Shown here piece after piece: positions 1-64,000 of a stretch of 64,000 bases of DNA. The notes beneath the pieces are model-generated. The model was given only the letters and a program-made list of their open reading frames with translations. It did no database searches and was not told where the DNA came from. Origin of the DNA: Thermoanaerobaculia bacterium (GTDB lineage Bacteria > Acidobacteriota > Thermoanaerobaculia > UBA5066); assembly GCA_963816185.1 (NCBI GenBank), contig CAWFJJ010000024.1, forward strand, positions 352,001 through 416,000, given 5' to 3'. The position numbers and the translations under genes are program-made. How positions within the stretch are numbered: the first letter of the stretch is position 1; every line of letters begins with the position of its first letter.

Positions 1-3000
1 GCCTGCTCGTCCCGAACATCAAGAGCGCCGAGAAATTGTCGTTCGGCGAGTTCCTCGAGGCCTTCGACGGCATGGTCTCGAGGGCGCGGAAGGGAACGAT
101 CGAGCTGGACGCGTTCGCCGGCACGTCGATCACGCTCACGAATCCCGGCACGATCGGCACGACGGCCTCGGCGCCGCGCCTCATGCCTGGTCAGGGCGCG
201 ATCATCGCGACGGGCGCCATGGGCTATCCGGCCGAGTTCCAGGCGATGCCCGAGGAGGCTCTCTCCACACTCGGCATTGCGCGCGTGATGAACGTCTCCT
301 CCACGTACGACCACCGCATCATCCAGGGCGCCGAGTCGGGCCAGTTCGTCGGCACGCTGCAGAACCTCCTCCTCGGGGGTGACGGCTTCTACGAGCGCAT
401 CTTCTCGGACCTCAAGGTGCCGCACCGGCCGATGCGCTGGGAGAAGGACTCGTCGACGCCGCTGTCGGCGGGAGGCCGCGGCCTCGAGGCCGTGGAGAAG
501 CAGGCGCGCGTCCTGCAGCTCATCAACGCGTACCGCGTGCGCGGCCACCTCGTGGCGGACCTGAACCCGCTCGGCAGCGACTCGGTGCCGTACCATCCCG
601 ACCTCGACCCGGCGACGTACGGCTTCACGCTGTGGGACCTCGACCGGCCGTTCATCACGAACGGCCTGGGTGGGCGGGACAAGGCCACGCTGCGCGAGAT
701 CCTCGAGGTGTTGCGCCAGACGTATTGCGGAAAGATCGGTGCGGAGTTCATGTACAACCCGGACCCCGCGCAGAAGCAGTGGCTCATCGACCGCATGGAG
801 TCGACGCGCAACCGGACGCTTCTTTCGGTCGACGACCGGCGGCGCATCCTGAAGAAGCTCGTCGAGGCCGAGAGCTTCGAGAAGTTCCTGCACATGAAGT
901 ACGTCGGCCAGAAGCGCTACTCGCTGGAAGGCGGCGAGGCCGCAATCCCGCTCCTCGACCGCCTGCTCGACCGCGCGGCCGAGGCCGACCTCGGCGAGGC
1001 CGTCATCGGCATGTCGCACCGCGGGCGGCTCACGGTCCTCACGAACACCGTCGGCAAGCCGGTGGGGAAGATCTTCGCGGAGTTCGAGGGCGAGGTGGAC
1101 CCCGAGTCGATCCAGGGCTCGGGCGACGTGAAGTACCACCTCGGCGCGTCCGGTGCGCACGTGGCTCCCGGCGGCGCACGCCTGGACGTTTCGCTCGCCC
1201 CGAACCCGAGCCATCTCGAGGCCGTGGATCCCGTCGTCGAGGGCATGGTCCGGGCGAAGCAGACGCACCTCGGGGAGGACCGCGAGCACGGCAGGGTCCT
1301 GCCCGTCCTCCTGCACGGCGACGCGGCGTTTGCCGGCCAGGGGGTGGTCGCCGAGACGATCAATATGTCGCAGCTCCACGGCTACCGCACGGGCGGCACC
1401 GTGCACGTCGTCGTGAACAACCAGATCGGCTTCACGACGAACCCGGCCGACGCGCGCTCGTCGCCGTATTGCACGGACGTCGCCAAGATGGTACAGGCGC
1501 CCGTCTTCCACGCGAACGGCGACGATCCCGAGGCCGTCGTCCACGTCGTGGACATCGCGATCGATTACCGGAACACGTTTCGGCGCGACGTCGTGATCGA
1601 CCTCGTCTGCTATCGCCGCTACGGCCACAACGAAGGGGACGAGCCGAGCTACACGCAGCCCTTGATGTACCAGAAGATCAAGAGCCACGCCTCGGTTGCG
1701 CACCTCTACGGCGAGTCGCTCGTGAGACAGGGGCTCCTCGCCGCGACGGAGATCGAGGGGATGTGGGCGGCGGAGAAAGCCGGGCTGGAGCGCGCGTACG
1801 ACGAGACGCGCGGCACCGCGAAGGCTTCGTTCGCCGACTCGCTCGCCGTGCCCCCTGCGCCGCGTCTCCATCCGGAAGGCGACGCACGCGCACGCCTCGC
1901 GCGCATCGTCCGCGCGGTCTCGACGGTGCCCGAGGGCTTCGAGGTCCACCCGAAGCTGAAGCCCCTCCTGAAAAAGCGCGCCGAGTACGGCAGCGGGGAC
2001 CCCGATATCGACTGGGCCGGCGGCGAGATGCTCGCGTTCGGCATGCTGCTCCTTCAAGGAACGCCCGTGCGCCTCTCGGGGCAGGACTCCGGCCGCGGCA
2101 CGTTCAGCAACCGCCACGCCGTCCTCGCGGACTTCGCGAGCGGCGCGGAATGGGTTCCGCTCAACACGATCGCGCCCGAGCAGGCACGCTTCGAGGTCAT
2201 CGACAGCCTGCTTTCCGAGAACGCCGTCATGGGCTTCGAGTTCGGCTACGCGGTGGCCGACCCGTCGACGCTCGTCCTGTGGGAGGCGCAGTTCGGCGAC
2301 TTCGCGAACGGCGCTCAGGTCGTCATCGACCAGTTCGTCTCGGGCTCGGAGCAGAAGTGGAATCAGCGCTGCGGCCTCGTGCTGCTCCTGCCGCACGGGC
2401 AGGAAGGACAGGGGCCCGAGCACTCCTCGGCGCGCCTCGAGCGCTTCCTCACGCTGTGCGCCGAGGACAACCTGCGGGTCGCGAACGTCTCGACGCCGGC
2501 GCAGTACTACCACCTGCTGCTCGGGCAGATGGCGCGCGAGGACAAGAAGCCTCTGGTCGTCATGACGCCGAAGAGCCTCCTCCGTCACCCGAAGGCCGTG
2601 TCGACGCTGGACGAACTGGCGGACGGAGCTTTCCACCCCGTGCTCGACGATCCGGCCTTCCAGTCCGGCGACACGGCTTCCGTGCGCCGCGTCGTGCTCA
2701 CGAGCGGCAAGCTCGCGTACGACCTCTTCGCGGCGCGGGACAAGGCGGGGAAGCGCGACGTCGCGATCGTGCGGCTCGAGGAGTTCTATCCGTTCCCCGG
2801 CCGCGACCTCGGGCGGGTCCTCTCGGGCTACCGGCGAGACGCGGAGCTCGTGTGGTCACAGGAGGAACCCCGCAACATGGGCGGGTGGCGTTTTGTGCGC
2901 GAGCAGTTCCTCGACCGCAACGTCGAAGGCCTGGATCCCGCGCGCCCCCTCCGCTATATCGGCCGCCGTGACCTCGCCAGCCCCGCCCCCGGCTCCCACC

Positions 3001-3077
3001 ATGCTTTCCAGACCGAGCAGGACGCGCTGGTGGCCGAGGTGATGCGGGTGGGGGCGAGGGAGAAGGCGGCGGTCTGA
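1..3077 (+). CDS. sucA: Multifunctional 2-oxoglutarate dehydrogenase E1 with fused N-terminal E2-like acyltransferase domain (OdhA/Kgd type); 5' end outside window
   Basis: E2-like segment TLTNPGTIGT...STYDHRIIQGAESG precedes E1 motifs GMSHRGRL, HGDAAFAGQG, RYGHNEGDEP, WEAQFGDFANGAQ, GPEHSSAR. Confidence 0.95.
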   Translation, partial: LLVPNIKSAEKLSFGEFLEAFDGMVSRARKGTIELDAFAGTSITLTNPGTIGTTASAPRLMPGQGAIIATGAMGYPAEFQAMPEEALSTLGIARVMNVSSTYDHRIIQGAESGQFVGTLQNLLLGGDGFYERIFSDLKVPHRPMRWEKDSSTPLSAGGRGLEAVEKQARVLQLINAYRVRGHLVADLNPLGSDSVPYHPDLDPATYGFTLWDLDRPFITNGLGGRDKATLREILEVLRQTYCGKIGAEFMYNPDPAQKQWLIDRMESTRNRTLLSVDDRRRILKKLVEAESFEKFLHMKYVGQKRYSLEGGEAAIPLLDRLLDRAAEADLGEAVIGMSHRGRLTVLTNTVGKPVGKIFAEFEGEVDPESIQGSGDVKYHLGASGAHVAPGGARLDVSLAPNPSHLEAVDPVVEGMVRAKQTHLGEDREHGRVLPVLLHGDAAFAGQGVVAETINMSQLHGYRTGGTVHVVVNNQIGFTTNPADARSSPYCTDVAKMVQAPVFHANGDDPEAVVHVVDIAIDYRNTFRRDVVIDLVCYRRYGHNEGDEPSYTQPLMYQKIKSHASVAHLYGESLVRQGLLAATEIEGMWAAEKAGLERAYDETRGTAKASFADSLAVPPAPRLHPEGDARARLARIVRAVSTVPEGFEVHPKLKPLLKKRAEYGSGDPDIDWAGGEMLAFGMLLLQGTPVRLSGQDSGRGTFSNRHAVLADFASGAEWVPLNTIAPEQARFEVIDSLLSENAVMGFEFGYAVADPSTLVLWEAQFGDFANGAQVVIDQFVSGSEQKWNQRCGLVLLLPHGQEGQGPEHSSARLERFLTLCAEDNLRVANVSTPAQYYHLLLGQMAREDKKPLVVMTPKSLLRHPKAVSTLDELADGAFHPVLDDPAFQSGDTASVRRVVLTSGKLAYDLFAARDKAGKRDVAIVRLEEFYPFPGRDLGRVLSGYRRDAELVWSQEEPRNMGGWRFVREQFLDRNVEGLDPARPLRYIGRRDLASPAPGSHHAFQTEQDALVAEVMRVGAREKAAV

Positions 3078-3097
3078 TCCGCTGCATTGACCGCGAC

Positions 3098-3445
3098 GTG
3101 ATGAAAAAGAAATCCGCGAAAGCCGCCAAGACCTACGAACCCGACCCCGCCTTCGCTCCGGTCGTGGACGCGTTCGCCGGGAAACGCGACGTGACCCGGG
3201 GAATGATGATGGCGTCCTACGGCCTCAAGGTGGGGGGGAAGATCTTCGCGATGTTCGGGAAGGGGCGGTTCGTCGTGAAGCTTCCGAAGGCGCGCGTCGA
3301 TGCCCTTGTCGCGAGCGGGGCGGGTGCGCCCTTCGAGCCGATGCCGGGGCGCGCGATGAAAGAGTGGGTCGTCGTGAACGCCGGAGCGGTTGATTGGATT
3401 GCGCTCGCGAACGAGGCATACGGGTTCGTCAAGCGGGGGAAGTGA
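3098..3445 (+). CDS. TfoX/Sxy N-terminal-domain-like small protein
   Basis: MMASYGLKVGGKIFAMF...VVKLP...PFEP..GRAMKEWV pattern typical of TfoX_N/MmcQ-like proteins. Confidence 0.65.
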   Translation: MMKKKSAKAAKTYEPDPAFAPVVDAFAGKRDVTRGMMMASYGLKVGGKIFAMFGKGRFVVKLPKARVDALVASGAGAPFEPMPGRAMKEWVVVNAGAVDWIALANEAYGFVKRGK

Positions 3446-3658
3446 GCGTCAACGGCCGCCGCGCCGGGAGATGATTCGTGCGCTCAGGAGCCGACCATCC
3501 GACGAGACAGTCGGGAGGCGCCGGGGGATCGGGACCATCGACGGAAGCATAGCGGGCTCAGCGTGGCCGGCGCGGCCCGAGCGCGCATGCGCCGGTCCCG
3601 GTATCCTTCGAAGCGTGGGCGCGACCGCGTGTGCGCCTCGATGAACGAGGGAGGATCC

Positions 3659-4198
3659 GTGAAGATACTTCGTCGCCTCGTCATTTTCGGCTGTGCCGCT
3701 CTCCTCACCGGGCTGCCAGCGGCCGCTGCGGACCGCGCCGCCGTCCTCCGCGCGGCTCACGAGGTCGCGCAGAGGGCCCGATACGCCACCTTCATCACGA
3801 TCGGGCTGGACGGGCAGCCGCAGGCGCGCATCGTGGACGCGCTCGAGCCGGACGAGGATTTCAACGTCTGGGTGGGGACGAATCCGCTCACGCGCAAGGT
3901 CGCCGAGATCGCGAAGGATCCGCGCGTCACGGTGTCGTTCTTCGACGCCGCGGGCCCGGCGTACGTCACGCTCGTCGGGGTCGCGCACCTCGTCATCGAT
4001 CCTGCCGAGAAGGCGAAGCACTGGAAGAGCGCATGGGCGCCCTTTTACAAGAACGAGTATCGCGGCGCGGACTTCGCGCTGATCGCCGTCGTCCCGCGAC
4101 GGCTCGAAATCGTCAGCGAGGGCCACGGCCTGATCAACGAGCCCCTGACCTGGCGCCCGGTCTCCGTCGAATTCCCCCCGAAAGCGCCGCCGCGCTAG
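3659..4198 (+). CDS. Pyridoxamine 5'-phosphate oxidase-like (general stress protein 26 type) FMN-binding split-barrel protein with signal peptide
   Basis: GGAGG RBS before in-frame GTG 3659; hydrophobic leader ending AAA; FITIGLDGQPQAR, TRKVAEIAKDPRVTVSF. Confidence 0.75.
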   Translation: MKILRRLVIFGCAALLTGLPAAAADRAAVLRAAHEVAQRARYATFITIGLDGQPQARIVDALEPDEDFNVWVGTNPLTRKVAEIAKDPRVTVSFFDAAGPAYVTLVGVAHLVIDPAEKAKHWKSAWAPFYKNEYRGADFALIAVVPRRLEIVSEGHGLINEPLTWRPVSVEFPPKAPPR

Positions 4199-4251
4199 TC
4201 GCCGGCCCGCCACGCCGCGCGATATCGTTACCGGCAGGAAGTCGCCTCTCG

Positions 4252-5337
4252 ATGCCTCCCTATCTTCTCCAAACGCTGCCCGGCCCGTACCGTTTCTACC
4301 GTGGGGGCGAGATCCCCGAGGTGACGCTCGCGTACGAGACGTGGGGAACGCTTTCGCCGGCGAAAGACAACGCCCTTCTCCTCACGACGGGCCTTTCCCC
4401 AAGCAGCCACGCGCGCTCGAACGCGCTCAACCCGGAGCCCGGCTGGTGGGAGGAAATGATCGGACCGGGCCGGCCGCTCGACACGAACCGCTGGTTCGTG
4501 ATCTGCAACAACTCGTTCGGGTCCTGCCTGGGCTCGACCGGACCGGCCTCCACGGACCCCCGTACCGGTCGGCGTTACCGGCTCACGTTCCCGTGCCTGT
4601 CGATCGAGGACATCGCGATTACGAGTCGGCTCCTCCTGAAATCGCTCGGCATCCATCCCGTCGCCGCCGTCGTGGGCTCCTCGATGGGTGGGATGACGGC
4701 GCTGGCCTACGGCGTCATGTTTCCCTTCGAGGCGGATCGGATCCTGTCCATCTCGGCGGGTGCGCACGCGCTGCCGTTCGCGATCTCCATGCGGTCCTCT
4801 CAGCGCGAGGCGATCCGGCTCGATCCGGATTGGCAGGGCGGCGGATATCCGCCGGAGAAGCCGCCCAAAAGCGGGATGCGGCTGGCCCGGAAGCTGGGCG
4901 TCGCGACGTACCGGTCGCCGGGCGAGTGGAACGAGCGATTCGGCCGGAAGCGCATCGCGCCGCCCCCGGCCGATCCGTTCGCGACGCGCTTCGAGATCGA
5001 GTCGTACCTCGATCACCAGGCGGAAAAGTTCGTGGGCCGCTTCGACGCCAACTGCTACCTCTACCTGTCGCGGGCGATGGATCTCTTCGATCTCGGCGAC
5101 CATGGCTCGTCGATCGTGGACGCGCTCTCGAAGCTCAGGGCGTGCCGCACGCGGATCATCGGCGTGGAGAGCGACATCCTGTTCCCCGTCGAGCAGCAGA
5201 ACGAGCTCGCCGCGGCGCTTCACGAGGCCGGCGTGGAATCCTCGTTCGTGAGCCTCGGCTCCATCCACGGCCACGACTCGTTTCTGATCGACTACGAGCG
5301 CTTCGGTCCTGCGGTGGGAGAGTTTCTGAAGGATTGA
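4252..5337 (+). CDS. metX: MetX-family O-acyltransferase (homoserine/serine O-acetyl or O-succinyltransferase)
   Basis: LAYETWGTL, TGLSPSSH, PGWWEEMIGPG, nucleophile GSSMGG, SDILFP, HGHDSFL; real start ATG 4252 lies inside ORF 3631..5337. Confidence 0.88.
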   Translation: MPPYLLQTLPGPYRFYRGGEIPEVTLAYETWGTLSPAKDNALLLTTGLSPSSHARSNALNPEPGWWEEMIGPGRPLDTNRWFVICNNSFGSCLGSTGPASTDPRTGRRYRLTFPCLSIEDIAITSRLLLKSLGIHPVAAVVGSSMGGMTALAYGVMFPFEADRILSISAGAHALPFAISMRSSQREAIRLDPDWQGGGYPPEKPPKSGMRLARKLGVATYRSPGEWNERFGRKRIAPPPADPFATRFEIESYLDHQAEKFVGRFDANCYLYLSRAMDLFDLGDHGSSIVDALSKLRACRTRIIGVESDILFPVEQQNELAAALHEAGVESSFVSLGSIHGHDSFLIDYERFGPAVGEFLKD

Positions 5338-5391
5338 GGCTGCCCGGGGGCCCCGACCCGTAGAATGCGCCCTCGCATCCGGGAGGATCCG

Positions 5392-8013
5392 ATGAAGATG
5401 CTCTTACGCGCGGCACGGTATCTCGGCGCAGCGGCTCTCTTGGTGGCCTCCTCAACGATGGCGGCAGGACGGGACGAAGGAGCGCCGCCGCAGGCCGGTA
5501 CGGGTCCGCTTTACCGTTCCGTCACCCGTCATCCGGTGGCGGTCGCCCCGGTCGTCGAAGACCTGGCGACGGCCGCGCGCCGCGATCGCGAGACCCATCG
5601 CTCGCGGCCGCCGATTATGACGAGCCAGCGGTGCCCGGAAATCGACGAGCCTGCGCTCTCTGGAACGAAGCCGGCCACGCGTTCGTCGCGGGGGAGAGCC
5701 CCGCTCTTCCTCGCGACGCCGTCGCCTCTTCCCGATCTGCAATTCGACACGAACCCGTTCTCGAATCTCAACCGTCCCGACAGCGCGATCGCGGCGGGAC
5801 CCTCCGATCTCGTGACCTCAGTCAACTTCGCCTTCCAGGTGCAGGATCTCGACGGCGGGAACGTCGAATCGACCGGTGTCAACTCGTTCTTTCCCGGCGA
5901 TCCCACGCACTCGGTCGGCGATCCTCGGCTGAGCTACGACCAGGCGAGCGGCCGATTCATCATGTCCTGGCTCGGGTTCGACTACCCCGGCACGAACGAG
6001 CCTCCCACTGCGGGCGACTCCTACTGCGACGTGGCCGTCTCCGCGACCTCGGATCCGCGGGGCGCCTGGAACAAGTACACGTTCCACGTCCTTCGCAACG
6101 GGACCGAGCAGATGGACTTCGACAGCCTGGGCTACGACGGCAAGGCGATCTACGTCACCGCGAGGATGCGCGACTTCGCCAACAACACGCAGTTCAGCGG
6201 AAATCGGATCCTGATCCTCGACAAGGCGAAGGCGCTGGCCGGCCAGGCGCTCGCCCCGCTCATCGTGGACGATCTCATGCTGCCCGGCGGGGGTCTCGCC
6301 GAAATCATCAAGCCTGTCGAGTCGGCCGAGCCCGTCACTCCGACCTCGCCGGCGTATTTTCTTTGCGCGAAGGGGAACAATGCGGTCGCGCTGTACACGC
6401 TCGCGGATCCTCTCGGATCGCCGTCGTTCGGAAGCGTCTCGATCCCCATCCCGGCGTGGCAGAAGGCCGGACTGGCGCCCCAGGCGGGAGGTCTGCCGGA
6501 CCTGGGTCAGGAGGCGGGAACGCCGCTTCACAAGACGGTGATCCGCGACGGAGTGATCTGGTCGTGCCAGTCCCCCTCCGCGACGGGCGTCGCGGACGAG
6601 CGATCCGGCGTCGTGGTCTACAAGATCGATGCGGCCGCTGGGACTCTCCTCGAGAGCCACGCGATCTCGGATCCGTCCATCTGGTACTACCTGCCGGCCG
6701 TCATGCCGGACCTTTCCGGAAACGCGGTCGTCGTGTTCGCCGGATCGGACGCGACCCACTTCGCCTCCATCTACTACGCGCGATACGTCGCGGCGCTCGG
6801 CGATTTCGAGGCACCGGTGCTGGTGGCGGCGGGCACGACCAACTTCAGCTCGAGCGGGACGCCGCAGAGCGAGGAAGCCTGGGGCGACTACCTGGACGCG
6901 GCGCCCGACGTCGCCAGCGGCAGCCGGGAGATCTGGATCCACGGCGAGCTTCCGGCCACGGCGACGACCTGGAAGATGCACGCCGCGCGCATCCCTTCGA
7001 CTCCGCGGCCGATCATCGGCGTGAGCAGCACCTCCCTGCAGTACGGCACGGTCTGCGTCGGCGAGACGAAGGACGTGACCCTGACCGTATCCAACAGCGG
7101 GACCGCCGACCTCGACGTCGCGAGCATCCTGCGGATCTCGGGAAGCGCGGAGTTCTCCCTCGCCGGAGGCGCGGCGTTGCCAACCACCATCACGCCGGGC
7201 GGCCACGCCGACTACACGATCCGGTTCGCCCCCTCGCTCCCGGCCGGATCTCGGACGGCCGCGTTCCGAGTCGCGAGCGACGACCCTCTGACACCCACGA
7301 TCGACATCGCCACGGCCGGCACCGTCGCGGCCATTCAGATCGGCTCCACGACACATCTCGCTTTCCCGCCGACCGTCATCGGCGGCACGTGCTTCACGCA
7401 GCTGCCCCTTTCGATCCAGAACGCTGGAACCTGCAACCTGACGATCAATGCGGTCGGCGTTAGCGGAGCGGATGCGTCCGAATTCACCCTGGTCGGTCAA
7501 CCCTCGGGAGGATTCCCGGTCACGCTGGCTCCGGGGCAGAGCCTGGGGAGCGGTCTGGCGGTGCAGTTCCGCCCCAGCGCCGTCCGATTCCATCAGGCGC
7601 AGATCGCCGTGACCTATGTCTCGGACCCGGGCGCGCAGCCGCCGGCGACCAGCGCCGTGACGATTCCCGTTTACGGGGAAGGAGTCAACACGGGAGCGCG
7701 CGTCCTCGTGACCTTGAACGGGGTTCCGGTGAGCGAGGTCGAGAAGCTGCATCTGCAGCTCGCCGATCCATCGCGCAACGGCGGAAACGAGGTCACCCAC
7801 GATCTGCCGCTCGTCACGGTCGTCGGGCCGACCCCCGAACTGACGTACCAGTACCACCGCGAGTGGGGCGGCGCGTCGAACCCCGCGGGCGTTCCGCCCG
7901 ACGACTACAAGATCACCGTGACGATTCGCGTGGGTAACAAGCGCCAGACGCAGACGGTGTTCTTCACGATCCAGCCGTGCGGTTTCGCGAACGTGGTCGT
8001 CAGCTTCTTCTAG
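5392..8013 (+). CDS. Large secreted protein: N-terminal beta-propeller-like domain plus two choice-of-anchor D/ASH Ig-like domains
   Basis: GGAGG RBS; signal peptide; PDSAIAAGP, GDPRLSYD, DFDSLGYD, WGDY; two repeats of LxFG/F.T..G...L.xSN.GT..L.V...F.L....F.P. Confidence 0.7.
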   Translation: MKMLLRAARYLGAAALLVASSTMAAGRDEGAPPQAGTGPLYRSVTRHPVAVAPVVEDLATAARRDRETHRSRPPIMTSQRCPEIDEPALSGTKPATRSSRGRAPLFLATPSPLPDLQFDTNPFSNLNRPDSAIAAGPSDLVTSVNFAFQVQDLDGGNVESTGVNSFFPGDPTHSVGDPRLSYDQASGRFIMSWLGFDYPGTNEPPTAGDSYCDVAVSATSDPRGAWNKYTFHVLRNGTEQMDFDSLGYDGKAIYVTARMRDFANNTQFSGNRILILDKAKALAGQALAPLIVDDLMLPGGGLAEIIKPVESAEPVTPTSPAYFLCAKGNNAVALYTLADPLGSPSFGSVSIPIPAWQKAGLAPQAGGLPDLGQEAGTPLHKTVIRDGVIWSCQSPSATGVADERSGVVVYKIDAAAGTLLESHAISDPSIWYYLPAVMPDLSGNAVVVFAGSDATHFASIYYARYVAALGDFEAPVLVAAGTTNFSSSGTPQSEEAWGDYLDAAPDVASGSREIWIHGELPATATTWKMHAARIPSTPRPIIGVSSTSLQYGTVCVGETKDVTLTVSNSGTADLDVASILRISGSAEFSLAGGAALPTTITPGGHADYTIRFAPSLPAGSRTAAFRVASDDPLTPTIDIATAGTVAAIQIGSTTHLAFPPTVIGGTCFTQLPLSIQNAGTCNLTINAVGVSGADASEFTLVGQPSGGFPVTLAPGQSLGSGLAVQFRPSAVRFHQAQIAVTYVSDPGAQPPATSAVTIPVYGEGVNTGARVLVTLNGVPVSEVEKLHLQLADPSRNGGNEVTHDLPLVTVVGPTPELTYQYHREWGGASNPAGVPPDDYKITVTIRVGNKRQTQTVFFTIQPCGFANVVVSFF

Positions 8014-8067
8014 CGAGGGACGGAGGGAGGACGCGCCCCGCACGTCAGATAATGATCGTGCGACTCG

Positions 8068-10726
8068 ATGAGCCTGTTGCCCGGCACCCCTCTCGGCCCC
8101 TACGAGATCATCTCGCCCCTCGGGACGGGCGGGATGGGGGAGGTCTACCGGGCGAGGGACACGCGCCTCGCGAGAGATGTCGCGATCAAGATACTGCCGG
8201 AGGATTTCTTAGAGGGTGAAGAGGGGAAGGCAGCGATTTGAGCGGGAGGCGCGCCTCGCTGGCGGCGCTGAGCCACCCCAACGTCGCCGCCATCTTCATT
8301 CCTTCGAAGAAATCCCCGGGTCTTCTCCCCCTTCCCGCCACGTCCTCGTGATGGAGCTCCTCGAAGGGACGACGCTGCGCGACAAGCTGGACTCGGGGCC
8401 GATCGCCCAGCGGCAGGTCGTCGACTACGCCCTCCAGATCGCCAAAGGCCTTTCGGCGGCCCATGAGAAAGGAATCGTCCACCGGGACCTCAAGCCCGAG
8501 AACCTCTTTGTCTCGAAGGACGGTCACGTGAAGATCCTCGACTTCGGTCTGGCGAGAAGGATCGAGCAGGACAGGACCGGAGACGAGACCCGCACGCCGA
8601 CGGAATCGAAGCACACAGAACCGGGCGTCGTCATGGGGACGGTGGGCTACATGTCGCCCGAGCAGGTGCGTGGGCAGCGCGTGGACCACCGCTCGGACAT
8701 CTTCTCGTTCGGGGCGATCCTTTACGAGCTGCTCTCGGGGCAGAGGGCGTTCAAGAGAGACACGGCCGCCGACACCATGTCGGCGATCCTGAAGGAAGAG
8801 CCGCCGGAGCTTTCGGGATCGGGCCGGAACATCTCGCCCGCCCTCGATCGCGTCGTCACGCACTGCCTGGAGAAGGACCGGGGCAACCGATTTCAGTCCG
8901 CGAAGGACATCGCGTTCGCTCTGTCGGAGGCGTCGGGTCAGGCAACGAGCGGGGCACAGGGGAGGGCACCGTCCGCCGTCCCGACGAGAGCCCTCGCCGC
9001 CGTGGCAGCCGTTGCGGTCCTCGCCGTCGCAGGAATTCTCTTTCTTCGTCGTTCTCAAAAGGTCGCGACGGACGCGGGCGGCGTGAAGCGCGTGGCCGTC
9101 CTGCCGTTCGAGAACCTCGGCACACCCGAGGACGACTATTTCGCGGATGGCATCGCGGACGAAATTCGCGGGAAGCTGACATCCTTGTCCGGAGTTCAGG
9201 TGATCGCTCGAGGCAGCTCCACGCCCTACAAGAAAACGAGCAAGACGCAGAGGCAGATCGCCCAGGAGCTGGACGTCAGATACCTCTTGACCGCAACAGT
9301 GCGGTGGGAAAAGGGGACCGGCGCGAGCCGCGTCCACGTCAGCCCGGAGCTCGTCGAAGTCTCCGCTTCCGGAGCGCCGACGTCTAAGTGGCAGCAGCCG
9401 TTCGACGCGGCGCTGACGGACGTCTTCCAGGTGCAGTCCGACATCGCCTCGCGCGTGGCGCAGGCTCTCGGTGTAGCACTCGGCGCGGGCGACGAGAAAC
9501 GGCTCCTGGAGAAGCCCACACGGAACCTCGCCGCCTACGACGCCTTCCTCAAGGGCGAGGACGCCTCGAAAGGCATGGGAGTCATCGATCCGCCCAGCAT
9601 TCGGAAGGCGCTCGAGTTCTACGAGCAGGCCGTCGCGTTGGATCCCGACTTCGGGCAGGCGTGGGCACGAGTATCACAGGCCAGCTCGGGCCTGTATTTC
9701 TTCAGCACTCCCACACCCGTGCTGGCTGAGCGCGCGAAGCAGGCCGCGGAGAGGGCAGTCGTGCTCGATTCCGGCCGGCCCGAGGGGTATCTGGCGCGCG
9801 GCCTGTACGAGCGGCTGGTCGTCGGGGACTCGAACCGAGCCTTGGAGCAGTTCGCAAATGGACGACGGATTGCGCAGGGCGACAGCCATCTCCTCGGGGG
9901 AATCGCGCTGGCCGAGGAGGCTCTCGGACGATGGGAAGCGGCGGTGGAGCACTTCAGGCAGGCGGAGCGCCTCGATCCCCGCTCGCCCGGCCCCTCGGGC
10001 GCTTTCAGCGACCTGCTCGTCCGTCTGCGACGGTACCGCGAGGCGCGCCAAGCCTGTGATCGGGGGCTAGCCTTCGCGCCCGCCAACCTGACCCTGATTG
10101 AGACAAAGGCCATGACGTTCCTCGGGGAGGGAGACCTGGCCGGTGCCAGGGCCACGCTGAAGGCCGCGCCGGCAGGCGTCGAGCCCACCGCACTCGTGGC
10201 CTACGTGGCGACCTACAACGATCTGGTTTGGGTGCTCGACGAGCAGCAGCGCGGGCTGCTCTTGCGGCTGACGCCACACGCATTCGACGACGACCGGGGC
10301 GTTTGGGGACTCTGCCTCACCCAGGCCTGCGCCTTGCTGGGCGATGCGACGAACGCTCGTATCTACGCCGAAGAGGCGAGAAGGACTTTCGAGGAGCAGC
10401 TCGGCGCGGCGGCGGGGGATTCACAGCGTCACGTCGTTCTCGGCCTCGCGCTGGCTTACCTCGGCCGGAAAGAGGAAGCGATTCGGGAAGGCGAGCGCAG
10501 TGTCGCTCTGCTGCCCTTGACCAAGGATGCAGCCGCAGCCCCCTACAACCAGCACCAGCTCGCCCGCATCTACATGCTCGTCGGCGAACAGGAAAAGGCC
10601 CTCGACGTGCTGGAGCCGCTTCTGACGATCCCCTACTACCTGTCGCCCGGCTGGCTCAGGATCGACCCCAACTTCGACCCGCTGCGAAAAAACCCGAGGT
10701 TCCAGAAGCTCGTGGCGGGGAAGTAG
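8068..10726 (+). CDS. Hanks-type Ser/Thr kinase with TM segment, TolB-N-like domain and TPRs; three apparent frameshifts at ~8225-8300
   Basis: ATG 8068 gives [41 protein letters not shown]; RQRFEREAR and [12 protein letters not shown] follow in other frames; then [32 protein letters not shown]. Confidence 0.85.
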
Positions 10727-10790
10727 GCGAGGCGCCGCTCCAGCCAGCAGGGGGGCTTGTCATATCCTCCGTTCCCATCGGAGGTAACAC

Positions 10791-12824
10791 GTGGCTTCTG
10801 AAGTCTCTCCCGTGAAGCTGACGCACCGCGTCTGCACTCTGTTCGTGCTCGCAGCGCTCTCAAGCGCGCTTCTCTTCGCGCAGCCCGCGACCGCGCAGGC
10901 TCCGGCCGCGAAGGCCGCTCCCACGCCGCCGCCGCCGCCCGTCATGTACCCCGCGTTGCCGAGCGAGATGCCGGCGAGCTTCGTGCCGACGTACGACGGC
11001 TTCGACTACGTGAGGCGCGAGGTGATGATCCCGATGCGCGACGGCGTCAGGCTGCACACGGTCATCCTCGTGCCGAAGTCGGCCCTCGGCGCGAAGAAGG
11101 CGCCGATCCTCCTCACGCGGACGCCCTACGACGCCGACAAGCTCACGACGATCAACGAGAGCTCCCACCTCGGCATGTCGCTCGACGGCTACGACAACCC
11201 CGTCGAGACGATCGTCGAGGGCGGCTACATCCGCGTCGTCCAGGACGTGCGCGGCAAGCACGGCTCCGAGGGCGACTACGTGATGAACCGCCCCGTGCAC
11301 GGGCCGCTGAACCCGACGCCCGTCGACCACGCGACGGACACGTACGACACGATCGACTGGCTCGTGAAGAACGTCCCGGAGACGAACGGCAAGGTGGGGA
11401 TCCTCGGGATCTCGTACGACGGATTCCTGCCGCTCATGGCGCTCGTGAACCCGCACCCCGCGCTCAAGGTCTCCGTGCCGATGAACCCGATGGTGGACGG
11501 CTGGATGGGCGACGACTGGTTCCACAACGGCGCCTTCCGCCAGCTCGGGATTTCGTATTTCTACGATCAGGAAGCGGACCGCAAGTCGGAGAAGAAGTGG
11601 TGGACGAGCCACTTCGACGACTACGACACGTTCATGGAAGCGGGGTCGGCGGGAGAGCTCGGCCGCCGCCGGGGCCTGGAGCAGGTCGGGATGTGGCGAA
11701 AGGTCCTCGCGCATCCGAGCTACGACGCCTTCTGGCGCGATCAGGCCGTCGACAAGGTCCTCGCGGCGCTGCCGCTGAAAGTGCCCGTGATGCTGGTACA
11801 CAGCCTGTGGGATCAGGAGGACATTTACGGCGCGACCGCCGTGTACAAGGCGATCAAGCCCAAAGATACGGGCAACGACAAAGTGTTCCTCGTGATGGGG
11901 CCCTGGTATCACGGCGAGGAGATTCGCGACGGAAGCACTCTCGGTGCGATCAAGTTCGACAGCGACACGGCTCTCACGTTCCGGCGCGAGATCCTTCGGC
12001 CTTTCCTCGACCAGTACCTCGTGGACGGCGCTCCGAAGGCAAACCTCGCACCCGTCACGGCGTTCGAGACCGGGACGAACACGTGGCGTCGGCTTCCTGC
12101 ATGGCCGGCCGGGTGCGCGAGCGGATGCACGGTGAAGGCGACGCCGCTCTATCTCGCCTCCGGGTCCAAGCTCAGCTTCGCCGCGCCGAAGCCGGGCGAC
12201 GGGGCGTTCGAGGAATACGTCTCCGATCCCGCCAGGCCCGTGCCCTTCGTCGCGCGCCCTGTCGTCCCGAACAGCTTCGACAAGGGCACCCAGTGGCGCG
12301 GATGGCTCGTGAGCGATCAGCGGGAGGCGTCCGGACGCCCGGACGTCGCCGTGTTCGAGTCGGACGTCCTGACCGAGCCGCTCAAGATCAGCGGACAGCC
12401 GATCGCGAACCTGGTCGCCTCGACGAGCGGAACGGACTCCGATTGGGTGGTCAAGCTGATCGACGTCTACCCCGACGAAGTCGCGGGCCAGCCGCCGATG
12501 GGCGGGTATCAGCTCGCGGTCTCGATGGACATCTTCCGCGGCCGGTACCGCGAGAGCTTCGAGACGCCGAAGGCGATCGAGGCCGGCAAGGCGCTCCTCT
12601 ACCGCTTCGCGCTCCCGAACGCGAACCACGTCTTCCTGCCGGGACACCGTGTGATGGTGCAGGTGCAGTCGAGCTGGTTCCCTCTCTACGACCGCAACCC
12701 GCAGACGTTCGTCCCGAGCATCTTCTGGGCGAAGCCCGGGGACTACAGGAAAGCCACGCAGCGGATCTACCACGCCCCGGGACAGGCGAGCTTCATCGAG
12801 CTGCCGCTGGTGACGACGCCCTGA
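10791..12824 (+). CDS. CocE/NonD family hydrolase (alpha-amino-acid ester hydrolase / glutaryl-7-ACA acylase-like), secreted
   Basis: IPMRDGVRLHT, LTRTPY, QDVRGKHGSEG, nucleophile GISYDG, MGDDWFHNGAFR, SSWFPLYDRNPQTF. Confidence 0.92.
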   Translation: MASEVSPVKLTHRVCTLFVLAALSSALLFAQPATAQAPAAKAAPTPPPPPVMYPALPSEMPASFVPTYDGFDYVRREVMIPMRDGVRLHTVILVPKSALGAKKAPILLTRTPYDADKLTTINESSHLGMSLDGYDNPVETIVEGGYIRVVQDVRGKHGSEGDYVMNRPVHGPLNPTPVDHATDTYDTIDWLVKNVPETNGKVGILGISYDGFLPLMALVNPHPALKVSVPMNPMVDGWMGDDWFHNGAFRQLGISYFYDQEADRKSEKKWWTSHFDDYDTFMEAGSAGELGRRRGLEQVGMWRKVLAHPSYDAFWRDQAVDKVLAALPLKVPVMLVHSLWDQEDIYGATAVYKAIKPKDTGNDKVFLVMGPWYHGEEIRDGSTLGAIKFDSDTALTFRREILRPFLDQYLVDGAPKANLAPVTAFETGTNTWRRLPAWPAGCASGCTVKATPLYLASGSKLSFAAPKPGDGAFEEYVSDPARPVPFVARPVVPNSFDKGTQWRGWLVSDQREASGRPDVAVFESDVLTEPLKISGQPIANLVASTSGTDSDWVVKLIDVYPDEVAGQPPMGGYQLAVSMDIFRGRYRESFETPKAIEAGKALLYRFALPNANHVFLPGHRVMVQVQSSWFPLYDRNPQTFVPSIFWAKPGDYRKATQRIYHAPGQASFIELPLVTTP

Positions 12825-12850
12825 TCCGGACCGTCTAATATTGACCCGTC

Positions 12851-13357
12851 ATGAGAAAGAACCTCGCCGCACTCGTCCTCCTTACGGCCGCCGGCGGGGC
12901 CGCCGCCCAGGTCAATCCGGGCGGCAAGATCGTGGAGACCAAGGACGGAATCGTCTTTCAGAGGAACACGCCGGCCCCCCGGCCCACGCCGTCGAGGGCG
13001 GATCGTTCTTCGGACGCCGGCGGCGGACTCGTGACCGTCACGCCCGCGCGCGGCCCGACGGGCCCGGCCGTCGTGAACGCGGCCTTCGTCACGTTCCGGG
13101 GCACGGTCGTGCGGATCGAAAAGGGCACGGCGATCACCATTCTCGACGGCCACACCGGAAGGGAACGGCGTTTGCTGCTCGCCAAGGCCGCGGTCGTTGC
13201 CGAGGGAATCAAGAAAGGCGATGTGGTCGCCCTGCGTGTCCCGCTCGAAGAGGGCTCCGGCGCCCGCACGGCCGATCGGGTGGATCTGCAGAAGGCGCCC
13301 GTCGTGACGGATCAGAAGTCGAAGTTCACGCAGGCGCAGGCGCCCGCGACCCGCTGA
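12851..13357 (+). CDS. Secreted hypothetical protein with probable small OB-fold-like domain
   Basis: Signal peptide ending AAA-Q; [16 protein letters not shown]...[11 protein letters not shown]...ADRVDL. Confidence 0.55.
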
Positions 13358-13370
13358 TCGGCTGCTCGCC

Positions 13371-15299
13371 GTGACGGATGTCGCTGCGCACAAGGCCCTG
13401 GAGGGCGTGCCGGGGCGTCCGGAGCAGCTTCTCCAGCTCGTCATCGACTCCATCCCGCAACGCGTCTTCTGGAAAGACCGGAACTGCGTCTACCTCGGCT
13501 GTAACCGGTCGTTCGCGCGCGATGCGGGCCTGGACGACCCCTCGCTCATCGTCGGCAAGAACGACTTCGAGCTCGCGTGGAAGGCCACCGCGCATCTCTA
13601 CGTCGCGGACGATCGTCTCGTCATGGAGTCGAACATCGCGAAGGTGGACATCGAGGAGCCGATGACGTTCACGGACGGGCGGACGATCTGGCTCCGGACG
13701 AGCAAGGTCCCGCTGCGCGACGCGGGCGGCGCCGTCTTCGGCATCCTCGGCACGTACGAGGACATCACCGAACAAAAGCGGGCCGAAGCCGAACGGACCC
13801 GCCTCGCGGAGATCGTGGAACAGGCGAGCGAGGGCGTCGTCATGACGGACGTCCTGGGAAACATCACGTACGTCAATCCGGCCTTCGAGAGGGTCTCCGG
13901 GTACAGCCGTGAGGAAGCGGTGGGGAAGAACCCCCGCTTCCTCCAGGGCGGCCGTCGGGACCGGAAGTTCTACGCGGAGCTCTGGGAGACCATCAAAGGC
14001 GGTGGCATCTGGTCGGGACATTTCGTCAACAAACGGAAGGACGGGTCGCTCTTCGAAGAGGAGGGCACGATCTTCCCCGTACGCGACCATGCGGGCCAGA
14101 TCGTGAGCTACGTCGCGCTCAAGAGGGACGTGACTCACGAGATCCGGCTGAAGGAGCAGCTTCAGCAGGCCCAGAAGATGGAGTCCGTGGGCCAGCTCGC
14201 CGGCGGGATCGCTCACGATTTCAACAACCTTCTCACGGCCATCCTGGGTTTCTGCGAGCTCATCCTGGGAGACGAGAAGTCCTCCCATCGAAGCGAGCTC
14301 GAGGAGATCAAGCACGCGGGCGAGCGGGCCGCCGCGTTGACGCGGCAGCTCCTCGCCTTCAGCCGGAAACAGGTTTTCCACCTCGAGCTGCTCGACCTGA
14401 ACGACGTCGTCGTGAACATGGAGACGATGCTCCGCCGGTTGATCGGCGAGGACGTGCGGCTCACGAGCACGCTCTCGTCGAAAATCGGCCTCGTGAGAGC
14501 CGACCGCTCGCAGATCGAGCAGGTTCTCCTGAACCTCGCGGTGAACGCGCGCGACGCGATGCCCGGCGGAGGCGTGCTGAGGATCGAGACCTCGGTCGAG
14601 GAGGTCAGCGAGGAGCTCGCGGCGGCGCACGCGCCCTGCGCGCCCGGCCGGTTCGTGGTGCTCAACGTCTCCGACACCGGCTGCGGGATGGATGCCGAGA
14701 CGCAGCACCGGGTCTTCGAGCCTTTCTTCACGACGAAGCCGAAGGGAAAGGGGACCGGCCTCGGCCTCGCAACGGTGTACGGCATCGTGACGCAGAGCGG
14801 GGGCTTCGTCTCGTTCTCGAGCGAACCGCGGAAGGGGACGAGCTTCCGCGTCTACCTGCCCTGCGCCATGGAGCCCGCCGCGATGAAGATGCTCTCCGGG
14901 TCGTATCCTCCGGCCTCGCCGCGGGGAACCGAGACGATCCTCATGGTCGAGGACGACGACGGCGTCCGCCGTCTCGGGTGCCAGGTGCTGGAGAAGCTCG
15001 GGTACACGGTCCTGTGCGCGGAGTCGGGGCATCAGGCCCTCGATCTCGCGCGGGATCACGAGGGGAAGATCGACCTCGTCCTGACCGACGTCGTGATGCC
15101 GGAGATGAGCGGCCGCGAGGTCGAACGGCGTCTCGCGGAGGCCGGACACGCGGCGCGCGTCCTTTTCATGTCGGGATACTCCGACGACGCCATCCTCCAG
15201 CACGGCGTCCTGGAAACCGGGGTCGCATTTCTCCAGAAGCCGTTCACGCCCGACGCTCTCGGGCGCAAGGTCCGTGAAGTGCTGGACGCTCCCGGATAG
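13371..15299 (+). CDS. Cytoplasmic hybrid sensor histidine kinase (PAS-PAS-HisKA-HATPase-receiver, CckA-like)
   Basis: Two PAS/PAC domains; [12 protein letters not shown]; [10 protein letters not shown]; [14 protein letters not shown]; receiver [17 protein letters not shown]. Confidence 0.93.
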
Positions 15300-15416
15300 C
15301 GTGGAGGAGAGGCTCTCATGTTCGTCTGTCGGTGGCATCTCGACGAGGCGCTTGCGCCATTCATCCTTCCGGGCTCAACGCCGGGAGGTTTTTCGCGTCC
15401 TCGCCTGAACCCTTCT

Positions 15417-15425
15417 TGATAAGAT
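15417..15425 (+). promoter_or_regulatory. Putative extended -10 promoter (TGnTAAGAT) of the PspA operon
   Basis: TGATAAGAT ends 10 nt before ATG 15436; no Shine-Dalgarno in between. Confidence 0.4.
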
Positions 15426-15435
15426 TTGCCGTTCC

Positions 15436-16059
15436 ATGAGCGAAAAGAAGAACTGGGGCTCGACGGTCCTCGGGTGGTTTGTCGTGAAGGAGGACGGAGC
15501 GCCGGGCGACGCGTCTCCTCCGGACGATTCGCCTCCGCCGGCGGCTCCGGAGCCCCCGGCCTTCGTGAAGGAGCCTCCGGCCGCGCCGGGAGGGCAGGTG
15601 GACTTTCCGAAAGTCTACGAGGCCGCCGGTCTGGACGCCGAGGAGCAGGGCCGCGTTGCGAAGGCGGCCGAGCTCCTCGCGGCGCTGCCGGCCGCAACCG
15701 AGCCGGCGATCAAGAAGCAGATCGTCGAGGCCTCGCTGAAGGCGTTCGGAGTGCCGATCGAGAAGATCATCGAAGGCGCCGTGCAGGAGATCCAGGCGCT
15801 CGAGGCCTACATCCGCGCCGGCTCGCTCGACACGCAGAACGTGCACGAGGAGTCCGAGAAACGCATCCGGCAGTTCGAGGGCGAGATCGGGCGCATCAAG
15901 TCGGTCATGGAGAGCCGCACACAGGAGCAGCTGGCCGTGGCCGCGGCGTGCAACGAGAGGAAGCTCGGCATCCAGAAGGTCCTCGAGTTCTTCGGTCAGG
16001 AAACGGTCGCACGCGTCGTCCGCGACTCGCCGAAGCTCGTCGAGCCGCAGGGTTCGTGA
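15436..16059 (+). CDS. Conserved hypothetical helical/coiled-coil protein, first gene of the PspA-ABC-AAA operon
   Basis: Short amphipathic N-terminus ([10 protein letters not shown]), Pro-rich linker, helical C-terminal region; good codon pattern. Confidence 0.75.
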
Positions 16060-16075
16060 AAGGAAAGGACATCAC

Positions 16076-16789
16076 ATGGCGGACATCGGTTTCTTCCATC
16101 GTCTGGGGAACATCTGGCGGGGCTTCCTGTCGATCTGGATTTCCAACGTCGAGAAGGAGCACCCCGAGATCGCGTACGAGAACGCGATCAACTCGATGGT
16201 GGAGAAGTACGCGAAGCTCAAGTCGGCCACGGCGGCCATCATCCGGCGCCGCGAGGACATCGACGAGCGCCTGAAGAAGTGCACGAAGGACCTCGCCCAG
16301 ACCGAGCTCGAGCTGAACGCCGCCGTCGAGACGAACCAGGACGATCTGGCCGTGGTTCTCATCCAGCGGAAGAACGCGCTCACGGCCGAGTCCACCGAGA
16401 TGCAAGGCGACCTCGGGACGGCGAGCAAGGACGCCGACGCCGCCAAGGCGTCGCTCCTCAACGTGCAGGGCGAGATCCGGAAGCTCAAGGCCGAGCGCGA
16501 CGTCATGCTCGCGAGAATGCAATCGGCCCAGGCGCGCCTGAGGATTCAGGAACAGCTCGACGGCCTCTCGGTCGACGCCGACGTCAAGGCGCTCGACAAC
16601 GTGCGTGAGCACATCAAGAACACGATCGCCGAGGCGAACCTCGGCCAGGAGCTCGCGGGGACCTCGCTCGACGCGCGCCTCGCGGCCCTGAAGACACAGG
16701 CTGGCGACGTCCAGGCGAGGCAGCAGCTCGCCGAGCTGAAGGCGAAGAAGGCCGCCCAGCAGGCCGCCCAGCCCCAGAAGACGATGTAA
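16076..16789 (+). CDS. pspA: PspA/IM30 (Vipp1) family protein, ESCRT-III superfamily
   Basis: N-terminal amphipathic helix [18 protein letters not shown] (E-xP-E), long coiled coil, [19 protein letters not shown]...[10 protein letters not shown] tail. Confidence 0.85.
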
Positions 16790-16800
16790 GGAAGGTCCCC

Positions 16801-18444
16801 ATGAAGCTCACACCGTTCGCCAAGTTCTTCATCACCGTCGTCATCCTCGGCGTCATCGGATACGCCTTGTGGCATTACAAGAGTCTGGACATCCGAAAGT
16901 GGGCGGGCGCGGACAAGGGCGGCACGACCACGGCCGCGAAGTCCGGGAGCGGCGTCTCGTCCGACGACTTCAACGCGCTCCGGAACGCCCCGCCCGACCC
17001 CGAGCGGGGCAAGGGCGCGGCGGGGGTGTCGGGCGCGGCTCTCGCCGGCTCCGGAAGGCTCAGCCGGCCGCTGGTCGTGGCGATCAACACGTGGGCCGGG
17101 CATGCGCCGGGCATCGTGGCCGCGAACGGCATGTCGAGCAGCGCGAACTCGCGCTACAAGCAGACGTACGGCCTGGACGTGAAGTTCGTCCTTCTCGAGG
17201 ATCCGGCCGCCAAGCTCGCGGCCTTCCGCAAGGGCGACGTCGACATCATGTGGAATACCGTGGACAACTGGGCCCGGGAGGCCTCGATTCTCGCCGAGCA
17301 GAACCAGAAGGCGAAGTCCGTCATGATGCAGGACTGGTCGCGCGGAGGCGACGGCATCGTGTCGCTTTCGACGATCAAGTCCGTCGAGGATCTCAAGGGC
17401 CACAAGATCTCGTGCACGCAGTTCACGCCCTCGCACTTCCTGCTGCTCTATCTCCTCGCGCAGTCGGGCCTCTCTTCCGACGACCGCGCGGCGCTCGAAA
17501 AGAACATCATCTTCACGCAGGACGCGCCGGCGGCCGCCGCCATGTTCAAGGCGAAGCAGGTGGACGCGGCCGTCACGTGGGAGCCGGATCTCTCGGCGGC
17601 GGTCACGGCGCGGGGCGACGAGGCGCACGTGCTCGTCTCCACGACGGCGGCCACGAACATCATCGCGGACACGCTCTGCGCTCGGCAGGATCTCATCGAC
17701 AAGGCTCCCGACACGCTGCGCGACTTCATCCACGGCTGGTTCGACGGCATCGAGATGATCAAGTCCGACCCGAACGGGGCGTACGCGGTCGTCGCCAAGG
17801 CGCTGAAGCTCGACACGGACACCGTGTCCGGGATGCTCTCCGGCCTGAAGCTCACGCCCTATGCCGACAACGCGCAGTTCTACGGCCTCGCGGGCGGGAA
17901 GGCCCACTACGAGACGCTCTTCGACACGGCCTTCGTCATCTGGCGGAAGAAGGGGCTCGTGACGAGGCCGGTCGAGGCGAGGGACTGGGCCGACACGCGC
18001 TTCCTGTCGGCGCTCGCGGCGAACTACCCGCAGCAGAAGGTCGAGGAGCCGAAGATCGCCGCGAAGGCGCCCTCGTCGAAGGACCGCGCGATCCTCAACA
18101 AGCAGATCCAGATCCACTTCACGCCGGGCTCCGACGAGATCATGCCGGGCTCCAACTTCGTCCTCGATGCCCTCGGCGAGACGATGACGTCGTTCGGAAA
18201 CACGTATCTGCGCGTGGAAGGGAACACGGACGCCACGGGCAACCCGACCTCCAACATGTCGCTTTCCGAGCGGCGCGCCCTCGCGGTGAAGAACTACGTC
18301 CTGAAGAACTTCCCGAACATCCCGCCGCAGCGCTTCCAGACGATCGGGCGCGGCTCGACGCAGCCCGTGGCTCCGAACACGACGGAGACGGGACGGCAGC
18401 TCAACCGGCGCACGGACATCAAGGTCGTGCTCGCGAGTGAGTGA
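16801..18444 (+). CDS. ABC substrate-binding protein (NMT1/SsuA/TauA-like) fused to C-terminal OmpA-like peptidoglycan-binding domain
   Basis: N-terminal TM anchor; [34 protein letters not shown]; OmpA motifs [28 protein letters not shown]. Confidence 0.88.
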
Positions 18445-19249
18445 GAAGAAGCGCAAGAGGAGCGAGCTCTTCCAGCTCCGCGCCCCGCTGCCGCGCCCGA
18501 CGGCGTTCGTCCTCGGGCTCGTCGCGCCGGCGCTCGTCCTCGGGGCATGGTGCGTGGCCTCTTACGGAGGTCTCGCGCCGCCCGACTTTCTGCCGTCGCC
18601 GTCCGAGGTCGTGCGCGGCACGGTGCAGCTCTTCCTGCAGTACGACCTCGGTGAGGCCGTCCTCGTCTCCACGCGCCGCATCCTCCTCGCGTTTTTTCTG
18701 GCTTCGGCGCTGGCCCTCCCGCTCGGCATCCTGATGGGAGCCTTCGAGCCCGTGAACCGGTTCTTCGAGCCGGTCGTCGCTCCGCTCCGGTACATGCCGA
18801 TCTCGGCGTTCATCCCGCTCCTCATCCTCTGGTTCGGGATCTACGAAAAACAGAAGATCGCGTTCCTGTTCCTCGGGGTCTTCGTGTATCTCCTGCCGGT
18901 CGTCGTGACGGCCATCCGAGCCGTTCCCGACGAGCTCGTGCAGACGGCGCTCACCCTGGGAGCCACGCGCACGCAGGTCGTCCGTACGGTGCTGCTGCCG
19001 TCCGCGCTCCCCGAGATCTTCGACTCCTTCCGCGTCATGAACGCCATCTCCTGGACGTACGTCATCCTCGCCGAGGCCGTGAACCCAGAGCGCGGCCTGG
19101 GCTATATGGTCGAGCTGGCGCGCACGCATCAGAAAGCCTCGTGGTCCTTCGCGGGCCTTCTCGTCATCGGCGGCATCGGCCTCCTGACGGACTTCGTCAT
19201 CCGCACGGTCTCGCGGATCCTCTTCCGGTGGCGGGAGGTCGAGGCGTGA
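18437..19249 (+). CDS. ABC transporter permease (SsuC/TauC-like)
   Basis: [29 protein letters not shown]-like loop [19 protein letters not shown]; overlaps upstream gene. Confidence 0.92.
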
Positions 19250-20142
19250 AGGAGGACGACGCGCCGAAGCCGGTACCCCAGGCGGGCGAGCCGGGCACCG
19301 TCGCCGTCGACGTCGGCCCCGCGGGTCAGAAGAGACCCACCTATCGCGCCGACCTGAAGGGTACGCCGCCGAAGCTGCGCGTCGCGGACCTTTCGGTCAC
19401 CTACGTCAACCGCGATGGCGACGGCACCGAGGCCGTGCGAGACGTCTCTTTCGACGTGGAGGACAAGCCCGGGGTGGGCGAGGTGGTGGTGTTCCTCGGG
19501 CCCTCGGGCTGCGGCAAGTCCACGATCCTGAAGGCGGTCGCGGGGCTCCTCCCTCCCACTAAAGGCGAGATCCTCGTCGACGGAAGCGCCGTGACCGGCG
19601 TCGGAAAAGACCGCGGCATGGTCTTCCAGGCCTACACGTCGTTCGGGTGGCTGACCGTGCGCGACAACGTGGAGTACGGCCTGAAGCTGCAGGGTGTGCC
19701 CGCCAACGAGCGCGTCGCGCGGTCGGACAAATACCTCAGGTCCGTCGGCCTCATGGACTTCGCCGACCGGTATCCGAAGGATCTCTCGGGCGGCATGAAA
19801 CAGCGCGTCGCCATCGCGCGCACGCTCATCAACCGCCCGCGCGTCATCCTGATGGACGAGCCGTTCGGGGCGCTCGACCCGCAGACGCGCTGGGGGATGC
19901 AGGGTCTCCTCCTCGACGTCTCGCGCACCGAGGATCCGACGATCCTGTTCGTGACGCACGACGTCTCGGAGGCCGTCTACCTCGCGGATACCGTGTACAT
20001 CCTGTCCTCGCGCCCGGCGCGGCTCCTGCATCGCGTGGACGTGCCGTACTTCCCGGTGAGGAACATCGAGCTGAAGTCGGCGTCCGAGTTCCGGGCGGTC
20101 GAGAAGAAGCTCCTCGACCTTCTGTATACACAGGCGTCCTAG
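19246..20142 (+). CDS. ABC transporter ATP-binding protein (SsuB/TauB-like)
   Basis: GTG overlapping permease stop; Walker A GPSGCGKST, LSGGMKQR, ILMDEPFGALD, VTHD. Confidence 0.93.
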   Translation: MKEDDAPKPVPQAGEPGTVAVDVGPAGQKRPTYRADLKGTPPKLRVADLSVTYVNRDGDGTEAVRDVSFDVEDKPGVGEVVVFLGPSGCGKSTILKAVAGLLPPTKGEILVDGSAVTGVGKDRGMVFQAYTSFGWLTVRDNVEYGLKLQGVPANERVARSDKYLRSVGLMDFADRYPKDLSGGMKQRVAIARTLINRPRVILMDEPFGALDPQTRWGMQGLLLDVSRTEDPTILFVTHDVSEAVYLADTVYILSSRPARLLHRVDVPYFPVRNIELKSASEFRAVEKKLLDLLYTQAS

Positions 20143-20163
20143 GGCGCATTATTGGGTCGTCCC

Positions 20164-21078
20164 ATGGGAACCGTCGAGACGCCGAAGACGCCCGTGAAGG
20201 CCGCGCCGCGGATCGCGCCGGCGTCGGCCGCCCCCACGGTGCAGGAGGGCATCACCGACGCGGCTCGCTCGGTCGCGAAGGGACTGGTCCTCGACAGGAG
20301 CCCGTACCTCAAGATGGCATTTACGAATCCCTACAACCTGTCGCTCTTCGGCGGAGCGCTCGCGGCCGCGGGTCTCACGTTGAATCCCGTCCTCGCCGTC
20401 GTGGCACTGGGCCTCGAGGGTCTGTGGCTCCTCCACGCCCCCGACAGCAGCCGGCTCAAGCATCTCCTCTGGGACCCGAGGTTCGAGAAGCTGCAGAAGG
20501 CCATGCGTGCAGAGGAGCGTGCCCAGCGCCTCGCCACAGTGGGCGAGGACGAGCGCCGGCGCGTCAACACGCTCGTGGCGCGTCAGGAGGAGATCCGGCG
20601 CCTCGCGGCGCAGAACCCGTCCTTCACGGGAGACCTCCTGAGAAACGAGCTCGTGAAAACCGACCGGCTCGTGGACGCCTTCGTGGAGATGGCCGTGACC
20701 TGCGCGCGGTACGAGGCTTACCTCGGATCGATCGACACAGATGCGCTGGAGAAGGATCGGCGAAGGTACGAGCTGGCGGCCAAGGGAGGGGATCCCTCGT
20801 ATCCGCAGACCACGATCGCGAAGAAGAACCTCTCGATCGTCGGACGCCGGCTCGAGAAGGTCCAGGAGATCCGGAGCTATCTGAGCGTGGCGAAAGGCCA
20901 GCTCGACCTCATCGAGAACTCGTTCCAGCTCATCGCGGACCAGATCGTCACGATGCAGTCGCCTCAGGAGCTCTCGGGCCAGCTCGACGAGCTGCTGGAC
21001 GGCGTGGAGGCCATCCGGCAGACGGCGCAGGACACCGAGAAGATCCTGAGCGGCATGGGCATCGAGCGGGAGATGTGA
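20164..21078 (+). CDS. Membrane-anchored coiled-coil hypothetical protein
   Basis: Hydrophobic hairpin (NLSLFGGALAAAGLTLNPVLAVVALGLEGLWLL) followed by long heptad-rich helical region. Confidence 0.75.
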   Translation: MGTVETPKTPVKAAPRIAPASAAPTVQEGITDAARSVAKGLVLDRSPYLKMAFTNPYNLSLFGGALAAAGLTLNPVLAVVALGLEGLWLLHAPDSSRLKHLLWDPRFEKLQKAMRAEERAQRLATVGEDERRRVNTLVARQEEIRRLAAQNPSFTGDLLRNELVKTDRLVDAFVEMAVTCARYEAYLGSIDTDALEKDRRRYELAAKGGDPSYPQTTIAKKNLSIVGRRLEKVQEIRSYLSVAKGQLDLIENSFQLIADQIVTMQSPQELSGQLDELLDGVEAIRQTAQDTEKILSGMGIEREM

Positions 21079-22805
21079 CGTTGGCGGGGCCCCCGGCCGC
21101 CCGCGCCGAGACTCGGACCCTCCCCGGCTGGGCGGACGACCTCCGCCGCCGGTACCTGAGGAACGAAGCCTCGATGTTCGTCCTGCACGGAAACGTGTAC
21201 GACGTCGTCCTCTGCGGCGGGAAGATGATGTCGCTATCGGATTTTCTGACGGGCGTTCTCCTGAAGGACACGAAGGACACGGTCCTCCTCTACAACGTCG
21301 CGACAGGCGTGCGGTTCACGAAGCGCGGCCCTCTCGCCGACGCGCTCGAGGACCTCGCGGGCACGCCACAGAAAGACCGCGTTCTGCCGGCGCTGGAGAA
21401 GCTTCTCTCGGCGTCGAACAGGACCGCCGTCGTCCTCGAATACGCCGAGGCGCTCGCGCCCACCGGCGATCCCGCGTTCCAGGGCGACTCGGACCGCGCG
21501 GCGCTCGTGACGCTCCATCGCTGGTCGTTTCTGCCCGAGATCGAGAAGGGCGACAACGTGGTCCTCCTCGTGGCCGAGAACCTTACGGACCTGTCGCCGA
21601 AGCTCCTCTCGAACCCGAAGGTGGCCGTCGTCGAGATCCCGATGCCGGACGCGCCCACGCGCAGGGCGGCCGCGAAGCTTGCGGACCCGGACCTTTCCGA
21701 CCGCGACGCGGGCCGGTACGGAGACGTCACAGCAGGACTGAAGTCGATCCAGATCGCCACACTCATCAGCCCCGGGATGGGCGACGCGGCGCGCACGGAA
21801 GCGGACCAGCTCATCGCCGAGAGAAAACGCGAGATCCTCGAGCGCGAGTGCTTCGGGCTCGTGGAGTTCGTCGTTCCAGAGCACGGCTTCGAAGTGGTCG
21901 GCGGCATGGACGAGGTGAAGAAGGACCTCCTGCTCATCGCCGAGAGCATCCGCGAGGGGCGGACGAGCCGCGTGCCGATGGGCATCCTCTTCACCGGCCC
22001 GATGGGCACGGGCAAGACGTTCGTGGCCGAGGCTTTCGCGAAGGAGTGCGGGCTGACCACGATCAAGCTGAAGAACTTCCGCAGCAAGTGGGTGGGTGCC
22101 ACGGAGGGCAACCTCGAGAAGATCCTGAACGTCGTCAAGGCCATCGGCCAGGTCGTCGTCATCATCGACGAAGGCGACCGTGCGTTCGGGTCCGGAGAAG
22201 GGGAGTCGGACGGGGGGACATCCTCGCGGGTCATCGCGCGCATCAAGGAGTTCATGTCCGACACGTCCAACCGCGGACGCATCCTCTTTCTCGTCATGAC
22301 AAACCGCCCCGACAAGCTGGATGTGGATCTCAAGCGCGCGGGACGGCTCGACAAGAAGATTCCGTTCCTCTACTCGCAGTCGCCCGAGGAAGTGGAGAAT
22401 GTCGCGCGCGCGCAGGTGAAGAAGAATCAGATCAAGACGAAAGTCGACTTCACCGCGATCCGCGACGACTTCTCGAAAAAGCTCGTGGGTTACTCGAATG
22501 CGGACGTCGAGGCGGTCATCCTGATGGCGAACGACGACGCCGCCCGGGAGGCAGGGGACGCGGGAGCTTCGGATGGGCCCCTGCGGCAAGGCGGCGACGC
22601 CGAGGTCGAGGCACGGCACCTCGTGAACGCCGCCCGCGACTACTTCCCGAGCCGCGACGTCGAGCTGCTGGAATACATGGAATTGCTGGCCGTCTTCGAA
22701 TCCTCGAGTCGCCGCCTCCTGCCCGTCAAGTACGCGACCATGACGCCGGAGGAGCTGGACGCCAGGCTGCGGCTGCTCCGGGCGACGGTCGGGGGAAGAA
22801 GGTAG
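21075..22805 (+). CDS. Classical-clade AAA+ ATPase with degenerate N-terminal AAA-like domain (Ycf46/Vps4/Cdc48-related)
   Basis: In-frame GTG overlaps previous stop (ATGTGA); VGGMDEVK, Walker A GPMGTGKT, pore loop SKWVGATE, Walker [29 protein letters not shown]. Confidence 0.9.
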
Positions 22806-22806
22806 C

Positions 22807-23367
22807 TTGAGACGCCGGGTTGCCGGCGCGCTCATCGCCGCCCTGTTCGCTCAGGGATGCTCGAGCGGGCAAACGACCGAGAAGCGCGCATTTCTCGCTG
22901 CGGGACTCGCCCTCCAAAGGGAGGCGCCCGAGCCGACGTTCGACGACTTGAGAACCGAGCTCGATCTCTACCTGAACGACGAGCTGCAGGACCTGAAGGA
23001 CCGGGCCAAGCTCCAGGAGGGGAAGGAGCTGGGCCGCTACCGGGCGATCGCCCTGATCGGCTCGGGCGCGGCGGTCCTCGCGATCTCGTCGGGTTCTCTC
23101 AACAATCCGGGGAACCGCGGCTTCCAGTACAGCCTCGGCTCCGTGAGCGCGGCCGTGGCCCTCGCCGGCTACGGGCTCTATCTCGTCCGCGCGGGCGAGA
23201 TGAAGGAATGCCGCGAGTTCCTGGATCGCGGCGGGCAGGATCTCTCGTCCTGGGGGCGCCTCCACCTCGTGCCCTCGAAGGGAAAGGTGCCTCGTGCGCT
23301 CTGGCTCGACTACGTGGACCAGGTCGGCGCCCTGCGCGCCCACGAATCCTGCCTGCGGATCCGTTAG
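22807..23367 (+). CDS. Hypothetical lipoprotein with hydrophobic hairpin
   Basis: Lipobox-like FAQG-C after basic and hydrophobic leader; starts 1 nt after ATPase stop. Confidence 0.6.
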   Translation: MRRRVAGALIAALFAQGCSSGQTTEKRAFLAAGLALQREAPEPTFDDLRTELDLYLNDELQDLKDRAKLQEGKELGRYRAIALIGSGAAVLAISSGSLNNPGNRGFQYSLGSVSAAVALAGYGLYLVRAGEMKECREFLDRGGQDLSSWGRLHLVPSKGKVPRALWLDYVDQVGALRAHESCLRIR

Positions 23368-23422
23368 CCGCGTGCCGCAAAAGACGGCTGGAACGCTTCT
23401 TGCGCTGGCTCGTGAGGCGTCG

Positions 23423-23440
23423 ATCCGGCCGGGGCCGGAT
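23423..23440. other. Short GC hairpin ATCCGGCC-GG-GGCCGGAT followed by TTT (possible terminator)
   Basis: Perfect 8-bp inverted repeat between the operon end and the next RBS. Confidence 0.35.
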
Positions 23441-23455
23441 TTTCAAAGGAGAGCC

Positions 23456-25564
23456 ATGCGAATCACCCTTTCTCGTTATGCCCTCGCGATTTCTCTGGCG
23501 CTGGCGTCCGCATCAGCCTCTGTCCTGTTTGCGCAACAGGACCCGAATTCGGAGGGTTCCCCAGACGATCAGGGGTTCCAACAGACGGTCGCGCGCGTCT
23601 CGTCGGTCATGGGCGACGCGACTTTTCAAAGGGGCGACGACCCGGATCATTGGCAGGCTTTGGCCGCCAACATCCCCCTGACCATCGGGGACCGGCTCTA
23701 CTCTTCGGAGGCGGGCCGCGTCGAGCTCGAGGCGCCGGGGCTGCACGCGTTCGTGGCTCCGGGCACGGAGCTGTCCGTCCTGAACCTCACGGAAGACGTG
23801 CAGCAGTACTCGATCGCCGAGGGCACGGCCACGTTCCGGGTGTCACACATGGATGACGAAGATGTCTTCGAGATCGACACGCCGAACGCCGCCGTCACGC
23901 TGGAAGCCACCGGCCTGTATCGCGTCTACGTCGACGCGGACGGAAACACGCGGGTTTGGGTGAGACGCGGGGAGGCGCGCGTGTCGGCGGGCGGTGGGGA
24001 GGTCGCCCTCCGCACGGGTGAGGCGATGCACATCGACGGCATCGACTCGCCCGAGTACGACGTCTTCGCGCTTCCTCTGGCCGATTCGTGGGACCGCTGG
24101 GTGGACTCGCGCGAGCGCCGGCGTCACACCGTCGTGTCGTACGACTACGCGAGTGAAGACATCGTCGGCGTGTCGGACCTCGATTCCTACGGTCGCTGGG
24201 AGGAGACGCCCGGATACGGCAACGTCTGGTTTCCGGCAAACGTCGCGTCGGACTGGGCGCCCTACAGGGCCGGCCGCTGGATCTGGCAGGACCCCTGGGG
24301 CTGGACGTGGGTGTCCTCCGAACCGTGGGGGTGGGCCCCCTATCATTACGGCCGTTGGGTCGTGTTCTCCTCGCGGTGGTGCTGGGTGCCCGTCGCTCCT
24401 CGCGTGAGGCACGTCGCATACGCTCCTGCGCTTGTCGCGTTCGTCGGCGGAGGGCCGGGCTGGTCGGCTTCGGTCTCGGTCGGCGGCGGAGGGTTCGTCG
24501 GCTGGTTCCCTCTCGGACCGCGCGACCCTGTTAACCCCTGGTGGGGAGCGCGCGCTCGCACGCAGGTCTCCGTCACGAACGTCACGTACGTGAACCGTTC
24601 ATACGTCACCGTCGTCAGCCGCGACGCATTCGTGAACGCGCGGCCGGCGAACGCGGCCCTCGTGCGTGACAGCAGCGTCATCCGGCAGGCCGCGCAGCAA
24701 CCCGTGCTGCGCGGACCGATGCCGGTGCTTCCCACGGCCCAGTCGATTCGAGGACCGTCGACGGAGCGCGTCGGCGCGAAGCCGTCTCAGCGCATCCTCG
24801 AGCGCCCCGTCGCCGCTCGCCTCGCGCCGCCCCCGGCGCCTCCCGCTTTCTCGGAGAAGATCGGCGCGATTCGCGAGAACCGCGGCGCCCCCATGACTCC
24901 GTCCGCGGCGGCCAAAATCGTCACGCAGTCGCCGCAGGGCGCACGCGCGGCCGTCCCGATTCGTCCCGTCGCCCGGGAGAGCGGCCACGTGGACCTCGCG
25001 CCCCGCCGGGAGGCGGTCGGCGCGCCGCCCCCGGATCCCATTCGCACCGGCAGCCGCGCGATTGCATCGCCGCAGGCTCCGTTCATCTCGCATCCATCAG
25101 GCTCGCGCGAGAACGCTCAGGCGATGCGCATCGCGCCGGGCGCGGTGACGACTCCTTTGGCGAAGCCGACGCCGTTTGCCCAACCGGTGATTCCTGCCCA
25201 ACCGCCGTCGCCTGCCCGCAGGCTGGAGAACCAACCCGGCCGGCCGGTCGTGATCTCCCCTCCGGCTCGCCCGACTCCCGTCACGCAGCCGGCGCCAAGA
25301 AGCATCGAGCAGAATCGGCCGCCTCAGGTCGAGCAGGTCCACCCGGTGCCTCAGATCGAGCGGGGCCGGGCGCCTCAAGTCGAGCAGCCCCGCCCGGCGC
25401 CCCAGGTCGAGCGGGCCCCCCAGCCGGAGAGGCGCGAGTTCAGCCGGGCTCCGCGCCGCGTGGCGCCCGCCGGACCCGATCCCTTGGCCGCGCACGGGCG
25501 CGCCGCGGACAAGAAGGCGACGGACGAAAAAGGTCAGAAGGGCGACAAGAACGAGAAGAAGTAG
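23456..25564 (+). CDS. Secreted FecR-domain / DUF6600-type protein with Pro-rich C-terminal tail
   Basis: AAGGAG RBS; signal peptide; ARVS...GDRL...FEIDTPNAA; DLDSYGRW, WAPYRAGRW...WGWTWVSSEPWGWAPYHYGRW. Confidence 0.8.
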   Translation: MRITLSRYALAISLALASASASVLFAQQDPNSEGSPDDQGFQQTVARVSSVMGDATFQRGDDPDHWQALAANIPLTIGDRLYSSEAGRVELEAPGLHAFVAPGTELSVLNLTEDVQQYSIAEGTATFRVSHMDDEDVFEIDTPNAAVTLEATGLYRVYVDADGNTRVWVRRGEARVSAGGGEVALRTGEAMHIDGIDSPEYDVFALPLADSWDRWVDSRERRRHTVVSYDYASEDIVGVSDLDSYGRWEETPGYGNVWFPANVASDWAPYRAGRWIWQDPWGWTWVSSEPWGWAPYHYGRWVVFSSRWCWVPVAPRVRHVAYAPALVAFVGGGPGWSASVSVGGGGFVGWFPLGPRDPVNPWWGARARTQVSVTNVTYVNRSYVTVVSRDAFVNARPANAALVRDSSVIRQAAQQPVLRGPMPVLPTAQSIRGPSTERVGAKPSQRILERPVAARLAPPPAPPAFSEKIGAIRENRGAPMTPSAAAKIVTQSPQGARAAVPIRPVARESGHVDLAPRREAVGAPPPDPIRTGSRAIASPQAPFISHPSGSRENAQAMRIAPGAVTTPLAKPTPFAQPVIPAQPPSPARRLENQPGRPVVISPPARPTPVTQPAPRSIEQNRPPQVEQVHPVPQIERGRAPQVEQPRPAPQVERAPQPERREFSRAPRRVAPAGPDPLAAHGRAADKKATDEKGQKGDKNEKK

Positions 25565-25632
25565 AAGAAGTAGAAGACGTCTCAGAGGGTTCTGAGAACG
25601 CTTCTTGACGGGGAAGCAGACACCGTCCTTCC

Positions 25633-26684
<1,052 letters not shown>

Positions 26685-26688
<4 letters not shown>

Positions 26689-28586
26689 GCGACGAGCCCT
26701 CCCTTCTGCGCGTCCCCCCGTCCGGCGCGGGACGCGGGGGCTTCGTTAAGGACCCCGTCGATCACGGTCGTCGCGTCGAGGGGAAGCCCGTTGTACTGGC
26801 GGATGGAGACGAAGCGCGTCGCGAGCTCGGGTAGCTCGTCGCGAAGAATGGTGACGAGCTGTCCGTCGCGGTTCTGCTCGACGACGTAGATCCGGTCGTG
26901 ACGCCGCATCCAGCTCACGGCTTCGTCCGCGAGCGGCAGAGACTTGAGGCGGCAGTAGTCGAGGGGCACTCCGAAAGTCGTCGCCAGCTTGTCGCGTGCC
27001 TCCGTGGCTCCGTAATGCGACGTGCCGTAGGCGAGGAGACCCGCACGCGCGCCGGGCCGGTCCTCGAACACGGGCTTCGGCACCATCGCGCGCGCGGTCT
27101 CGAACTTCCTCACGAGGCGATCCACGTTGTGGACGTAGTCCTGGGGCTTCTCCGAGTACTGCGCTCGTTCATCGTGTCCGGAGCCGCGCGTGAAGTACGC
27201 GGCGTATGCGTTCGGGGTGCCGGGGAGCGTCCGGTACGGGATGCCGTCGCCGTCCACGTCCTTATAGCGGCCCCAGGTGTTCTTGACCTTCTCGATGGCC
27301 GCGGCGTCGAGCACTTTTCCGCGGTGGTGGGGCTCCGTCGGATACGGAAACGGGTCCGCCATCCAGTTGTTCATGCCGAGGTCGAGGTCCGACATCACGA
27401 ACACCGGCGTTTGGAGCTGCTCGGCAAGGTCGAAAGCCTGTTGGGCCATCGTGAAGCACTCCTCGGGCGAGGCGGGGAAGAGCAGGGGGTGCTTCGCGTC
27501 GCCGTGCGAGCTGAAATAGCAGAGAAGGAGATCGCCCTGCATCGTGCGGGTCGGGAGGCCGGTGGAAGGACCGGTGCGCTGGATGTCGAAGACGACGGCG
27601 GGGATCTCGGCGTAGTAGCCGAGCCCGATGGTCTCCGACATGAGCGAGATGCCGGGGCCGGACGTGGACGTGAACGAGCGCGCGCCAGCCCACCCCGCGC
27701 CGAGTACCATGCCGATCGAGGCGATCTCGTCCTCCGCCTGGATGACGGCGACGTTCTTCTTCTTCGTGGCGGGATCGACGCGCAGGTCGTCGCAGAAGTC
27801 GATGAAAGCCTCGCAAAGGGAGGACGACGGCGTGATGGGGTACCACGCGCAAACGGTGGCGCCGCCGAAGACGCAGCCGAGGGCGGATGCCACGTTCCCC
27901 TCGATGATGACTTTCCCCTCCGTGGCGTTCATCCGCTCGACGCGGAACGGGATCTTGGCCGGGAAGCTCTTCGCGGCGTACTCGAGCCCCACCTTCACGG
28001 CGTTCACGTTGAGGTCCACGGCTTTGGGCTTCCCCTTGAGCTGCCTCGCGATGGCCTTCTCGATCTCGGCGGGGTCGATTCCCATGAGCTCGGCCACGAC
28101 GCCCACGTAGATCATGTTCACGATGAGCTTGCGGAGCTTCGCGTGCTCGGGCGCGGAGGTGATCTTGAGGACGAGCTCCGAGAACGGGACCGCGTAGTAC
28201 GTGACGTCGTCGCGCCTCTTCCCCGGGTTCTCGAGCCCAAGCTTCTTTTCGTAGACGACGTACGCGCCCGCGCGCACGTCGCGGACGTCCTCGTCCGCCG
28301 TCTCGGGATTCATGCACACGAGGACGTCGAGGTCGCGCTTGCGCGCGATGTAGCCGTCCTTGTTCGCGCGAATCGTGAACCAGGTGGGCAGACCCTGGAT
28401 GTTCGAGGGAAAGAGGTTCTTCCCGGAGACGGGGACGCCCATGCGGAAGATGGACCGCATGAGGACGCTGTTCGCCGTCTGCGAGCCCGACCCGTTGGCC
28501 GTGGCGACCTGCAGCGAGAAATCGTTGGCGACGACCTCGGTAGACGCGCCGGCGCGGGACGTAGTCTCGGTGAGAACGCTCGACAT
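26685..28586 (-). CDS. korA: 2-oxoacid:ferredoxin oxidoreductase alpha subunit (gamma-alpha fusion)
   Basis: NGSGSQTAN, FPSNIQGLPT, YPITPSS, QAEDEIAS, TSGPGISLM, QRTGPSTGLPT. Confidence 0.93.
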
Positions 28587-28693
28587 TCTGGTTTTTCCTC
28601 CGGGGCCGCGACCCTGCTGTGACCCTGGCGGGTCCGCGGCAAGATGAGACCTGATCTTAACTCCGCCCGGGCGCCCGTGGAAGAATCTCGAGC

Positions 28694-29473
28694 GTGCGCA
28701 TCGTCTCGCTCTGCCCGTCGATCACGGAGAGCCTCGTCGCGATGGCGCTCGCGGAGAGTCTCGCCGGCGTCACGCACTACTGCATCCACCCGCGCGAAGC
28801 GCTCAAGGGCATCCCACGGGTGGGCGGCACGAAGAACCCCGATCTCGCGGCGATCCGCGCCCTCGGACCCGACCTCGTCTTCTGCAACTCCGAGGAGAAC
28901 AGGGGAGAGGATATCGATCTGCTGAAGAGAGAGTTCCGGGTGGACGTCTCGCATCCGCGGACCGTTGCCGAGATTCCCGCCCTGCTGCGCCATCTCGGTG
29001 CCCTGACGGGACGGGAGAAGGAATCGGAAGAAATTTCTTTGAAAGTGGAAGAGGCTTTGGAGCGCGTCGAGGCGGAAACTCGGCATTGTGCGGGCGGCGT
29101 TTCGGGCGCGATGCAATCGTTTCGCTACGTCTATCTGATCTGGAAAGACCCCTGGATGACCGTCGGCCCCCGCACGTACATCGCGGATCTGCTCCGCTGC
29201 GTGGGAGGCTCTGTTTCATTCGAAGAATCTCCCGGCGCCGGTGCCTCCGACTATCCGGTGACGACCGAAGACGAGATCGTGGCGTCGCGTCCCGACGTCC
29301 TGATCCTTCCCGACGAGCCTTACCGCTTCCGCGAGCGCGACGCCGCGTTCTGGCGTGAGCGGCTGCCGGCCTCGACGCGCGTCGTCCTCGTGTCGGGCGA
29401 CGATTTCTGCTGGCACGGCGTGCGAACCCTGCGGGGCCTCGAGGCGGCGCGGAGGCTAACGGGACTTTCCTAG
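28694..29473 (+). CDS. Helical-backbone metal receptor / cobalamin-binding (BtuF-like) protein
   Basis: MRIVSLCPSITE, GVTHYCIHP, VGGTKNPD, NSEEN, IWKDPWMT, LPDEPYRF, WHGVRT. Confidence 0.85.
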   Translation: MRIVSLCPSITESLVAMALAESLAGVTHYCIHPREALKGIPRVGGTKNPDLAAIRALGPDLVFCNSEENRGEDIDLLKREFRVDVSHPRTVAEIPALLRHLGALTGREKESEEISLKVEEALERVEAETRHCAGGVSGAMQSFRYVYLIWKDPWMTVGPRTYIADLLRCVGGSVSFEESPGAGASDYPVTTEDEIVASRPDVLILPDEPYRFRERDAAFWRERLPASTRVVLVSGDDFCWHGVRTLRGLEAARRLTGLS

Positions 29474-32247
29474 CGTAACCCCTCGGACAGGTAGAGCTCG
29501 GAGAGAAGCCGCTGCACCGTGTACGTGACCGTGCTCTCGTCCGCCGAGATCCAAACCGACGAAACCGCGGTCATCCCGGTCCGGTCGGCCGGAGCGATCT
29601 CGCGCCAGAGCGCGGCCCTGCCCGTGGCGACGTCGACGCGGTCGATGCGGACCGGAAGGGTGTCCCGGCGCCGCACGAGAAGGGAGCGGCCGTCGGCACT
29701 CCAGAGGAGGATGTCGTCTCCTCGGTCGACGCCGGGAAGGGGCCGCGCCTCGCCGCCGTCGATCGGGTAGAGCTTCATCAGCCCCTCGGGCTCGGCGGAC
29801 GGGACGAACCTGCCGTCCGGCGACGGAGGCAGGAGGTAGGCCGTTCCCTCCGGCGTGATCGGCCTCGCCGCCTGACCGGTGACGTCCTGGACGAAGAGCC
29901 GGACGCCTCCGCCCTTCTCGTTCCCCGAGATCACGACATGCTTGCCGTCCGGAAGGAGGCGCGCCCAGTGGTACTGCTCCATCGGTCCTCTGGGGACGAG
30001 CCGCGACTCTCCGGGACCGGTCGGAAGGAGCCGGATCTGAGGGCTCGAACCGAGAGTGATGACGACTGCCCATTTTCCGTCGGCAGACAGCGCCGTCCCG
30101 ACTCCGTCGCCAAGCCGGACGGCGGGAGAGCCGTCGGTCCCTCGGAGGTAAACGCTCGACGGGGCGCCGGCGCCTTCCCCTTCCTCGGTCAGAAGGAGTT
30201 TCGAACCGTCCGCCGAGAGGTCCCGGGCGGTCGACTGGTCGAGCCACGAGAGATCGCGTTCCTTGAGTCCCCCAGGTCCGCGGACGAAGACGCTCGTGAC
30301 CGAGCTTTCGCGCGTCACGAGGACGCGCCCCGCTCGGGAGATGTCGAGGAGCCGGAGGCGCCCGGGGGCTCGAGCGACGGTCCGCACCCGGCCCGTGAGG
30401 TCGACCGCGAGGAGCGACGTGTTCGCTCCTTTCTCGGAGGCCGAGAACCAGATCTCGCGCGCGTCCGGAGTCCAGGCGATCCCCTGCGTCGACTGGTAGA
30501 CGGGCGTCAGGCGCCGCGGCGCCTCCCCGGCGCGGACGACCGACACGGCGCCCCTGTCGTCGCCGTAGACCGGATGGTCGAGGAACGCGATCCGCGTGCC
30601 GTCCGGCGAAACCCGCGGGTGACTGATCCAGCCCGGCGTTTCGAAAAGGACGCGTCCCTCCGGACACTCGAGCCGCGTCCGTCCCTCGACCCACCGGACG
30701 ATGGCGAGGCTCCCGTCCGGCGCCCAGTCGGCGTCCTGCACGTTCTCGAGGAGCTCCCGAGGCGCGCCGCCCGCGAACGGGGCCTGGGCGAGCGTCCCGT
30801 CGGAGATCCACCCGAAGAAGAAGCGCCGATTCAACGAGAGCGCAAGTTCCCCCGACGCCGATACCGAAAGGAGGTCGGCGGGGGGAAGGTCGACCGCCGC
30901 CGACTCGGGGCTTCCGGCGCGCATGGAGAAGACGCGGAACGGCTCGCCGTCCCAGGCGGCGCCGTAGACGATCGACTCGCCGTCTTTCGCGAAGCGCGCG
31001 GTCAGGACCGTTCCTCGGCGGAAGGTGAGCTGGCGGTACCGGGCCGGCTCCGTTATCAGCACCGACAGCCGCCAGATGGCGTAGGCCGCCGCGGCCGCCG
31101 CGAGGACGCCCGCGACGGCAAGGAGGAGAGGTCGCCGCCGCGGCACCGCGGGCGCCGGGGGCATCGGAAGAGGAGCCGACGAGATCGACGAGAGCGCGTC
31201 GAGGTGGAAGGCGAGGTCGCGCGCGGACTGGAACCGCTGCTCCGGGTTCTTTTCGAGGCAGTGGTGGACGACGCGCTCGAGCGCCGGCGAGACGTTCTGA
31301 TTCGTTGCGGAGAGCTCCGGTGGGTCCTCCTTGAGTATCGCGGACATCGTTTCCGCCGCAGAGTCGCCGCGAAACGCGCGCCGACCCGAGAGCATTTCGT
31401 AGAGGATGGCGCCGAAGGAGAAGATGTCGGAGCGGTGATCGAGCGTTTTCCCGCGCACCTGCTCGGGCGACATGTATCCGACCGTTCCCATCAGCAAACC
31501 AGGCTCGGTGGCCTCATCGGCTGTCGGGGTGTCGGTTGCGATGACTTTCGCCAGGCCGAAGTCGAGGATCTTGACACCGCCGTCGTTGGTCAGAAAGACG
31601 TTGGCGGGCTTCAAGTCGCGGTGGACGATCCCCTTTTCATGGGCGGCGGAGAGCCCGTGGGCGATGGCTTGTGCAAACTCCACTGCCTTGCGCCGGGGGA
31701 GGGCTCCTTCCATCAGCCGCTCCTGGAGCGTCTGTCCCTGCAGGAGCTCGGTGACGGCGTAGAGAATGTCTCCCTCTTCTCCGAAATCGTGAATGGCCCG
31801 GATGTTCGGATGTGACAGCGCGGCGATGGCCTGCGCCTCCCGCTTGAAACGGGCGAGGGCCGGACGATTCCCTGCGAACGGACGTGGAAGAACCTTGACC
31901 GCCACTTCGCGGTTGAGCCGGGTGTCCTTCGCCCTGTAGACCTCTCCCATCCCGCCCGCGCCGAGGAGGGCGAGGATCTCGTAGGGACCGAGGCGCGTCC
32001 CTCTGGCGAGAGACGGGGAGGCGGGCCCCGGCGCGGCGGGTGACAGCTCGGGAACGGCGTCGATCGCCGGCGACTCCAGAAAACCCACGGAGGCCGTCTC
32101 CAGCGAGGACAGAAGCGACTCGACTTCCTTCCTGAGTTCCGGATCACCCCGACAGGCTTCGTCGAGGAACGCGCTTCTCGACGCCGCCTCGAGCTCCGTA
32201 GCCTCGGCGAGGACTTCCTGGACTTTTTGCCAGCGATCCGGAGTCAT
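29470..32247 (-). CDS. Hanks-type Ser/Thr kinase with TM and TolB/PD40-like beta-propeller; partner of the ECF sigma factor
   Basis: MTPDRWQKVQ...FLDEACRGDPELRKEVESLL N-terminal domain; GAGGMGEVY, HRDLKPAN, DFGLA; SPDG repeats; ATG overlaps sigma stop. Confidence 0.92.
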   Translation of the reverse strand: MTPDRWQKVQEVLAEATELEAASRSAFLDEACRGDPELRKEVESLLSSLETASVGFLESPAIDAVPELSPAAPGPASPSLARGTRLGPYEILALLGAGGMGEVYRAKDTRLNREVAVKVLPRPFAGNRPALARFKREAQAIAALSHPNIRAIHDFGEEGDILYAVTELLQGQTLQERLMEGALPRRKAVEFAQAIAHGLSAAHEKGIVHRDLKPANVFLTNDGGVKILDFGLAKVIATDTPTADEATEPGLLMGTVGYMSPEQVRGKTLDHRSDIFSFGAILYEMLSGRRAFRGDSAAETMSAILKEDPPELSATNQNVSPALERVVHHCLEKNPEQRFQSARDLAFHLDALSSISSAPLPMPPAPAVPRRRPLLLAVAGVLAAAAAAYAIWRLSVLITEPARYRQLTFRRGTVLTARFAKDGESIVYGAAWDGEPFRVFSMRAGSPESAAVDLPPADLLSVSASGELALSLNRRFFFGWISDGTLAQAPFAGGAPRELLENVQDADWAPDGSLAIVRWVEGRTRLECPEGRVLFETPGWISHPRVSPDGTRIAFLDHPVYGDDRGAVSVVRAGEAPRRLTPVYQSTQGIAWTPDAREIWFSASEKGANTSLLAVDLTGRVRTVARAPGRLRLLDISRAGRVLVTRESSVTSVFVRGPGGLKERDLSWLDQSTARDLSADGSKLLLTEEGEGAGAPSSVYLRGTDGSPAVRLGDGVGTALSADGKWAVVITLGSSPQIRLLPTGPGESRLVPRGPMEQYHWARLLPDGKHVVISGNEKGGGVRLFVQDVTGQAARPITPEGTAYLLPPSPDGRFVPSAEPEGLMKLYPIDGGEARPLPGVDRGDDILLWSADGRSLLVRRRDTLPVRIDRVDVATGRAALWREIAPADRTGMTAVSSVWISADESTVTYTVQRLLSELYLSEGLR

Positions 32248-32822
32248 CGGGAACGATCGGCGAGCTCGCGGTGGAGATAGGCCTTGGCCGAAAGCCACTT
32301 GCGATGAACGGTGGACGGTGAGATTTCGAGCGCGTCTGCGGTCTCACCCTCGGTCAGGCCTGCGAAGAAACGCAGCTCGACGACCCGGCCCTGTTCCGGG
32401 TCGAGCGCCGCCAGCTTCTCCAGCGCATCGTCCATGGCGATCAGGTCGACCGCGCGCGGCTCCACCATGACGGCCGTGTCCAGCAAGGTCCGGGCCCCCC
32501 GGCCGCCGCGCTTTTTCGCGTCCCTCGAGCGGGCATGGTCGACCAGGATGCGCCTCATCGACCGGGCGGCCGCCGCGAAGAAGTGAGCCCGGTTCTGCCA
32601 GTCCCCTCCCTCGCTGCCGACGAGCCTCAGGTACGCCTCGTTGACGATCGCGGTCGGCTGGAGCGTATGGCCGGGCCGCTCTCGCCTGAGATGGCGCTCG
32701 GCCATCCGATGCAGGTCGCCGTAGACGAGGGGAATCAGGCTCTCCAGCGCTTCTCGGTCCCCCTGCTTCCAGGCCAGGAGAAGGCGGGTCACTTCTCCGG
32801 CTGGGGAAGGTGTTGTCGCCAT
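32244..32822 (-). CDS. ECF RNA polymerase sigma factor, TIGR02999 (kinase-associated) type
   Basis: VTRLLLAW..GDREAL, HTLQPTAIVNEAYLRL, WQNRAHFF, MRRILVDHAR, VVELRFFAGLT. Confidence 0.93.
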   Translation of the reverse strand: MATTPSPAGEVTRLLLAWKQGDREALESLIPLVYGDLHRMAERHLRRERPGHTLQPTAIVNEAYLRLVGSEGGDWQNRAHFFAAAARSMRRILVDHARSRDAKKRGGRGARTLLDTAVMVEPRAVDLIAMDDALEKLAALDPEQGRVVELRFFAGLTEGETADALEISPSTVHRKWLSAKAYLHRELADRSR

Positions 32823-32852
32823 GCCGGCCCGATTCTCCTCCCGGCTGCAGGC

Positions 32853-32884
32853 TGACGGCTTTTCTTGCCCGTTTCCGCCTTTAT
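32853..32884 (+). promoter_or_regulatory. Putative ECF-dependent promoter, copy 1
   Basis: TGACGGCTTTTCTTGCCCGTTTCCGCCTTTAT lies in the divergent gap next to the sigma gene and recurs nearly exactly at 38101. Confidence 0.55.
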
Positions 32885-32911
32885 GAACCGGGCGAGAGGA
32901 GGAGACAGAGT

Positions 32912-34447
32912 ATGCGTCGCAACATCGTTCGATTCGCAGCCCTCCTGGTCGGCGCCCTGAGTGTCCTCGGCGCTCTTCCCGCACGGGGCTCGGACAAGCC
33001 GCTCCAGTACCACGGAGGGCCATTCCTTGAGTCGTTCGAGATCTGTCCGCTGTACTACGGCAACTGGAGTGAGGCGGAGATTCTCGCGCAGCAGACCTAC
33101 GTCACCGCTCTCGCGGCCTACATGTCCGGCGACAGCGCGCCGGCATCCCAGCAGCCGATGATGAAGCAGTACGGCGTGAGCGAGGTGAAGGTGGCACCGC
33201 CTGAGACCGCGGGCTCCGACGCGACGCCCGGCGGCCTGACGCGCAAGGACCTCGTCGACATCATCCGGACCAACCAGTCCGCCAACAACCTCAAGGGCTT
33301 CGATCCCAACAGGCTGATCGTCGTGTTCCCCGCGCACGGCTTCTGGACCCTTCTCCCGGATTCCACGGGAAAGGAGGTGCCGGCGGCGGCGTACCACTCG
33401 TCGGAGTCGACCTCGGCGTTCTGGGCGGTCGTCCCGAAGGACCTGAGCACGGATTTCGCCGTGATCGCCCACGAAGTGTTCGAGGCCGCGGCCGACCCTG
33501 CGGACGACACGTCCAACGGATGGGACGAGCCGATCGATCCTTGCGAGGACAACCTCATCAAGTTCTCCTTCGGGAAGATCCCGAGCGCGGCCGACGACAC
33601 GGACGGCGGCGCCTGCTCGACGTCCGGCTACACGAGCCAGGACGAGATCCGGCTTCACGACGTGACGTTCGCCGACTACAAGAAGAAATACGGCGAGATC
33701 TCCCCGGACGGCTGGCGTGTGTACATCCTCCAGCCATACGTTCTGGCGGACGGCGACGTCCGTTACAACGCGGTGTGGCGGCGGGCGGGCGACACGGGCG
33801 AGAAGAGACGCCACGGTCTCACCCGCGCGCAGCTCCAGAGCGACGACGACACGCTCTCCAAGAGCGGCTGGCGTCTGTACATCCTGCAGCCGACCGTCGG
33901 GTTCGGGGGTAACGTCCGTTACGACGCCGTCTGGAGGCACTGGAATCTCGACGACGAGAAGCGGCTCTTCGGAGTGACCTACGAGCGCTTCCGGAGCGAG
34001 TACGACGCGATCTTCTCGGCGCCGTCTTCCGAGAAAAAGCCGGGTTGGCGGCTGTCCATCCTCCAGACGTACGTTCTCCCCGGGGGCGACGTGCGGTACG
34101 ACGCCGTCTGGCGTCCGGGGACCGTCGCCGAGACCCAGGTTTACGGGTGGACGTACGCGGACTTCAGAGCCAAGTACGACACGCTGTTCCCGGACGGCTG
34201 GCGCCTCTACATTCTCGATTCGTACGTGATCGCGGACGGAACGGTGCGTTACAACGCGGTCTGGCGGTGGGGGACGCACGCCGAGACCCAGGTCTACGGA
34301 TGGACGTTCTCCGATTTCAAGACCAAGGACGAGGCGCTCATCGCGGACGGCTGGCGCCTCTACATCCTCAATGCGTATGTCCTGCCGGGTGGAGAGGTGC
34401 GGTACGACGCCGTCTGGCGGAAAGGCACGATCAACCGGCCTTTGTAG
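32912..34447 (+). CDS. Secreted protein with N-terminal HE-motif domain and five bacterial tandem repeats (BTRD1-like)
   Basis: GGAGG RBS; signal peptide; YHGGP, AYHS, AHEVFEAAADP; five ~50-aa repeats (D/S/P)GWR(L/V)xILx.Y...VRYxAVWR. Confidence 0.8.
   Translation: MRRNIVRFAALLVGALSVLGALPARGSDKPLQYHGGPFLESFEICPLYYGNWSEAEILAQQTYVTALAAYMSGDSAPASQQPMMKQYGVSEVKVAPPETAGSDATPGGLTRKDLVDIIRTNQSANNLKGFDPNRLIVVFPAHGFWTLLPDSTGKEVPAAAYHSSESTSAFWAVVPKDLSTDFAVIAHEVFEAAADPADDTSNGWDEPIDPCEDNLIKFSFGKIPSAADDTDGGACSTSGYTSQDEIRLHDVTFADYKKKYGEISPDGWRVYILQPYVLADGDVRYNAVWRRAGDTGEKRRHGLTRAQLQSDDDTLSKSGWRLYILQPTVGFGGNVRYDAVWRHWNLDDEKRLFGVTYERFRSEYDAIFSAPSSEKKPGWRLSILQTYVLPGGDVRYDAVWRPGTVAETQVYGWTYADFRAKYDTLFPDGWRLYILDSYVIADGTVRYNAVWRWGTHAETQVYGWTFSDFKTKDEALIADGWRLYILNAYVLPGGEVRYDAVWRKGTINRPL
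33650..34425 (+). repeat. Five intragenic ~150-bp tandem repeats
   Basis: Recurring ggctggcg..tgtacatcct...gtgcggtacgacgccgtctgg. Confidence 0.75.
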
Positions 34448-34481
34448 CCGGTTAAGGACCGGACGAGAGGAGGGACAGAGT

Positions 34482-36746
34482 ATGCGTCGCAACATCCTTC
34501 GATTCGGTGGGTGGACGGCGCTCGGGATCCTGGCCTTCGGAGGTGTGTCTTGGCCCTCAACCGCCAGGGCGGAGGACAAGTGGATTCAGATCGGCAACGG
34601 GATCTTCAGCGCGGGCGACGAGAAACCTAACGGCCCGCATCACGCGTCCGGAAGACTCGCCCAGGTCTCGTGGGCGTGGGACAACGAGCAGGGCAAGAAC
34701 GTGCTCTGGGCCGGCGCATCGCACGGCGGGCTGTGGAAAACGATCATCGATGGCTCGGGCACCCTCACGAGCTGGGTCACGATCACCGACAATTTTCCCG
34801 GCTCACACCTGCTCGGCTCGTTTGCGATAAGAAAGGGCGATTCGAACTACATCGTCATCGGCACCGGGGCCCCGGGCTGGGGTAATGGAAACGGCATCTA
34901 TTACACAGTCAAGGCCGGCCAAGACGGCTGGCCTCTCGCGACTCTCTGTTCATCGACCTGGTCATGCGGGCCCGCCAAGCCGCAGCGTGTGAGCCGCCTC
35001 GTGGCGGACCGAGCGGACTCCACCGGCGCGACGCTGGTTGCCGCAACGTCAGACGGAATATGGCAGTCATACGACTTCGGCCAGACCTGGTTTTCACGGC
35101 TCGCCGGTGTGGACGCGACGGACGTAGTGCAGGATACGGGCGATCCAAGCCGCTGGTATGCCGGCGTCGTAAATGAAGGCATTTACTGCTCACCCCCCAC
35201 GAGCTACGCGACCTCGTGGGCGGCCTGTGGCAAAGGGATCAACGGGTCGATCAAGCGGATATCGCTCGCCGCATGCGATTTCGATGAACAATACCTGTAC
35301 GCGCTCGTCGTCGACACCAATGGCAAGCTGAATGGGGTCTATCGCTCGGCCAACCGCGGGGTTAAGTGGGTGAAGATCTATTCCGCTAATAAGATCCTCA
35401 ATGCCGATCACCAGGGTGGGCACGCATCCGCCATCGTCTGCGATCCCAAGGATCCGGCGCACGTGTTCTTCGGCATCACCAAGGCTGTGGAAATAACAAA
35501 TGCGACGGCCGTAAAGGAACCAAAGGACATAAACGGGACAGCGCCGTTCGATGGGGGCCATAGCGACTTCAACTTCATGCTCTTTCACGAAGACGGCAAG
35601 CACCTGCACATCGCGAACGACGGCGGCTACTACTTCTACGACATCGCCAGCGGCACACCCAATGCCGTCGGCAACCTTCTGGGAATCAATGCCCTGGAGC
35701 TGGGAGAAGCCAAGACAACCGCTTCGTATTCCACACTTCAGGGGGGCCTGGCATCGTCATGGTCGAGCCCGGATGTGTTCGTTGCAGGTCTTCAGGACAA
35801 CGGCGTGGTGCGCGGGGATATTTCGAAGGATCCCGCGATCACTCGCGTATCCGGAGGCGATGGCAGGCATGTCAGCATCAGCCCGGACGACGCCGAAGTC
35901 ATGGGCTTCGCCGGCAACGGCTCCAACATTCGTTACCTTTTTGACAAGGGAACATTTGAACCGATAGATTTCAAACTCAGCCCTGAGAAATCGGCTCCGG
36001 TCCTGATCGAGCCGGCGCCCGGACTTACGTTTCCGGTCGTCTACACAGCGGATCAAGACCACAGCCTACCTGCCCTCGCCTTCTATACCAACAACGTCTG
36101 GTACAGCGACGTACTTCAGGGGGTTAAGGCCTGGTTCCTCGTCAGTAACGATCCGATTACGGGTCCCGGCGTCATCAGCCACGTTGACGCGACGGTCAAC
36201 CTCAAGAGCTATCAAATCGTGGCGACAGTGGCCGGCGATACCCGGGTGTTCGCCTACATCGGAGATCTTCGCATCTTAGGGCTCGGACAACTTCCGCTGT
36301 CCGACATCACCCCGCCTTTGCCGTCGAGTCCGACGTATACCAAGCCGGATGCCCGCATCAATGTGGACCGGTCGACGTTTCAACCGAATACGCTCTATTA
36401 CACCAGCGGCATGGGAACGCCCCGGCTGGCCTACGTCAGCCGAAAAGGCGGAAAAGATTTCGGAAAGGATTGGAAAGACGTGACGGGCGATATCGTCTCT
36501 AAATCTGACAATGCCGATCTCCTGAAGCTCGTCGGGAATCCCGGCAACGAGAAACAGTACTTTCTGGCGACGAGCAAGGGTGTATTTCGCAGCGATGATG
36601 GCGGAGCGCACTGGAACGACTATTCGGACGGCCTGCGCTTTCACGAGCAGGTCGACGACATCGTGATCAATTTCGACACCGTGACGAAGCCGACGCTCTA
36701 CATCGCAACGCGCGGCCGCGGCTTCTGGCGGCGGACGATAGAGTGA
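34482..36746 (+). CDS. Secreted BNR/Asp-box beta-propeller protein (Vps10/xyloglucanase-like fold)
   Basis: Signal peptide; SGR, GGLWKT, SYDFGQTW, RSANRGVKW, ANDGG, GLQDNG, GGDG, RSDDGGAHW, ATRGRGFW; visibly lower GC. Confidence 0.8.
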   Translation: MRRNILRFGGWTALGILAFGGVSWPSTARAEDKWIQIGNGIFSAGDEKPNGPHHASGRLAQVSWAWDNEQGKNVLWAGASHGGLWKTIIDGSGTLTSWVTITDNFPGSHLLGSFAIRKGDSNYIVIGTGAPGWGNGNGIYYTVKAGQDGWPLATLCSSTWSCGPAKPQRVSRLVADRADSTGATLVAATSDGIWQSYDFGQTWFSRLAGVDATDVVQDTGDPSRWYAGVVNEGIYCSPPTSYATSWAACGKGINGSIKRISLAACDFDEQYLYALVVDTNGKLNGVYRSANRGVKWVKIYSANKILNADHQGGHASAIVCDPKDPAHVFFGITKAVEITNATAVKEPKDINGTAPFDGGHSDFNFMLFHEDGKHLHIANDGGYYFYDIASGTPNAVGNLLGINALELGEAKTTASYSTLQGGLASSWSSPDVFVAGLQDNGVVRGDISKDPAITRVSGGDGRHVSISPDDAEVMGFAGNGSNIRYLFDKGTFEPIDFKLSPEKSAPVLIEPAPGLTFPVVYTADQDHSLPALAFYTNNVWYSDVLQGVKAWFLVSNDPITGPGVISHVDATVNLKSYQIVATVAGDTRVFAYIGDLRILGLGQLPLSDITPPLPSSPTYTKPDARINVDRSTFQPNTLYYTSGMGTPRLAYVSRKGGKDFGKDWKDVTGDIVSKSDNADLLKLVGNPGNEKQYFLATSKGVFRSDDGGAHWNDYSDGLRFHEQVDDIVINFDTVTKPTLYIATRGRGFWRRTIE

Positions 36747-36760
36747 AAAGGAGAATCGCC

Positions 36761-38017
36761 ATGACCCTGAAGTTGTTCGGAACGGATCGGCAATTCGTTC
36801 GCGTCGTCCTCGCATGCGTCGCTCTCGTACTGGCCCCGGCTGCGCGCTCCGATGGGCCGGCCGTGATCAACTGCCCCTGGTACCCGCCGAACGGTGGCGA
36901 CGAGTTCGCGTTGCGCGGCTTCTACAGCGTCGGTTATGCCGGGACTTCGCTGAAGCAGGTGGTGCTGCCCCTCTCGTTCCCGGGACCCGGCACGTACCAG
37001 GTCTCCCTAACCGCCTCTAGCGGCACCTTCGACGGGACGGTGCTCGGAACGGCGACGACCACGTTCACCGCAGCGAGCACGGATTTCCAAAGCGTCATAT
37101 TCGACTTCGGGACGGTCCCGGTCACTCAGGGCACTGCCGTCGCGTTCCAGGGCGCAGTCGTCTCGCGGCCGGCTGGCGTCGCCGGAGCCGTCCGAATGCA
37201 GACTGCCACTGACCCGCTGTGCCGGCTCACCGAGACGACGGGGTTCGACGCGCCCCTCAGCTCCTTCAAGCGCGAGGGCATCGCCGCCTTGATCTACGGC
37301 GACGTGGCGACCACGTTCGGGCACAACGTCACGGTCGCGGCCGCGGCGTCGATCCACGGCGCAAACGGCACGTTCTTCCATACGGACGTCTGGATCAACA
37401 ACCCGCTCAATGAGGCGCTCAGCGTCACGGCGAACTACCACTGCTACGCAGGGCAGAACTGTGGCAGCGGGTCGGCGACCTTCAACATCGACGCCGGCAA
37501 GGCGATGACGCTCCCCGACATCGTTTCGAATCTCTTTGGGGCTCCGGAGACCGCCGGCGCGATCTCGTTCGTGTACTCATCCGACTCCTACGTCAGCACG
37601 CTCCGCGTCGTGACGCGGACGTACACGCCGTCGTTGCCGAATCCGACATCGGGCGCGGTTCTCGAGGGCCGACCCGCCATCGACGCCGTGGGTGCCGTGA
37701 CGTTCGTCGGCCTCGGCAACAACGGAGGAAATAGAAGCGCCGGGTTCCGAACGAATGCCGGACTCTACAATCCGTCCACGTTCCCGACGACTGTCACGTT
37801 CACTCTGACCGCGAAGGACGGCACGCCGATCGGCCAGCCGGTGACGCAGACCTGGGGACCGAAGGAGGCGCGGCAGATCAATGACATCTTCGCCGCGGCC
37901 GGAGCGGGAGGTACGGTGACGACCGACGCCGTCCTCCACGTCACCTCGACGCTTCCCGCTTTCCCCTACGTCACCGTGATCGACAACCAGACGGGCGATT
38001 CGATCATCGAGCAATGA
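36761..38017 (+). CDS. Secreted protein with C-terminal beta-sandwich domains
   Basis: AAGGAG RBS; signal peptide; AASIHGANGTFFHTDVWINNP, GFRTNAGLYNP, YVTVIDNQTGD. Confidence 0.75.
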   Translation: MTLKLFGTDRQFVRVVLACVALVLAPAARSDGPAVINCPWYPPNGGDEFALRGFYSVGYAGTSLKQVVLPLSFPGPGTYQVSLTASSGTFDGTVLGTATTTFTAASTDFQSVIFDFGTVPVTQGTAVAFQGAVVSRPAGVAGAVRMQTATDPLCRLTETTGFDAPLSSFKREGIAALIYGDVATTFGHNVTVAAAASIHGANGTFFHTDVWINNPLNEALSVTANYHCYAGQNCGSGSATFNIDAGKAMTLPDIVSNLFGAPETAGAISFVYSSDSYVSTLRVVTRTYTPSLPNPTSGAVLEGRPAIDAVGAVTFVGLGNNGGNRSAGFRTNAGLYNPSTFPTTVTFTLTAKDGTPIGQPVTQTWGPKEARQINDIFAAAGAGGTVTTDAVLHVTSTLPAFPYVTVIDNQTGDSIIEQ

Positions 38018-38214
38018 CGTGGGCCGGCCTGGTTCGGTGGAAGCCCGCAGCGAACCCGTCCTGACACGGTTCGTCGTCGCCTCCGCCCGCGCCGGAAGGC
38101 TGACAGCTTTTCTTTCCCGTTTCCGCCTTTATGAACCGGGGCGAAGGGAGGAGACAAAGTATGCGTCGCAGGAGGGTTCGATTCGGCGGATGGTTGGCGC
38201 TCGGGATCCTGGCC
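37856..38214 (+). repeat. Direct repeat copy A: 3' end of gene 36761, intergenic region, promoter and signal-leader
   Basis: Aligns by eye with 39049-39390 (cagatcaa.gacatcttcgcc, ttcccctacgtcaccgtgatcgac, aagcccgcagcgaacc, tatg.gtcgca). Confidence 0.85.
38101..38132 (+). promoter_or_regulatory. Putative ECF-dependent promoter, copy 2
   Basis: TGACAGCTTTTCTTTCCCGTTTCCGCCTTTAT; 2 mismatches to the copy at 32853. Confidence 0.55.
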
Positions 38215-38238
38215 CGGGCAAGGAGCGAGGAATCATGA
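38161..38238 (+). pseudogene. Orphan signal-peptide leader MRRRRVRFGGWLALGILARARSEES*
   Basis: Homologous to the N-terminus of gene 34482 (MRRNILRFGGWTALGILA); its TGA overlaps ATG 38235. Confidence 0.65.
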
Positions 38239-39056
38239 AGACGCCCGCGCGCGCGACCTTCCTCGCCCTTCTCGCTCTTCTCGCCTCCGCCGCGTCGGCG
38301 CAGCCCGTCATCTCCGTCAACGGCACACCGCCGTTCGACGCCGGCCCGGTGGCGCTCGGAACGTTCGGGAACGGGATCAACGTGACCGTGAACAACATCG
38401 GCACCTCCGACCTCGTGATCACGAACGTGCAGATAAGCGGCGCCCCGTTCACGTTCAGGACGACCTCGGGCTCGTGCGACCGCGGGCTCCCCGGGTCCCT
38501 GACGGTGGCCGCCAACTCCTCCTGCCAGATGAGCGTCACGTTCACACCGACTGTGGTCGGGGTGGCCAACGGCACGTACACGCTCACGGACAACGCGTCC
38601 GGGAGCCCGCAGACCTTCGCCCTGACCGGCACCGGCATGATCCCGTCGGCGTACGTCCCCTCGACGACGCTCCTCGTGTTCGGGGCCCAGCCGCTCGGCA
38701 CGACGAGCGCGCCCCAGACGGTCACGCTCTCGAACCCGGGGACGTTCTTCTCGATTGGCACGGGGGGCGGCCAGATCACGGGCGACTTCGCGGCGACGAA
38801 CGACTGCGGCGGTACCCTCGCGCCTCTCTCGTCCTGCCACTTCTTCGTGACGTTCACGCCCACAGCGCCCGGCCCTCGGACGGGCACGCTGAACTTCTGC
38901 GCCGACTGCAACTTCGCCACGACGGACGTGAGCCTTCAGGGAGGCGGGGGAGGCGGGGGAATCGCCGACGTGCCGGCCTTGTCCAAGTGGGCGCTCGCGG
39001 CTCTCGCCGCGCTCCTGACGGCGGGCGGCCTCTTCGCGCTCGCGCGGCGGACCTAA
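38235..39056 (+). CDS. Surface protein with two choice-of-anchor D/ASH domains and IPTL-CTERM-like sorting signal
   Basis: AGGAG RBS; signal peptide; SC.MSVTFTPT..G...GT, SCHFFVTFTPTAPGPRTGTL; C-terminal VPALSKWALAALAALL...ARRT. Confidence 0.82.
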   Translation: MKTPARATFLALLALLASAASAQPVISVNGTPPFDAGPVALGTFGNGINVTVNNIGTSDLVITNVQISGAPFTFRTTSGSCDRGLPGSLTVAANSSCQMSVTFTPTVVGVANGTYTLTDNASGSPQTFALTGTGMIPSAYVPSTTLLVFGAQPLGTTSAPQTVTLSNPGTFFSIGTGGGQITGDFAATNDCGGTLAPLSSCHFFVTFTPTAPGPRTGTLNFCADCNFATTDVSLQGGGGGGGIADVPALSKWALAALAALLTAGGLFALARRT

Positions 39057-39390
39057 GGAGCCGCGACAGATCAACGACATCTTCGCCACAGCCGGGGCGG
39101 GAAGCACGGTGACAAACGACGCCGTCCTTCCACGTCACGTCGACGCTCCCCGCGTTCCCCTACGTCACCGTGATCGACGACCAGACGGGCGACTCGATCA
39201 TCGAGCAGTGACGTCCGTCCGGCTCTTTCTCAGCACAAGCCCGCAGCGAACCGACTGGCACAACGAAAGGACGAGCCACACATGGTCACGGCAGCGTTTC
39301 CACGATCCAACAACCGACACCGTATGTGTCGCAAAGTCGTTCGCTCCAGCGGATGGATGGCGCCAGGAATATTGGCCTTCAGCGGAGTGC
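39049..39390 (+). repeat. Direct repeat copy B (degenerate; includes a frameshifted 3' remnant of the 36761-type gene)
   Basis: Encodes RQINDIFATAGAGSTVTNDAV / STLPAFPYVTVIDDQTGDSIIEQ*, matching the C-terminus of 36761..38017. Confidence 0.85.
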
Positions 39391-39404
39391 CGGATGTCCG
39401 TTAA
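39324..39404 (+). pseudogene. Degenerate orphan leader MCRKVVRSSGWMAPGILAFSGVPDVR*
   Basis: Fourth copy of the MRRNILRFGGWTALGILAFGGV leader. Confidence 0.6.
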
Positions 39405-39864
39405 AAATCAGGTCTATGAAAGCGTCTGGTCCGACCGATGGTGCCTGGCGGGGACGCTCACTACTTCAGCACAGGTCATGCCGGCGAGCCGTTCTTTGAC
39501 TCTCATCCGCAGCTTCGACTCTCTATCGCCGGCGATCAGGTCGGCCATGAGCGCCAAGTCCGTCATCCCCATGGTAGAGATCAATACCCCGACCCACACG
39601 GTCACGCTTTTGAATGCGCAGGTCGTGAACATCGCACCTGCTGCGATAGAGGGGAACATCGTGTCTGCGGTTCCAAAGGGGTGGATTGACATCGATTCCT
39701 GGTCATTCGGGGCCAGCCGAAGCGGCTCAGTAGGCAATGCGAACGGGGGAAGCGGGGCGGGCAAGGTGAGCTTTGGCGACCTCGACGTCGGCAAGAACCG
39801 AAGCGTCGAGATCAGCTTCTCGTTCGAGAAGTTTCTTGCGGGTATCCAGCATCGCCCGCATTAA
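39394..39864 (+). CDS. Hcp (T6SS tube)-like protein with rearranged segments; start uncertain, may be a pseudogene
   Basis: KGWIDIDSWSFGASRSGS...GGSGAGKVSFGDL is an Hcp1 N-terminal signature; LTLIRSFDSLSP...TLLNAQV and VEISFSFEKF resemble Hcp C-terminal strands. Confidence 0.55.
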   Translation: MSVKNQVYESVWSDRWCLAGTLTTSAQVMPASRSLTLIRSFDSLSPAIRSAMSAKSVIPMVEINTPTHTVTLLNAQVVNIAPAAIEGNIVSAVPKGWIDIDSWSFGASRSGSVGNANGGSGAGKVSFGDLDVGKNRSVEISFSFEKFLAGIQHRPH

Positions 39865-39865
39865 T

Positions 39866-40756
39866 TCAGGAACGGTTCGCGCTGACGATCGAGAGGGGGC
39901 CGTTGGCCGTCGAGATCCTCACGGTCGCGTTCTCGGTCCCGATCTCGAAAAGCCGCGTGCGGTTCCCGTCCTGCCGTCGCGCGCCGTCGCAGGCCGCGCC
40001 CCGACAGGAGAAGGGGGCGTGCGAGGAGGTCTCGACCCTTACACCGGACGAGAAGCCGTCCGGAACCCTGAGGGTGAGCGGGCCGTTCTTCGCGCTGGCC
40101 TCGAGCCCCTTGCCCTCCCAGCGCGTGCCGAGGAGGGCGATCGTGAGAGGGCCGTTGACGGCGTGAATCCTGATGTCGCCCGAGGAGTTCTTCAGCGAGA
40201 CGGGGCCGTTCGCGGCGTCGACGTCGACCGAGCCGGTCAGGTTCGAGAGCGAGACGGGCCCGTTCTCCGCCTTCACGGAAAGCGTTCCCCCGAGTCCTGT
40301 CAGGGAGACGGGGCCGTTGGAGCCTTCGACGGAGAAATCGGCGTCCTTCGGGGCCGTCACGATCAGGAATCCGGTCCAGCGCTCGCCGTCCGGCCCTTCG
40401 ATCGCGACCCGGCCGCCCGACGAGCGGAGGACGACTCTTGCGAACACTGCGCGAGCGGAGGCGTCGTCGTCGCCGGCGGCGGCCGTGCAGGCAGTGACTT
40501 TGAACTCGCCTACGTCGGCGCCGCGGACGATGATGCCACCGTTCCTGGAGCCCTCGAGGACGAGGTCTTTCGCGTCCGGCCGGGAAAGCGTGATCGTCTC
40601 CTCGCCCCGGGCCGTGATCCGGTCCCCGAAGTTCATGTGCACGGCGGAACAGCCCGACCGGTCGCCCCCTTCGACCGTGACGGCGCGCTCGGCGGTGGCG
40701 GGAAAGGAGAACGCGAGAGAAAGACAAAGGGCGGAAAGGGTTGCGGCACGACACAT
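39866..40756 (-). CDS. DUF4097/putative adhesin beta-strand repeat protein, secreted
   Basis: GGAGG RBS; signal peptide; repeats SNGPVSL, ENGPVSL, ANGPVSL, VNGPLTI, KNGPLTL, ANGPLSI. Confidence 0.82.
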   Translation of the reverse strand: MCRAATLSALCLSLAFSFPATAERAVTVEGGDRSGCSAVHMNFGDRITARGEETITLSRPDAKDLVLEGSRNGGIIVRGADVGEFKVTACTAAAGDDDASARAVFARVVLRSSGGRVAIEGPDGERWTGFLIVTAPKDADFSVEGSNGPVSLTGLGGTLSVKAENGPVSLSNLTGSVDVDAANGPVSLKNSSGDIRIHAVNGPLTIALLGTRWEGKGLEASAKNGPLTLRVPDGFSSGVRVETSSHAPFSCRGAACDGARRQDGNRTRLFEIGTENATVRISTANGPLSIVSANRS

Positions 40757-40810
40757 GGAGATCCTCCCTTGAACAGGAGACGACGAAGCGCGTCCGAGGT
40801 TCTGCAAAAT

Positions 40811-40894
40811 TTCTTAGAATGGTGAGCGAGGCTAAAGCGCCGCCCGCCGCAGAGGCGTCGGGTACGGCCGCGACGCCTCAATACCTTCTAAGAA
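40811..40894. promoter_or_regulatory. Convergent pair of TTCTWAGAA motifs in intergenic DNA
   Basis: TTCTTAGAA at 40811 and (CC)TTCTAAGAA at 40886. Confidence 0.6.
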
Positions 40895-40932
40895 GCCCTT
40901 CTTCGGCCCGTCCCCCGGGCGAGAGCGCCGAG

Positions 40933-41559
40933 TCAGGCCGGCCGTCGAAGCAGATCCAAGAACTCTTCTCTGACCGCCTTCTGGAGGAAGATCCCGCGGA
41001 GCGCGGACGTGACCGTCACGGCGCCCGGCTTCTTGACGCCGCGCATCTCCACGCAGAGGTGCCGGGCCTCGATGACGACCATGACGCCCTGGGGCTTCAG
41101 CTCCTCCTCGAGGACGCCCGCGACCTGCTCGGTCAGCCGCTCCTGGACCTGCGGCCTCCGCGCGTAGAACTCCAAGAGCCGCGGCAGCTTCGAGAGGCCG
41201 ACGATCGTGTCGTTCGGGATGTACGCGATGTGCCCGTGCCCGTAGAACGGCACAAAGTGGTGGGCGCACATGGAGTAGAAGGGGATCTCCTTTTCCATGA
41301 CCATCGACGTGTAATGCTCCTCGTTCGGGAACGTCGTGAGCTTCGGGCGGGTGCCCTCGTCCAGGCCGGAGAAGATGTCGAGGTACATCTTCGCGACGCG
41401 CCGGTCCGTGTCGATGAGGTTCGGGTCGCGGTCGGGACAAAGGCCGAGGATCCGGATGATCTCTTTCACATGGCCGGCGATCTGGTCGACGCGAGGATCG
41501 GCGATGTCGCCGTTCTCGAGGAGGGCGGTGTGGAGTGCTTCTGGGTCGAGCTGGCTCAT
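40933..41559 (-). CDS. folE: GTP cyclohydrolase I
   Basis: DTDRRVAKMY, FYSMCAHHFVPFYG, GLSKLPR, RPQVQERLT, ARHLCVEMRGV. Confidence 0.95.
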   Translation of the reverse strand: MSQLDPEALHTALLENGDIADPRVDQIAGHVKEIIRILGLCPDRDPNLIDTDRRVAKMYLDIFSGLDEGTRPKLTTFPNEEHYTSMVMEKEIPFYSMCAHHFVPFYGHGHIAYIPNDTIVGLSKLPRLLEFYARRPQVQERLTEQVAGVLEEELKPQGVMVVIEARHLCVEMRGVKKPGAVTVTSALRGIFLQKAVREEFLDLLRRPA

Positions 41560-41592
41560 GCGGGCATCATACGAGGGGGAGGGGGCGGGCGG

Positions 41593-43047
41593 ATGGCAGA
41601 TGAAAAGAGCCCCAGGGCGCGGGCGACGCGCATCGTCGCGACGATCGCCTCGAACGCGGAGAGGCCCGGCGCGCTCGCGGCCCTCCTCGACGCAGGCGTG
41701 GACGTCGTGCGCCTGAACGGGGCGCACTGCCGCCCCGGCGAGATCGCGCGCCGGGTGGCGCTCGTGCGCCGGCTCTCACGTTCGCGGCGCGCCCCGACGG
41801 GCGTGCTTCTCGACCTCGGCGGCCCGAAGCTCCGCCTCGGCACGCTTCCCGGCGGCGCCGTTTCTCTCGCGAAGGGCCGGACGGTCGAGCTCTTTCCCGG
41901 CGTCGCCTCCGCCCGCGAGTCGGGAGCCGCCGTATGTCTCGCGGTCACGTATCCGGCGCTCCTCGACGACATCGGAGAAGGCGCCGAGGTGCGGCTCGAC
42001 GACGGGCGGATCCGGCTGCTCGTCAGGAAGCGCACGAAGCGCACTCTCGTCGCGCGCGTCGAGGTCGGCGGACGCGTGAAGAGCGGGGCGGGCGTGAACT
42101 TCCCCAATTCGGCCCTCTCGGCGCCCGCGCTGACGGCGAAAGACCGGCGGGATCTCGCGGAGGGTCTCGCGGCCGGCGTGGATTTCGTGGGCCTTTCCTT
42201 CGTGCGCAGCCCGGCGCACGTTGCCGTGCTCCGGCGGCTCCTCGCGCGCGTCCCGCCCGAGCGCCGACCCTGGATCGTCTCCAAGATCGAGCGGAAGGAA
42301 GCTCTTGCCGCGCTCGACTCGCTCGCCGCCGCCTCGGATGCGCTCATGGTCGCCCGCGGCGACCTCGGCGTCGAGATCGGGCTCGCGAGCGTGCCCCGCG
42401 CCCAGCGGGAGATCCTCGCGGCGGGCCGGCGGCACGCGGTACCCGTCATCGTCGCCACGCAGATGCTCGAGTCCATGATCGAGAACCCGACGCCGACGCG
42501 CGCCGAGGTCTCGGACGTGGCCGGGGCGGTGCACGACGGCGCGGACGCCGTCATGCTTTCCGGCGAGACGGCGGTCGGAGCGTGGCCCGTCGAGGCCGTC
42601 GAGGCGATGGCCGAGATCGCGTGCGCCGCCGAGGTGCCGGAAGCGGGGACCGAGGCCGACGCGGCGTGTCTTCCCCCTCCGACCGGGGATTTCTCCGCCG
42701 TCGTGGCGCGCGCGGCTGCGGAGATGGCCCGCGACGCGCACGCGGCCGCGATGGTCGTCTACACGGAGTCGGGCAGGACGGCGCGCTTCGCCTCGAAGAA
42801 CCCGCTCTCCATCCCGGTCCTCGCATTCACGTCGCACGAATCCGTTCGGCAGAAGCTCGCGCTTCTCAGGGACGTCACGTCGTTTCGGGTTCGCGAAGCG
42901 CGCAGCGTCGAGGCGATGATTCGCGCCGGGGATGCCGTTCTGTCGCGCTTGCCGGGCCTGGCCGGGGCGGTCGTCGTCGAGATCTCGGGCGCGGCTCCGG
43001 CGGCGGGCGCCACGAACACGCTGCGCGTCCGGCGCGTGCCGAGCTGA
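41593..43047 (+). CDS. pyk: Pyruvate kinase
   Basis: LDLGGPKLR, LDDGRI, GLSFVRS, SKIE, MVARGDLGVE, ATQMLESM, PTRAEVSDV, DAVMLSGETA. Confidence 0.93.
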   Translation: MADEKSPRARATRIVATIASNAERPGALAALLDAGVDVVRLNGAHCRPGEIARRVALVRRLSRSRRAPTGVLLDLGGPKLRLGTLPGGAVSLAKGRTVELFPGVASARESGAAVCLAVTYPALLDDIGEGAEVRLDDGRIRLLVRKRTKRTLVARVEVGGRVKSGAGVNFPNSALSAPALTAKDRRDLAEGLAAGVDFVGLSFVRSPAHVAVLRRLLARVPPERRPWIVSKIERKEALAALDSLAAASDALMVARGDLGVEIGLASVPRAQREILAAGRRHAVPVIVATQMLESMIENPTPTRAEVSDVAGAVHDGADAVMLSGETAVGAWPVEAVEAMAEIACAAEVPEAGTEADAACLPPPTGDFSAVVARAAAEMARDAHAAAMVVYTESGRTARFASKNPLSIPVLAFTSHESVRQKLALLRDVTSFRVREARSVEAMIRAGDAVLSRLPGLAGAVVVEISGAAPAAGATNTLRVRRVPS

Positions 43048-43053
43048 GCCCCC

Positions 43054-44760
43054 TCAGTCGTCGCTTTCGCCGGCTGGCGCCTCCGGGATCGGCGGCGCCT
43101 GCGGGACGCCGTGCGGCGCGATCTCGAGGTCCTCGCCGTCCATTTCGTCCGGGTCGTACTCCACGCCGAGATACGCGAGCAGGGTGGGGGCGAGGTCGAC
43201 CGTGCGTGCCGCGTGGACGACGCCGGGCGACACGCCGGGGCCCGAGAAGATCAAGGGGACGACCGTTTCGCTCCTCGAGAGTGAGCCGTGGCCGTCCACG
43301 TATCCCTTCGTGAAGCCGTAGCCGTCTTTCGGGGAGATGAAGACGTCGGGAGAGCGCGGCGAGTCGAAGAACTCGGGGAGCTGGAGGACGAGATCGGGAT
43401 ACTCCGTCTCCGCCGTCGCCTCGAGCCATTCGTCGGCCTCGTGCGCAGAGCCGACGAGCGGCGCGGCAGGCGACGAGGCGTAGCCGAGGGGGTCCTCTCC
43501 GTCCAGGACGCGATACAGATAGAGCGAATCGAGGTCGTCGCGATCCTCGCGCACGATCTCGGCCCGGCCGGCAGGACCGTAGAGCGCGACGGTTCCGGGA
43601 AAAGGGCCACGGGTCACGACGAGCCTGACCTCGGGCGCGCGGGCGAGCGTCGCGGCAAAGAGCGACGTTTCCGGCGTCTTCAGGGGAGAGCTCCTCGGGG
43701 GGCGGGCCTTCCTCTTGCGCCGCGGGCCACGAAACGCGCTCGGCACCTCCTCGGGCGGGCGGTTCGCGGGCAGCCAGATCATGACGCCCCGGTAGGCGCC
43801 GACGGTGATCATGGCGTCGCCCACGTCGTAGGTCTTGTCCTTTCGCCTGACCGGGACGAGAACGCAGTTCCCGAGGCTGCAGTCCGCCTCGGTCGGGTTC
43901 GCGCTCAGCGCGCGGTTCACGAGCTCGTTCGCGTCGACGTAGGTCCCGTACGTGCGGTTTCCGTGGTCGGCGACGAGGACGAAGAGGATCCGCTCGTCGA
44001 GATGGCGCCTCCTGAGGCGGCGCAGGAGACGCCCGAACGCGCGGTCGATCGCCACCATCTCGTCTCGGAACTCTGGACTGTCCGGGCCGCTCACGTGCGC
44101 GATCTCATCGGTGCCGACGAGGTGTCCCCAGACGAGGGGCGGCATCCGTCCCGCCTTCGCCGCGCCGAGGTACGCGTCCCCCACGTCGTCGATCGTCTTG
44201 CGGTCCAGGAACGACCAGTCGTTCCGGGCGTACGAGGCGACGATCGCGATCCGGTTCCGCGCGTGGATCGTGACGCCCCGCGCGAGCGGAGTCGTCACGG
44301 CGACCGTGTCGTTCGGAAGCCGCTCGAAGAGCGTGCGCGCCTCCGGCGCGAGGTAGTCCGTGTTGGAGAAGACCCCGAGGATGTTCGTGTGCGCCTCGCG
44401 AACCCGGAGCCTGCGGTCGAGCCAGATGTTCGCGGGTATCCCGTGGTGGCCGGGGAGAAGGCCGGTTTCGAGGGAGGCGAGATTGGGATACGTCTCGCTC
44501 GGGACCGAGGCGACGGCCGTCTGAACACGAAGGCCGGGATCAACGATGCGGGCCTTGAGGTTCGGCAGGGCTCCCGAGGTAACGAGGCGCGAGAAGGTCT
44601 CGTCGGGGAGCCCGTCGAAGAGAAGGACGCACACGGACGGCCCGGAATGCGCGGGGATCCGCTCGGCGGCCGTGTACGCGCGCCCGCGGATCGAACAGGC
44701 GGCCGCGAAGAGGCCGGCCCCGAAGAGGAGCGCTGCGGTTGCGGAACGCCGAGCCGTCAC
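43054..44760 (-). CDS. Alkaline phosphatase superfamily (nucleotide pyrophosphatase/phosphodiesterase) lipoprotein
   Basis: Lipobox FAAA-C; LFDGL, PSETYPN, TGLLPGHHGI, DEIAH, ADHG, GHGSL. Confidence 0.85.
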   Translation of the reverse strand: MTARRSATAALLFGAGLFAAACSIRGRAYTAAERIPAHSGPSVCVLLFDGLPDETFSRLVTSGALPNLKARIVDPGLRVQTAVASVPSETYPNLASLETGLLPGHHGIPANIWLDRRLRVREAHTNILGVFSNTDYLAPEARTLFERLPNDTVAVTTPLARGVTIHARNRIAIVASYARNDWSFLDRKTIDDVGDAYLGAAKAGRMPPLVWGHLVGTDEIAHVSGPDSPEFRDEMVAIDRAFGRLLRRLRRRHLDERILFVLVADHGNRTYGTYVDANELVNRALSANPTEADCSLGNCVLVPVRRKDKTYDVGDAMITVGAYRGVMIWLPANRPPEEVPSAFRGPRRKRKARPPRSSPLKTPETSLFAATLARAPEVRLVVTRGPFPGTVALYGPAGRAEIVREDRDDLDSLYLYRVLDGEDPLGYASSPAAPLVGSAHEADEWLEATAETEYPDLVLQLPEFFDSPRSPDVFISPKDGYGFTKGYVDGHGSLSRSETVVPLIFSGPGVSPGVVHAARTVDLAPTLLAYLGVEYDPDEMDGEDLEIAPHGVPQAPPIPEAPAGESDD

Positions 44761-44799
44761 GCGGCGAGGTTACAGGAGGTTCGCTGCTACCATCCGCGG

Positions 44800-45675
44800 A
44801 TGCCACCGTTCCGCGGAGCCGATCTGCACTGCCACTCCACGTTCTCGGACGGCCTGGAGCCCCCGGCGCAGCTCGTGTCCCGCGGCGTCGAGGCAGGCCT
44901 TTCCGTGCTCGCGCTCTCGGACCACGACGCCGTTCACGGCCTGCCCGAGTTCGAGGCCGCGGCAAAAGGAACGGGGCTCGTGACCGTGACCGCGAGCGAG
45001 CTCTCGACGCGGTGCGACGGCGACGACGTCCACGTGCTCGGCCTGTTTCTCGATCCGGAGGAGCCCGAGCTCAAGTCGCGCCTCTCGGCATTCCGCGAGA
45101 ACCGAAACACGCGTGGAGAGGCCATGGTGGAGAAGGTCGGCGCCCTGGGAATGCCGCTCGATATCGCCGAGATCCGGGCCGTCGTGGCAGGCGGCGCGTT
45201 CGGCCGCCCCCACATCGCGCGCGCGATGGTCGCGAAGGGTTACGTGAAGAGCCTCGAGGAGGCCTTCGAGCGCTTCCTGACGCGGGGAAAACCGGCGTAC
45301 GTGCCCAAGCCGAAGTGGACCCTCGAGGAGGCGATCGAAGCCATCCGCAAGGCGGGCGGTCTCTCGATCATCGCCCATCCGATCTGGTACCGCGACCCGG
45401 AGCGAGTCGTCAGCCTCGGAGTCGCGGCGGGGCTCGACGGCCTCGAGGTCGTCCATGCGGACCAGGACGGGCAGAAAGAGAATGCATTCGGCCAGCTCGC
45501 CGAGCGTGAGGGCCTTCTGAAGTCGGCCGGTTCTGACTACCACGGCCCGCCGGAAGGAAGGAAGCGCGTCGGCGGCTGCCGGCTCGACGAGGAGAACTGG
45601 AGCCGGATGGTCGCCGCCGCCGCGAAGCGCCGGGAGGAAGCCGGCCGCCCGCCGCTGGATCTTTCTCCGCGCTGA
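44800..45675 (+). CDS. PHP-domain metal-dependent phosphoesterase (TrpH/YciV-like)
   Basis: DLHCHSTFSDG, LSDHD, VHVLG, GRPHIA, IAHP, GSDYHG. Confidence 0.92.
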   Translation: MPPFRGADLHCHSTFSDGLEPPAQLVSRGVEAGLSVLALSDHDAVHGLPEFEAAAKGTGLVTVTASELSTRCDGDDVHVLGLFLDPEEPELKSRLSAFRENRNTRGEAMVEKVGALGMPLDIAEIRAVVAGGAFGRPHIARAMVAKGYVKSLEEAFERFLTRGKPAYVPKPKWTLEEAIEAIRKAGGLSIIAHPIWYRDPERVVSLGVAAGLDGLEVVHADQDGQKENAFGQLAEREGLLKSAGSDYHGPPEGRKRVGGCRLDEENWSRMVAAAAKRREEAGRPPLDLSPR

Positions 45676-45691
45676 CGGCGGCCGGACCTCC

Positions 45692-46243
45692 TTAAATGTG
45701 GCGCCAGTGCCCCCCGAGATAACGCCACTCGTGTCCGTGCCGGGTCCAGTGCGCCGGAACCCAGACTTCCTCGGCCCGGCGCGTCTCCCACCTCCCCGGC
45801 GCCCAGACGTGCGTCCCGCCGTCCCAGCGCCAGTGGCCGGCGATCCAGAAGTTCTCCGGTCCCGGCGGCGGCGGCACCGTCTCCACCTTGTACGCGGGTG
45901 GAGCGGGCGCCACGACCTCGGTGACTCCGGGGTCGTTCCCGGCCGCCACCCAGTGGCCGCGGTGGAAGATCCACTCGCCGCCACGATTCTCCCAGTGATC
46001 GCGGAGCCAGACGTGGCCCGGGCGCGACGCCATCCAGCGGCCGCCGACCCACACGTGCCGGTGGCCGTTCCACCTCCAGTGGCCGGTGACCCAGAAGTGA
46101 GCGGGGGAGGGCGGGACGCCGATGACCTCGACGCGCGGCGGAGGCGGCGGTACGCCGATGCGCAAGGTGACGCCCGCGACAGCGGCGGATGCGGACAGGG
46201 TGAGAACGGCGACGATCAGAAACCGGGCGAAACCACGCGCCAT
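45692..46243 (-). CDS. Secreted YXWGXW-repeat protein
   Basis: Signal peptide; PPPPRVE, repeated WVTGHWRW, WVGGRW, WIAGHWRW, WVPAHW. Confidence 0.85.
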   Translation of the reverse strand: MARGFARFLIVAVLTLSASAAVAGVTLRIGVPPPPPRVEVIGVPPSPAHFWVTGHWRWNGHRHVWVGGRWMASRPGHVWLRDHWENRGGEWIFHRGHWVAAGNDPGVTEVVAPAPPAYKVETVPPPPGPENFWIAGHWRWDGGTHVWAPGRWETRRAEEVWVPAHWTRHGHEWRYLGGHWRHI

Positions 46244-46396
46244 GTGTACCTCCTACAAGACGCATTCCCGCACCTCAGGACGCAAGGAACGGGCCCGAGG
46301 ATTACTTCCCGGCCGGTTGCCGCGAGGGAAATTGCCTGCCTTGCGGCCTTCGCCCTCGCTTGAAGGACCACTCTTGCGATAGAACAGGTGCCCCCG

Positions 46397-47752
46397 ATGT
46401 CCACCCTCGCCCCTGTCGATTCTGAAGTCCTTCCTGCGCGGCCGGATGCCGAGCGGAGTCTCCTGGGCGCGATTCTCATCGACGGGTCGCTCCTGTCGCG
46501 CGTCATGGAGTTCCTCGTGCCGGAGGACTTCGCGAGCGAGGCGCACCGGCTGGTCTACGAGGCGTGCCTCGCGCTCGCCGATCGGCGCGAGGGCGTGGAT
46601 CTCGTCACGGTGCAGAGCGAGCTCGAGAAGACCGGGCGCCTCGAGCGCGCGGGCGGCGCGGCGGTCCTCTCGTCGCTCGTGGACCGCGTGCCGGACGTCG
46701 AGAACGTCGAGAGCTATGCGCGCCTCGTGCGCGAGTCCTCGCTGAGGCGGCTCGTGATCTTCCAATCGCGGCGCGCGATCCGCGACGCCGTGACGGCCCC
46801 GGATGCCGAGACCGTGCTCGAGAACGCGCAGCGCGACCTCGTCGAGATCGCGAAGGGGTCGATCAAGGGCGGCTTCGTGAGGCTCTCGCGCATCGCGGAG
46901 AGGAACGAGGAGGAGATCCAGAAGATCCATGGGCGGGGCACGATGCTCACGGGCCTGCCCACGGGCTTCACGAGGCTGAACGCGCTGACGCAGGGCTTCC
47001 AGAAGACCGACCTGATCGTCGTTGCGGCCCGGCCGGGCATGGGCAAGACGGCGTTCGCCCTGAACATCGCGTCGTACCTGACGATCCACCAGAAGTTCGT
47101 CGTCGGCTTCTTCTCGCTCGAGATGTCCGCCCAGCAGCTCGGCTTCCGCATTCAGTGCGCCGAGTCGCGGGTCAACCTGCAGCGCCTGCGCGAGGGCCGC
47201 CTCTCGAAGGAGGAGAAGAAGGCTCTCTTCTTCTCGACGCAGCAGATGCGCGAGGCGCAGCTCTTCGTGGACGACTCTCCGGCCGCCACCCTCCTCGAGA
47301 TGCGGGCGCGGGCGCTCCAGCTCAAGCAACGGCACGGCCTCGACGCCCTGTTCGTCGACTACCTCCAGATCATGGGGTCGCGCGGCAAGGTCGAGAACCG
47401 CACGCAGGAGGTCAGCGCGTTCTCGCGCGGCCTCAAGGCCCTCGCCAAGGAGCTCGACGTTCCCGTCGTCGCGCTCTCGCAGCTTTCGCGGCGCACCGAG
47501 CAGCGCGGCTCCGAGAAGGAGCCCGTGCTCTCGGACCTCCGCGAGTCGGGCGCCATCGAGCAGGACGCCGACGTCGTGCTCTTCCTTTCGCGGCCCGAGT
47601 ACTACGACAAGGACACCGAGCAGAAGAACGTCTGCGACGTCATCATCGCCAAACAGCGCAACGGCCCGACCGACCGTTTCACGCTCGGCTGGTCGGGCGA
47701 GTACACGCGCTTCTCGGACCTCGCGATGATCAGCGAAGGTCCGGGGCTCTGA
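46397..47752 (+). CDS. dnaB: Replicative DNA helicase
   Basis: AERSLLGAIL, AARPGMGKTAF, FSLEMS, VDYLQ, LSQLSR, SDLRESGAIEQDAD, KQRNGP. Confidence 0.96.
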   Translation: MSTLAPVDSEVLPARPDAERSLLGAILIDGSLLSRVMEFLVPEDFASEAHRLVYEACLALADRREGVDLVTVQSELEKTGRLERAGGAAVLSSLVDRVPDVENVESYARLVRESSLRRLVIFQSRRAIRDAVTAPDAETVLENAQRDLVEIAKGSIKGGFVRLSRIAERNEEEIQKIHGRGTMLTGLPTGFTRLNALTQGFQKTDLIVVAARPGMGKTAFALNIASYLTIHQKFVVGFFSLEMSAQQLGFRIQCAESRVNLQRLREGRLSKEEKKALFFSTQQMREAQLFVDDSPAATLLEMRARALQLKQRHGLDALFVDYLQIMGSRGKVENRTQEVSAFSRGLKALAKELDVPVVALSQLSRRTEQRGSEKEPVLSDLRESGAIEQDADVVLFLSRPEYYDKDTEQKNVCDVIIAKQRNGPTDRFTLGWSGEYTRFSDLAMISEGPGL

Positions 47753-48964
47753 GCCTCTCTTCACCCCTCCGACCCACGCACGCCGTCGTCGACCTCGACG
47801 CGCTCGCGTCGAACTACCGGGCGATCATGCGCGCGCTGCCCAAGGGCTGCGTGCTGATGCCCGTCGTCAAGGCGGACGCGTACGGCCATGGAGCCGGGCA
47901 CGTCGCGCGCCGCCTCGCGGAGGAGGGCGCGCCGATCTTCGCGGTCGCCGTCGTCGAGGAGGGACTCGAGCTGCGGCGCGCGGGCATCACGCAGCCGATC
48001 CTCGTCATGGGCTGGATCGGAGGAGATCAGATTGGCTCCCTCGTAAAGGGTGGTCTCACGCCCAATGTCCATTCGATGGAACAGGGTGAGGAATTGAAGA
48101 ACTTCCTAGAAGGGGAAGAGGGGAGAGGGGCGTCGCGCTTGCCCTTGCCCGTTCATCTGAAGCTCGACACGGGGATGACGCGGCTCGGGGTGCTTCCGTC
48201 CGACTTGCCGCGAGTTCTCGACCTTCTCGACGAATCGAAGGGGCGCATTTTCTTAGAAGGTGTATTTCAGAACTTCGCCTCGGCGGACGATCCCGGCGGT
48301 GCACAAACCGAGGCGCAGATCAGGATTTTCTTAGAAGGTCTAAAGGCAATTCGCGCGCGCGGGTCACCGGCCTTCCATCATCCACACCGACAACAGCGCG
48401 GCGACGCTGGCGCGGCTGGCTAATTCACCTTCTAAGAAATCTCTCTTCGAGGTCACTCATGTCCGCCCCGGCCTGGCTCTTTACGCACGGGTCCCCGGGC
48501 TCTCTTCCGAAGCAAATGATTCTCTCTCGGACGTCATGTCGTTCGTCTCCGTCGTCGACCAGGTGAAGACCGTCCCGCCCGGGACGCGCGTGGGTTACGG
48601 CGGGACGTTCGTCGCGGGGCGGACCACGACGCTCGCCATCGTCCCGGCCGGATTCGCGGACGGCGTGCCGCGGCATCTCTCCGGGCGCGGGCACGTCCTG
48701 ATCGGGGGCCGCCGCTGCCCGATCGCCGGGCGCGTCTCGATGGACCTCACGGCCGTCGACGTGACGGACCTTCCCGCACGGCCCGCGCGGAACGAAGAGG
48801 TGGTCTTCTTCGGACGCCAGGGAGGCGCCCGGCTTGGCGTCGACGAGGTGGCTGCGGCCGCGGGAACGGTCTCCTGGGAGCTCCTGTGCGGCGTCGGCCC
48901 GCGCGTGCCACGTATCATCGTGTCCGGAGGCCGGATCGTGGCACGGGAGACGAAATTCCTGTGA
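47749..48964 (+). CDS. alr: Alanine racemase; apparent +1 frameshift at GGG 48361-48363; start approximate
   Basis: VVKADAYGHG, HLKLDTGMTRLG; after removing one G the frame continues HTDNSAA, VRPGLALY, VGYGG, GFADG, GRVSMD. Confidence 0.9.
48103..48438. repeat. Cluster of four TTC(T/C)WAGAA motifs inside alr
   Basis: TTCCTAGAAGG 48103, TTCTTAGAAGG 48250 and 48328, CCTTCTAAGAA 48428. Confidence 0.75.
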
Positions 48965-49731
48965 GCGCTGTACTCGAGTTCCTCGGACGTGGCGTTCTGG
49001 GCGTCCTGGAGGGGGTCGGGCGCTTCTTCCAGCTGCTCGGAATGACGCTGCGCGGCCTCGTGGCACCCCCGTGGACACCCTCTGCGACCGCCCGGCAGGT
49101 CGTGCGCGTCGGCGTCGACTCCGTGCCGGTCGTGCTTCTGACCGCGTTCTTCACGGGCGGCGTTCTCGCCCTCCAGACGTTCAAGGGCTTCCAGCGCTTC
49201 CACGCCGAGGGCTACATCGGATCCGTCGTGGCGCTGTCGATGCTGCGTGAGCTCGGACCCGTTCTGACCGGGCTCATGGTGACGGGGCGCGCGGGCAGCG
49301 CGATGGCCGCCGAGCTCGGCTCGATGCGCGTGACCGAGCAGATCGACGCGCTCGTAGCTCTCGCGACCGACCCGGTGCAATACCTGTTCGTGCCGCGCGT
49401 CCTCGCGGCGATCATCGTGCTGCCGATGCTCGTCGTCCTCGCGGACGCGGTCGGCATCCTCGGCGGCTATCTCGTGGCCGTGTCGTACCTCGGCGCGAAC
49501 CCGGTCGTCTACGTCAACAACACATTCCAGTACCTCGACATGGAGGACCTGACATCGGGCCTCATCAAGTCCGCGGTCTTCGGGTTCCTCCTCGCTCTCG
49601 TGGGCTGCCAATGCGGGTTCGACACGAAGGGCGGGGCGGAGGGCGTGGGCCGGTCGACGACGACCGCGGTCGTCATGGGCTCTCTCACGATTCTCATCGC
49701 CGACTTCTTCCTGACGAAGGTGCTCTTTTGA
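48961..49731 (+). CDS. mlaE: Mla/Mce ABC transporter permease
   Basis: RELGPVLTGLMVTGRAGSAMAAELGSMRVTEQIDAL, GGAEGVGRSTT. Confidence 0.93.
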   Translation: MSAVLEFLGRGVLGVLEGVGRFFQLLGMTLRGLVAPPWTPSATARQVVRVGVDSVPVVLLTAFFTGGVLALQTFKGFQRFHAEGYIGSVVALSMLRELGPVLTGLMVTGRAGSAMAAELGSMRVTEQIDALVALATDPVQYLFVPRVLAAIIVLPMLVVLADAVGILGGYLVAVSYLGANPVVYVNNTFQYLDMEDLTSGLIKSAVFGFLLALVGCQCGFDTKGGAEGVGRSTTTAVVMGSLTILIADFFLTKVLF

Positions 49732-50555
49732 GCGCGTCCGCCGAGGCCCCCGCGATCCGGCTCAAGGGAGTCTCGAAGAGCTTCGGAGAAAAGAAAGTCC
49801 TCATCGGCCTCGATCTCGAGGTGAAGAAGGGCGAGTCGCTCGTCCTCCTCGGACAGTCGGGGATCGGCAAGAGCGTTCTCTTGAAGCACGTCATCGGCCT
49901 CCTGAAGCCCGACTCCGGCACCGTCGAGATCGACGGAGTGGACCTGTGGGCCGCTCCCCCGCGCGAGCGCGACGCGCTCCGCCGCAAGTTCGGCATGTCG
50001 TTCCAGGAAGGGGCGCTCTTCGACTCCATGAGCGTCGGCGAAAACATCGCGTTTCCGCTCACGCGGCACACGAAGAAGTCGAAGAAGGAGATCGCCGAAC
50101 GGGTCGCCGAGTGCCTCGAGCTCGTGCGTCTGCCCGGCATCGAGGACAAGCGCCCTTCCGAGCTCTCGGGAGGGATGAAGCGCCGCGTGGGATTCGCGCG
50201 CGCGATCGCCCTTCAGCCGCAGGCCCTGCTCTTCGACGAGCCCACCACCGGCCTCGACCCGATCACGACGGACGTCGTCGTGAAGGTCATCTCGGAGATG
50301 CGTTCGCGGCTCAAGCCGTCGGCGATCACGATCACGCACGATCTCAGGGTCGCGTTCACGATCGCGGACCGCGTCGGGCTCCTGTCCGGAGGCAAGATCT
50401 ACGTCGACATGACCCCGAAGGAGTTCGAGCAATCGAAGGACAAGCGCGTCGCGGCCTTCGTGACCGGCAACAGCGAGCTCGCGCCTCCGGAGGCCGAGCC
50501 CGAGAGCCGCTCGGAGAAGGGACGGCGGGAAAAGGGCGGGGAAGCGCACGTATGA
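49728..50555 (+). CDS. mlaF: Mla/Mce ABC transporter ATPase
   Basis: GQSGIGKS, FQEGALFDSM, PSELSGGMKRRV, DEPTTGLDP, ITHD. Confidence 0.92.
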   Translation: MSASAEAPAIRLKGVSKSFGEKKVLIGLDLEVKKGESLVLLGQSGIGKSVLLKHVIGLLKPDSGTVEIDGVDLWAAPPRERDALRRKFGMSFQEGALFDSMSVGENIAFPLTRHTKKSKKEIAERVAECLELVRLPGIEDKRPSELSGGMKRRVGFARAIALQPQALLFDEPTTGLDPITTDVVVKVISEMRSRLKPSAITITHDLRVAFTIADRVGLLSGGKIYVDMTPKEFEQSKDKRVAAFVTGNSELAPPEAEPESRSEKGRREKGGEAHV

Positions 50556-50565
50556 TGGACGCGCC

Positions 50566-52005
50566 ATGACGACCACCGCGAAAATCGGGGCGTTCTTCGT
50601 CGTCGTTCTCGTCGCCCTTGCGATCCTCATCCTGAAGATCGAGGACATCCACATCGGGAAGAAGAAGCGCACGAACACGGCTGACGCGCACTTCAAGGAC
50701 GTCGCGGGCCTCGACGACAAGTCGGCGGTGCGACTCGCCGGGGTGCGGGTCGGCAAGGTGGACAAGATCACTCTGCGGCCGGACGGCACCGCGGTCGTGC
50801 ACCTCGAACTCGACAAGGGCGTCGAGCTGCACGAAGGCGCGACCGCGCAGATTCGGGCCCTCGGCCTCCTCGGCGACAAGTACGTCGAGCTCGCGCCGGG
50901 GGACCTGTCCGCCCCACGCCTCCCAAACGGCGCCCTGCTCGAGGGGGTGTCGGGCACCGGCTTCGACGACATCACGAAGATGGCCGCGGACATCGGGAAG
51001 GACCTCAAGGAGGTCTCGGGCGCGCTCGCGAACTCCCTCGGCGGGCAGAGAGGCGAGGAGAGGCTCAATCGGATCGTCGACAACCTCGGCCGCCTCGCCG
51101 AGTCCCTGCGCGAGCTCGCCGATGCGAACCGAGGCAACGTCGACGCCATCGTCGCGAACCTGAAGCTGCTGTCGGCGCAGCTTCTCGAGACCACCGCGCG
51201 GGTAGACCGGATGCTCGACGAGAACCGGGCGGGCGTGAAGACGGCGGTCTCGAACGCGGACGACATCACGGCGAAGCTCAAAACGACCGCCGACACCCTG
51301 AACTCCATCACGGGCAAGATCGACACGGGGCAGGGCACGATCGGAAAGCTCCTGAACGACGACGAGACGCACAAGAACATCAACGACGCGCTCAAGTCGG
51401 TGAAGGAGGGCGTCGAGCAGCTCTCGGGAACCCTCGGGCGCATCAACCGCCTGCAGCTCGACATCGGATTCCGCGCGGAGTACGCGTCGCGGCTCCGCGA
51501 CAACAAGTACTACTTCACCCTTGACGCCATCCCCCGGGAGGGGAAGTTCTACCGGCTCGAGATCGGCTCGCTTCCCCACGGCAAGCGGGAGGACATCCTC
51601 GAGAATTCCACGGTGACCTTCCCGGACGGCAGTCAGCAGACGATCAATACCACCGGGCAGCGCTACATCGACCAGTTCGTCCTGTCGGCTCAGCTCGGCT
51701 ACAAGCTGAGCAACACGATTCTGCGCGCCGGAATTATCGAGTCGCGCGGCGGCGCCGCGATCGAACAGACTTTCAGGGGCGACACCTTCCGCATTGCGGG
51801 CGAGATCTGGGACTTCACGAGGCCGGACCTGAACGGGCATCTCAAGCTCTACACCCGCTGGAACGCGAGCCCGAACCTCTACGTGACGGGCGGCGTGGAC
51901 GACCTCCTGAATCCGGGACTGAGGTCGCCGTTCCTCGGCGCGGGCATCCGCTGGAAGGACGAAGACCTCAAGGCCCTGCTCGGCAGCATCCCGATCCCGA
52001 AGTAG
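50566..52005 (+). CDS. mlaD: MCE/MlaD protein with long helical region and C-terminal beta-strand-rich domain
   Basis: N-terminal TM; GLDDKSAVRLAGVRVGKV, GLLGDKYVELAPG; GQGTIGKLLND; aromatic beta strands at the C-terminus. Confidence 0.88.
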   Translation: MTTTAKIGAFFVVVLVALAILILKIEDIHIGKKKRTNTADAHFKDVAGLDDKSAVRLAGVRVGKVDKITLRPDGTAVVHLELDKGVELHEGATAQIRALGLLGDKYVELAPGDLSAPRLPNGALLEGVSGTGFDDITKMAADIGKDLKEVSGALANSLGGQRGEERLNRIVDNLGRLAESLRELADANRGNVDAIVANLKLLSAQLLETTARVDRMLDENRAGVKTAVSNADDITAKLKTTADTLNSITGKIDTGQGTIGKLLNDDETHKNINDALKSVKEGVEQLSGTLGRINRLQLDIGFRAEYASRLRDNKYYFTLDAIPREGKFYRLEIGSLPHGKREDILENSTVTFPDGSQQTINTTGQRYIDQFVLSAQLGYKLSNTILRAGIIESRGGAAIEQTFRGDTFRIAGEIWDFTRPDLNGHLKLYTRWNASPNLYVTGGVDDLLNPGLRSPFLGAGIRWKDEDLKALLGSIPIPK

Positions 52006-52007
52006 CC

Positions 52008-53366
52008 GTGGTTCGAAAAGCCGCGACGGTCTTCTCGTGCACGGCCTGCGGGGCCCAGAGCCCGCAGTGGATGGGACGCTGCCCGGAGTGCGGGGCGTGG
52101 AGCACGCTCGTGGAGGAACGCGCGGCCGAGGCGCCTCCTCGCGGCGGAGCGATCGTGCCGTCCGGCTCCATGCCGGTCCGGCTGTCCGACGTGACGGCCG
52201 CGGCGGTCCCGCGCATCCCGACGGGCATCGGCGACATGGACCGCGTCCTGGGCGGCGGCCTCGTCCCGGGCTCGGTCGTCCTCGTGGGTGGAGAGCCGGG
52301 TATCGGCAAGTCCACGCTTCTGCTGCAGGTCGCCACCCGCCTCGCCGAACGAGTGGGGTCCGTCCTCTACGTCAGCGCGGAGGAGTCCGCGCGGCAGGTG
52401 AAAATGCGGGCCGATCGGCTCGGAGCCTCGGCGCCGGCACTGTTCCTGCTTCCCGAGACGTCTCTCGAGGCGATTCTCGAGGCGGCGAAGGCCGGAACGT
52501 TCGGGGCGATCGTCGTGGACTCGATCCAGACGATCGCCTCTGCGGACGCGCCCGCCGCCGCGGGCTCGGTCACGCAGGTGCGCGCCTGCGCGGGCCGCCT
52601 CCTGGCGCTCGCGAAGACGACCGGTGTGCCGGTCTTCCTCATCGGCCACGTCACGAAGGACGGGACGCTCGCGGGCCCGAAGACGCTCGAGCACCTCGTG
52701 GACGCGGTCCTGTCGTTCGAAGGCGAACGATTTCACGCGCACCGAGTCGTGCGCGCTCTGAAGAACCGGTTCGGCCCCGTGCACGAGCTGGGGCTCTTCG
52801 AGATGACGGGAGCCGGCCTCGTCGAGGTCGCGAACCCGTCCGCGCTCTACCTCGGCAGCGGCGCCGGAGGGCGGCCCGGCTCGGTGGTCCTCGCGGGCGT
52901 GGAGGGGACGCGGCCGCTGCTCCTGGAAGTCCAGGCCCTCACGGTCGAGGCGAAGTACGGAAGCCCGCGGCGCACCGCGATCGGGTTCGACGGCACGCGC
53001 CTCGCGCTCCTTCTTGCGGTTCTGGAGAGGCACGGCGGATTGTCGCTCTCCTCGCACGACGTGTTCCTGAACGTGGCAGGCGGTGCCGAGAGCGCCGAGC
53101 CGGCTGCCGACCTCGCCGTCTGCTCTGCCGTCGCGGGCAGCTTCCGCGGTCGGGCGCTGCCTCCGTTGACCGCCGTCTTCGGCGAAGTGGGCCTTCTCGG
53201 CGAGGTGCGGGCGGTGTCCGACGCTTCCCTGAGATTGAAGGAAGCCGTCTCGCTCGGCTTTCGCTCCGTTTTCGTTCCGGCGGGAAACGCCGCGGAGGCG
53301 GCGGCGTTCCCGGACCTCTCGGTCACGCCCCTCCGGAGCGTCGAGGAGCTGCTGGGGAGGACGTGA
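52008..53366 (+). CDS. radA: DNA repair protein RadA/Sms
   Basis: CTACG...WMGRCPECGAW, GGEPGIGKSTL, DSIQT, KNRFG, GEVGLLGEVR. Confidence 0.96.
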   Translation: MVRKAATVFSCTACGAQSPQWMGRCPECGAWSTLVEERAAEAPPRGGAIVPSGSMPVRLSDVTAAAVPRIPTGIGDMDRVLGGGLVPGSVVLVGGEPGIGKSTLLLQVATRLAERVGSVLYVSAEESARQVKMRADRLGASAPALFLLPETSLEAILEAAKAGTFGAIVVDSIQTIASADAPAAAGSVTQVRACAGRLLALAKTTGVPVFLIGHVTKDGTLAGPKTLEHLVDAVLSFEGERFHAHRVVRALKNRFGPVHELGLFEMTGAGLVEVANPSALYLGSGAGGRPGSVVLAGVEGTRPLLLEVQALTVEAKYGSPRRTAIGFDGTRLALLLAVLERHGGLSLSSHDVFLNVAGGAESAEPAADLAVCSAVAGSFRGRALPPLTAVFGEVGLLGEVRAVSDASLRLKEAVSLGFRSVFVPAGNAAEAAAFPDLSVTPLRSVEELLGRT

Positions 53367-53532
53367 CCTTCAGAAGTCGGTTACCGTGCGTTCAGATCAG
53401 GCGGTTCCCACGGGGTCAGCCGGTCCCGGCATCCTGACCGCGGTGTAGGGGTGCAGCGGCATCATGGACAAATCTTCAAGTCTCGCGTAACAGGATGTGC
53501 GCTCATTTACTGATCGATGCAGGAGGCTTTCA

Positions 53533-55521
53533 ATGAAGGGCATGCTCGGTCTCATTCTGCCTGTGGCTCTCCTTCCGGGCTCCGCCCTCGCCTCGTCCCC
53601 CGTGGACGCCCTTTCTGACGTACCTCAGAGCTGGTCGGCCCCGCCGTACTGGTCTGCGCCGGCGATCTCGCAGGGGGAGCAAAGCGGGCGCAGCGCACTC
53701 GCTTCGGGGCGGGACACCCTCGTGACCAGCCCTGTCCCCCTGCCCTTCGTCGCCTTGACGCCCTGCCGCTTGGTTGACACTCGCGGGCTTGTCGCGGCGT
53801 TGCCGGGTGACGGGTTCCTGCCGGCCGCCGTCGTCCGCAGTTACACGCTCGTCGGCGCCTGCAACGTGCCGGCGAACGCGCAGGCGATCTCTCTCAATGC
53901 CACCGTTACGAACCCCACAGGCCCTGGCTTCCTCGTCCTCTGGGCGAAAGGCGGCACCATCCCGCACGTCTCCACTCTCAACTACGTCGCGGGTCAGACG
54001 CTCGCGAACGCCGCCGTCGTTCCGCTGAGCTCCGACGGAAGCATCTCGCTCGTCCTGGGCGTCTCGGGAGGCGATGTCATCCTGGACACGAACGGCTACT
54101 ACGCGGCAACGCCGAGCGTCGCGAGTCTCAACGCGCTGACGGGTGACGTTCTTTTGCGGGCCGGCACGAACGTGACGATCACGCCCGGAAACGGCACGCT
54201 GTCGATCGACGCGGCGGGCGCGACGGGCCCTCAGGGTCCCACTGGTCCGACGGGCGCCACGGGTCCTCAAGGTCCGGCCGGCGCCACCGGCGCGACGGGT
54301 CCAACGGGCTCTCAGGGTCCGATCGGCCTGACCGGCGCCACGGGTCCTCAAGGCCCGACCGGCCCCCCCGGAGGCGGGGCGCCGTCCGGCTCGATGGTGC
54401 TCGGTGCACCGGGCGACACCACGCTGATCGGGGCAGGCTATACCGAGATCGCTCCCTGCCGCTTCGATTACTGGACCCCGACGGCTTCAACGGGCGCGCC
54501 GTTGGCACGCCACTTCCAAACGGCGATCTGGACCGGCACGAAGATGATCGTTTGGGGCGGGTGGAACGGCGACTACCTGAACGACGGCGGCCAGTACGAT
54601 CCGGTCGCGAACGCCTGGACGGCGACGCGACTGAAGAACGCACCTTCTGGACGCTACGGCCACACGGCGGTCTGGACCGGCTCGCAGATGATCGTCTGGG
54701 GCGGGTACGGCGGCTCTTTCCTGAACGACGGCGGCGAGTACGACCCTGCCGCGGACACCTGGACCGCGACGGCGGCAACGGGCGCGCCGGCGGAGCGCTA
54801 CACCCACACGGCGGTCTGGACGGGCTCGAAGATGATTGTCTGGGGCGGGGAAAACGGCAGCGCTGTCTTAAACACTGGCGGCCAGTTCGACCCGGTCGAC
54901 AGAGGCTGGACCCCAACGACGACAACGGGCGCTCCTTCGGTGCGCGCCGTCCACACGGCGATCTGGACCGGCTCGAGGATGATTGTCTGGGGCGGGTACT
55001 TCCCGGGCGTCGTGTACGGCGGCTCTTTCCTGAACGACGGCGGCCGATACGACCCGATCGCGGACACCTGGGCTACGACGAACACTTCGGGCGCGCCGTC
55101 GGCACGCTACGCCCACACGGCGGTCTGGACCGGCTCCGCGATGATCGTCTGGGGCGGATGGAACGGCAGCGCTTTTTTGAACGACGGCGGCGTGTACGAT
55201 CTGGCCGCGGACACTTGGACAGCGACGACGACGGCCCCGCTTTCGGCTCGCACTTATCACACGGCGGTCTGGACCGGCTCGAGGATGATCATTTGGGGCG
55301 GGTCAAGCCCCGGCCCCGCTTACGATAACGACGGCGGCTCGTACGACCCGGTCGCGAAAAACTGGACGCCAGCGACGACGGCGGTGGGCCCTTCGGGGCG
55401 CAACCGCCACACGGCGGTCTGGACCGGCTCCAGGATGATCGTCTGGGGGGGTGCGGGCGCCGCGGGCTACCTTAACGACGGCGGTCAGTGGGCTGGCGTG
55501 TCGCTCTACGTGAAGAACTGA
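53533..55521 (+). CDS. Secreted protein: N-terminal beta domain, collagen-like linker and seven Kelch-like repeats
   Basis: AGGAGG RBS; signal peptide; TPCRLVDTR...SLNATVT...STLNY...ANAAVV; (GXY)n; 7x TA(V/I)WTG.xMI(V/I)WGG. Confidence 0.85.
54217..54372 (+). repeat. Collagen-like Gly-X-Y repeat
   Basis: [52 protein letters not shown]. Confidence 0.9.
54505..55490 (+). repeat. Seven ~150-bp Kelch-encoding tandem repeats
   Basis: Recurring acggcggtctggaccggctc...atgatcgtctggggcgg...aacgacggcggc. Confidence 0.88.
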
Positions 55522-55527
55522 GAGGAG

Positions 55528-56340
55528 ATGTCGCTCGCTCTCGCGCTGGCCCTTCTCCTCGCGGCGCCGCCGCTGTCCTTTTCAGAGCGCGTGGACGGGG
55601 CGCGAGCGATCGAGCGGGCCCGGTACGCCTTCGTCATCGGCGCGACGAAGCCGTTCGACGACGTGTACCCGCGTTCGGTCTTCGAGAAGAAGGTAAAGCG
55701 CGAGCTGGCCGAGGAGCGTGTCCTCTCGAGCCAGTTCGGAATGCAGGTGACCGCTGAGGTGCTTTCGGCCGAGTACGACCGGATCGAGAAGGAGACCCGC
55801 GCCCCAGACCAGTGGGAGGCTATCCAGAAGGCGCTCGGAGGTTCCCGCCGAGAGATCGAGGAAGTCCTCTGCCGGCCGCTCCTCGTGGACCGCGCCCTCA
55901 GGGCCCGGTTCGCCTTCGACCAGAGGATCCACGAGGCGGAGCAAAAAAAAGCACGCGAGGCGCGCGAGGTGTTCCTCGCGGGAAGGACGCCGAAGGGCTC
56001 GAGCATGATCCGGCTCTCGCGAAAGGCGGAGCCGGGAGTGACAGACGAGCTGCTCGAAAAGGCGCGGAGCGAAGCCCCGGGCCCGAAGATCCTTTCGCCG
56101 GACGAACCGGTGAAGAAGAGCGATGCTCTCGTCCCCATCGATCCCGAGGTGGCGAACGTCCTCGAGAAAGAGCTGAAGACGAAGGGGGACGTTTCGACGA
56201 TCCTGGAGGAGCGAAACCGTTTCTCAGTCTTCCGTCTCGTGGCGTCGGATGCCGGCGAATGGCTTGTCGAGGCCGTCCAGATTCCGAAGCGCGACTTCGA
56301 CCGCTGGCTCGACGCCGCGGTGAGAATCCCGAGTCCCTAG
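55528..56340 (+). CDS. Secreted hypothetical protein, SurA/parvulin-scaffold-like helical domain
   Basis: GAGGAG RBS; signal peptide; LSFSERV..ARAIER, EYDRIEKETRAP, EVLCRPLLVDR, GDVSTILEE, PKRDFDRW. Confidence 0.65.
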   Translation: MSLALALALLLAAPPLSFSERVDGARAIERARYAFVIGATKPFDDVYPRSVFEKKVKRELAEERVLSSQFGMQVTAEVLSAEYDRIEKETRAPDQWEAIQKALGGSRREIEEVLCRPLLVDRALRARFAFDQRIHEAEQKKAREAREVFLAGRTPKGSSMIRLSRKAEPGVTDELLEKARSEAPGPKILSPDEPVKKSDALVPIDPEVANVLEKELKTKGDVSTILEERNRFSVFRLVASDAGEWLVEAVQIPKRDFDRWLDAAVRIPSP

Positions 56341-56342
56341 GT

Positions 56343-56540
56343 TCAGACCGGACGCCCGCCGAGCAGCCGCGCCGGGAGGAAGAGCAGCGCCTTGAGGAAC
56401 GCGAAGACGCCGCCGACGGCGATCCCGACGAGCTTGAAGGGAAGCAGGATCAGCCAGACGAACGGAAAGGCGACGAGCGCGATCAGGGCGACGGGCCAGC
56501 ACAGGATGAAGAGGATGACCCAGAGGAGGAACTTCACCAT
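56343..56540 (-). CDS. Small hydrophobic membrane protein (65 aa)
   Basis: GGAGG RBS; MVKFLLWVILFILCWPVALIALVAFPFVWLILLPFKLVGI. Confidence 0.75.
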   Translation of the reverse strand: MVKFLLWVILFILCWPVALIALVAFPFVWLILLPFKLVGIAVGGVFAFLKALLFLPARLLGGRPV

Positions 56541-56655
56541 AGGCGGCCTCCGGCGATGATACGGGGTGGCCCCGATGCGGGTTCTCGAGCGCTGATCCTG
56601 TTGCATCATGGTCGGGGGGCATGGCACGTGTGAACGTGTCGCCAGGGAGAGGCCG

Positions 56656-57177
56656 ATGACGAAGCAGCTGGACTTTACGAAGCTCGATCTCATGGACGCG
56701 CTCGATCTCGCCATCCTCATCGAGCAGGAGGCCATGGAGCGTTACGAAGAGCTGACGGCCGTGATGCGCGAGCATCGCACCGAGGAGGCCGCGTCCTTCT
56801 TTCACTTCATGGCGAAGGCCGAGGCGAAGCACGGCGCCGACCTGCTCATTCAGCGGACGAAGCTCTTCGGAAAGACCGCGCGCCGCATCGAGCGCGCGCT
56901 CCTCTGGGACGTCGAGGCACCCGGCTACGAGACCGTCCACGATTTCATGACTCTGCGCGAGGCCTTGAAAGTGGCGATGGACGCCGAGGTGAAGGCGTAC
57001 CACTATTTCAACGAGGCCCTGAAGCTCCCGCTGGCGCCCCCGGTGAAGAAGCTCTTCGAAGAGCTTCGGCAGGAGGAGATTGCCCACCAGGACATGGTCA
57101 AGAGGGAGTTCGCGAAGGCTCCACCGGAGGAAGGCGCCAACCCCGAGGACTTCGCCGACGAGCCGGTGGCCCAGTAG
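56656..57177 (+). CDS. Ferritin-like / rubrerythrin-family di-iron protein
   Basis: AILIEQEAMERY, MAKAEAKH, AMDAEVKAYHY, LRQEEIAH (paired ExxH motifs). Confidence 0.88.
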   Translation: MTKQLDFTKLDLMDALDLAILIEQEAMERYEELTAVMREHRTEEAASFFHFMAKAEAKHGADLLIQRTKLFGKTARRIERALLWDVEAPGYETVHDFMTLREALKVAMDAEVKAYHYFNEALKLPLAPPVKKLFEELRQEEIAHQDMVKREFAKAPPEEGANPEDFADEPVAQ

Positions 57178-57181
57178 GGTC

Positions 57182-58078
57182 TCAGCCCTCGAACGTCGTT
57201 CCGGTCAGCTTCTCGAACGCCTCGACATAACGCGCGCGCGTGCCTTTGACGACGTCGGGGGGCAGGACGGGCGCCGGGGGCGTCTTGTTCCAGCCTGTCC
57301 TCTCGAGGAAGTCGCGCACGAACTGCTTGTCGAAGGACGGCGGCGAGCTTCCGCTCTTCCACGTGCCCTTCGGCCAGAAGCGCGAGGAGTCTGGGGTGAG
57401 CGCTTCGTCGATCCAGACGACCCCGCCCGCTTCGTCGAGGCCGAACTCGAACTTCGTATCGGCGACGAGGATGCCGCGCGACTCCGCGTAGGCCGCGGCT
57501 CCACGGTAGAGCGCGAGCGTGAGGTCGCGGAGGCGGCCCGCGAGGGCCGCACCCACGGCGGCCGCCACCGCCGAATACGGGACGTTCTCGTCGTGGCCCG
57601 TCTCGGCCTTCGTCGCCGGCGTGAAGATGGGCTCGGGGAGGCGGTCGGCCTCCTTCAGCCCGGCGGGCAGCCGCTGGCCGCAGACGGCGCCGCTCTTCCG
57701 ATAGTCCTTCCAGCCCGAGCCGGCGAGGTACCCGCGGGCGACGCACTCGAAAGGCACGACGCGGCACTTCTTCGCGAGCACGGCGCGCCCGGCGAGAAGA
57801 GAGCGCGAGGAGGCGAGAGGCTCGGGGAAGCGGGCGGCATCGGTCTCGAGGAGGTGGTTCGGGACGACGTCCGCGAATTTCCGAAACCAGAAATTCGAGA
57901 GCCTGGTCAGGATCTTTCCTTTCTCGGGAATTCCGGGGCTGAGGACGGCGTCGAAGGCGGAGATGCGGTCCGTCGCGACGAGGAGGACGCGGTCTTCGAG
58001 GTCGTACACGTCGCGCACCTTGCCGCGGCGCGGAGGCGGCAGGCCCGGCAGGAGGGTTTCGAGGACGGCATCGGCCAT
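57182..58078 (-). CDS. purC: SAICAR synthetase
   Basis: GKVRDVY, ATDRISAFD, ECVARGYLAGSGW, TPATKA, ADTKFEFG, TPDSSRFW, DKQFVRD. Confidence 0.96.
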   Translation of the reverse strand: MADAVLETLLPGLPPPRRGKVRDVYDLEDRVLLVATDRISAFDAVLSPGIPEKGKILTRLSNFWFRKFADVVPNHLLETDAARFPEPLASSRSLLAGRAVLAKKCRVVPFECVARGYLAGSGWKDYRKSGAVCGQRLPAGLKEADRLPEPIFTPATKAETGHDENVPYSAVAAAVGAALAGRLRDLTLALYRGAAAYAESRGILVADTKFEFGLDEAGGVVWIDEALTPDSSRFWPKGTWKSGSSPPSFDKQFVRDFLERTGWNKTPPAPVLPPDVVKGTRARYVEAFEKLTGTTFEG

Positions 58079-58149
58079 CGCGCGATTGTAGGGCACGCGC
58101 CGCGCTAGACTTCGCTCGCTTCCGGCCTTAGGCCCAATCGGAGGTTCTG

Positions 58150-59691
58150 TTGCTCAAGATCTCGATCCAAAGTGGTAAGGCGCACGCCCCGAGGGCGGAC
58201 GCGCTCGTTGTCTTCGCGGCCGGCAAGTCAAGGAAGGAAAGTCTTTCTTCGCTGCCGGCGGACCTGCGTGCCCTCGTGGCTGCGGCCGCGCCCGCCGAGC
58301 CCTCGGCGGACGGCGCCGTCTTCACGCTTCCTCTCCGTGGAGGCAAGGGGGCCGCGCGCCTCTACGTCCTTGGCGCGGGCAAGGAGACCGAAATCTCGCC
58401 GCGCAAGGCACGCGGCCTGCTGCGGGCCGCCGCGAAGACGCTGAACCGGAGCGGCGAATCGTCGGCCATCCTCGATTTCGCGCTCGGCATCAAGCGGATG
58501 GATGCGAAGGAGGCGCGAGAGTTCATCTTGCGCTCGCTCTTCCTCGCCGATTACGGCTTTCCTCGCTACAAGTCGAAAGACGCCGAGAAGACGCCGCTCG
58601 CCGCGATCGCCGTCGAGCCCCTCGGCGCGTTCCAGGGCATCGAGGCCCGTGAAATCGACGAGGCGCGCGCCGTCGCGCGTGTGGCCCGCCTCGTCCGCGA
58701 TCTCGGCAATACGCCGTCGAACGACATGCTTCCGCGCAATTTCGCGGACCGCGTCCGGAAGGAAGCGAAGACACGCGGCGTGAAGGTGACGGTCCTCGAC
58801 AAGAAGGCGATCCGGAAGGAGCGGATGGGCGGCCTCCTCGCGGTGAACCGCGGCGCTGCCGAGGAGCCGCGCGTCGTCGTCCTCGAGTACCGGGGAGGCC
58901 GGAAAGGCGAGGCGCCCGTGGCGCTCGTGGGAAAGGGCGTCACCTTCGATTCCGGCGGGATCTCGATCAAGCCCGCAGACAAGATGGGCGACATGAAGTG
59001 GGACATGATGGGCGCGGCCACGGCGATGGGCGCGGTCCTGGCCGCCGCGGACCTTCGCCTCGGCGTCAACCTCGTCGGGATCGCGGCCCTCACCGAGAAT
59101 CTGCCCTCGGGCTCCTCGTACAAACCGGGCGACATCGTGAGATTCCGCAACGGCAAGACGGCCGAGATCGACAACACGGATGCCGAGGGACGCGTCATCC
59201 TCGCGGACGCGCTCGACTATGCGGCCGAATGGAAGCCCGCGGTCATCCTGGATTACGCGACGCTCACGGGTGCGGCTCTCGTGGCGCTCGGTCTCGAGGC
59301 GGCGATCGTGTTCACGGACGACGACGCCCTCGCGAGGGAGCTCGTGAAGGCCGGGGAGCGGACGGACGAGCGCCTCTGGCGCCTCCCGATGTGGGAGGAG
59401 TACCGCGAGAACATCCGGTCCGACTGGGCCGACATGAAGAACACGGGCGGCCGGTGGGGCGGCTCGATCAACGGCGCGATGTTCCTCAAGGAATTCGTGG
59501 ATCCGAAGAGGCCTTGGGCGCACCTCGACATCGCGGGAACGGCCTTTTACGACCGCGAGTACGCGGGTTATCCCGTCGGAGCGACGTCCTTCGGGCTGGG
59601 CCTCACGCTGCGCTGGCTGAAGGACGGCTGGAGGGGAAGAAGAAAAGGAAATGACTTGAGGGAGAAAGAGAGAGAAGAAAGATTTGCTTAG
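58150..59691 (+). CDS. pepA: Leucyl aminopeptidase (M17)
   Basis: GKGVTFDSGGISIK, MKWDM, NTDAEGR, ATLTGA, WAHLDIAG. Confidence 0.93.
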   Translation: MLKISIQSGKAHAPRADALVVFAAGKSRKESLSSLPADLRALVAAAAPAEPSADGAVFTLPLRGGKGAARLYVLGAGKETEISPRKARGLLRAAAKTLNRSGESSAILDFALGIKRMDAKEAREFILRSLFLADYGFPRYKSKDAEKTPLAAIAVEPLGAFQGIEAREIDEARAVARVARLVRDLGNTPSNDMLPRNFADRVRKEAKTRGVKVTVLDKKAIRKERMGGLLAVNRGAAEEPRVVVLEYRGGRKGEAPVALVGKGVTFDSGGISIKPADKMGDMKWDMMGAATAMGAVLAAADLRLGVNLVGIAALTENLPSGSSYKPGDIVRFRNGKTAEIDNTDAEGRVILADALDYAAEWKPAVILDYATLTGAALVALGLEAAIVFTDDDALARELVKAGERTDERLWRLPMWEEYRENIRSDWADMKNTGGRWGGSINGAMFLKEFVDPKRPWAHLDIAGTAFYDREYAGYPVGATSFGLGLTLRWLKDGWRGRRKGNDLREKEREERFA

Positions 59692-59716
59692 AAGGGAAAA
59701 AGAAAAAGAAGAAAGA
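59631..59716 (+). other. Purine-rich low-GC tract containing a TGCTTAGAAGG motif variant
   Basis: gaggggaagaagaaaaggaaatgacttgagggagaaagagagagaagaaagatttgcttagaagggaaaaagaaaaagaagaaaga. Confidence 0.8.
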
Positions 59717-59742
59717 CATGGCAGCCGCCGAATAGCAGAAAG

Positions 59743-61536
59743 ATGTTGACGAGTCTCCGCGTCCGCGACCTCGCAGTCCTCGAGGACGTCGAGGTGGCGT
59801 TCGGCGAAGGCCTCACCGTCCTGACGGGAGAGACGGGAGCCGGCAAGTCGCTCGTCGTGGACGCCGTGATGCTGCTTGCCGGAGGGCGGGCTGATCCCGC
59901 GCTCGTGAGGGCCGGGTCCGAGAGACTCGTCGTCGAGGGCGCGTTCGACTGCGACGACGCCGAGGCGCGGCGCGCTCTCGTCGAGGCGGGTCTCCTCGAG
60001 GATGGAGGCACGGGCTCTTTCGAGGTCGTCGTGCGGCGCGAGGTCGCCGCGGGCGGCAAGGGGCGGCTCCTCGTGAACGGCTCTCCGGCGGCCCTGAGGA
60101 CTCTGCAGGAGATCGCGCCGCGTCTTCTCGTGCTCTACGGGCAGGCGGAGGCGCGCGACCTCCTCGATCCCGACGCGCCTCGCCACCTTCTGGATCGGTT
60201 CGCGGGCCTCGGAGAAGGGGCGGCAGCCGCGGCCGATCGCTTTCGCGAGTTCGTCGGCGCCGAGCGCGATCTCGCGCGCCTCCACGAGGCGGCCCGGGAC
60301 CGCGTTCAAAGGCTCGAGCTGCTCGAATTCCAGATTGCCGAGATCGACGGGGTGGGGCCGAAAGAGGGAGAAGACGAGGAGATTTCTTCTGAAAGGAAGA
60401 GACTGGCCAGCGTCGAGAAAGTGGGCCAGCTTCTCGCAACGGCGACGAGCGCGCTGGAATCCGACGAGAGCGGCGCGATCCCTGCGGCTTCGGCTGCCCG
60501 CCGAGCTCTTCAGCAACTCGAAGAAATCTCCTCCTCGTACACCACCCGGAGCGCCGCCCTCGCCGAGGCGATCGAGCGGCTCAAAGAGGTTGCGTTCGAG
60601 ACCTCCCGCGACCTCGGGAGTCTCGAGGCGGATCCCGCGCGTGCCGCGTTCGTGGCCGAAAGGCTCGACGCCCTCGCGAAGCTGAAGAGAAAATACGGCG
60701 CGACGCTCGCCGAGGTCCTCGAACGGCGCGCGTCGCTCGGCCGGGAGCGCGACGAGCTTCTCGATCTCGAAGGCGCGGTGAAGAAGGCCGAAGGTGCGTC
60801 GGAAAAGGCCTTCTCCTCCTATCGCCGCGCCGCGCTCGAGCTGTCGGCCGGCCGCGAGGCGGCCGCGCCGCGCCTCGGGCGCGCCGTGGAAGAGCACCTT
60901 CGAGACCTCGCGTTCCTCAAATCGTCGTTCTCGGTTCTCGTGACGCGCCGCGAGGAGGAAGGGAGTCGTTTCGCGGCGGGAGGCAGCCGCGTCTCCTTCG
61001 GGACGCACGGCATCGACCAGGTGGCATTCGCCTTCGCACCGAACCCCGGAGAGCCGGCGCGGCCTCTCCAGAAGATCGCCTCGGGCGGGGAGCTCTCCCG
61101 CGTCCAGCTCGCGCTGGCGGCCGCGCTTGCGGCCGAGGAGTCGGAGTCCGAGGCAAAGCCTGCAACGAGGCGCCGCGGCGGCCCCGTCCGGACCTTCGTC
61201 TTCGACGAGGTGGACGCGGGCGTCTCGGGCGCGACGGCGGAAGCCGTCGGCCGGAAGCTGCGCGGCCTCGCGGCGAAAGAGCAGATCCTCGTCGTCACGC
61301 ATCTCGCACAAGTCGCAGCGGCCGGCGACTGCCACCTTTCGGTCTCGAAGGAGGCGGCCAAGGGCCGGACGCGGACGCGCGTGGAGGCGCTCGACGGGGC
61401 CGGGCGGGTCGAGGCGATCGCCGCCCTTCTCGCTGGGGCGTCCGTCGGGGAAGCGGCGCGGGCCCAGGCGCGGCAGCTCCTCTCCGCGTTCACCCCAGGC
61501 GGGCGCCGTCCACGACTTTCCAGCCGCTCTTCTTGA
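59743..61536 (+). CDS. recN: DNA repair protein RecN
   Basis: LTGETGAGKS, coiled coil, PNPGE...KIASGGELSR, FDEVDAGVSG, VTHLAQVAA. Confidence 0.95.
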   Translation: MLTSLRVRDLAVLEDVEVAFGEGLTVLTGETGAGKSLVVDAVMLLAGGRADPALVRAGSERLVVEGAFDCDDAEARRALVEAGLLEDGGTGSFEVVVRREVAAGGKGRLLVNGSPAALRTLQEIAPRLLVLYGQAEARDLLDPDAPRHLLDRFAGLGEGAAAAADRFREFVGAERDLARLHEAARDRVQRLELLEFQIAEIDGVGPKEGEDEEISSERKRLASVEKVGQLLATATSALESDESGAIPAASAARRALQQLEEISSSYTTRSAALAEAIERLKEVAFETSRDLGSLEADPARAAFVAERLDALAKLKRKYGATLAEVLERRASLGRERDELLDLEGAVKKAEGASEKAFSSYRRAALELSAGREAAAPRLGRAVEEHLRDLAFLKSSFSVLVTRREEEGSRFAAGGSRVSFGTHGIDQVAFAFAPNPGEPARPLQKIASGGELSRVQLALAAALAAEESESEAKPATRRRGGPVRTFVFDEVDAGVSGATAEAVGRKLRGLAAKEQILVVTHLAQVAAAGDCHLSVSKEAAKGRTRTRVEALDGAGRVEAIAALLAGASVGEAARAQARQLLSAFTPGGRRPRLSSRSS

Positions 61537-61584
61537 ACGTGATTCTCAGATGTAAGGCGCGCGCGAAGAAACCCCAGTATTTCC

Positions 61585-61740
61585 CTGTCTCACGCCGTCG
61601 AAATCGTTTAGATCCATAGATTTGGGACATTTCAACGTATCTGTGGAAAAGCCTGTGTGTTGCGGTCGAAAAAGGGGCCCGAAGCGGCATTTTTGCTTGG
61701 GTTTTTCCGCCTCGCACATAGCTCTGTGCACCGGGCCGAT
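61585..61740. promoter_or_regulatory. AT-rich intergenic region with DnaA-box-like sequences
   Basis: TGTGGAAAA at 61642 (1 mismatch to TGTGGATAA); weaker TGTG/CACA half-matches at ~61654, ~61715 and ~61725. Confidence 0.35.
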
Positions 61741-61776
61741 TCGGGCTCGCCGGCGCTTTGATATCGTTCGATTTCG

Positions 61777-62334
61777 ATGACGATCCGTTCTTATCGCGGC
61801 CTCATGCCCCGGCTCGGCTCGGGCGTGTTCATCGCGGAGACAGCGGCCGTCATCGGAGACGTCGTCCTGGGCGACGACGTGTCGATCTGGTACTCGGCGG
61901 TCGTTCGTGGCGATTGCTGCTCGATAAGAATCGGCGCGCGGTCGAACGTGCAGGATAATTGTTCGCTCCACGTGACGAAGAGGACCGGGCCTCTCACTCT
62001 GGAGGAGGAGGTCACGCTCGGACACAACGCCGTCGTGCACGCGTGCACGGTCCGCCGTGGAGCTCTCATCGGCATGAACGCGACGGTTCTCGACAATGCC
62101 GATGTCGGCGCGAGCGCCCTCGTCGCCGCCGGCGCGGTCGTCCTGAACGGCACGGTGATCCCGCCCGCCACGCTCTGGGCCGGCAATCCCGCGAGGCACC
62201 GGCGCGACCTCACGCCCGACGAGGTCGAGAGCCTCAAGACCTACTGGCAGAACTACCTCGAGTACAAGACCGATTACCTCGACAGCGAGGCGAAGGGCCG
62301 GGCGGACATGAACACGGCCCTTCGCCGCGCGTGA
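61777..62334 (+). CDS. Gamma carbonic anhydrase family (YrdA/PaaY-like) hexapeptide-repeat protein
   Basis: VIGDVVLG, SIWYSAVVRGD, SNVQDNCSLH, GHNAVVHAC, LIGMNA, AGNPA. Confidence 0.92.
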   Translation: MTIRSYRGLMPRLGSGVFIAETAAVIGDVVLGDDVSIWYSAVVRGDCCSIRIGARSNVQDNCSLHVTKRTGPLTLEEEVTLGHNAVVHACTVRRGALIGMNATVLDNADVGASALVAAGAVVLNGTVIPPATLWAGNPARHRRDLTPDEVESLKTYWQNYLEYKTDYLDSEAKGRADMNTALRRA

Positions 62335-62359
62335 CGCCCACGGCCCGCGAGGGCCCGCG

Positions 62360-63622
62360 ATGATCGCGAGCGTCAAGGGGACGCGCGACCTCCTCCCGCC
62401 CGAGACGCGCGTGTGGAACCGCGTCGAGGCGGCTGCGCGCGAGGTCTTCGCGCTCTACGGCTTCGACGAGATCCGGACGCCGACGCTGGAGTCCACGGAG
62501 CTCTTCGTGCGGAGCGTGGGGGAGTCGACGGACATCGTCCACAAAGAGATGTACACGTTCACCGACCGCGGCGGCCGTTCCGTGACGCTGCGCCCCGAGA
62601 ACACGGCGGGAGTCGCGCGCGCCTACGTCGAGCACACGCTTGCGCAGGCAGGGCGGCCCTGGAAGCTGTACTACATCGGGCCGCAGTTCCGGTACGAGCG
62701 CCCTCAGAAGGGCCGCTATCGCGAGTTCCGGCAGATCGGAGCCGAGATTCTCGGCCCCTCGGACGCCGCGACGGACGCCGAGCTGCTCGTCATGCTCTTC
62801 GACTTCCTCGGGCGGCTCGGGTTCATGGGACTTTCTGTTTCGCTCAATTCGGTGGGGACGGAAGTCGAGAGACCAGGGTTCATCCAGGCGCTGCGCGCCT
62901 GGTTTTCTTCGAAGGAGAATTTGCTGGACGAGGACGACCGGCGACGCCTCGCGGAGAATCCCCTGCGCATCCTCGACTCGAAAAATCAGCGCCTTGCTGA
63001 ATGGCTCGCCGATCCCTCGCTGCCGCGCATGGTCGATTACCTTTCGAAGGAATCTTCCGAACATCACACGATGCTTCTCGGCTTTCTCGACGCAGCTCGC
63101 ATCCCCTATCGGATGGATCCTCTTCTGGTCCGTGGCCTCGACTACTACACGCGCACCGTTTTCGAGGTCACGGCAGCCGGCCTCGGAGCGCAGGACGCGA
63201 TCCTCGGCGGGGGCCGCTACGACAAGCTCGTCTCCGACCTCGGGGGACCGAGGACCGCCGGGATCGGCTTCGCCATCGGGACGGATCGTCTCGTCGGCAT
63301 CCTGCCCGAGGCGTTCCGCTCGGCGGCGATCGAGGCCGTTCGGCCTGTCGTGCTGATCCCGCTCGAGCGCGCCGACGTGGCGGAGGCTCTCTCCCTCGCG
63401 AAGGACCTTCGGAAGGAGGGGATTCCCGTCGACCTCGTCACGGCCGCGAAAGGACCGGGGCACGGCCTGAAGGTGGCCGAGAAAACGGGGGCCGTCCTCG
63501 CCGTTCTTCTCGGGCAGAAGGAGCGCGAAGGGGGAGTCGTGAACGTCAAGGATCTCGCGCGGCGGACGCAGGAGGCGCTCCCGCGGCTCGGCCTCGCGGC
63601 CGCTCTGCGCGCGCGTCTGTAA
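62360..63622 (+). CDS. hisS: Histidine--tRNA ligase
   Basis: KGTRD, KEMYTF, LRPENTA, FRYERPQKGRYREFRQ, LVRGLDYY, GGGRYD, IGFAIG. Confidence 0.96.
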   Translation: MIASVKGTRDLLPPETRVWNRVEAAAREVFALYGFDEIRTPTLESTELFVRSVGESTDIVHKEMYTFTDRGGRSVTLRPENTAGVARAYVEHTLAQAGRPWKLYYIGPQFRYERPQKGRYREFRQIGAEILGPSDAATDAELLVMLFDFLGRLGFMGLSVSLNSVGTEVERPGFIQALRAWFSSKENLLDEDDRRRLAENPLRILDSKNQRLAEWLADPSLPRMVDYLSKESSEHHTMLLGFLDAARIPYRMDPLLVRGLDYYTRTVFEVTAAGLGAQDAILGGGRYDKLVSDLGGPRTAGIGFAIGTDRLVGILPEAFRSAAIEAVRPVVLIPLERADVAEALSLAKDLRKEGIPVDLVTAAKGPGHGLKVAEKTGAVLAVLLGQKEREGGVVNVKDLARRTQEALPRLGLAAALRARL

Positions 63623-63633
63623 GATCCGCCACC

Positions 63634-64000
63634 ATGTCCTCAGTCGCACGCACCCCCGCCGGAACGCTCCGCAAGGCCGACGTCGGGCGGACCGTTCGCC
63701 TCCAGGGGTGGGTAAACCGCCGCCGCGACCACGGCGAGCTCGTGTTCATCGACCTGCGCGACCGCTCCGGGATCGCCCAGGTCGTGTTCGACGCCCGGTT
63801 CGTGCCGGCGCCCGATCTGCTCGAAAAAGCCAAGGAGCTTCGAAACGAGTTCGTCCTCGACGTGACAGGTACCGTCGTCGAGCGTGAGGGACTCAGCGTC
63901 AACCGCGAGCTCCCGACGGGTGAGATCGAGGTCCGCGCGACGGCGCTCTCGATCCTGAATCGGGCCGACACGCCGCCCTTCCCGATCGAGGACGGCATCA
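63634..64000 (+). CDS. aspS: Aspartate--tRNA ligase, 5' part (runs off window)
   Basis: Translated by hand: MSSVARTPAGTLRKADVGRTVRLQGWVNRRRDHGELVFIDLRDRSGIAQVV...PTGEIEV...TPPFPI. Confidence 0.93.
   Translation, partial: MSSVARTPAGTLRKADVGRTVRLQGWVNRRRDHGELVFIDLRDRSGIAQVVFDARFVPAPDLLEKAKELRNEFVLDVTGTVVEREGLSVNRELPTGEIEVRATALSILNRADTPPFPIEDGI

Follow-up and report, generated by a model that had tools for sequence, protein, structure and literature searches.

Why would a bacterium keep the gene for PspA, a protein of the ESCRT-III superfamily, in one operon with an AAA+ ATPase and an ABC importer that is tethered to peptidoglycan? This arrangement is encoded in the window, the stretch of 64,000 nucleotides analysed here, and the original prediction had read it as a possible eight-gene module for membrane remodelling or repair, with the ATPase as the disassembling enzyme, the part that Vps4 has for ESCRT-III.

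Genes and boundaries of the operon

A check of open reading frames and sequence confirmed eight co-oriented genes, G1 to G8, at 15436-23367 of the plus strand, all present as had been described (Table 1). They are tightly packed: the successive junctions measure +16, +11, -8, -4, +21, -4 and +1 nt, so that no gap exceeds 21 nt and the longest overlap is 8 nt, and the GTG start codon of G5 overlaps the stop codon of G4. If G6 started at the TTG at 20152, the G5/G6 junction would be +9 nt; the ATG start listed in Table 1 is supported by a database cluster of 304-aa proteins that matches G6 at 100%.

Table 1. Positions of the operon genes, their domains and the upstream flank in the window
Feature	Position	Strand	Description
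Upstream gene	13371-15299	+	PAS hybrid histidine kinase
Terminator-like hairpin and T-run	15365-15398	+	stem part 15365-15388; between upstream hybrid kinase gene and G1
G1	15436-16059	+	207 aa; no Pfam or NCBIfam family
G2	16076-16789	+	PspA/IM30, ESCRT-III superfamily
PspA tail	16751-16786	+	ends ...QPQKTM; local form of the tail motif (alignments, motif counts)
G3	16801-18444	+	N-terminal membrane anchor, SsuA/NMT1-type solute-binding domain, C-terminal OmpA-like peptidoglycan-binding domain
G3 solute-binding domain	17152-17829	+	residues 118-343
G3 OmpA domain	18118-18408	+	residues 440-536
G4	18437-19249	+	ABC permease, BPD_transp_1, TauC/SsuC-like
G5	19246-20142	+	ABC ATPase, TauB-like; N-terminal extension of ~45 aa
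G6	20164-21078	+	304 aa; no named family
G6 hydrophobic helical hairpin	20317-20439	+	residues ~52-92 (alignments)
G7	21075-22805	+	tandem AAA+; AAA (PF00004) at residues 304-431
G7 D1-like domain	21117-21779	+	degenerate; LHGNVYD in place of Walker A
G7 D2	21867-22574	+	intact; Walker A GPMGTGKT at 21996-22019
G8	22807-23367	+	186 aa, lipobox-like N-terminus, no family

G2 is the sole PspA_IM30 match in this genome (Pfam 3e-17, 63.4 bits with a cut-off of 33.9, residues 6-225), and its profile matches Vipp1 and PspA structures at 3.4e-30 to 2e-6. At its N-terminus G1 has a conserved motif (MSxKKxWGSTVxGWFV), followed by a Pro-rich linker and by a C-terminal domain that is conserved in the alignment; hhalign gave a probability of 0.4% for a relationship to PspA. 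G3 matches the OmpA (1.5e-16), NMT1 (7.5e-10) and SsuA_fam (4e-24, below the equivalog cut-off) profiles, and apart from the OmpA fusion the cassette G3-G5 has the appearance of an ordinary NitT/TauT importer. Family profile searches recognised no PspB, PspC or PspF in the operon, as had been noted from the sequence, and a PspC domain was also not found in the 94.9%-complete genome.

The 5' boundary of the operon is probably the terminator-like hairpin upstream of G1 (an 8-pair stem with 6 GC pairs, followed by TTTTTCGCGT; a match to the consensus). The kinase gene beyond it is not kept beside the module in related loci. At the 3' end, G8 adjoins G7 and is possibly co-transcribed with it, but among 80 genome loci no more than two have it, and among 80 metagenome loci just one; in L008 it adjoins the downstream FecR/DUF6600 gene, about 8 kb past the ATPase. 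The lipoprotein is therefore no conserved member of the module but travels with the FecR/DUF6600 gene, and the conserved unit is reduced from the eight predicted genes to seven, G1-G7.

RNA contigs from soil libraries of two studies cover six operon genes; at 90-95% likeness they come from relatives. They bridge, as weak evidence, the junctions G1/G2, G2/G3 and G3/G4.

Conservation and variants of the gene cluster

Of the genome loci, 56 extend at least 4.8 kb upstream of G6; in 50 of these, G1-G6 precede the ATPase within 6.5 kb, in unchanged order and all on its strand; with a 45% identity filter, the same order precedes the ATPase in at least 16 of 28 metagenome loci. The genes thus form one conserved functional module, as predicted. 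We also looked at 15 distant ATPase homologues whose N-domains are 24-35% identical to that of the window: PspA and/or G6 adjoin the ATPase in nine, and G6 is present in eight. The order is PspA-G6-AAA in L173-L176 and L178, G1-PspA-G6-AAA in L177 and PspA-AAA in L172; permuted sets are AAA-G1-PspA-G3-G4-G5-G6 (L179) and G4-G5-G6-AAA-G1-x-PspA-G3 (L180). In these deeper relatives the module is thus either cut down to a core of PspA, G6 and ATPase or has its seven genes permuted, and such clustering is far beyond chance. Where G1 is present, it is always immediately upstream of PspA, in the window-type loci as well as in L177, L179 and L180. The remaining six distant ATPases stand alone within 8 kb on either side, so some members of the family may act on substrates other than PspA or in addition to it.

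Across 301 sampled Acidobacteriota genomes, the ATPase, found by a profile of its degenerate D1, is present in 56 and PspA_IM30 in 94. PspA is found in 48 of the 56 genomes with the ATPase versus 46 of the 245 without (two tables collated by hand), which, together with the neighbourhood, upholds the predicted link between PspA and a classical AAA+ protein. On the same contig and strand and within 10 kb of the ATPase, PspA is present in 29 of the 56 genomes; in 19 it is elsewhere or on another contig (three at contig edges), and in eight the PspA_IM30 search did not find it.

Within the genus of the window, two genomes have both ATPase and PspA and two, each 99% complete, have neither. Such patchiness could point to a conflict system, anti-phage or other, that detects a breach of the envelope, like the wall-anchored Zorya, the more so as the OmpA domain resembles the C-terminus of ZorB and the AAA domain resembles IetA, both at the domain level. 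PADLOC, however, returned generic domain matches only (4e-10 and 6e-9) and none for G1, PspA, G6 or G8, the flanks of the module consist of housekeeping or signalling genes and a nuclease or toxin effector was not found: of all explanations considered here, we regard defence as the least probable.

The partner that contacts the cell wall comes in three versions. The window has the SBP-OmpA version (G3), L039, L041, L076 and L077 have an SBP_bac_3-LysM protein together with a TAT-signal amine oxidase, and L174 and L178 have a TonB_C-domain protein. This repeated swapping of wall-contacting partners (OmpA, LysM, TonB_C) is a new observation. It also bears on the possibility that the operon serves chiefly the uptake of a solute (sulfonate, nitrate, urea-like or an osmolyte), with PspA, G6 and the AAA+ protein inserting, protecting or gating the transporter. 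G3-G5 do form a complete NitT/TauT-type importer, a survey of PSP systems raises the possibility that remodelling and solute transport are connected (PMC11237479), and one archaeal ESCRT locus type includes the binding protein ProX (PMC11188069). The transporter is dispensable, though: it does not occur in the PspA-G6-AAA loci L173-L178 or in L039, L041, L076 and L077, where wall-binding proteins with no role in transport take its place. We consider uptake as the main function very unlikely.

The ATPase, its membrane partner and the tail of PspA

From its sequence, G7 is a Cdc48/p97-like tandem AAA+ protein with a degenerate D1 and an intact D2. Next to its Walker A, D2 has a Walker B (IIDEGD), a pore loop (KWVG) and the arginines R421 and R424; across 32 sequences Walker A, Walker B, G341 of the pore loop and R421/R424 do not vary and V340 hardly does, while the aromatic W339 is constant among the 17 close ones only. 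Its best solved relatives are the D2 domains of Cdc48/p97 (4e-42), the CDC48 profile matches better than CdvC (8.5e-24 versus 1.7e-15) and the model of the whole protein aligns with p97 D1-D2 chains over 550-615 columns (E ~2e-20). In most orthologues D1 and D2 are joined by a linker of about 60 aa, which is missing from the G7 of the window, the only ATPase of this type in the genome. In architecture G7 does not resemble Vps4: there are two AAA cassettes, the first degenerate, and the best matches are to Cdc48/p97 D2. Comparisons with profiles and structure chains found neither a MIT domain nor a Cdc48-N-like recognition domain, which leaves a direct recognition of PspA without an explanation.

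Besides its hydrophobic hairpin, G6 has an all-helical domain of about 200 aa on the cytoplasmic side; its AF2 model consists entirely of helices (pLDDT 68.5), and homologues fall into 689 representative clusters at E<=1e-3. We propose that G6 is a membrane anchor or adaptor. The PSP survey labels it a 'Snf7 homolog with a TM segment' (PMC11237479); this homology was not reproduced, as profile and sequence comparisons detected no similarity of G6 to PspA or Snf7.

A motif in the C-terminal tail of PspA, about [EQ]K[TS][LM]GP or a terminal KTM, follows the ATPase in its occurrence. A strict regular expression, drawn up after the data were seen and on related sequences, matches 17 of 21 ATPase-linked PspAs (14/18 and 3/3), three of six unlinked PspAs from genomes with the ATPase and none of 11 from genomes without it, including L202 and L203, which are closely related to the linked clade; it has no match elsewhere in 13,720 residues. 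Read by eye, the four linked misses end in xKTM or have KEIGP, and the three unlinked PspAs without the motif share another conserved, QKISSAF-like ending. The correlation between tail motif and ATPase is new; with a post hoc motif and related sequences, phylogeny alone could yield part of it.

We put at about one in two the probability that the cluster is an accessory PspA system of Acidobacteriota, with a core of PspA, G6 and G7 at the cytoplasmic face of the inner membrane, in which PspA is disassembled or recycled. PspA would polymerise on stressed membrane and G6, with its hairpin in the membrane, would place hexameric G7 there. D1 is predicted to be incapable of binding nucleotide in the usual way. 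D2 would pull in and thread PspA subunits, probably by gripping the conserved tail motif, and the polymer would be disassembled or recycled as a result. In the window, this core appears to be extended by G1, a PspA-adjacent accessory, and by the NitT/TauT-type importer; G3, which has its anchor in the inner membrane and is held to peptidoglycan by the OmpA domain, may offer a periplasmic input or a mechanical link that conveys the state of the envelope to the cytoplasmic machine, a role suggested by the different wall-contacting proteins that other variants have in its place.

Extraction of membrane proteins is the classic activity of Cdc48. The Cdc48-like G7 could likewise be an extractor or quality-control unfoldase with G6 or other inner-membrane proteins, for example the transporter, as substrate, while PspA only patches or stabilises the membrane and is no substrate itself. 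This would fit the close pairing of G6 and G7, tighter than any other in the module (in 75 of 77 genome loci, fewer than 400 nt separate the G6 match from the start of G7), their pairing without a nearby PspA in L063 and L073, and the solitary ATPases among the distant homologues; it is at odds with PspA-AAA pairs that lack G6 (L018, L172) and with both PspA and its tail motif tracking the ATPase. We judge it unlikely, if a serious alternative. Somewhat less probable still is that ATPase and G6 regulate or assemble PspA, either holding it inactive until stress occurs, the role of PspF, PspB and PspC in E. coli, or loading it onto the membrane. An AAA+ protein that binds PspA has a precedent in PspF (PMC7619361); the degenerate D1 could serve as a docking platform and, as no more than a lead, the nearest neighbour of G6 in a protein atlas is the Rv2743c/PspM family (score 0.86). 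Yet D2 retains the threading-type pore loop and full catalytic motifs typical of unfoldases, the family profile search found no DNA-binding or sigma-54 module, and the PF25587 model had no match to G6 in the genome search.

Relation to known systems

The idea of a PspA-remodelling ATPase is not new. The PSP survey describes this arrangement, of which the window is a member, and had independently reached the same functional hypothesis, ATP-dependent remodelling of PspA and membrane (PMC11237479). The original prediction knew of no characterisation of the full arrangement; as an observation of comparative genomics it has been published, and we found no experimental study in the literature. The main text of the survey is silent on G1, the PspA-G6-AAA core, the permutations, the tail motif and the swapped wall-binding partners, some of which its Text S2.2 or Table S3 may cover. 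What emerges is a conserved gene cluster of soil Acidobacteria that combines PspA, a Cdc48-like ATPase, a putative membrane anchor and a wall-tethered transporter.

With PspF-PspABC of E. coli, LiaI-LiaH of B. subtilis and ClgR-PspA-PspM-PspN of M. tuberculosis the cluster shares a PspA effector and a small recruiting membrane partner: G6 would stand in for PspB/C, LiaI or PspM. In mycobacteria, the Rv2743c/PspM family is a membrane partner of PspA. As in E. coli, there is an AAA+ protein; G7, however, is of the unfoldase type and not a sigma-54 activator, and G6 is outside the families of these systems.

The 'Halo_adaptin' and 'Meth_adaptin' ESCRT loci (Makarova et al., PMC11188069) likewise have a MIT-less Vps4-like ATPase beside a PspA-like gene, and the ProX of one type belongs to an ABC system. 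By their description, they differ in being archaeal, in their adaptin, wH and SPFH components and in the VAT-N-like domain of the ATPase.

Type II unfoldases (Cdc48/p97/VAT) share the tandem D1-D2 fold with G7 and are its best sequence matches. Unlike them, G7 has no N-terminal adaptor-binding domain, as its D1-like fold begins at about residue 15, and the Walker A lysine motif is missing from D1 across the family.

ESCRT-III/Vps4 (CdvB/CdvC in archaea, Snf7/Vps4 in eukaryotes) offers the parallel of an ESCRT-III-superfamily polymer gene beside a classical-clade AAA+ protein with intact pore loop, and the short conserved C-terminal tail of PspA recalls a MIM. Here, in contrast, the polymer is of the PspA/Vipp1 and not the Snf7 type, and the ATPase has no MIT and two AAA cassettes instead of one, closest to Cdc48 D2. 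If the function is the same, the PspA-AAA pairing is separate in origin from ESCRT-III/Vps4: the module would match that pair in function while using an AAA+ protein of another architecture, and could reveal how bacteria recycle PspA polymers.

Gene content and boundaries of the module

Spurious open reading frames are plentiful in the window because of its G+C content of ~66-68%, and eight + strand genes (G1 to G8, listed in the table) were singled out as real by translation and family scans. From G1 to G8, the intergenic junctions are +16, +11, -8, -4, +21, -4 and +1 nt; the original prediction of eight co-oriented, tightly spaced genes was thus a correct description of the sequence. G3 to G5 form an importer set of the NitT/TauT type (NMT1/SsuA binding protein, BPD_transp_1 permease and TauB-like ATPase), with all matches under the equivalog cut-offs.

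Features of the window and of two related genome loci (L174, L178)
Feature	Position	Strand	Description
S15 X-Pro dipeptidyl-peptidase	10791-12824	+	flanking housekeeping gene
Hybrid histidine kinase	13371-15299	+	PAS-PAS-HisKA-HATPase-REC; directly upstream of G1, co-oriented
Terminator-like hairpin	15365-15388		between hybrid kinase and G1
G1	15436-16059	+	207 aa, no family match
G2 (PspA)	16076-16789	+	PspA_IM30, 63.4 bits (gathering cut-off 33.9)
G3	16801-18444	+	N-terminal membrane anchor, SsuA/NMT1-type binding domain, C-terminal OmpA domain
G4	18437-19249	+	TauC-like permease
G5	19246-20142	+	TauB-like ABC ATPase
G6	20164-21078	+	304 aa, no family match
G7 (ATPase)	21075-22805	+	AAA, PF00004 at residues 304-431
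G8	22807-23367	+	lipobox-like start, no family match
FecR/DUF6600 protein	23465-25564	+	FecR + DUF6600, 5.7e-28; next after G8
2-oxoacid:ferredoxin oxidoreductase, two subunits	25633-28586	-	POR/TPP domains; flanking housekeeping genes
TonB_C protein	L174:9394-10407	-	TonB_C 1.3e-6
TonB_C protein	L178:9929-10930	+	TonB_C 2.7e-6

A genome scan confirmed 246 relatives of the ATPase G7, and the loci of the best 80 of these 246 were analysed; all are from Acidobacteriota MAGs (Thermoanaerobaculia, Pyrinomonadaceae/Blastocatellia and Vicinamibacterales). In 56 genome loci the sequence extends at least 4.8 kb upstream of G6, and 50 of these have G1 to G6 in the order and strand of the window within 6.5 kb, followed by G7 (exceptions: L018, L020, L063, L073, L076 and L077), and the genes therefore do co-occur in other genomes. 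The best 80 metagenome matches have 57-89% identity to G6, and the synteny of G1 to G6 is found in at least 16 of 28 metagenome loci; this is a lower bound, because matches with less than 45% identity were ignored and G1 was undercounted as a result. The wider spread implied by parts of a published comparative survey of Psp systems (PMC11237479) is not confirmed by the best 80 genome loci, and a search with a distant G6 representative returned only Acidobacteriota names among its matches.

The lipoprotein-like G8 had been counted as a member of the operon, but it is present in only two of the best 80 genome loci and one of the best 80 metagenome loci: it is a neighbour of the module, and the conserved genes are seven. 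In locus L008, G8 adjoins a FecR/DUF6600 gene ~8 kb beyond the ATPase and, as the same pair is adjacent in the window, the two may form a unit of their own.

At the other end, a minus-strand open reading frame (13326-15338) was considered as the upstream gene and ruled out, as the real gene is the + strand hybrid kinase. This kinase is not kept beside the module in related loci, and a regulatory link from the kinase to the module is unsupported. A promoter scan found no sigma-70-like site upstream of G1, with a consensus that is not informative for this phylum. Two studies contribute four soil RNA libraries whose contigs cover G2 to G7 and bridge the G1/G2, G2/G3 and G3/G4 junctions; these contigs are mostly 90-95% like the window and hence come from relatives. 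They lend weak support to co-transcription, as such contigs are not proof of one transcript and the libraries can include DNA; a lack of contigs elsewhere in the window does not count as evidence. Among sequencing runs that contain the window, shares are at most 0.35, and PADLOC returned only generic domain matches for the operon.

One locus is rearranged: in L018 (9159-14508), PspA lies directly 5' of the ATPase, without G6, and the ATPase is followed by an IS200-like transposase fragment, a 597-aa OmpA protein, a permease and an ABC ATPase, the latter two with only 27-35% identity to G4 and G5. Upstream, a PIN_10 gene and one that combines HTH_66 with DUF433 lie on the opposite strand.

The tandem AAA+ ATPase and its association with PspA

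The C-terminal cassette of G7 has a Walker A motif (GPMGTGKT), a Walker B motif (IIDEGD), a pore loop (KWVG) and the arginines R421 and R424. Across 32 sequences, the most distant with 29% identity, both Walker motifs, the pore-loop glycine and the two arginines do not vary; in the pore loop, V340 is nearly invariant over this set, and W339 is constant only among the 17 close sequences. The closest solved structures are the D2 domains of Cdc48/p97 (4e-42), and NCBIfam ranks CDC48 (8.5e-24) ahead of FtsH, PAN and CdvC (1.7e-15). Titles among the top 60 PDB rows are Cdc48/p97/VCP-like, vesicle-fusing ATPase (the entry with this title is S. mansoni p97 in the structure-search listing), AFG2, NVL and Rix7, with no Vps4 title among them, and Pfam finds no MIT domain.

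Residues ~15-235 of G7 have no family match. In the AF2 model (pLDDT 66, moderate confidence) they form an alpha/beta domain, a degenerate AAA fold that aligns to D1 of p97, and Foldseek aligns the model to D1-D2 chains of p97/Cdc48 over 550-615 columns (E ~2e-20); the TM-scores of 0.32-0.50 are explained by a differing domain orientation together with the moderate model confidence. At the Walker A site of D1, H-G/H-N-[VI]-x-D replaces GxxGxGK[ST] in 20/20 sequences, and the family consensus at this position is F-[LV]-L-H-G-N-[VI]-Y-D, without GK[ST]. Only ~15 residues precede the D1-like fold and the N-terminal double-psi-barrel (Cdc48-N) domain is absent. The D1-D2 alignment and the loss of GK[ST] from D1 therefore identify G7 as a type II AAA+ protein with degenerate D1, and the PSP survey says likewise in the text available (PMC11237479). 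The ATPase had been likened to the disassemblase Vps4 in its proposed role; with two cassettes, no MIT domain and a better match to CDC48 than to CdvC, it is Cdc48-like instead.

The window ATPase and those of L002 and L004 lack a linker of ~60 residues between D1 and D2 (PPPxSEEE...LLAP) that most orthologues have; the gap is placed at 21775-21870 (G7 residues ~234-265; columns 235-297 of alignment A6). The L010 row has the same gap, possibly caused by a tblastn match boundary.

G2 matches PF04012 over its full length (residues 6-225 of 237). A profile of the module's PspAs (A8) matches Vipp1 sll0617 (3.4e-30), Nostoc Vipp1/PspA (3.6e-27) and E. coli PspA 4WHE (2e-6) over the full length, with similarity spanning helices alpha0 to alpha5 of the solved Vipp1/PspA polymers. 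Judged by these matches, G2 is a member of the PspA/IM30/Vipp1 family (ESCRT-III superfamily), as originally proposed.

The distribution of both genes was determined in 301 evenly sampled Acidobacteriota genomes, with the two tables collated by hand. With profile A9, built on the D1-like domain, the ATPase was detected in 56/301 genomes (a single-sequence query found 47/301 and missed at least genome G005), and PF04012 finds PspA in 94/301. PspA is present in 48 of the 56 genomes with ATPase versus 46 of the 245 genomes without; the sampled genomes are related and not independent, and these counts carry no P-value. PspA and the ATPase share contig and strand and are no more than 10 kb apart in 29 of the 56 genomes; in 19, PspA is elsewhere or on another contig (G059, G216 and G266 are cases at contig edges). 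The eight ATPase genomes with no PspA match are G010, G061, G063, G065, G071, G256, G273 and G290. Within the genus of the window, two genomes have both genes (G000, the window's own, and G246) and two, each 99% complete, have neither (G095 and G154); in the window's own genome, which is 94.9% complete at 5.09 Mb, PspA and this ATPase are each encoded once. The genomic link between PspA and the ATPase is strong. Several of the sampled genomes that carry the module are closed or almost so (G017, G160 and G276, for example). Two ATPase matches contain an in-frame stop (G155:C148:5115-5864, TGA; G040:C83:61853-62617, TAA) and may be pseudogenes or sequencing errors.

To this link, 15 distant G7 homologues from genomes of the phylum, with N-domains 24-35% identical to that of the window, add a core of three genes. 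Five of their loci have a PspA-G6-AAA triad, with unrelated flanks in L173 and L176 and one inserted gene in L174, L175 and L178. L177 has the arrangement G1-PspA-G6-AAA and L172 has PspA-AAA, while two loci have all seven genes in a different order (L179: AAA-G1-PspA-G3-G4-G5-G6; L180: G4-G5-G6-AAA-G1-x-PspA-G3). In the remaining six (L181-L186), the ATPase is alone within +-8 kb. That one gene set is kept through permutation is strong evidence for functional coupling.

The gene product that contacts the cell wall comes in three versions. The first is the SBP-OmpA protein with its ABC partners, as in the window. The second is a pair on the opposite strand, an SBP_bac_3-LysM protein and a TAT-signal flavin amine oxidase, which sits between G1-G2 and G6-G7 in L039, L041, L076 and L077 (for example L077:6318-9053, minus strand). 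A TAT-signal flavin amine oxidase is also found directly downstream of the ATPase in the distant locus L177 (577-2169), and this recurrence echoes the links to polyamine metabolism that passages of PMC11237479 report for other PspA operons. The third version is a TonB_C-domain protein of ~335 aa, inserted between G6 and the ATPase in L174 and L178.

The C-terminal tail of PspA, G6 and G1

Close PspA orthologues (70-92% identity) share a 16-residue tail ending, and distant linked PspAs (18-26% identity) have EKTLGP-type strings behind a variable linker. A tail motif was defined post hoc as [EQ][KR][TSE][LMI] followed by G[PSAT] or the C-terminus. It is present in 14 of 18 linked PspAs with intact C-terminus in alignment A8 (four further rows were left out, as their C-termini are cut by the tblastn match boundary) and in 3/3 further linked PspAs (L204-L206). 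Unlinked PspAs of ATPase genomes have it in 3/6 cases and PspAs from genomes without the ATPase in 0/11, with the absence of the ATPase checked by profile A7 in four and by profile A9 in all of the eleven genomes; the rest of the open reading frames in those loci gave no match in 13,720 residues. The four linked PspAs that miss the motif have TKTM, NKTM, NKTM and AKEIGP. Two PspAs of the clade that includes the linked L173 type, L202 and L203 (E ~1e-73 to the profile), nevertheless lack the motif. The distribution suggests that the PspA tail is co-evolving with the ATPase, for a motif defined post hoc on related sequences and with shared ancestry uncorrected. The three unlinked PspAs of ATPase genomes that lack the motif have QKISSAF-like ends. 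In the unlinked PspAs L190-L192 (of G045, G120 and G278), the C-terminal string is QKISSAF or ERISSS, and may be a second tail type.

The N-terminus of G6 is variable, and conservation is seen in a hydrophobic hairpin (~residues 52-92) and in ~200 aa of helical sequence, with a maximum at residues ~243-292; the AF2 model of G6 is helical throughout (pLDDT 68.5). The family has 689 representatives (50% clustering, E<=1e-3) and is labelled 'hypothetical protein' wherever it is named in the sources. The corresponding protein in the operon class of PMC11237479, as described in the text available, is a Snf7 homologue with a transmembrane region. A relationship of G6 to ESCRT-III, Snf7 or PspA was tried and all sequence, profile and fold tests were negative. 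G6 has no Pfam domain at E<=10, and neither do seven longer or odd-length representatives of the family that were checked for fused forms. No match to the Snf7 family PF03357 was found in the genome at E<=10, but this model is also sub-cut-off in every control genome that has ESCRT-III. Alignment comparison (hhalign) with two PspA alignments gave probabilities of 0.6-0.9%; among 48 family members scanned with Pfam, one touched PspA_IM30 (0.0089), and Snf7 is absent among the 25 of 97 families listed. A PDB profile search at E<=10 gave 0 matches, and Foldseek with the AF2 model found nothing at E<=0.001, only BAR/coiled-coil noise. The survey used other methods, and its Snf7 assignment, as far as the available text goes, is not reproduced here but also not rejected. 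In the protein atlas, the closest named cluster to G6 is Rv2743c/PspM (score 0.86, a lead only); this identity was dropped, as PF25587 has no match at G6 and its best match elsewhere has 20.3 bits at a cut-off of 27.7.

In G1, a conserved N-terminal motif rich in W/F and a C-terminal domain, likewise conserved, flank a Pro-rich linker. Family scans and the protein atlas found no relatives of known function, and alignment comparison no kinship to PspA; the atlas has G1 in unnamed clusters only, with Myxococcota as the commonest phylum.

Proposed mechanism, significance and comparison with known systems

The mechanism that we infer is as follows. A Cdc48-derived tandem AAA+ ATPase with a dead D1 would be held at the membrane by G6 and would recognise the C-terminal tail of PspA ([EQ]K[TS][LM]GP, or KTM at the C-terminus) as a MIM-like tag; threading of PspA by the ATPase would then recycle the polymers. 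A periplasmic protein tethered to the peptidoglycan, in its OmpA, LysM or TonB_C version, would signal the state of the wall or envelope across the membrane. That the module is, in this sense, a second and independently assembled bacterial machine of ESCRT-III/Vps4-like type is a tentative reading, to which we give a probability of roughly 0.3. Of the ESCRT-III-like PspA plus ATPase module originally predicted, the genomic link of the two genes stands and is strong, but the ATPase is Cdc48-like and not Vps4-like.

If the reading is true, it overturns a statement in a 2025 review, whose available text says that a Vps4-like ATPase 'appears absent in bacteria' (PMC7619361). If the ATPase recycles PspA, ATP-driven turnover of ESCRT-III-type polymers would occur in all three domains and would have arisen from Cdc48-like ancestors on at least two occasions; through the wall-tethered binding protein, the periplasmic state would gain a route to a cytoplasmic repair machine. 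The question that the module bears on is how bacterial PspA/Vipp1 polymers are taken down; the operon class was left as a prediction in the available parts of PMC11237479. As a test system, the window is compact and strongly conserved: it has a single genomic PspA, an unfoldase predicted to be catalytically intact, a candidate membrane adaptor (G6) and a candidate recognition tail accessible to deletion.

The full arrangement had been thought to be uncharacterised. A full-text literature search indeed found no experimental study of this module, but the arrangement and the remodelling hypothesis are already in print: passages of PMC11237479 (mSystems 2024) describe an operon class with PspA, a two-domain AAA+ protein whose N-terminal copy is inactive, a PBP-OmpA protein, a permease and an ABC ATPase, all matched by the window, where G6 is the membrane-spanning helical protein. 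The same passages suggest that membranes are remodelled in an ATP-dependent manner, much as by Snf7 with VPS4. New here are the PspA-G6-AAA core, the co-occurrence figures at phylum level, the tail motif of PspA and the exchange of wall-contacting partners. A term search of Popp et al. 2022 (PMC9239133) found no description of a PspA-ATPase pairing, the sole match to 'AAA+' being in the reference list. Makarova et al. (PMC11188069), in the sections available, confine ESCRT systems that combine Vps4 with ESCRT-III to archaea and eukaryotes, and describe archaeal loci in which a Vps4-like ATPase without MIT domain adjoins a PspA-like gene, one locus type having a ProX binding protein.

The module differs from the canonical Psp system (PspF-PspABC) in that PspB, PspC and a PspF-type activator are all missing: as predicted, family scans recognise none of them in the operon, and the window's own genome has no PspC domain. 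With Cdc48/p97/VAT, G7 shares the tandem D1-D2 AAA fold, but it lacks the N-terminal adaptor/substrate domain and, probably, a nucleotide-binding D1. From Vps4/CdvC, G7 differs by the absence of an N-terminal MIT domain and by having two AAA cassettes instead of a single one; common to both are the intact Walker A and B motifs, the arginine residues, the pore loop and a neighbouring gene of the ESCRT-III superfamily.
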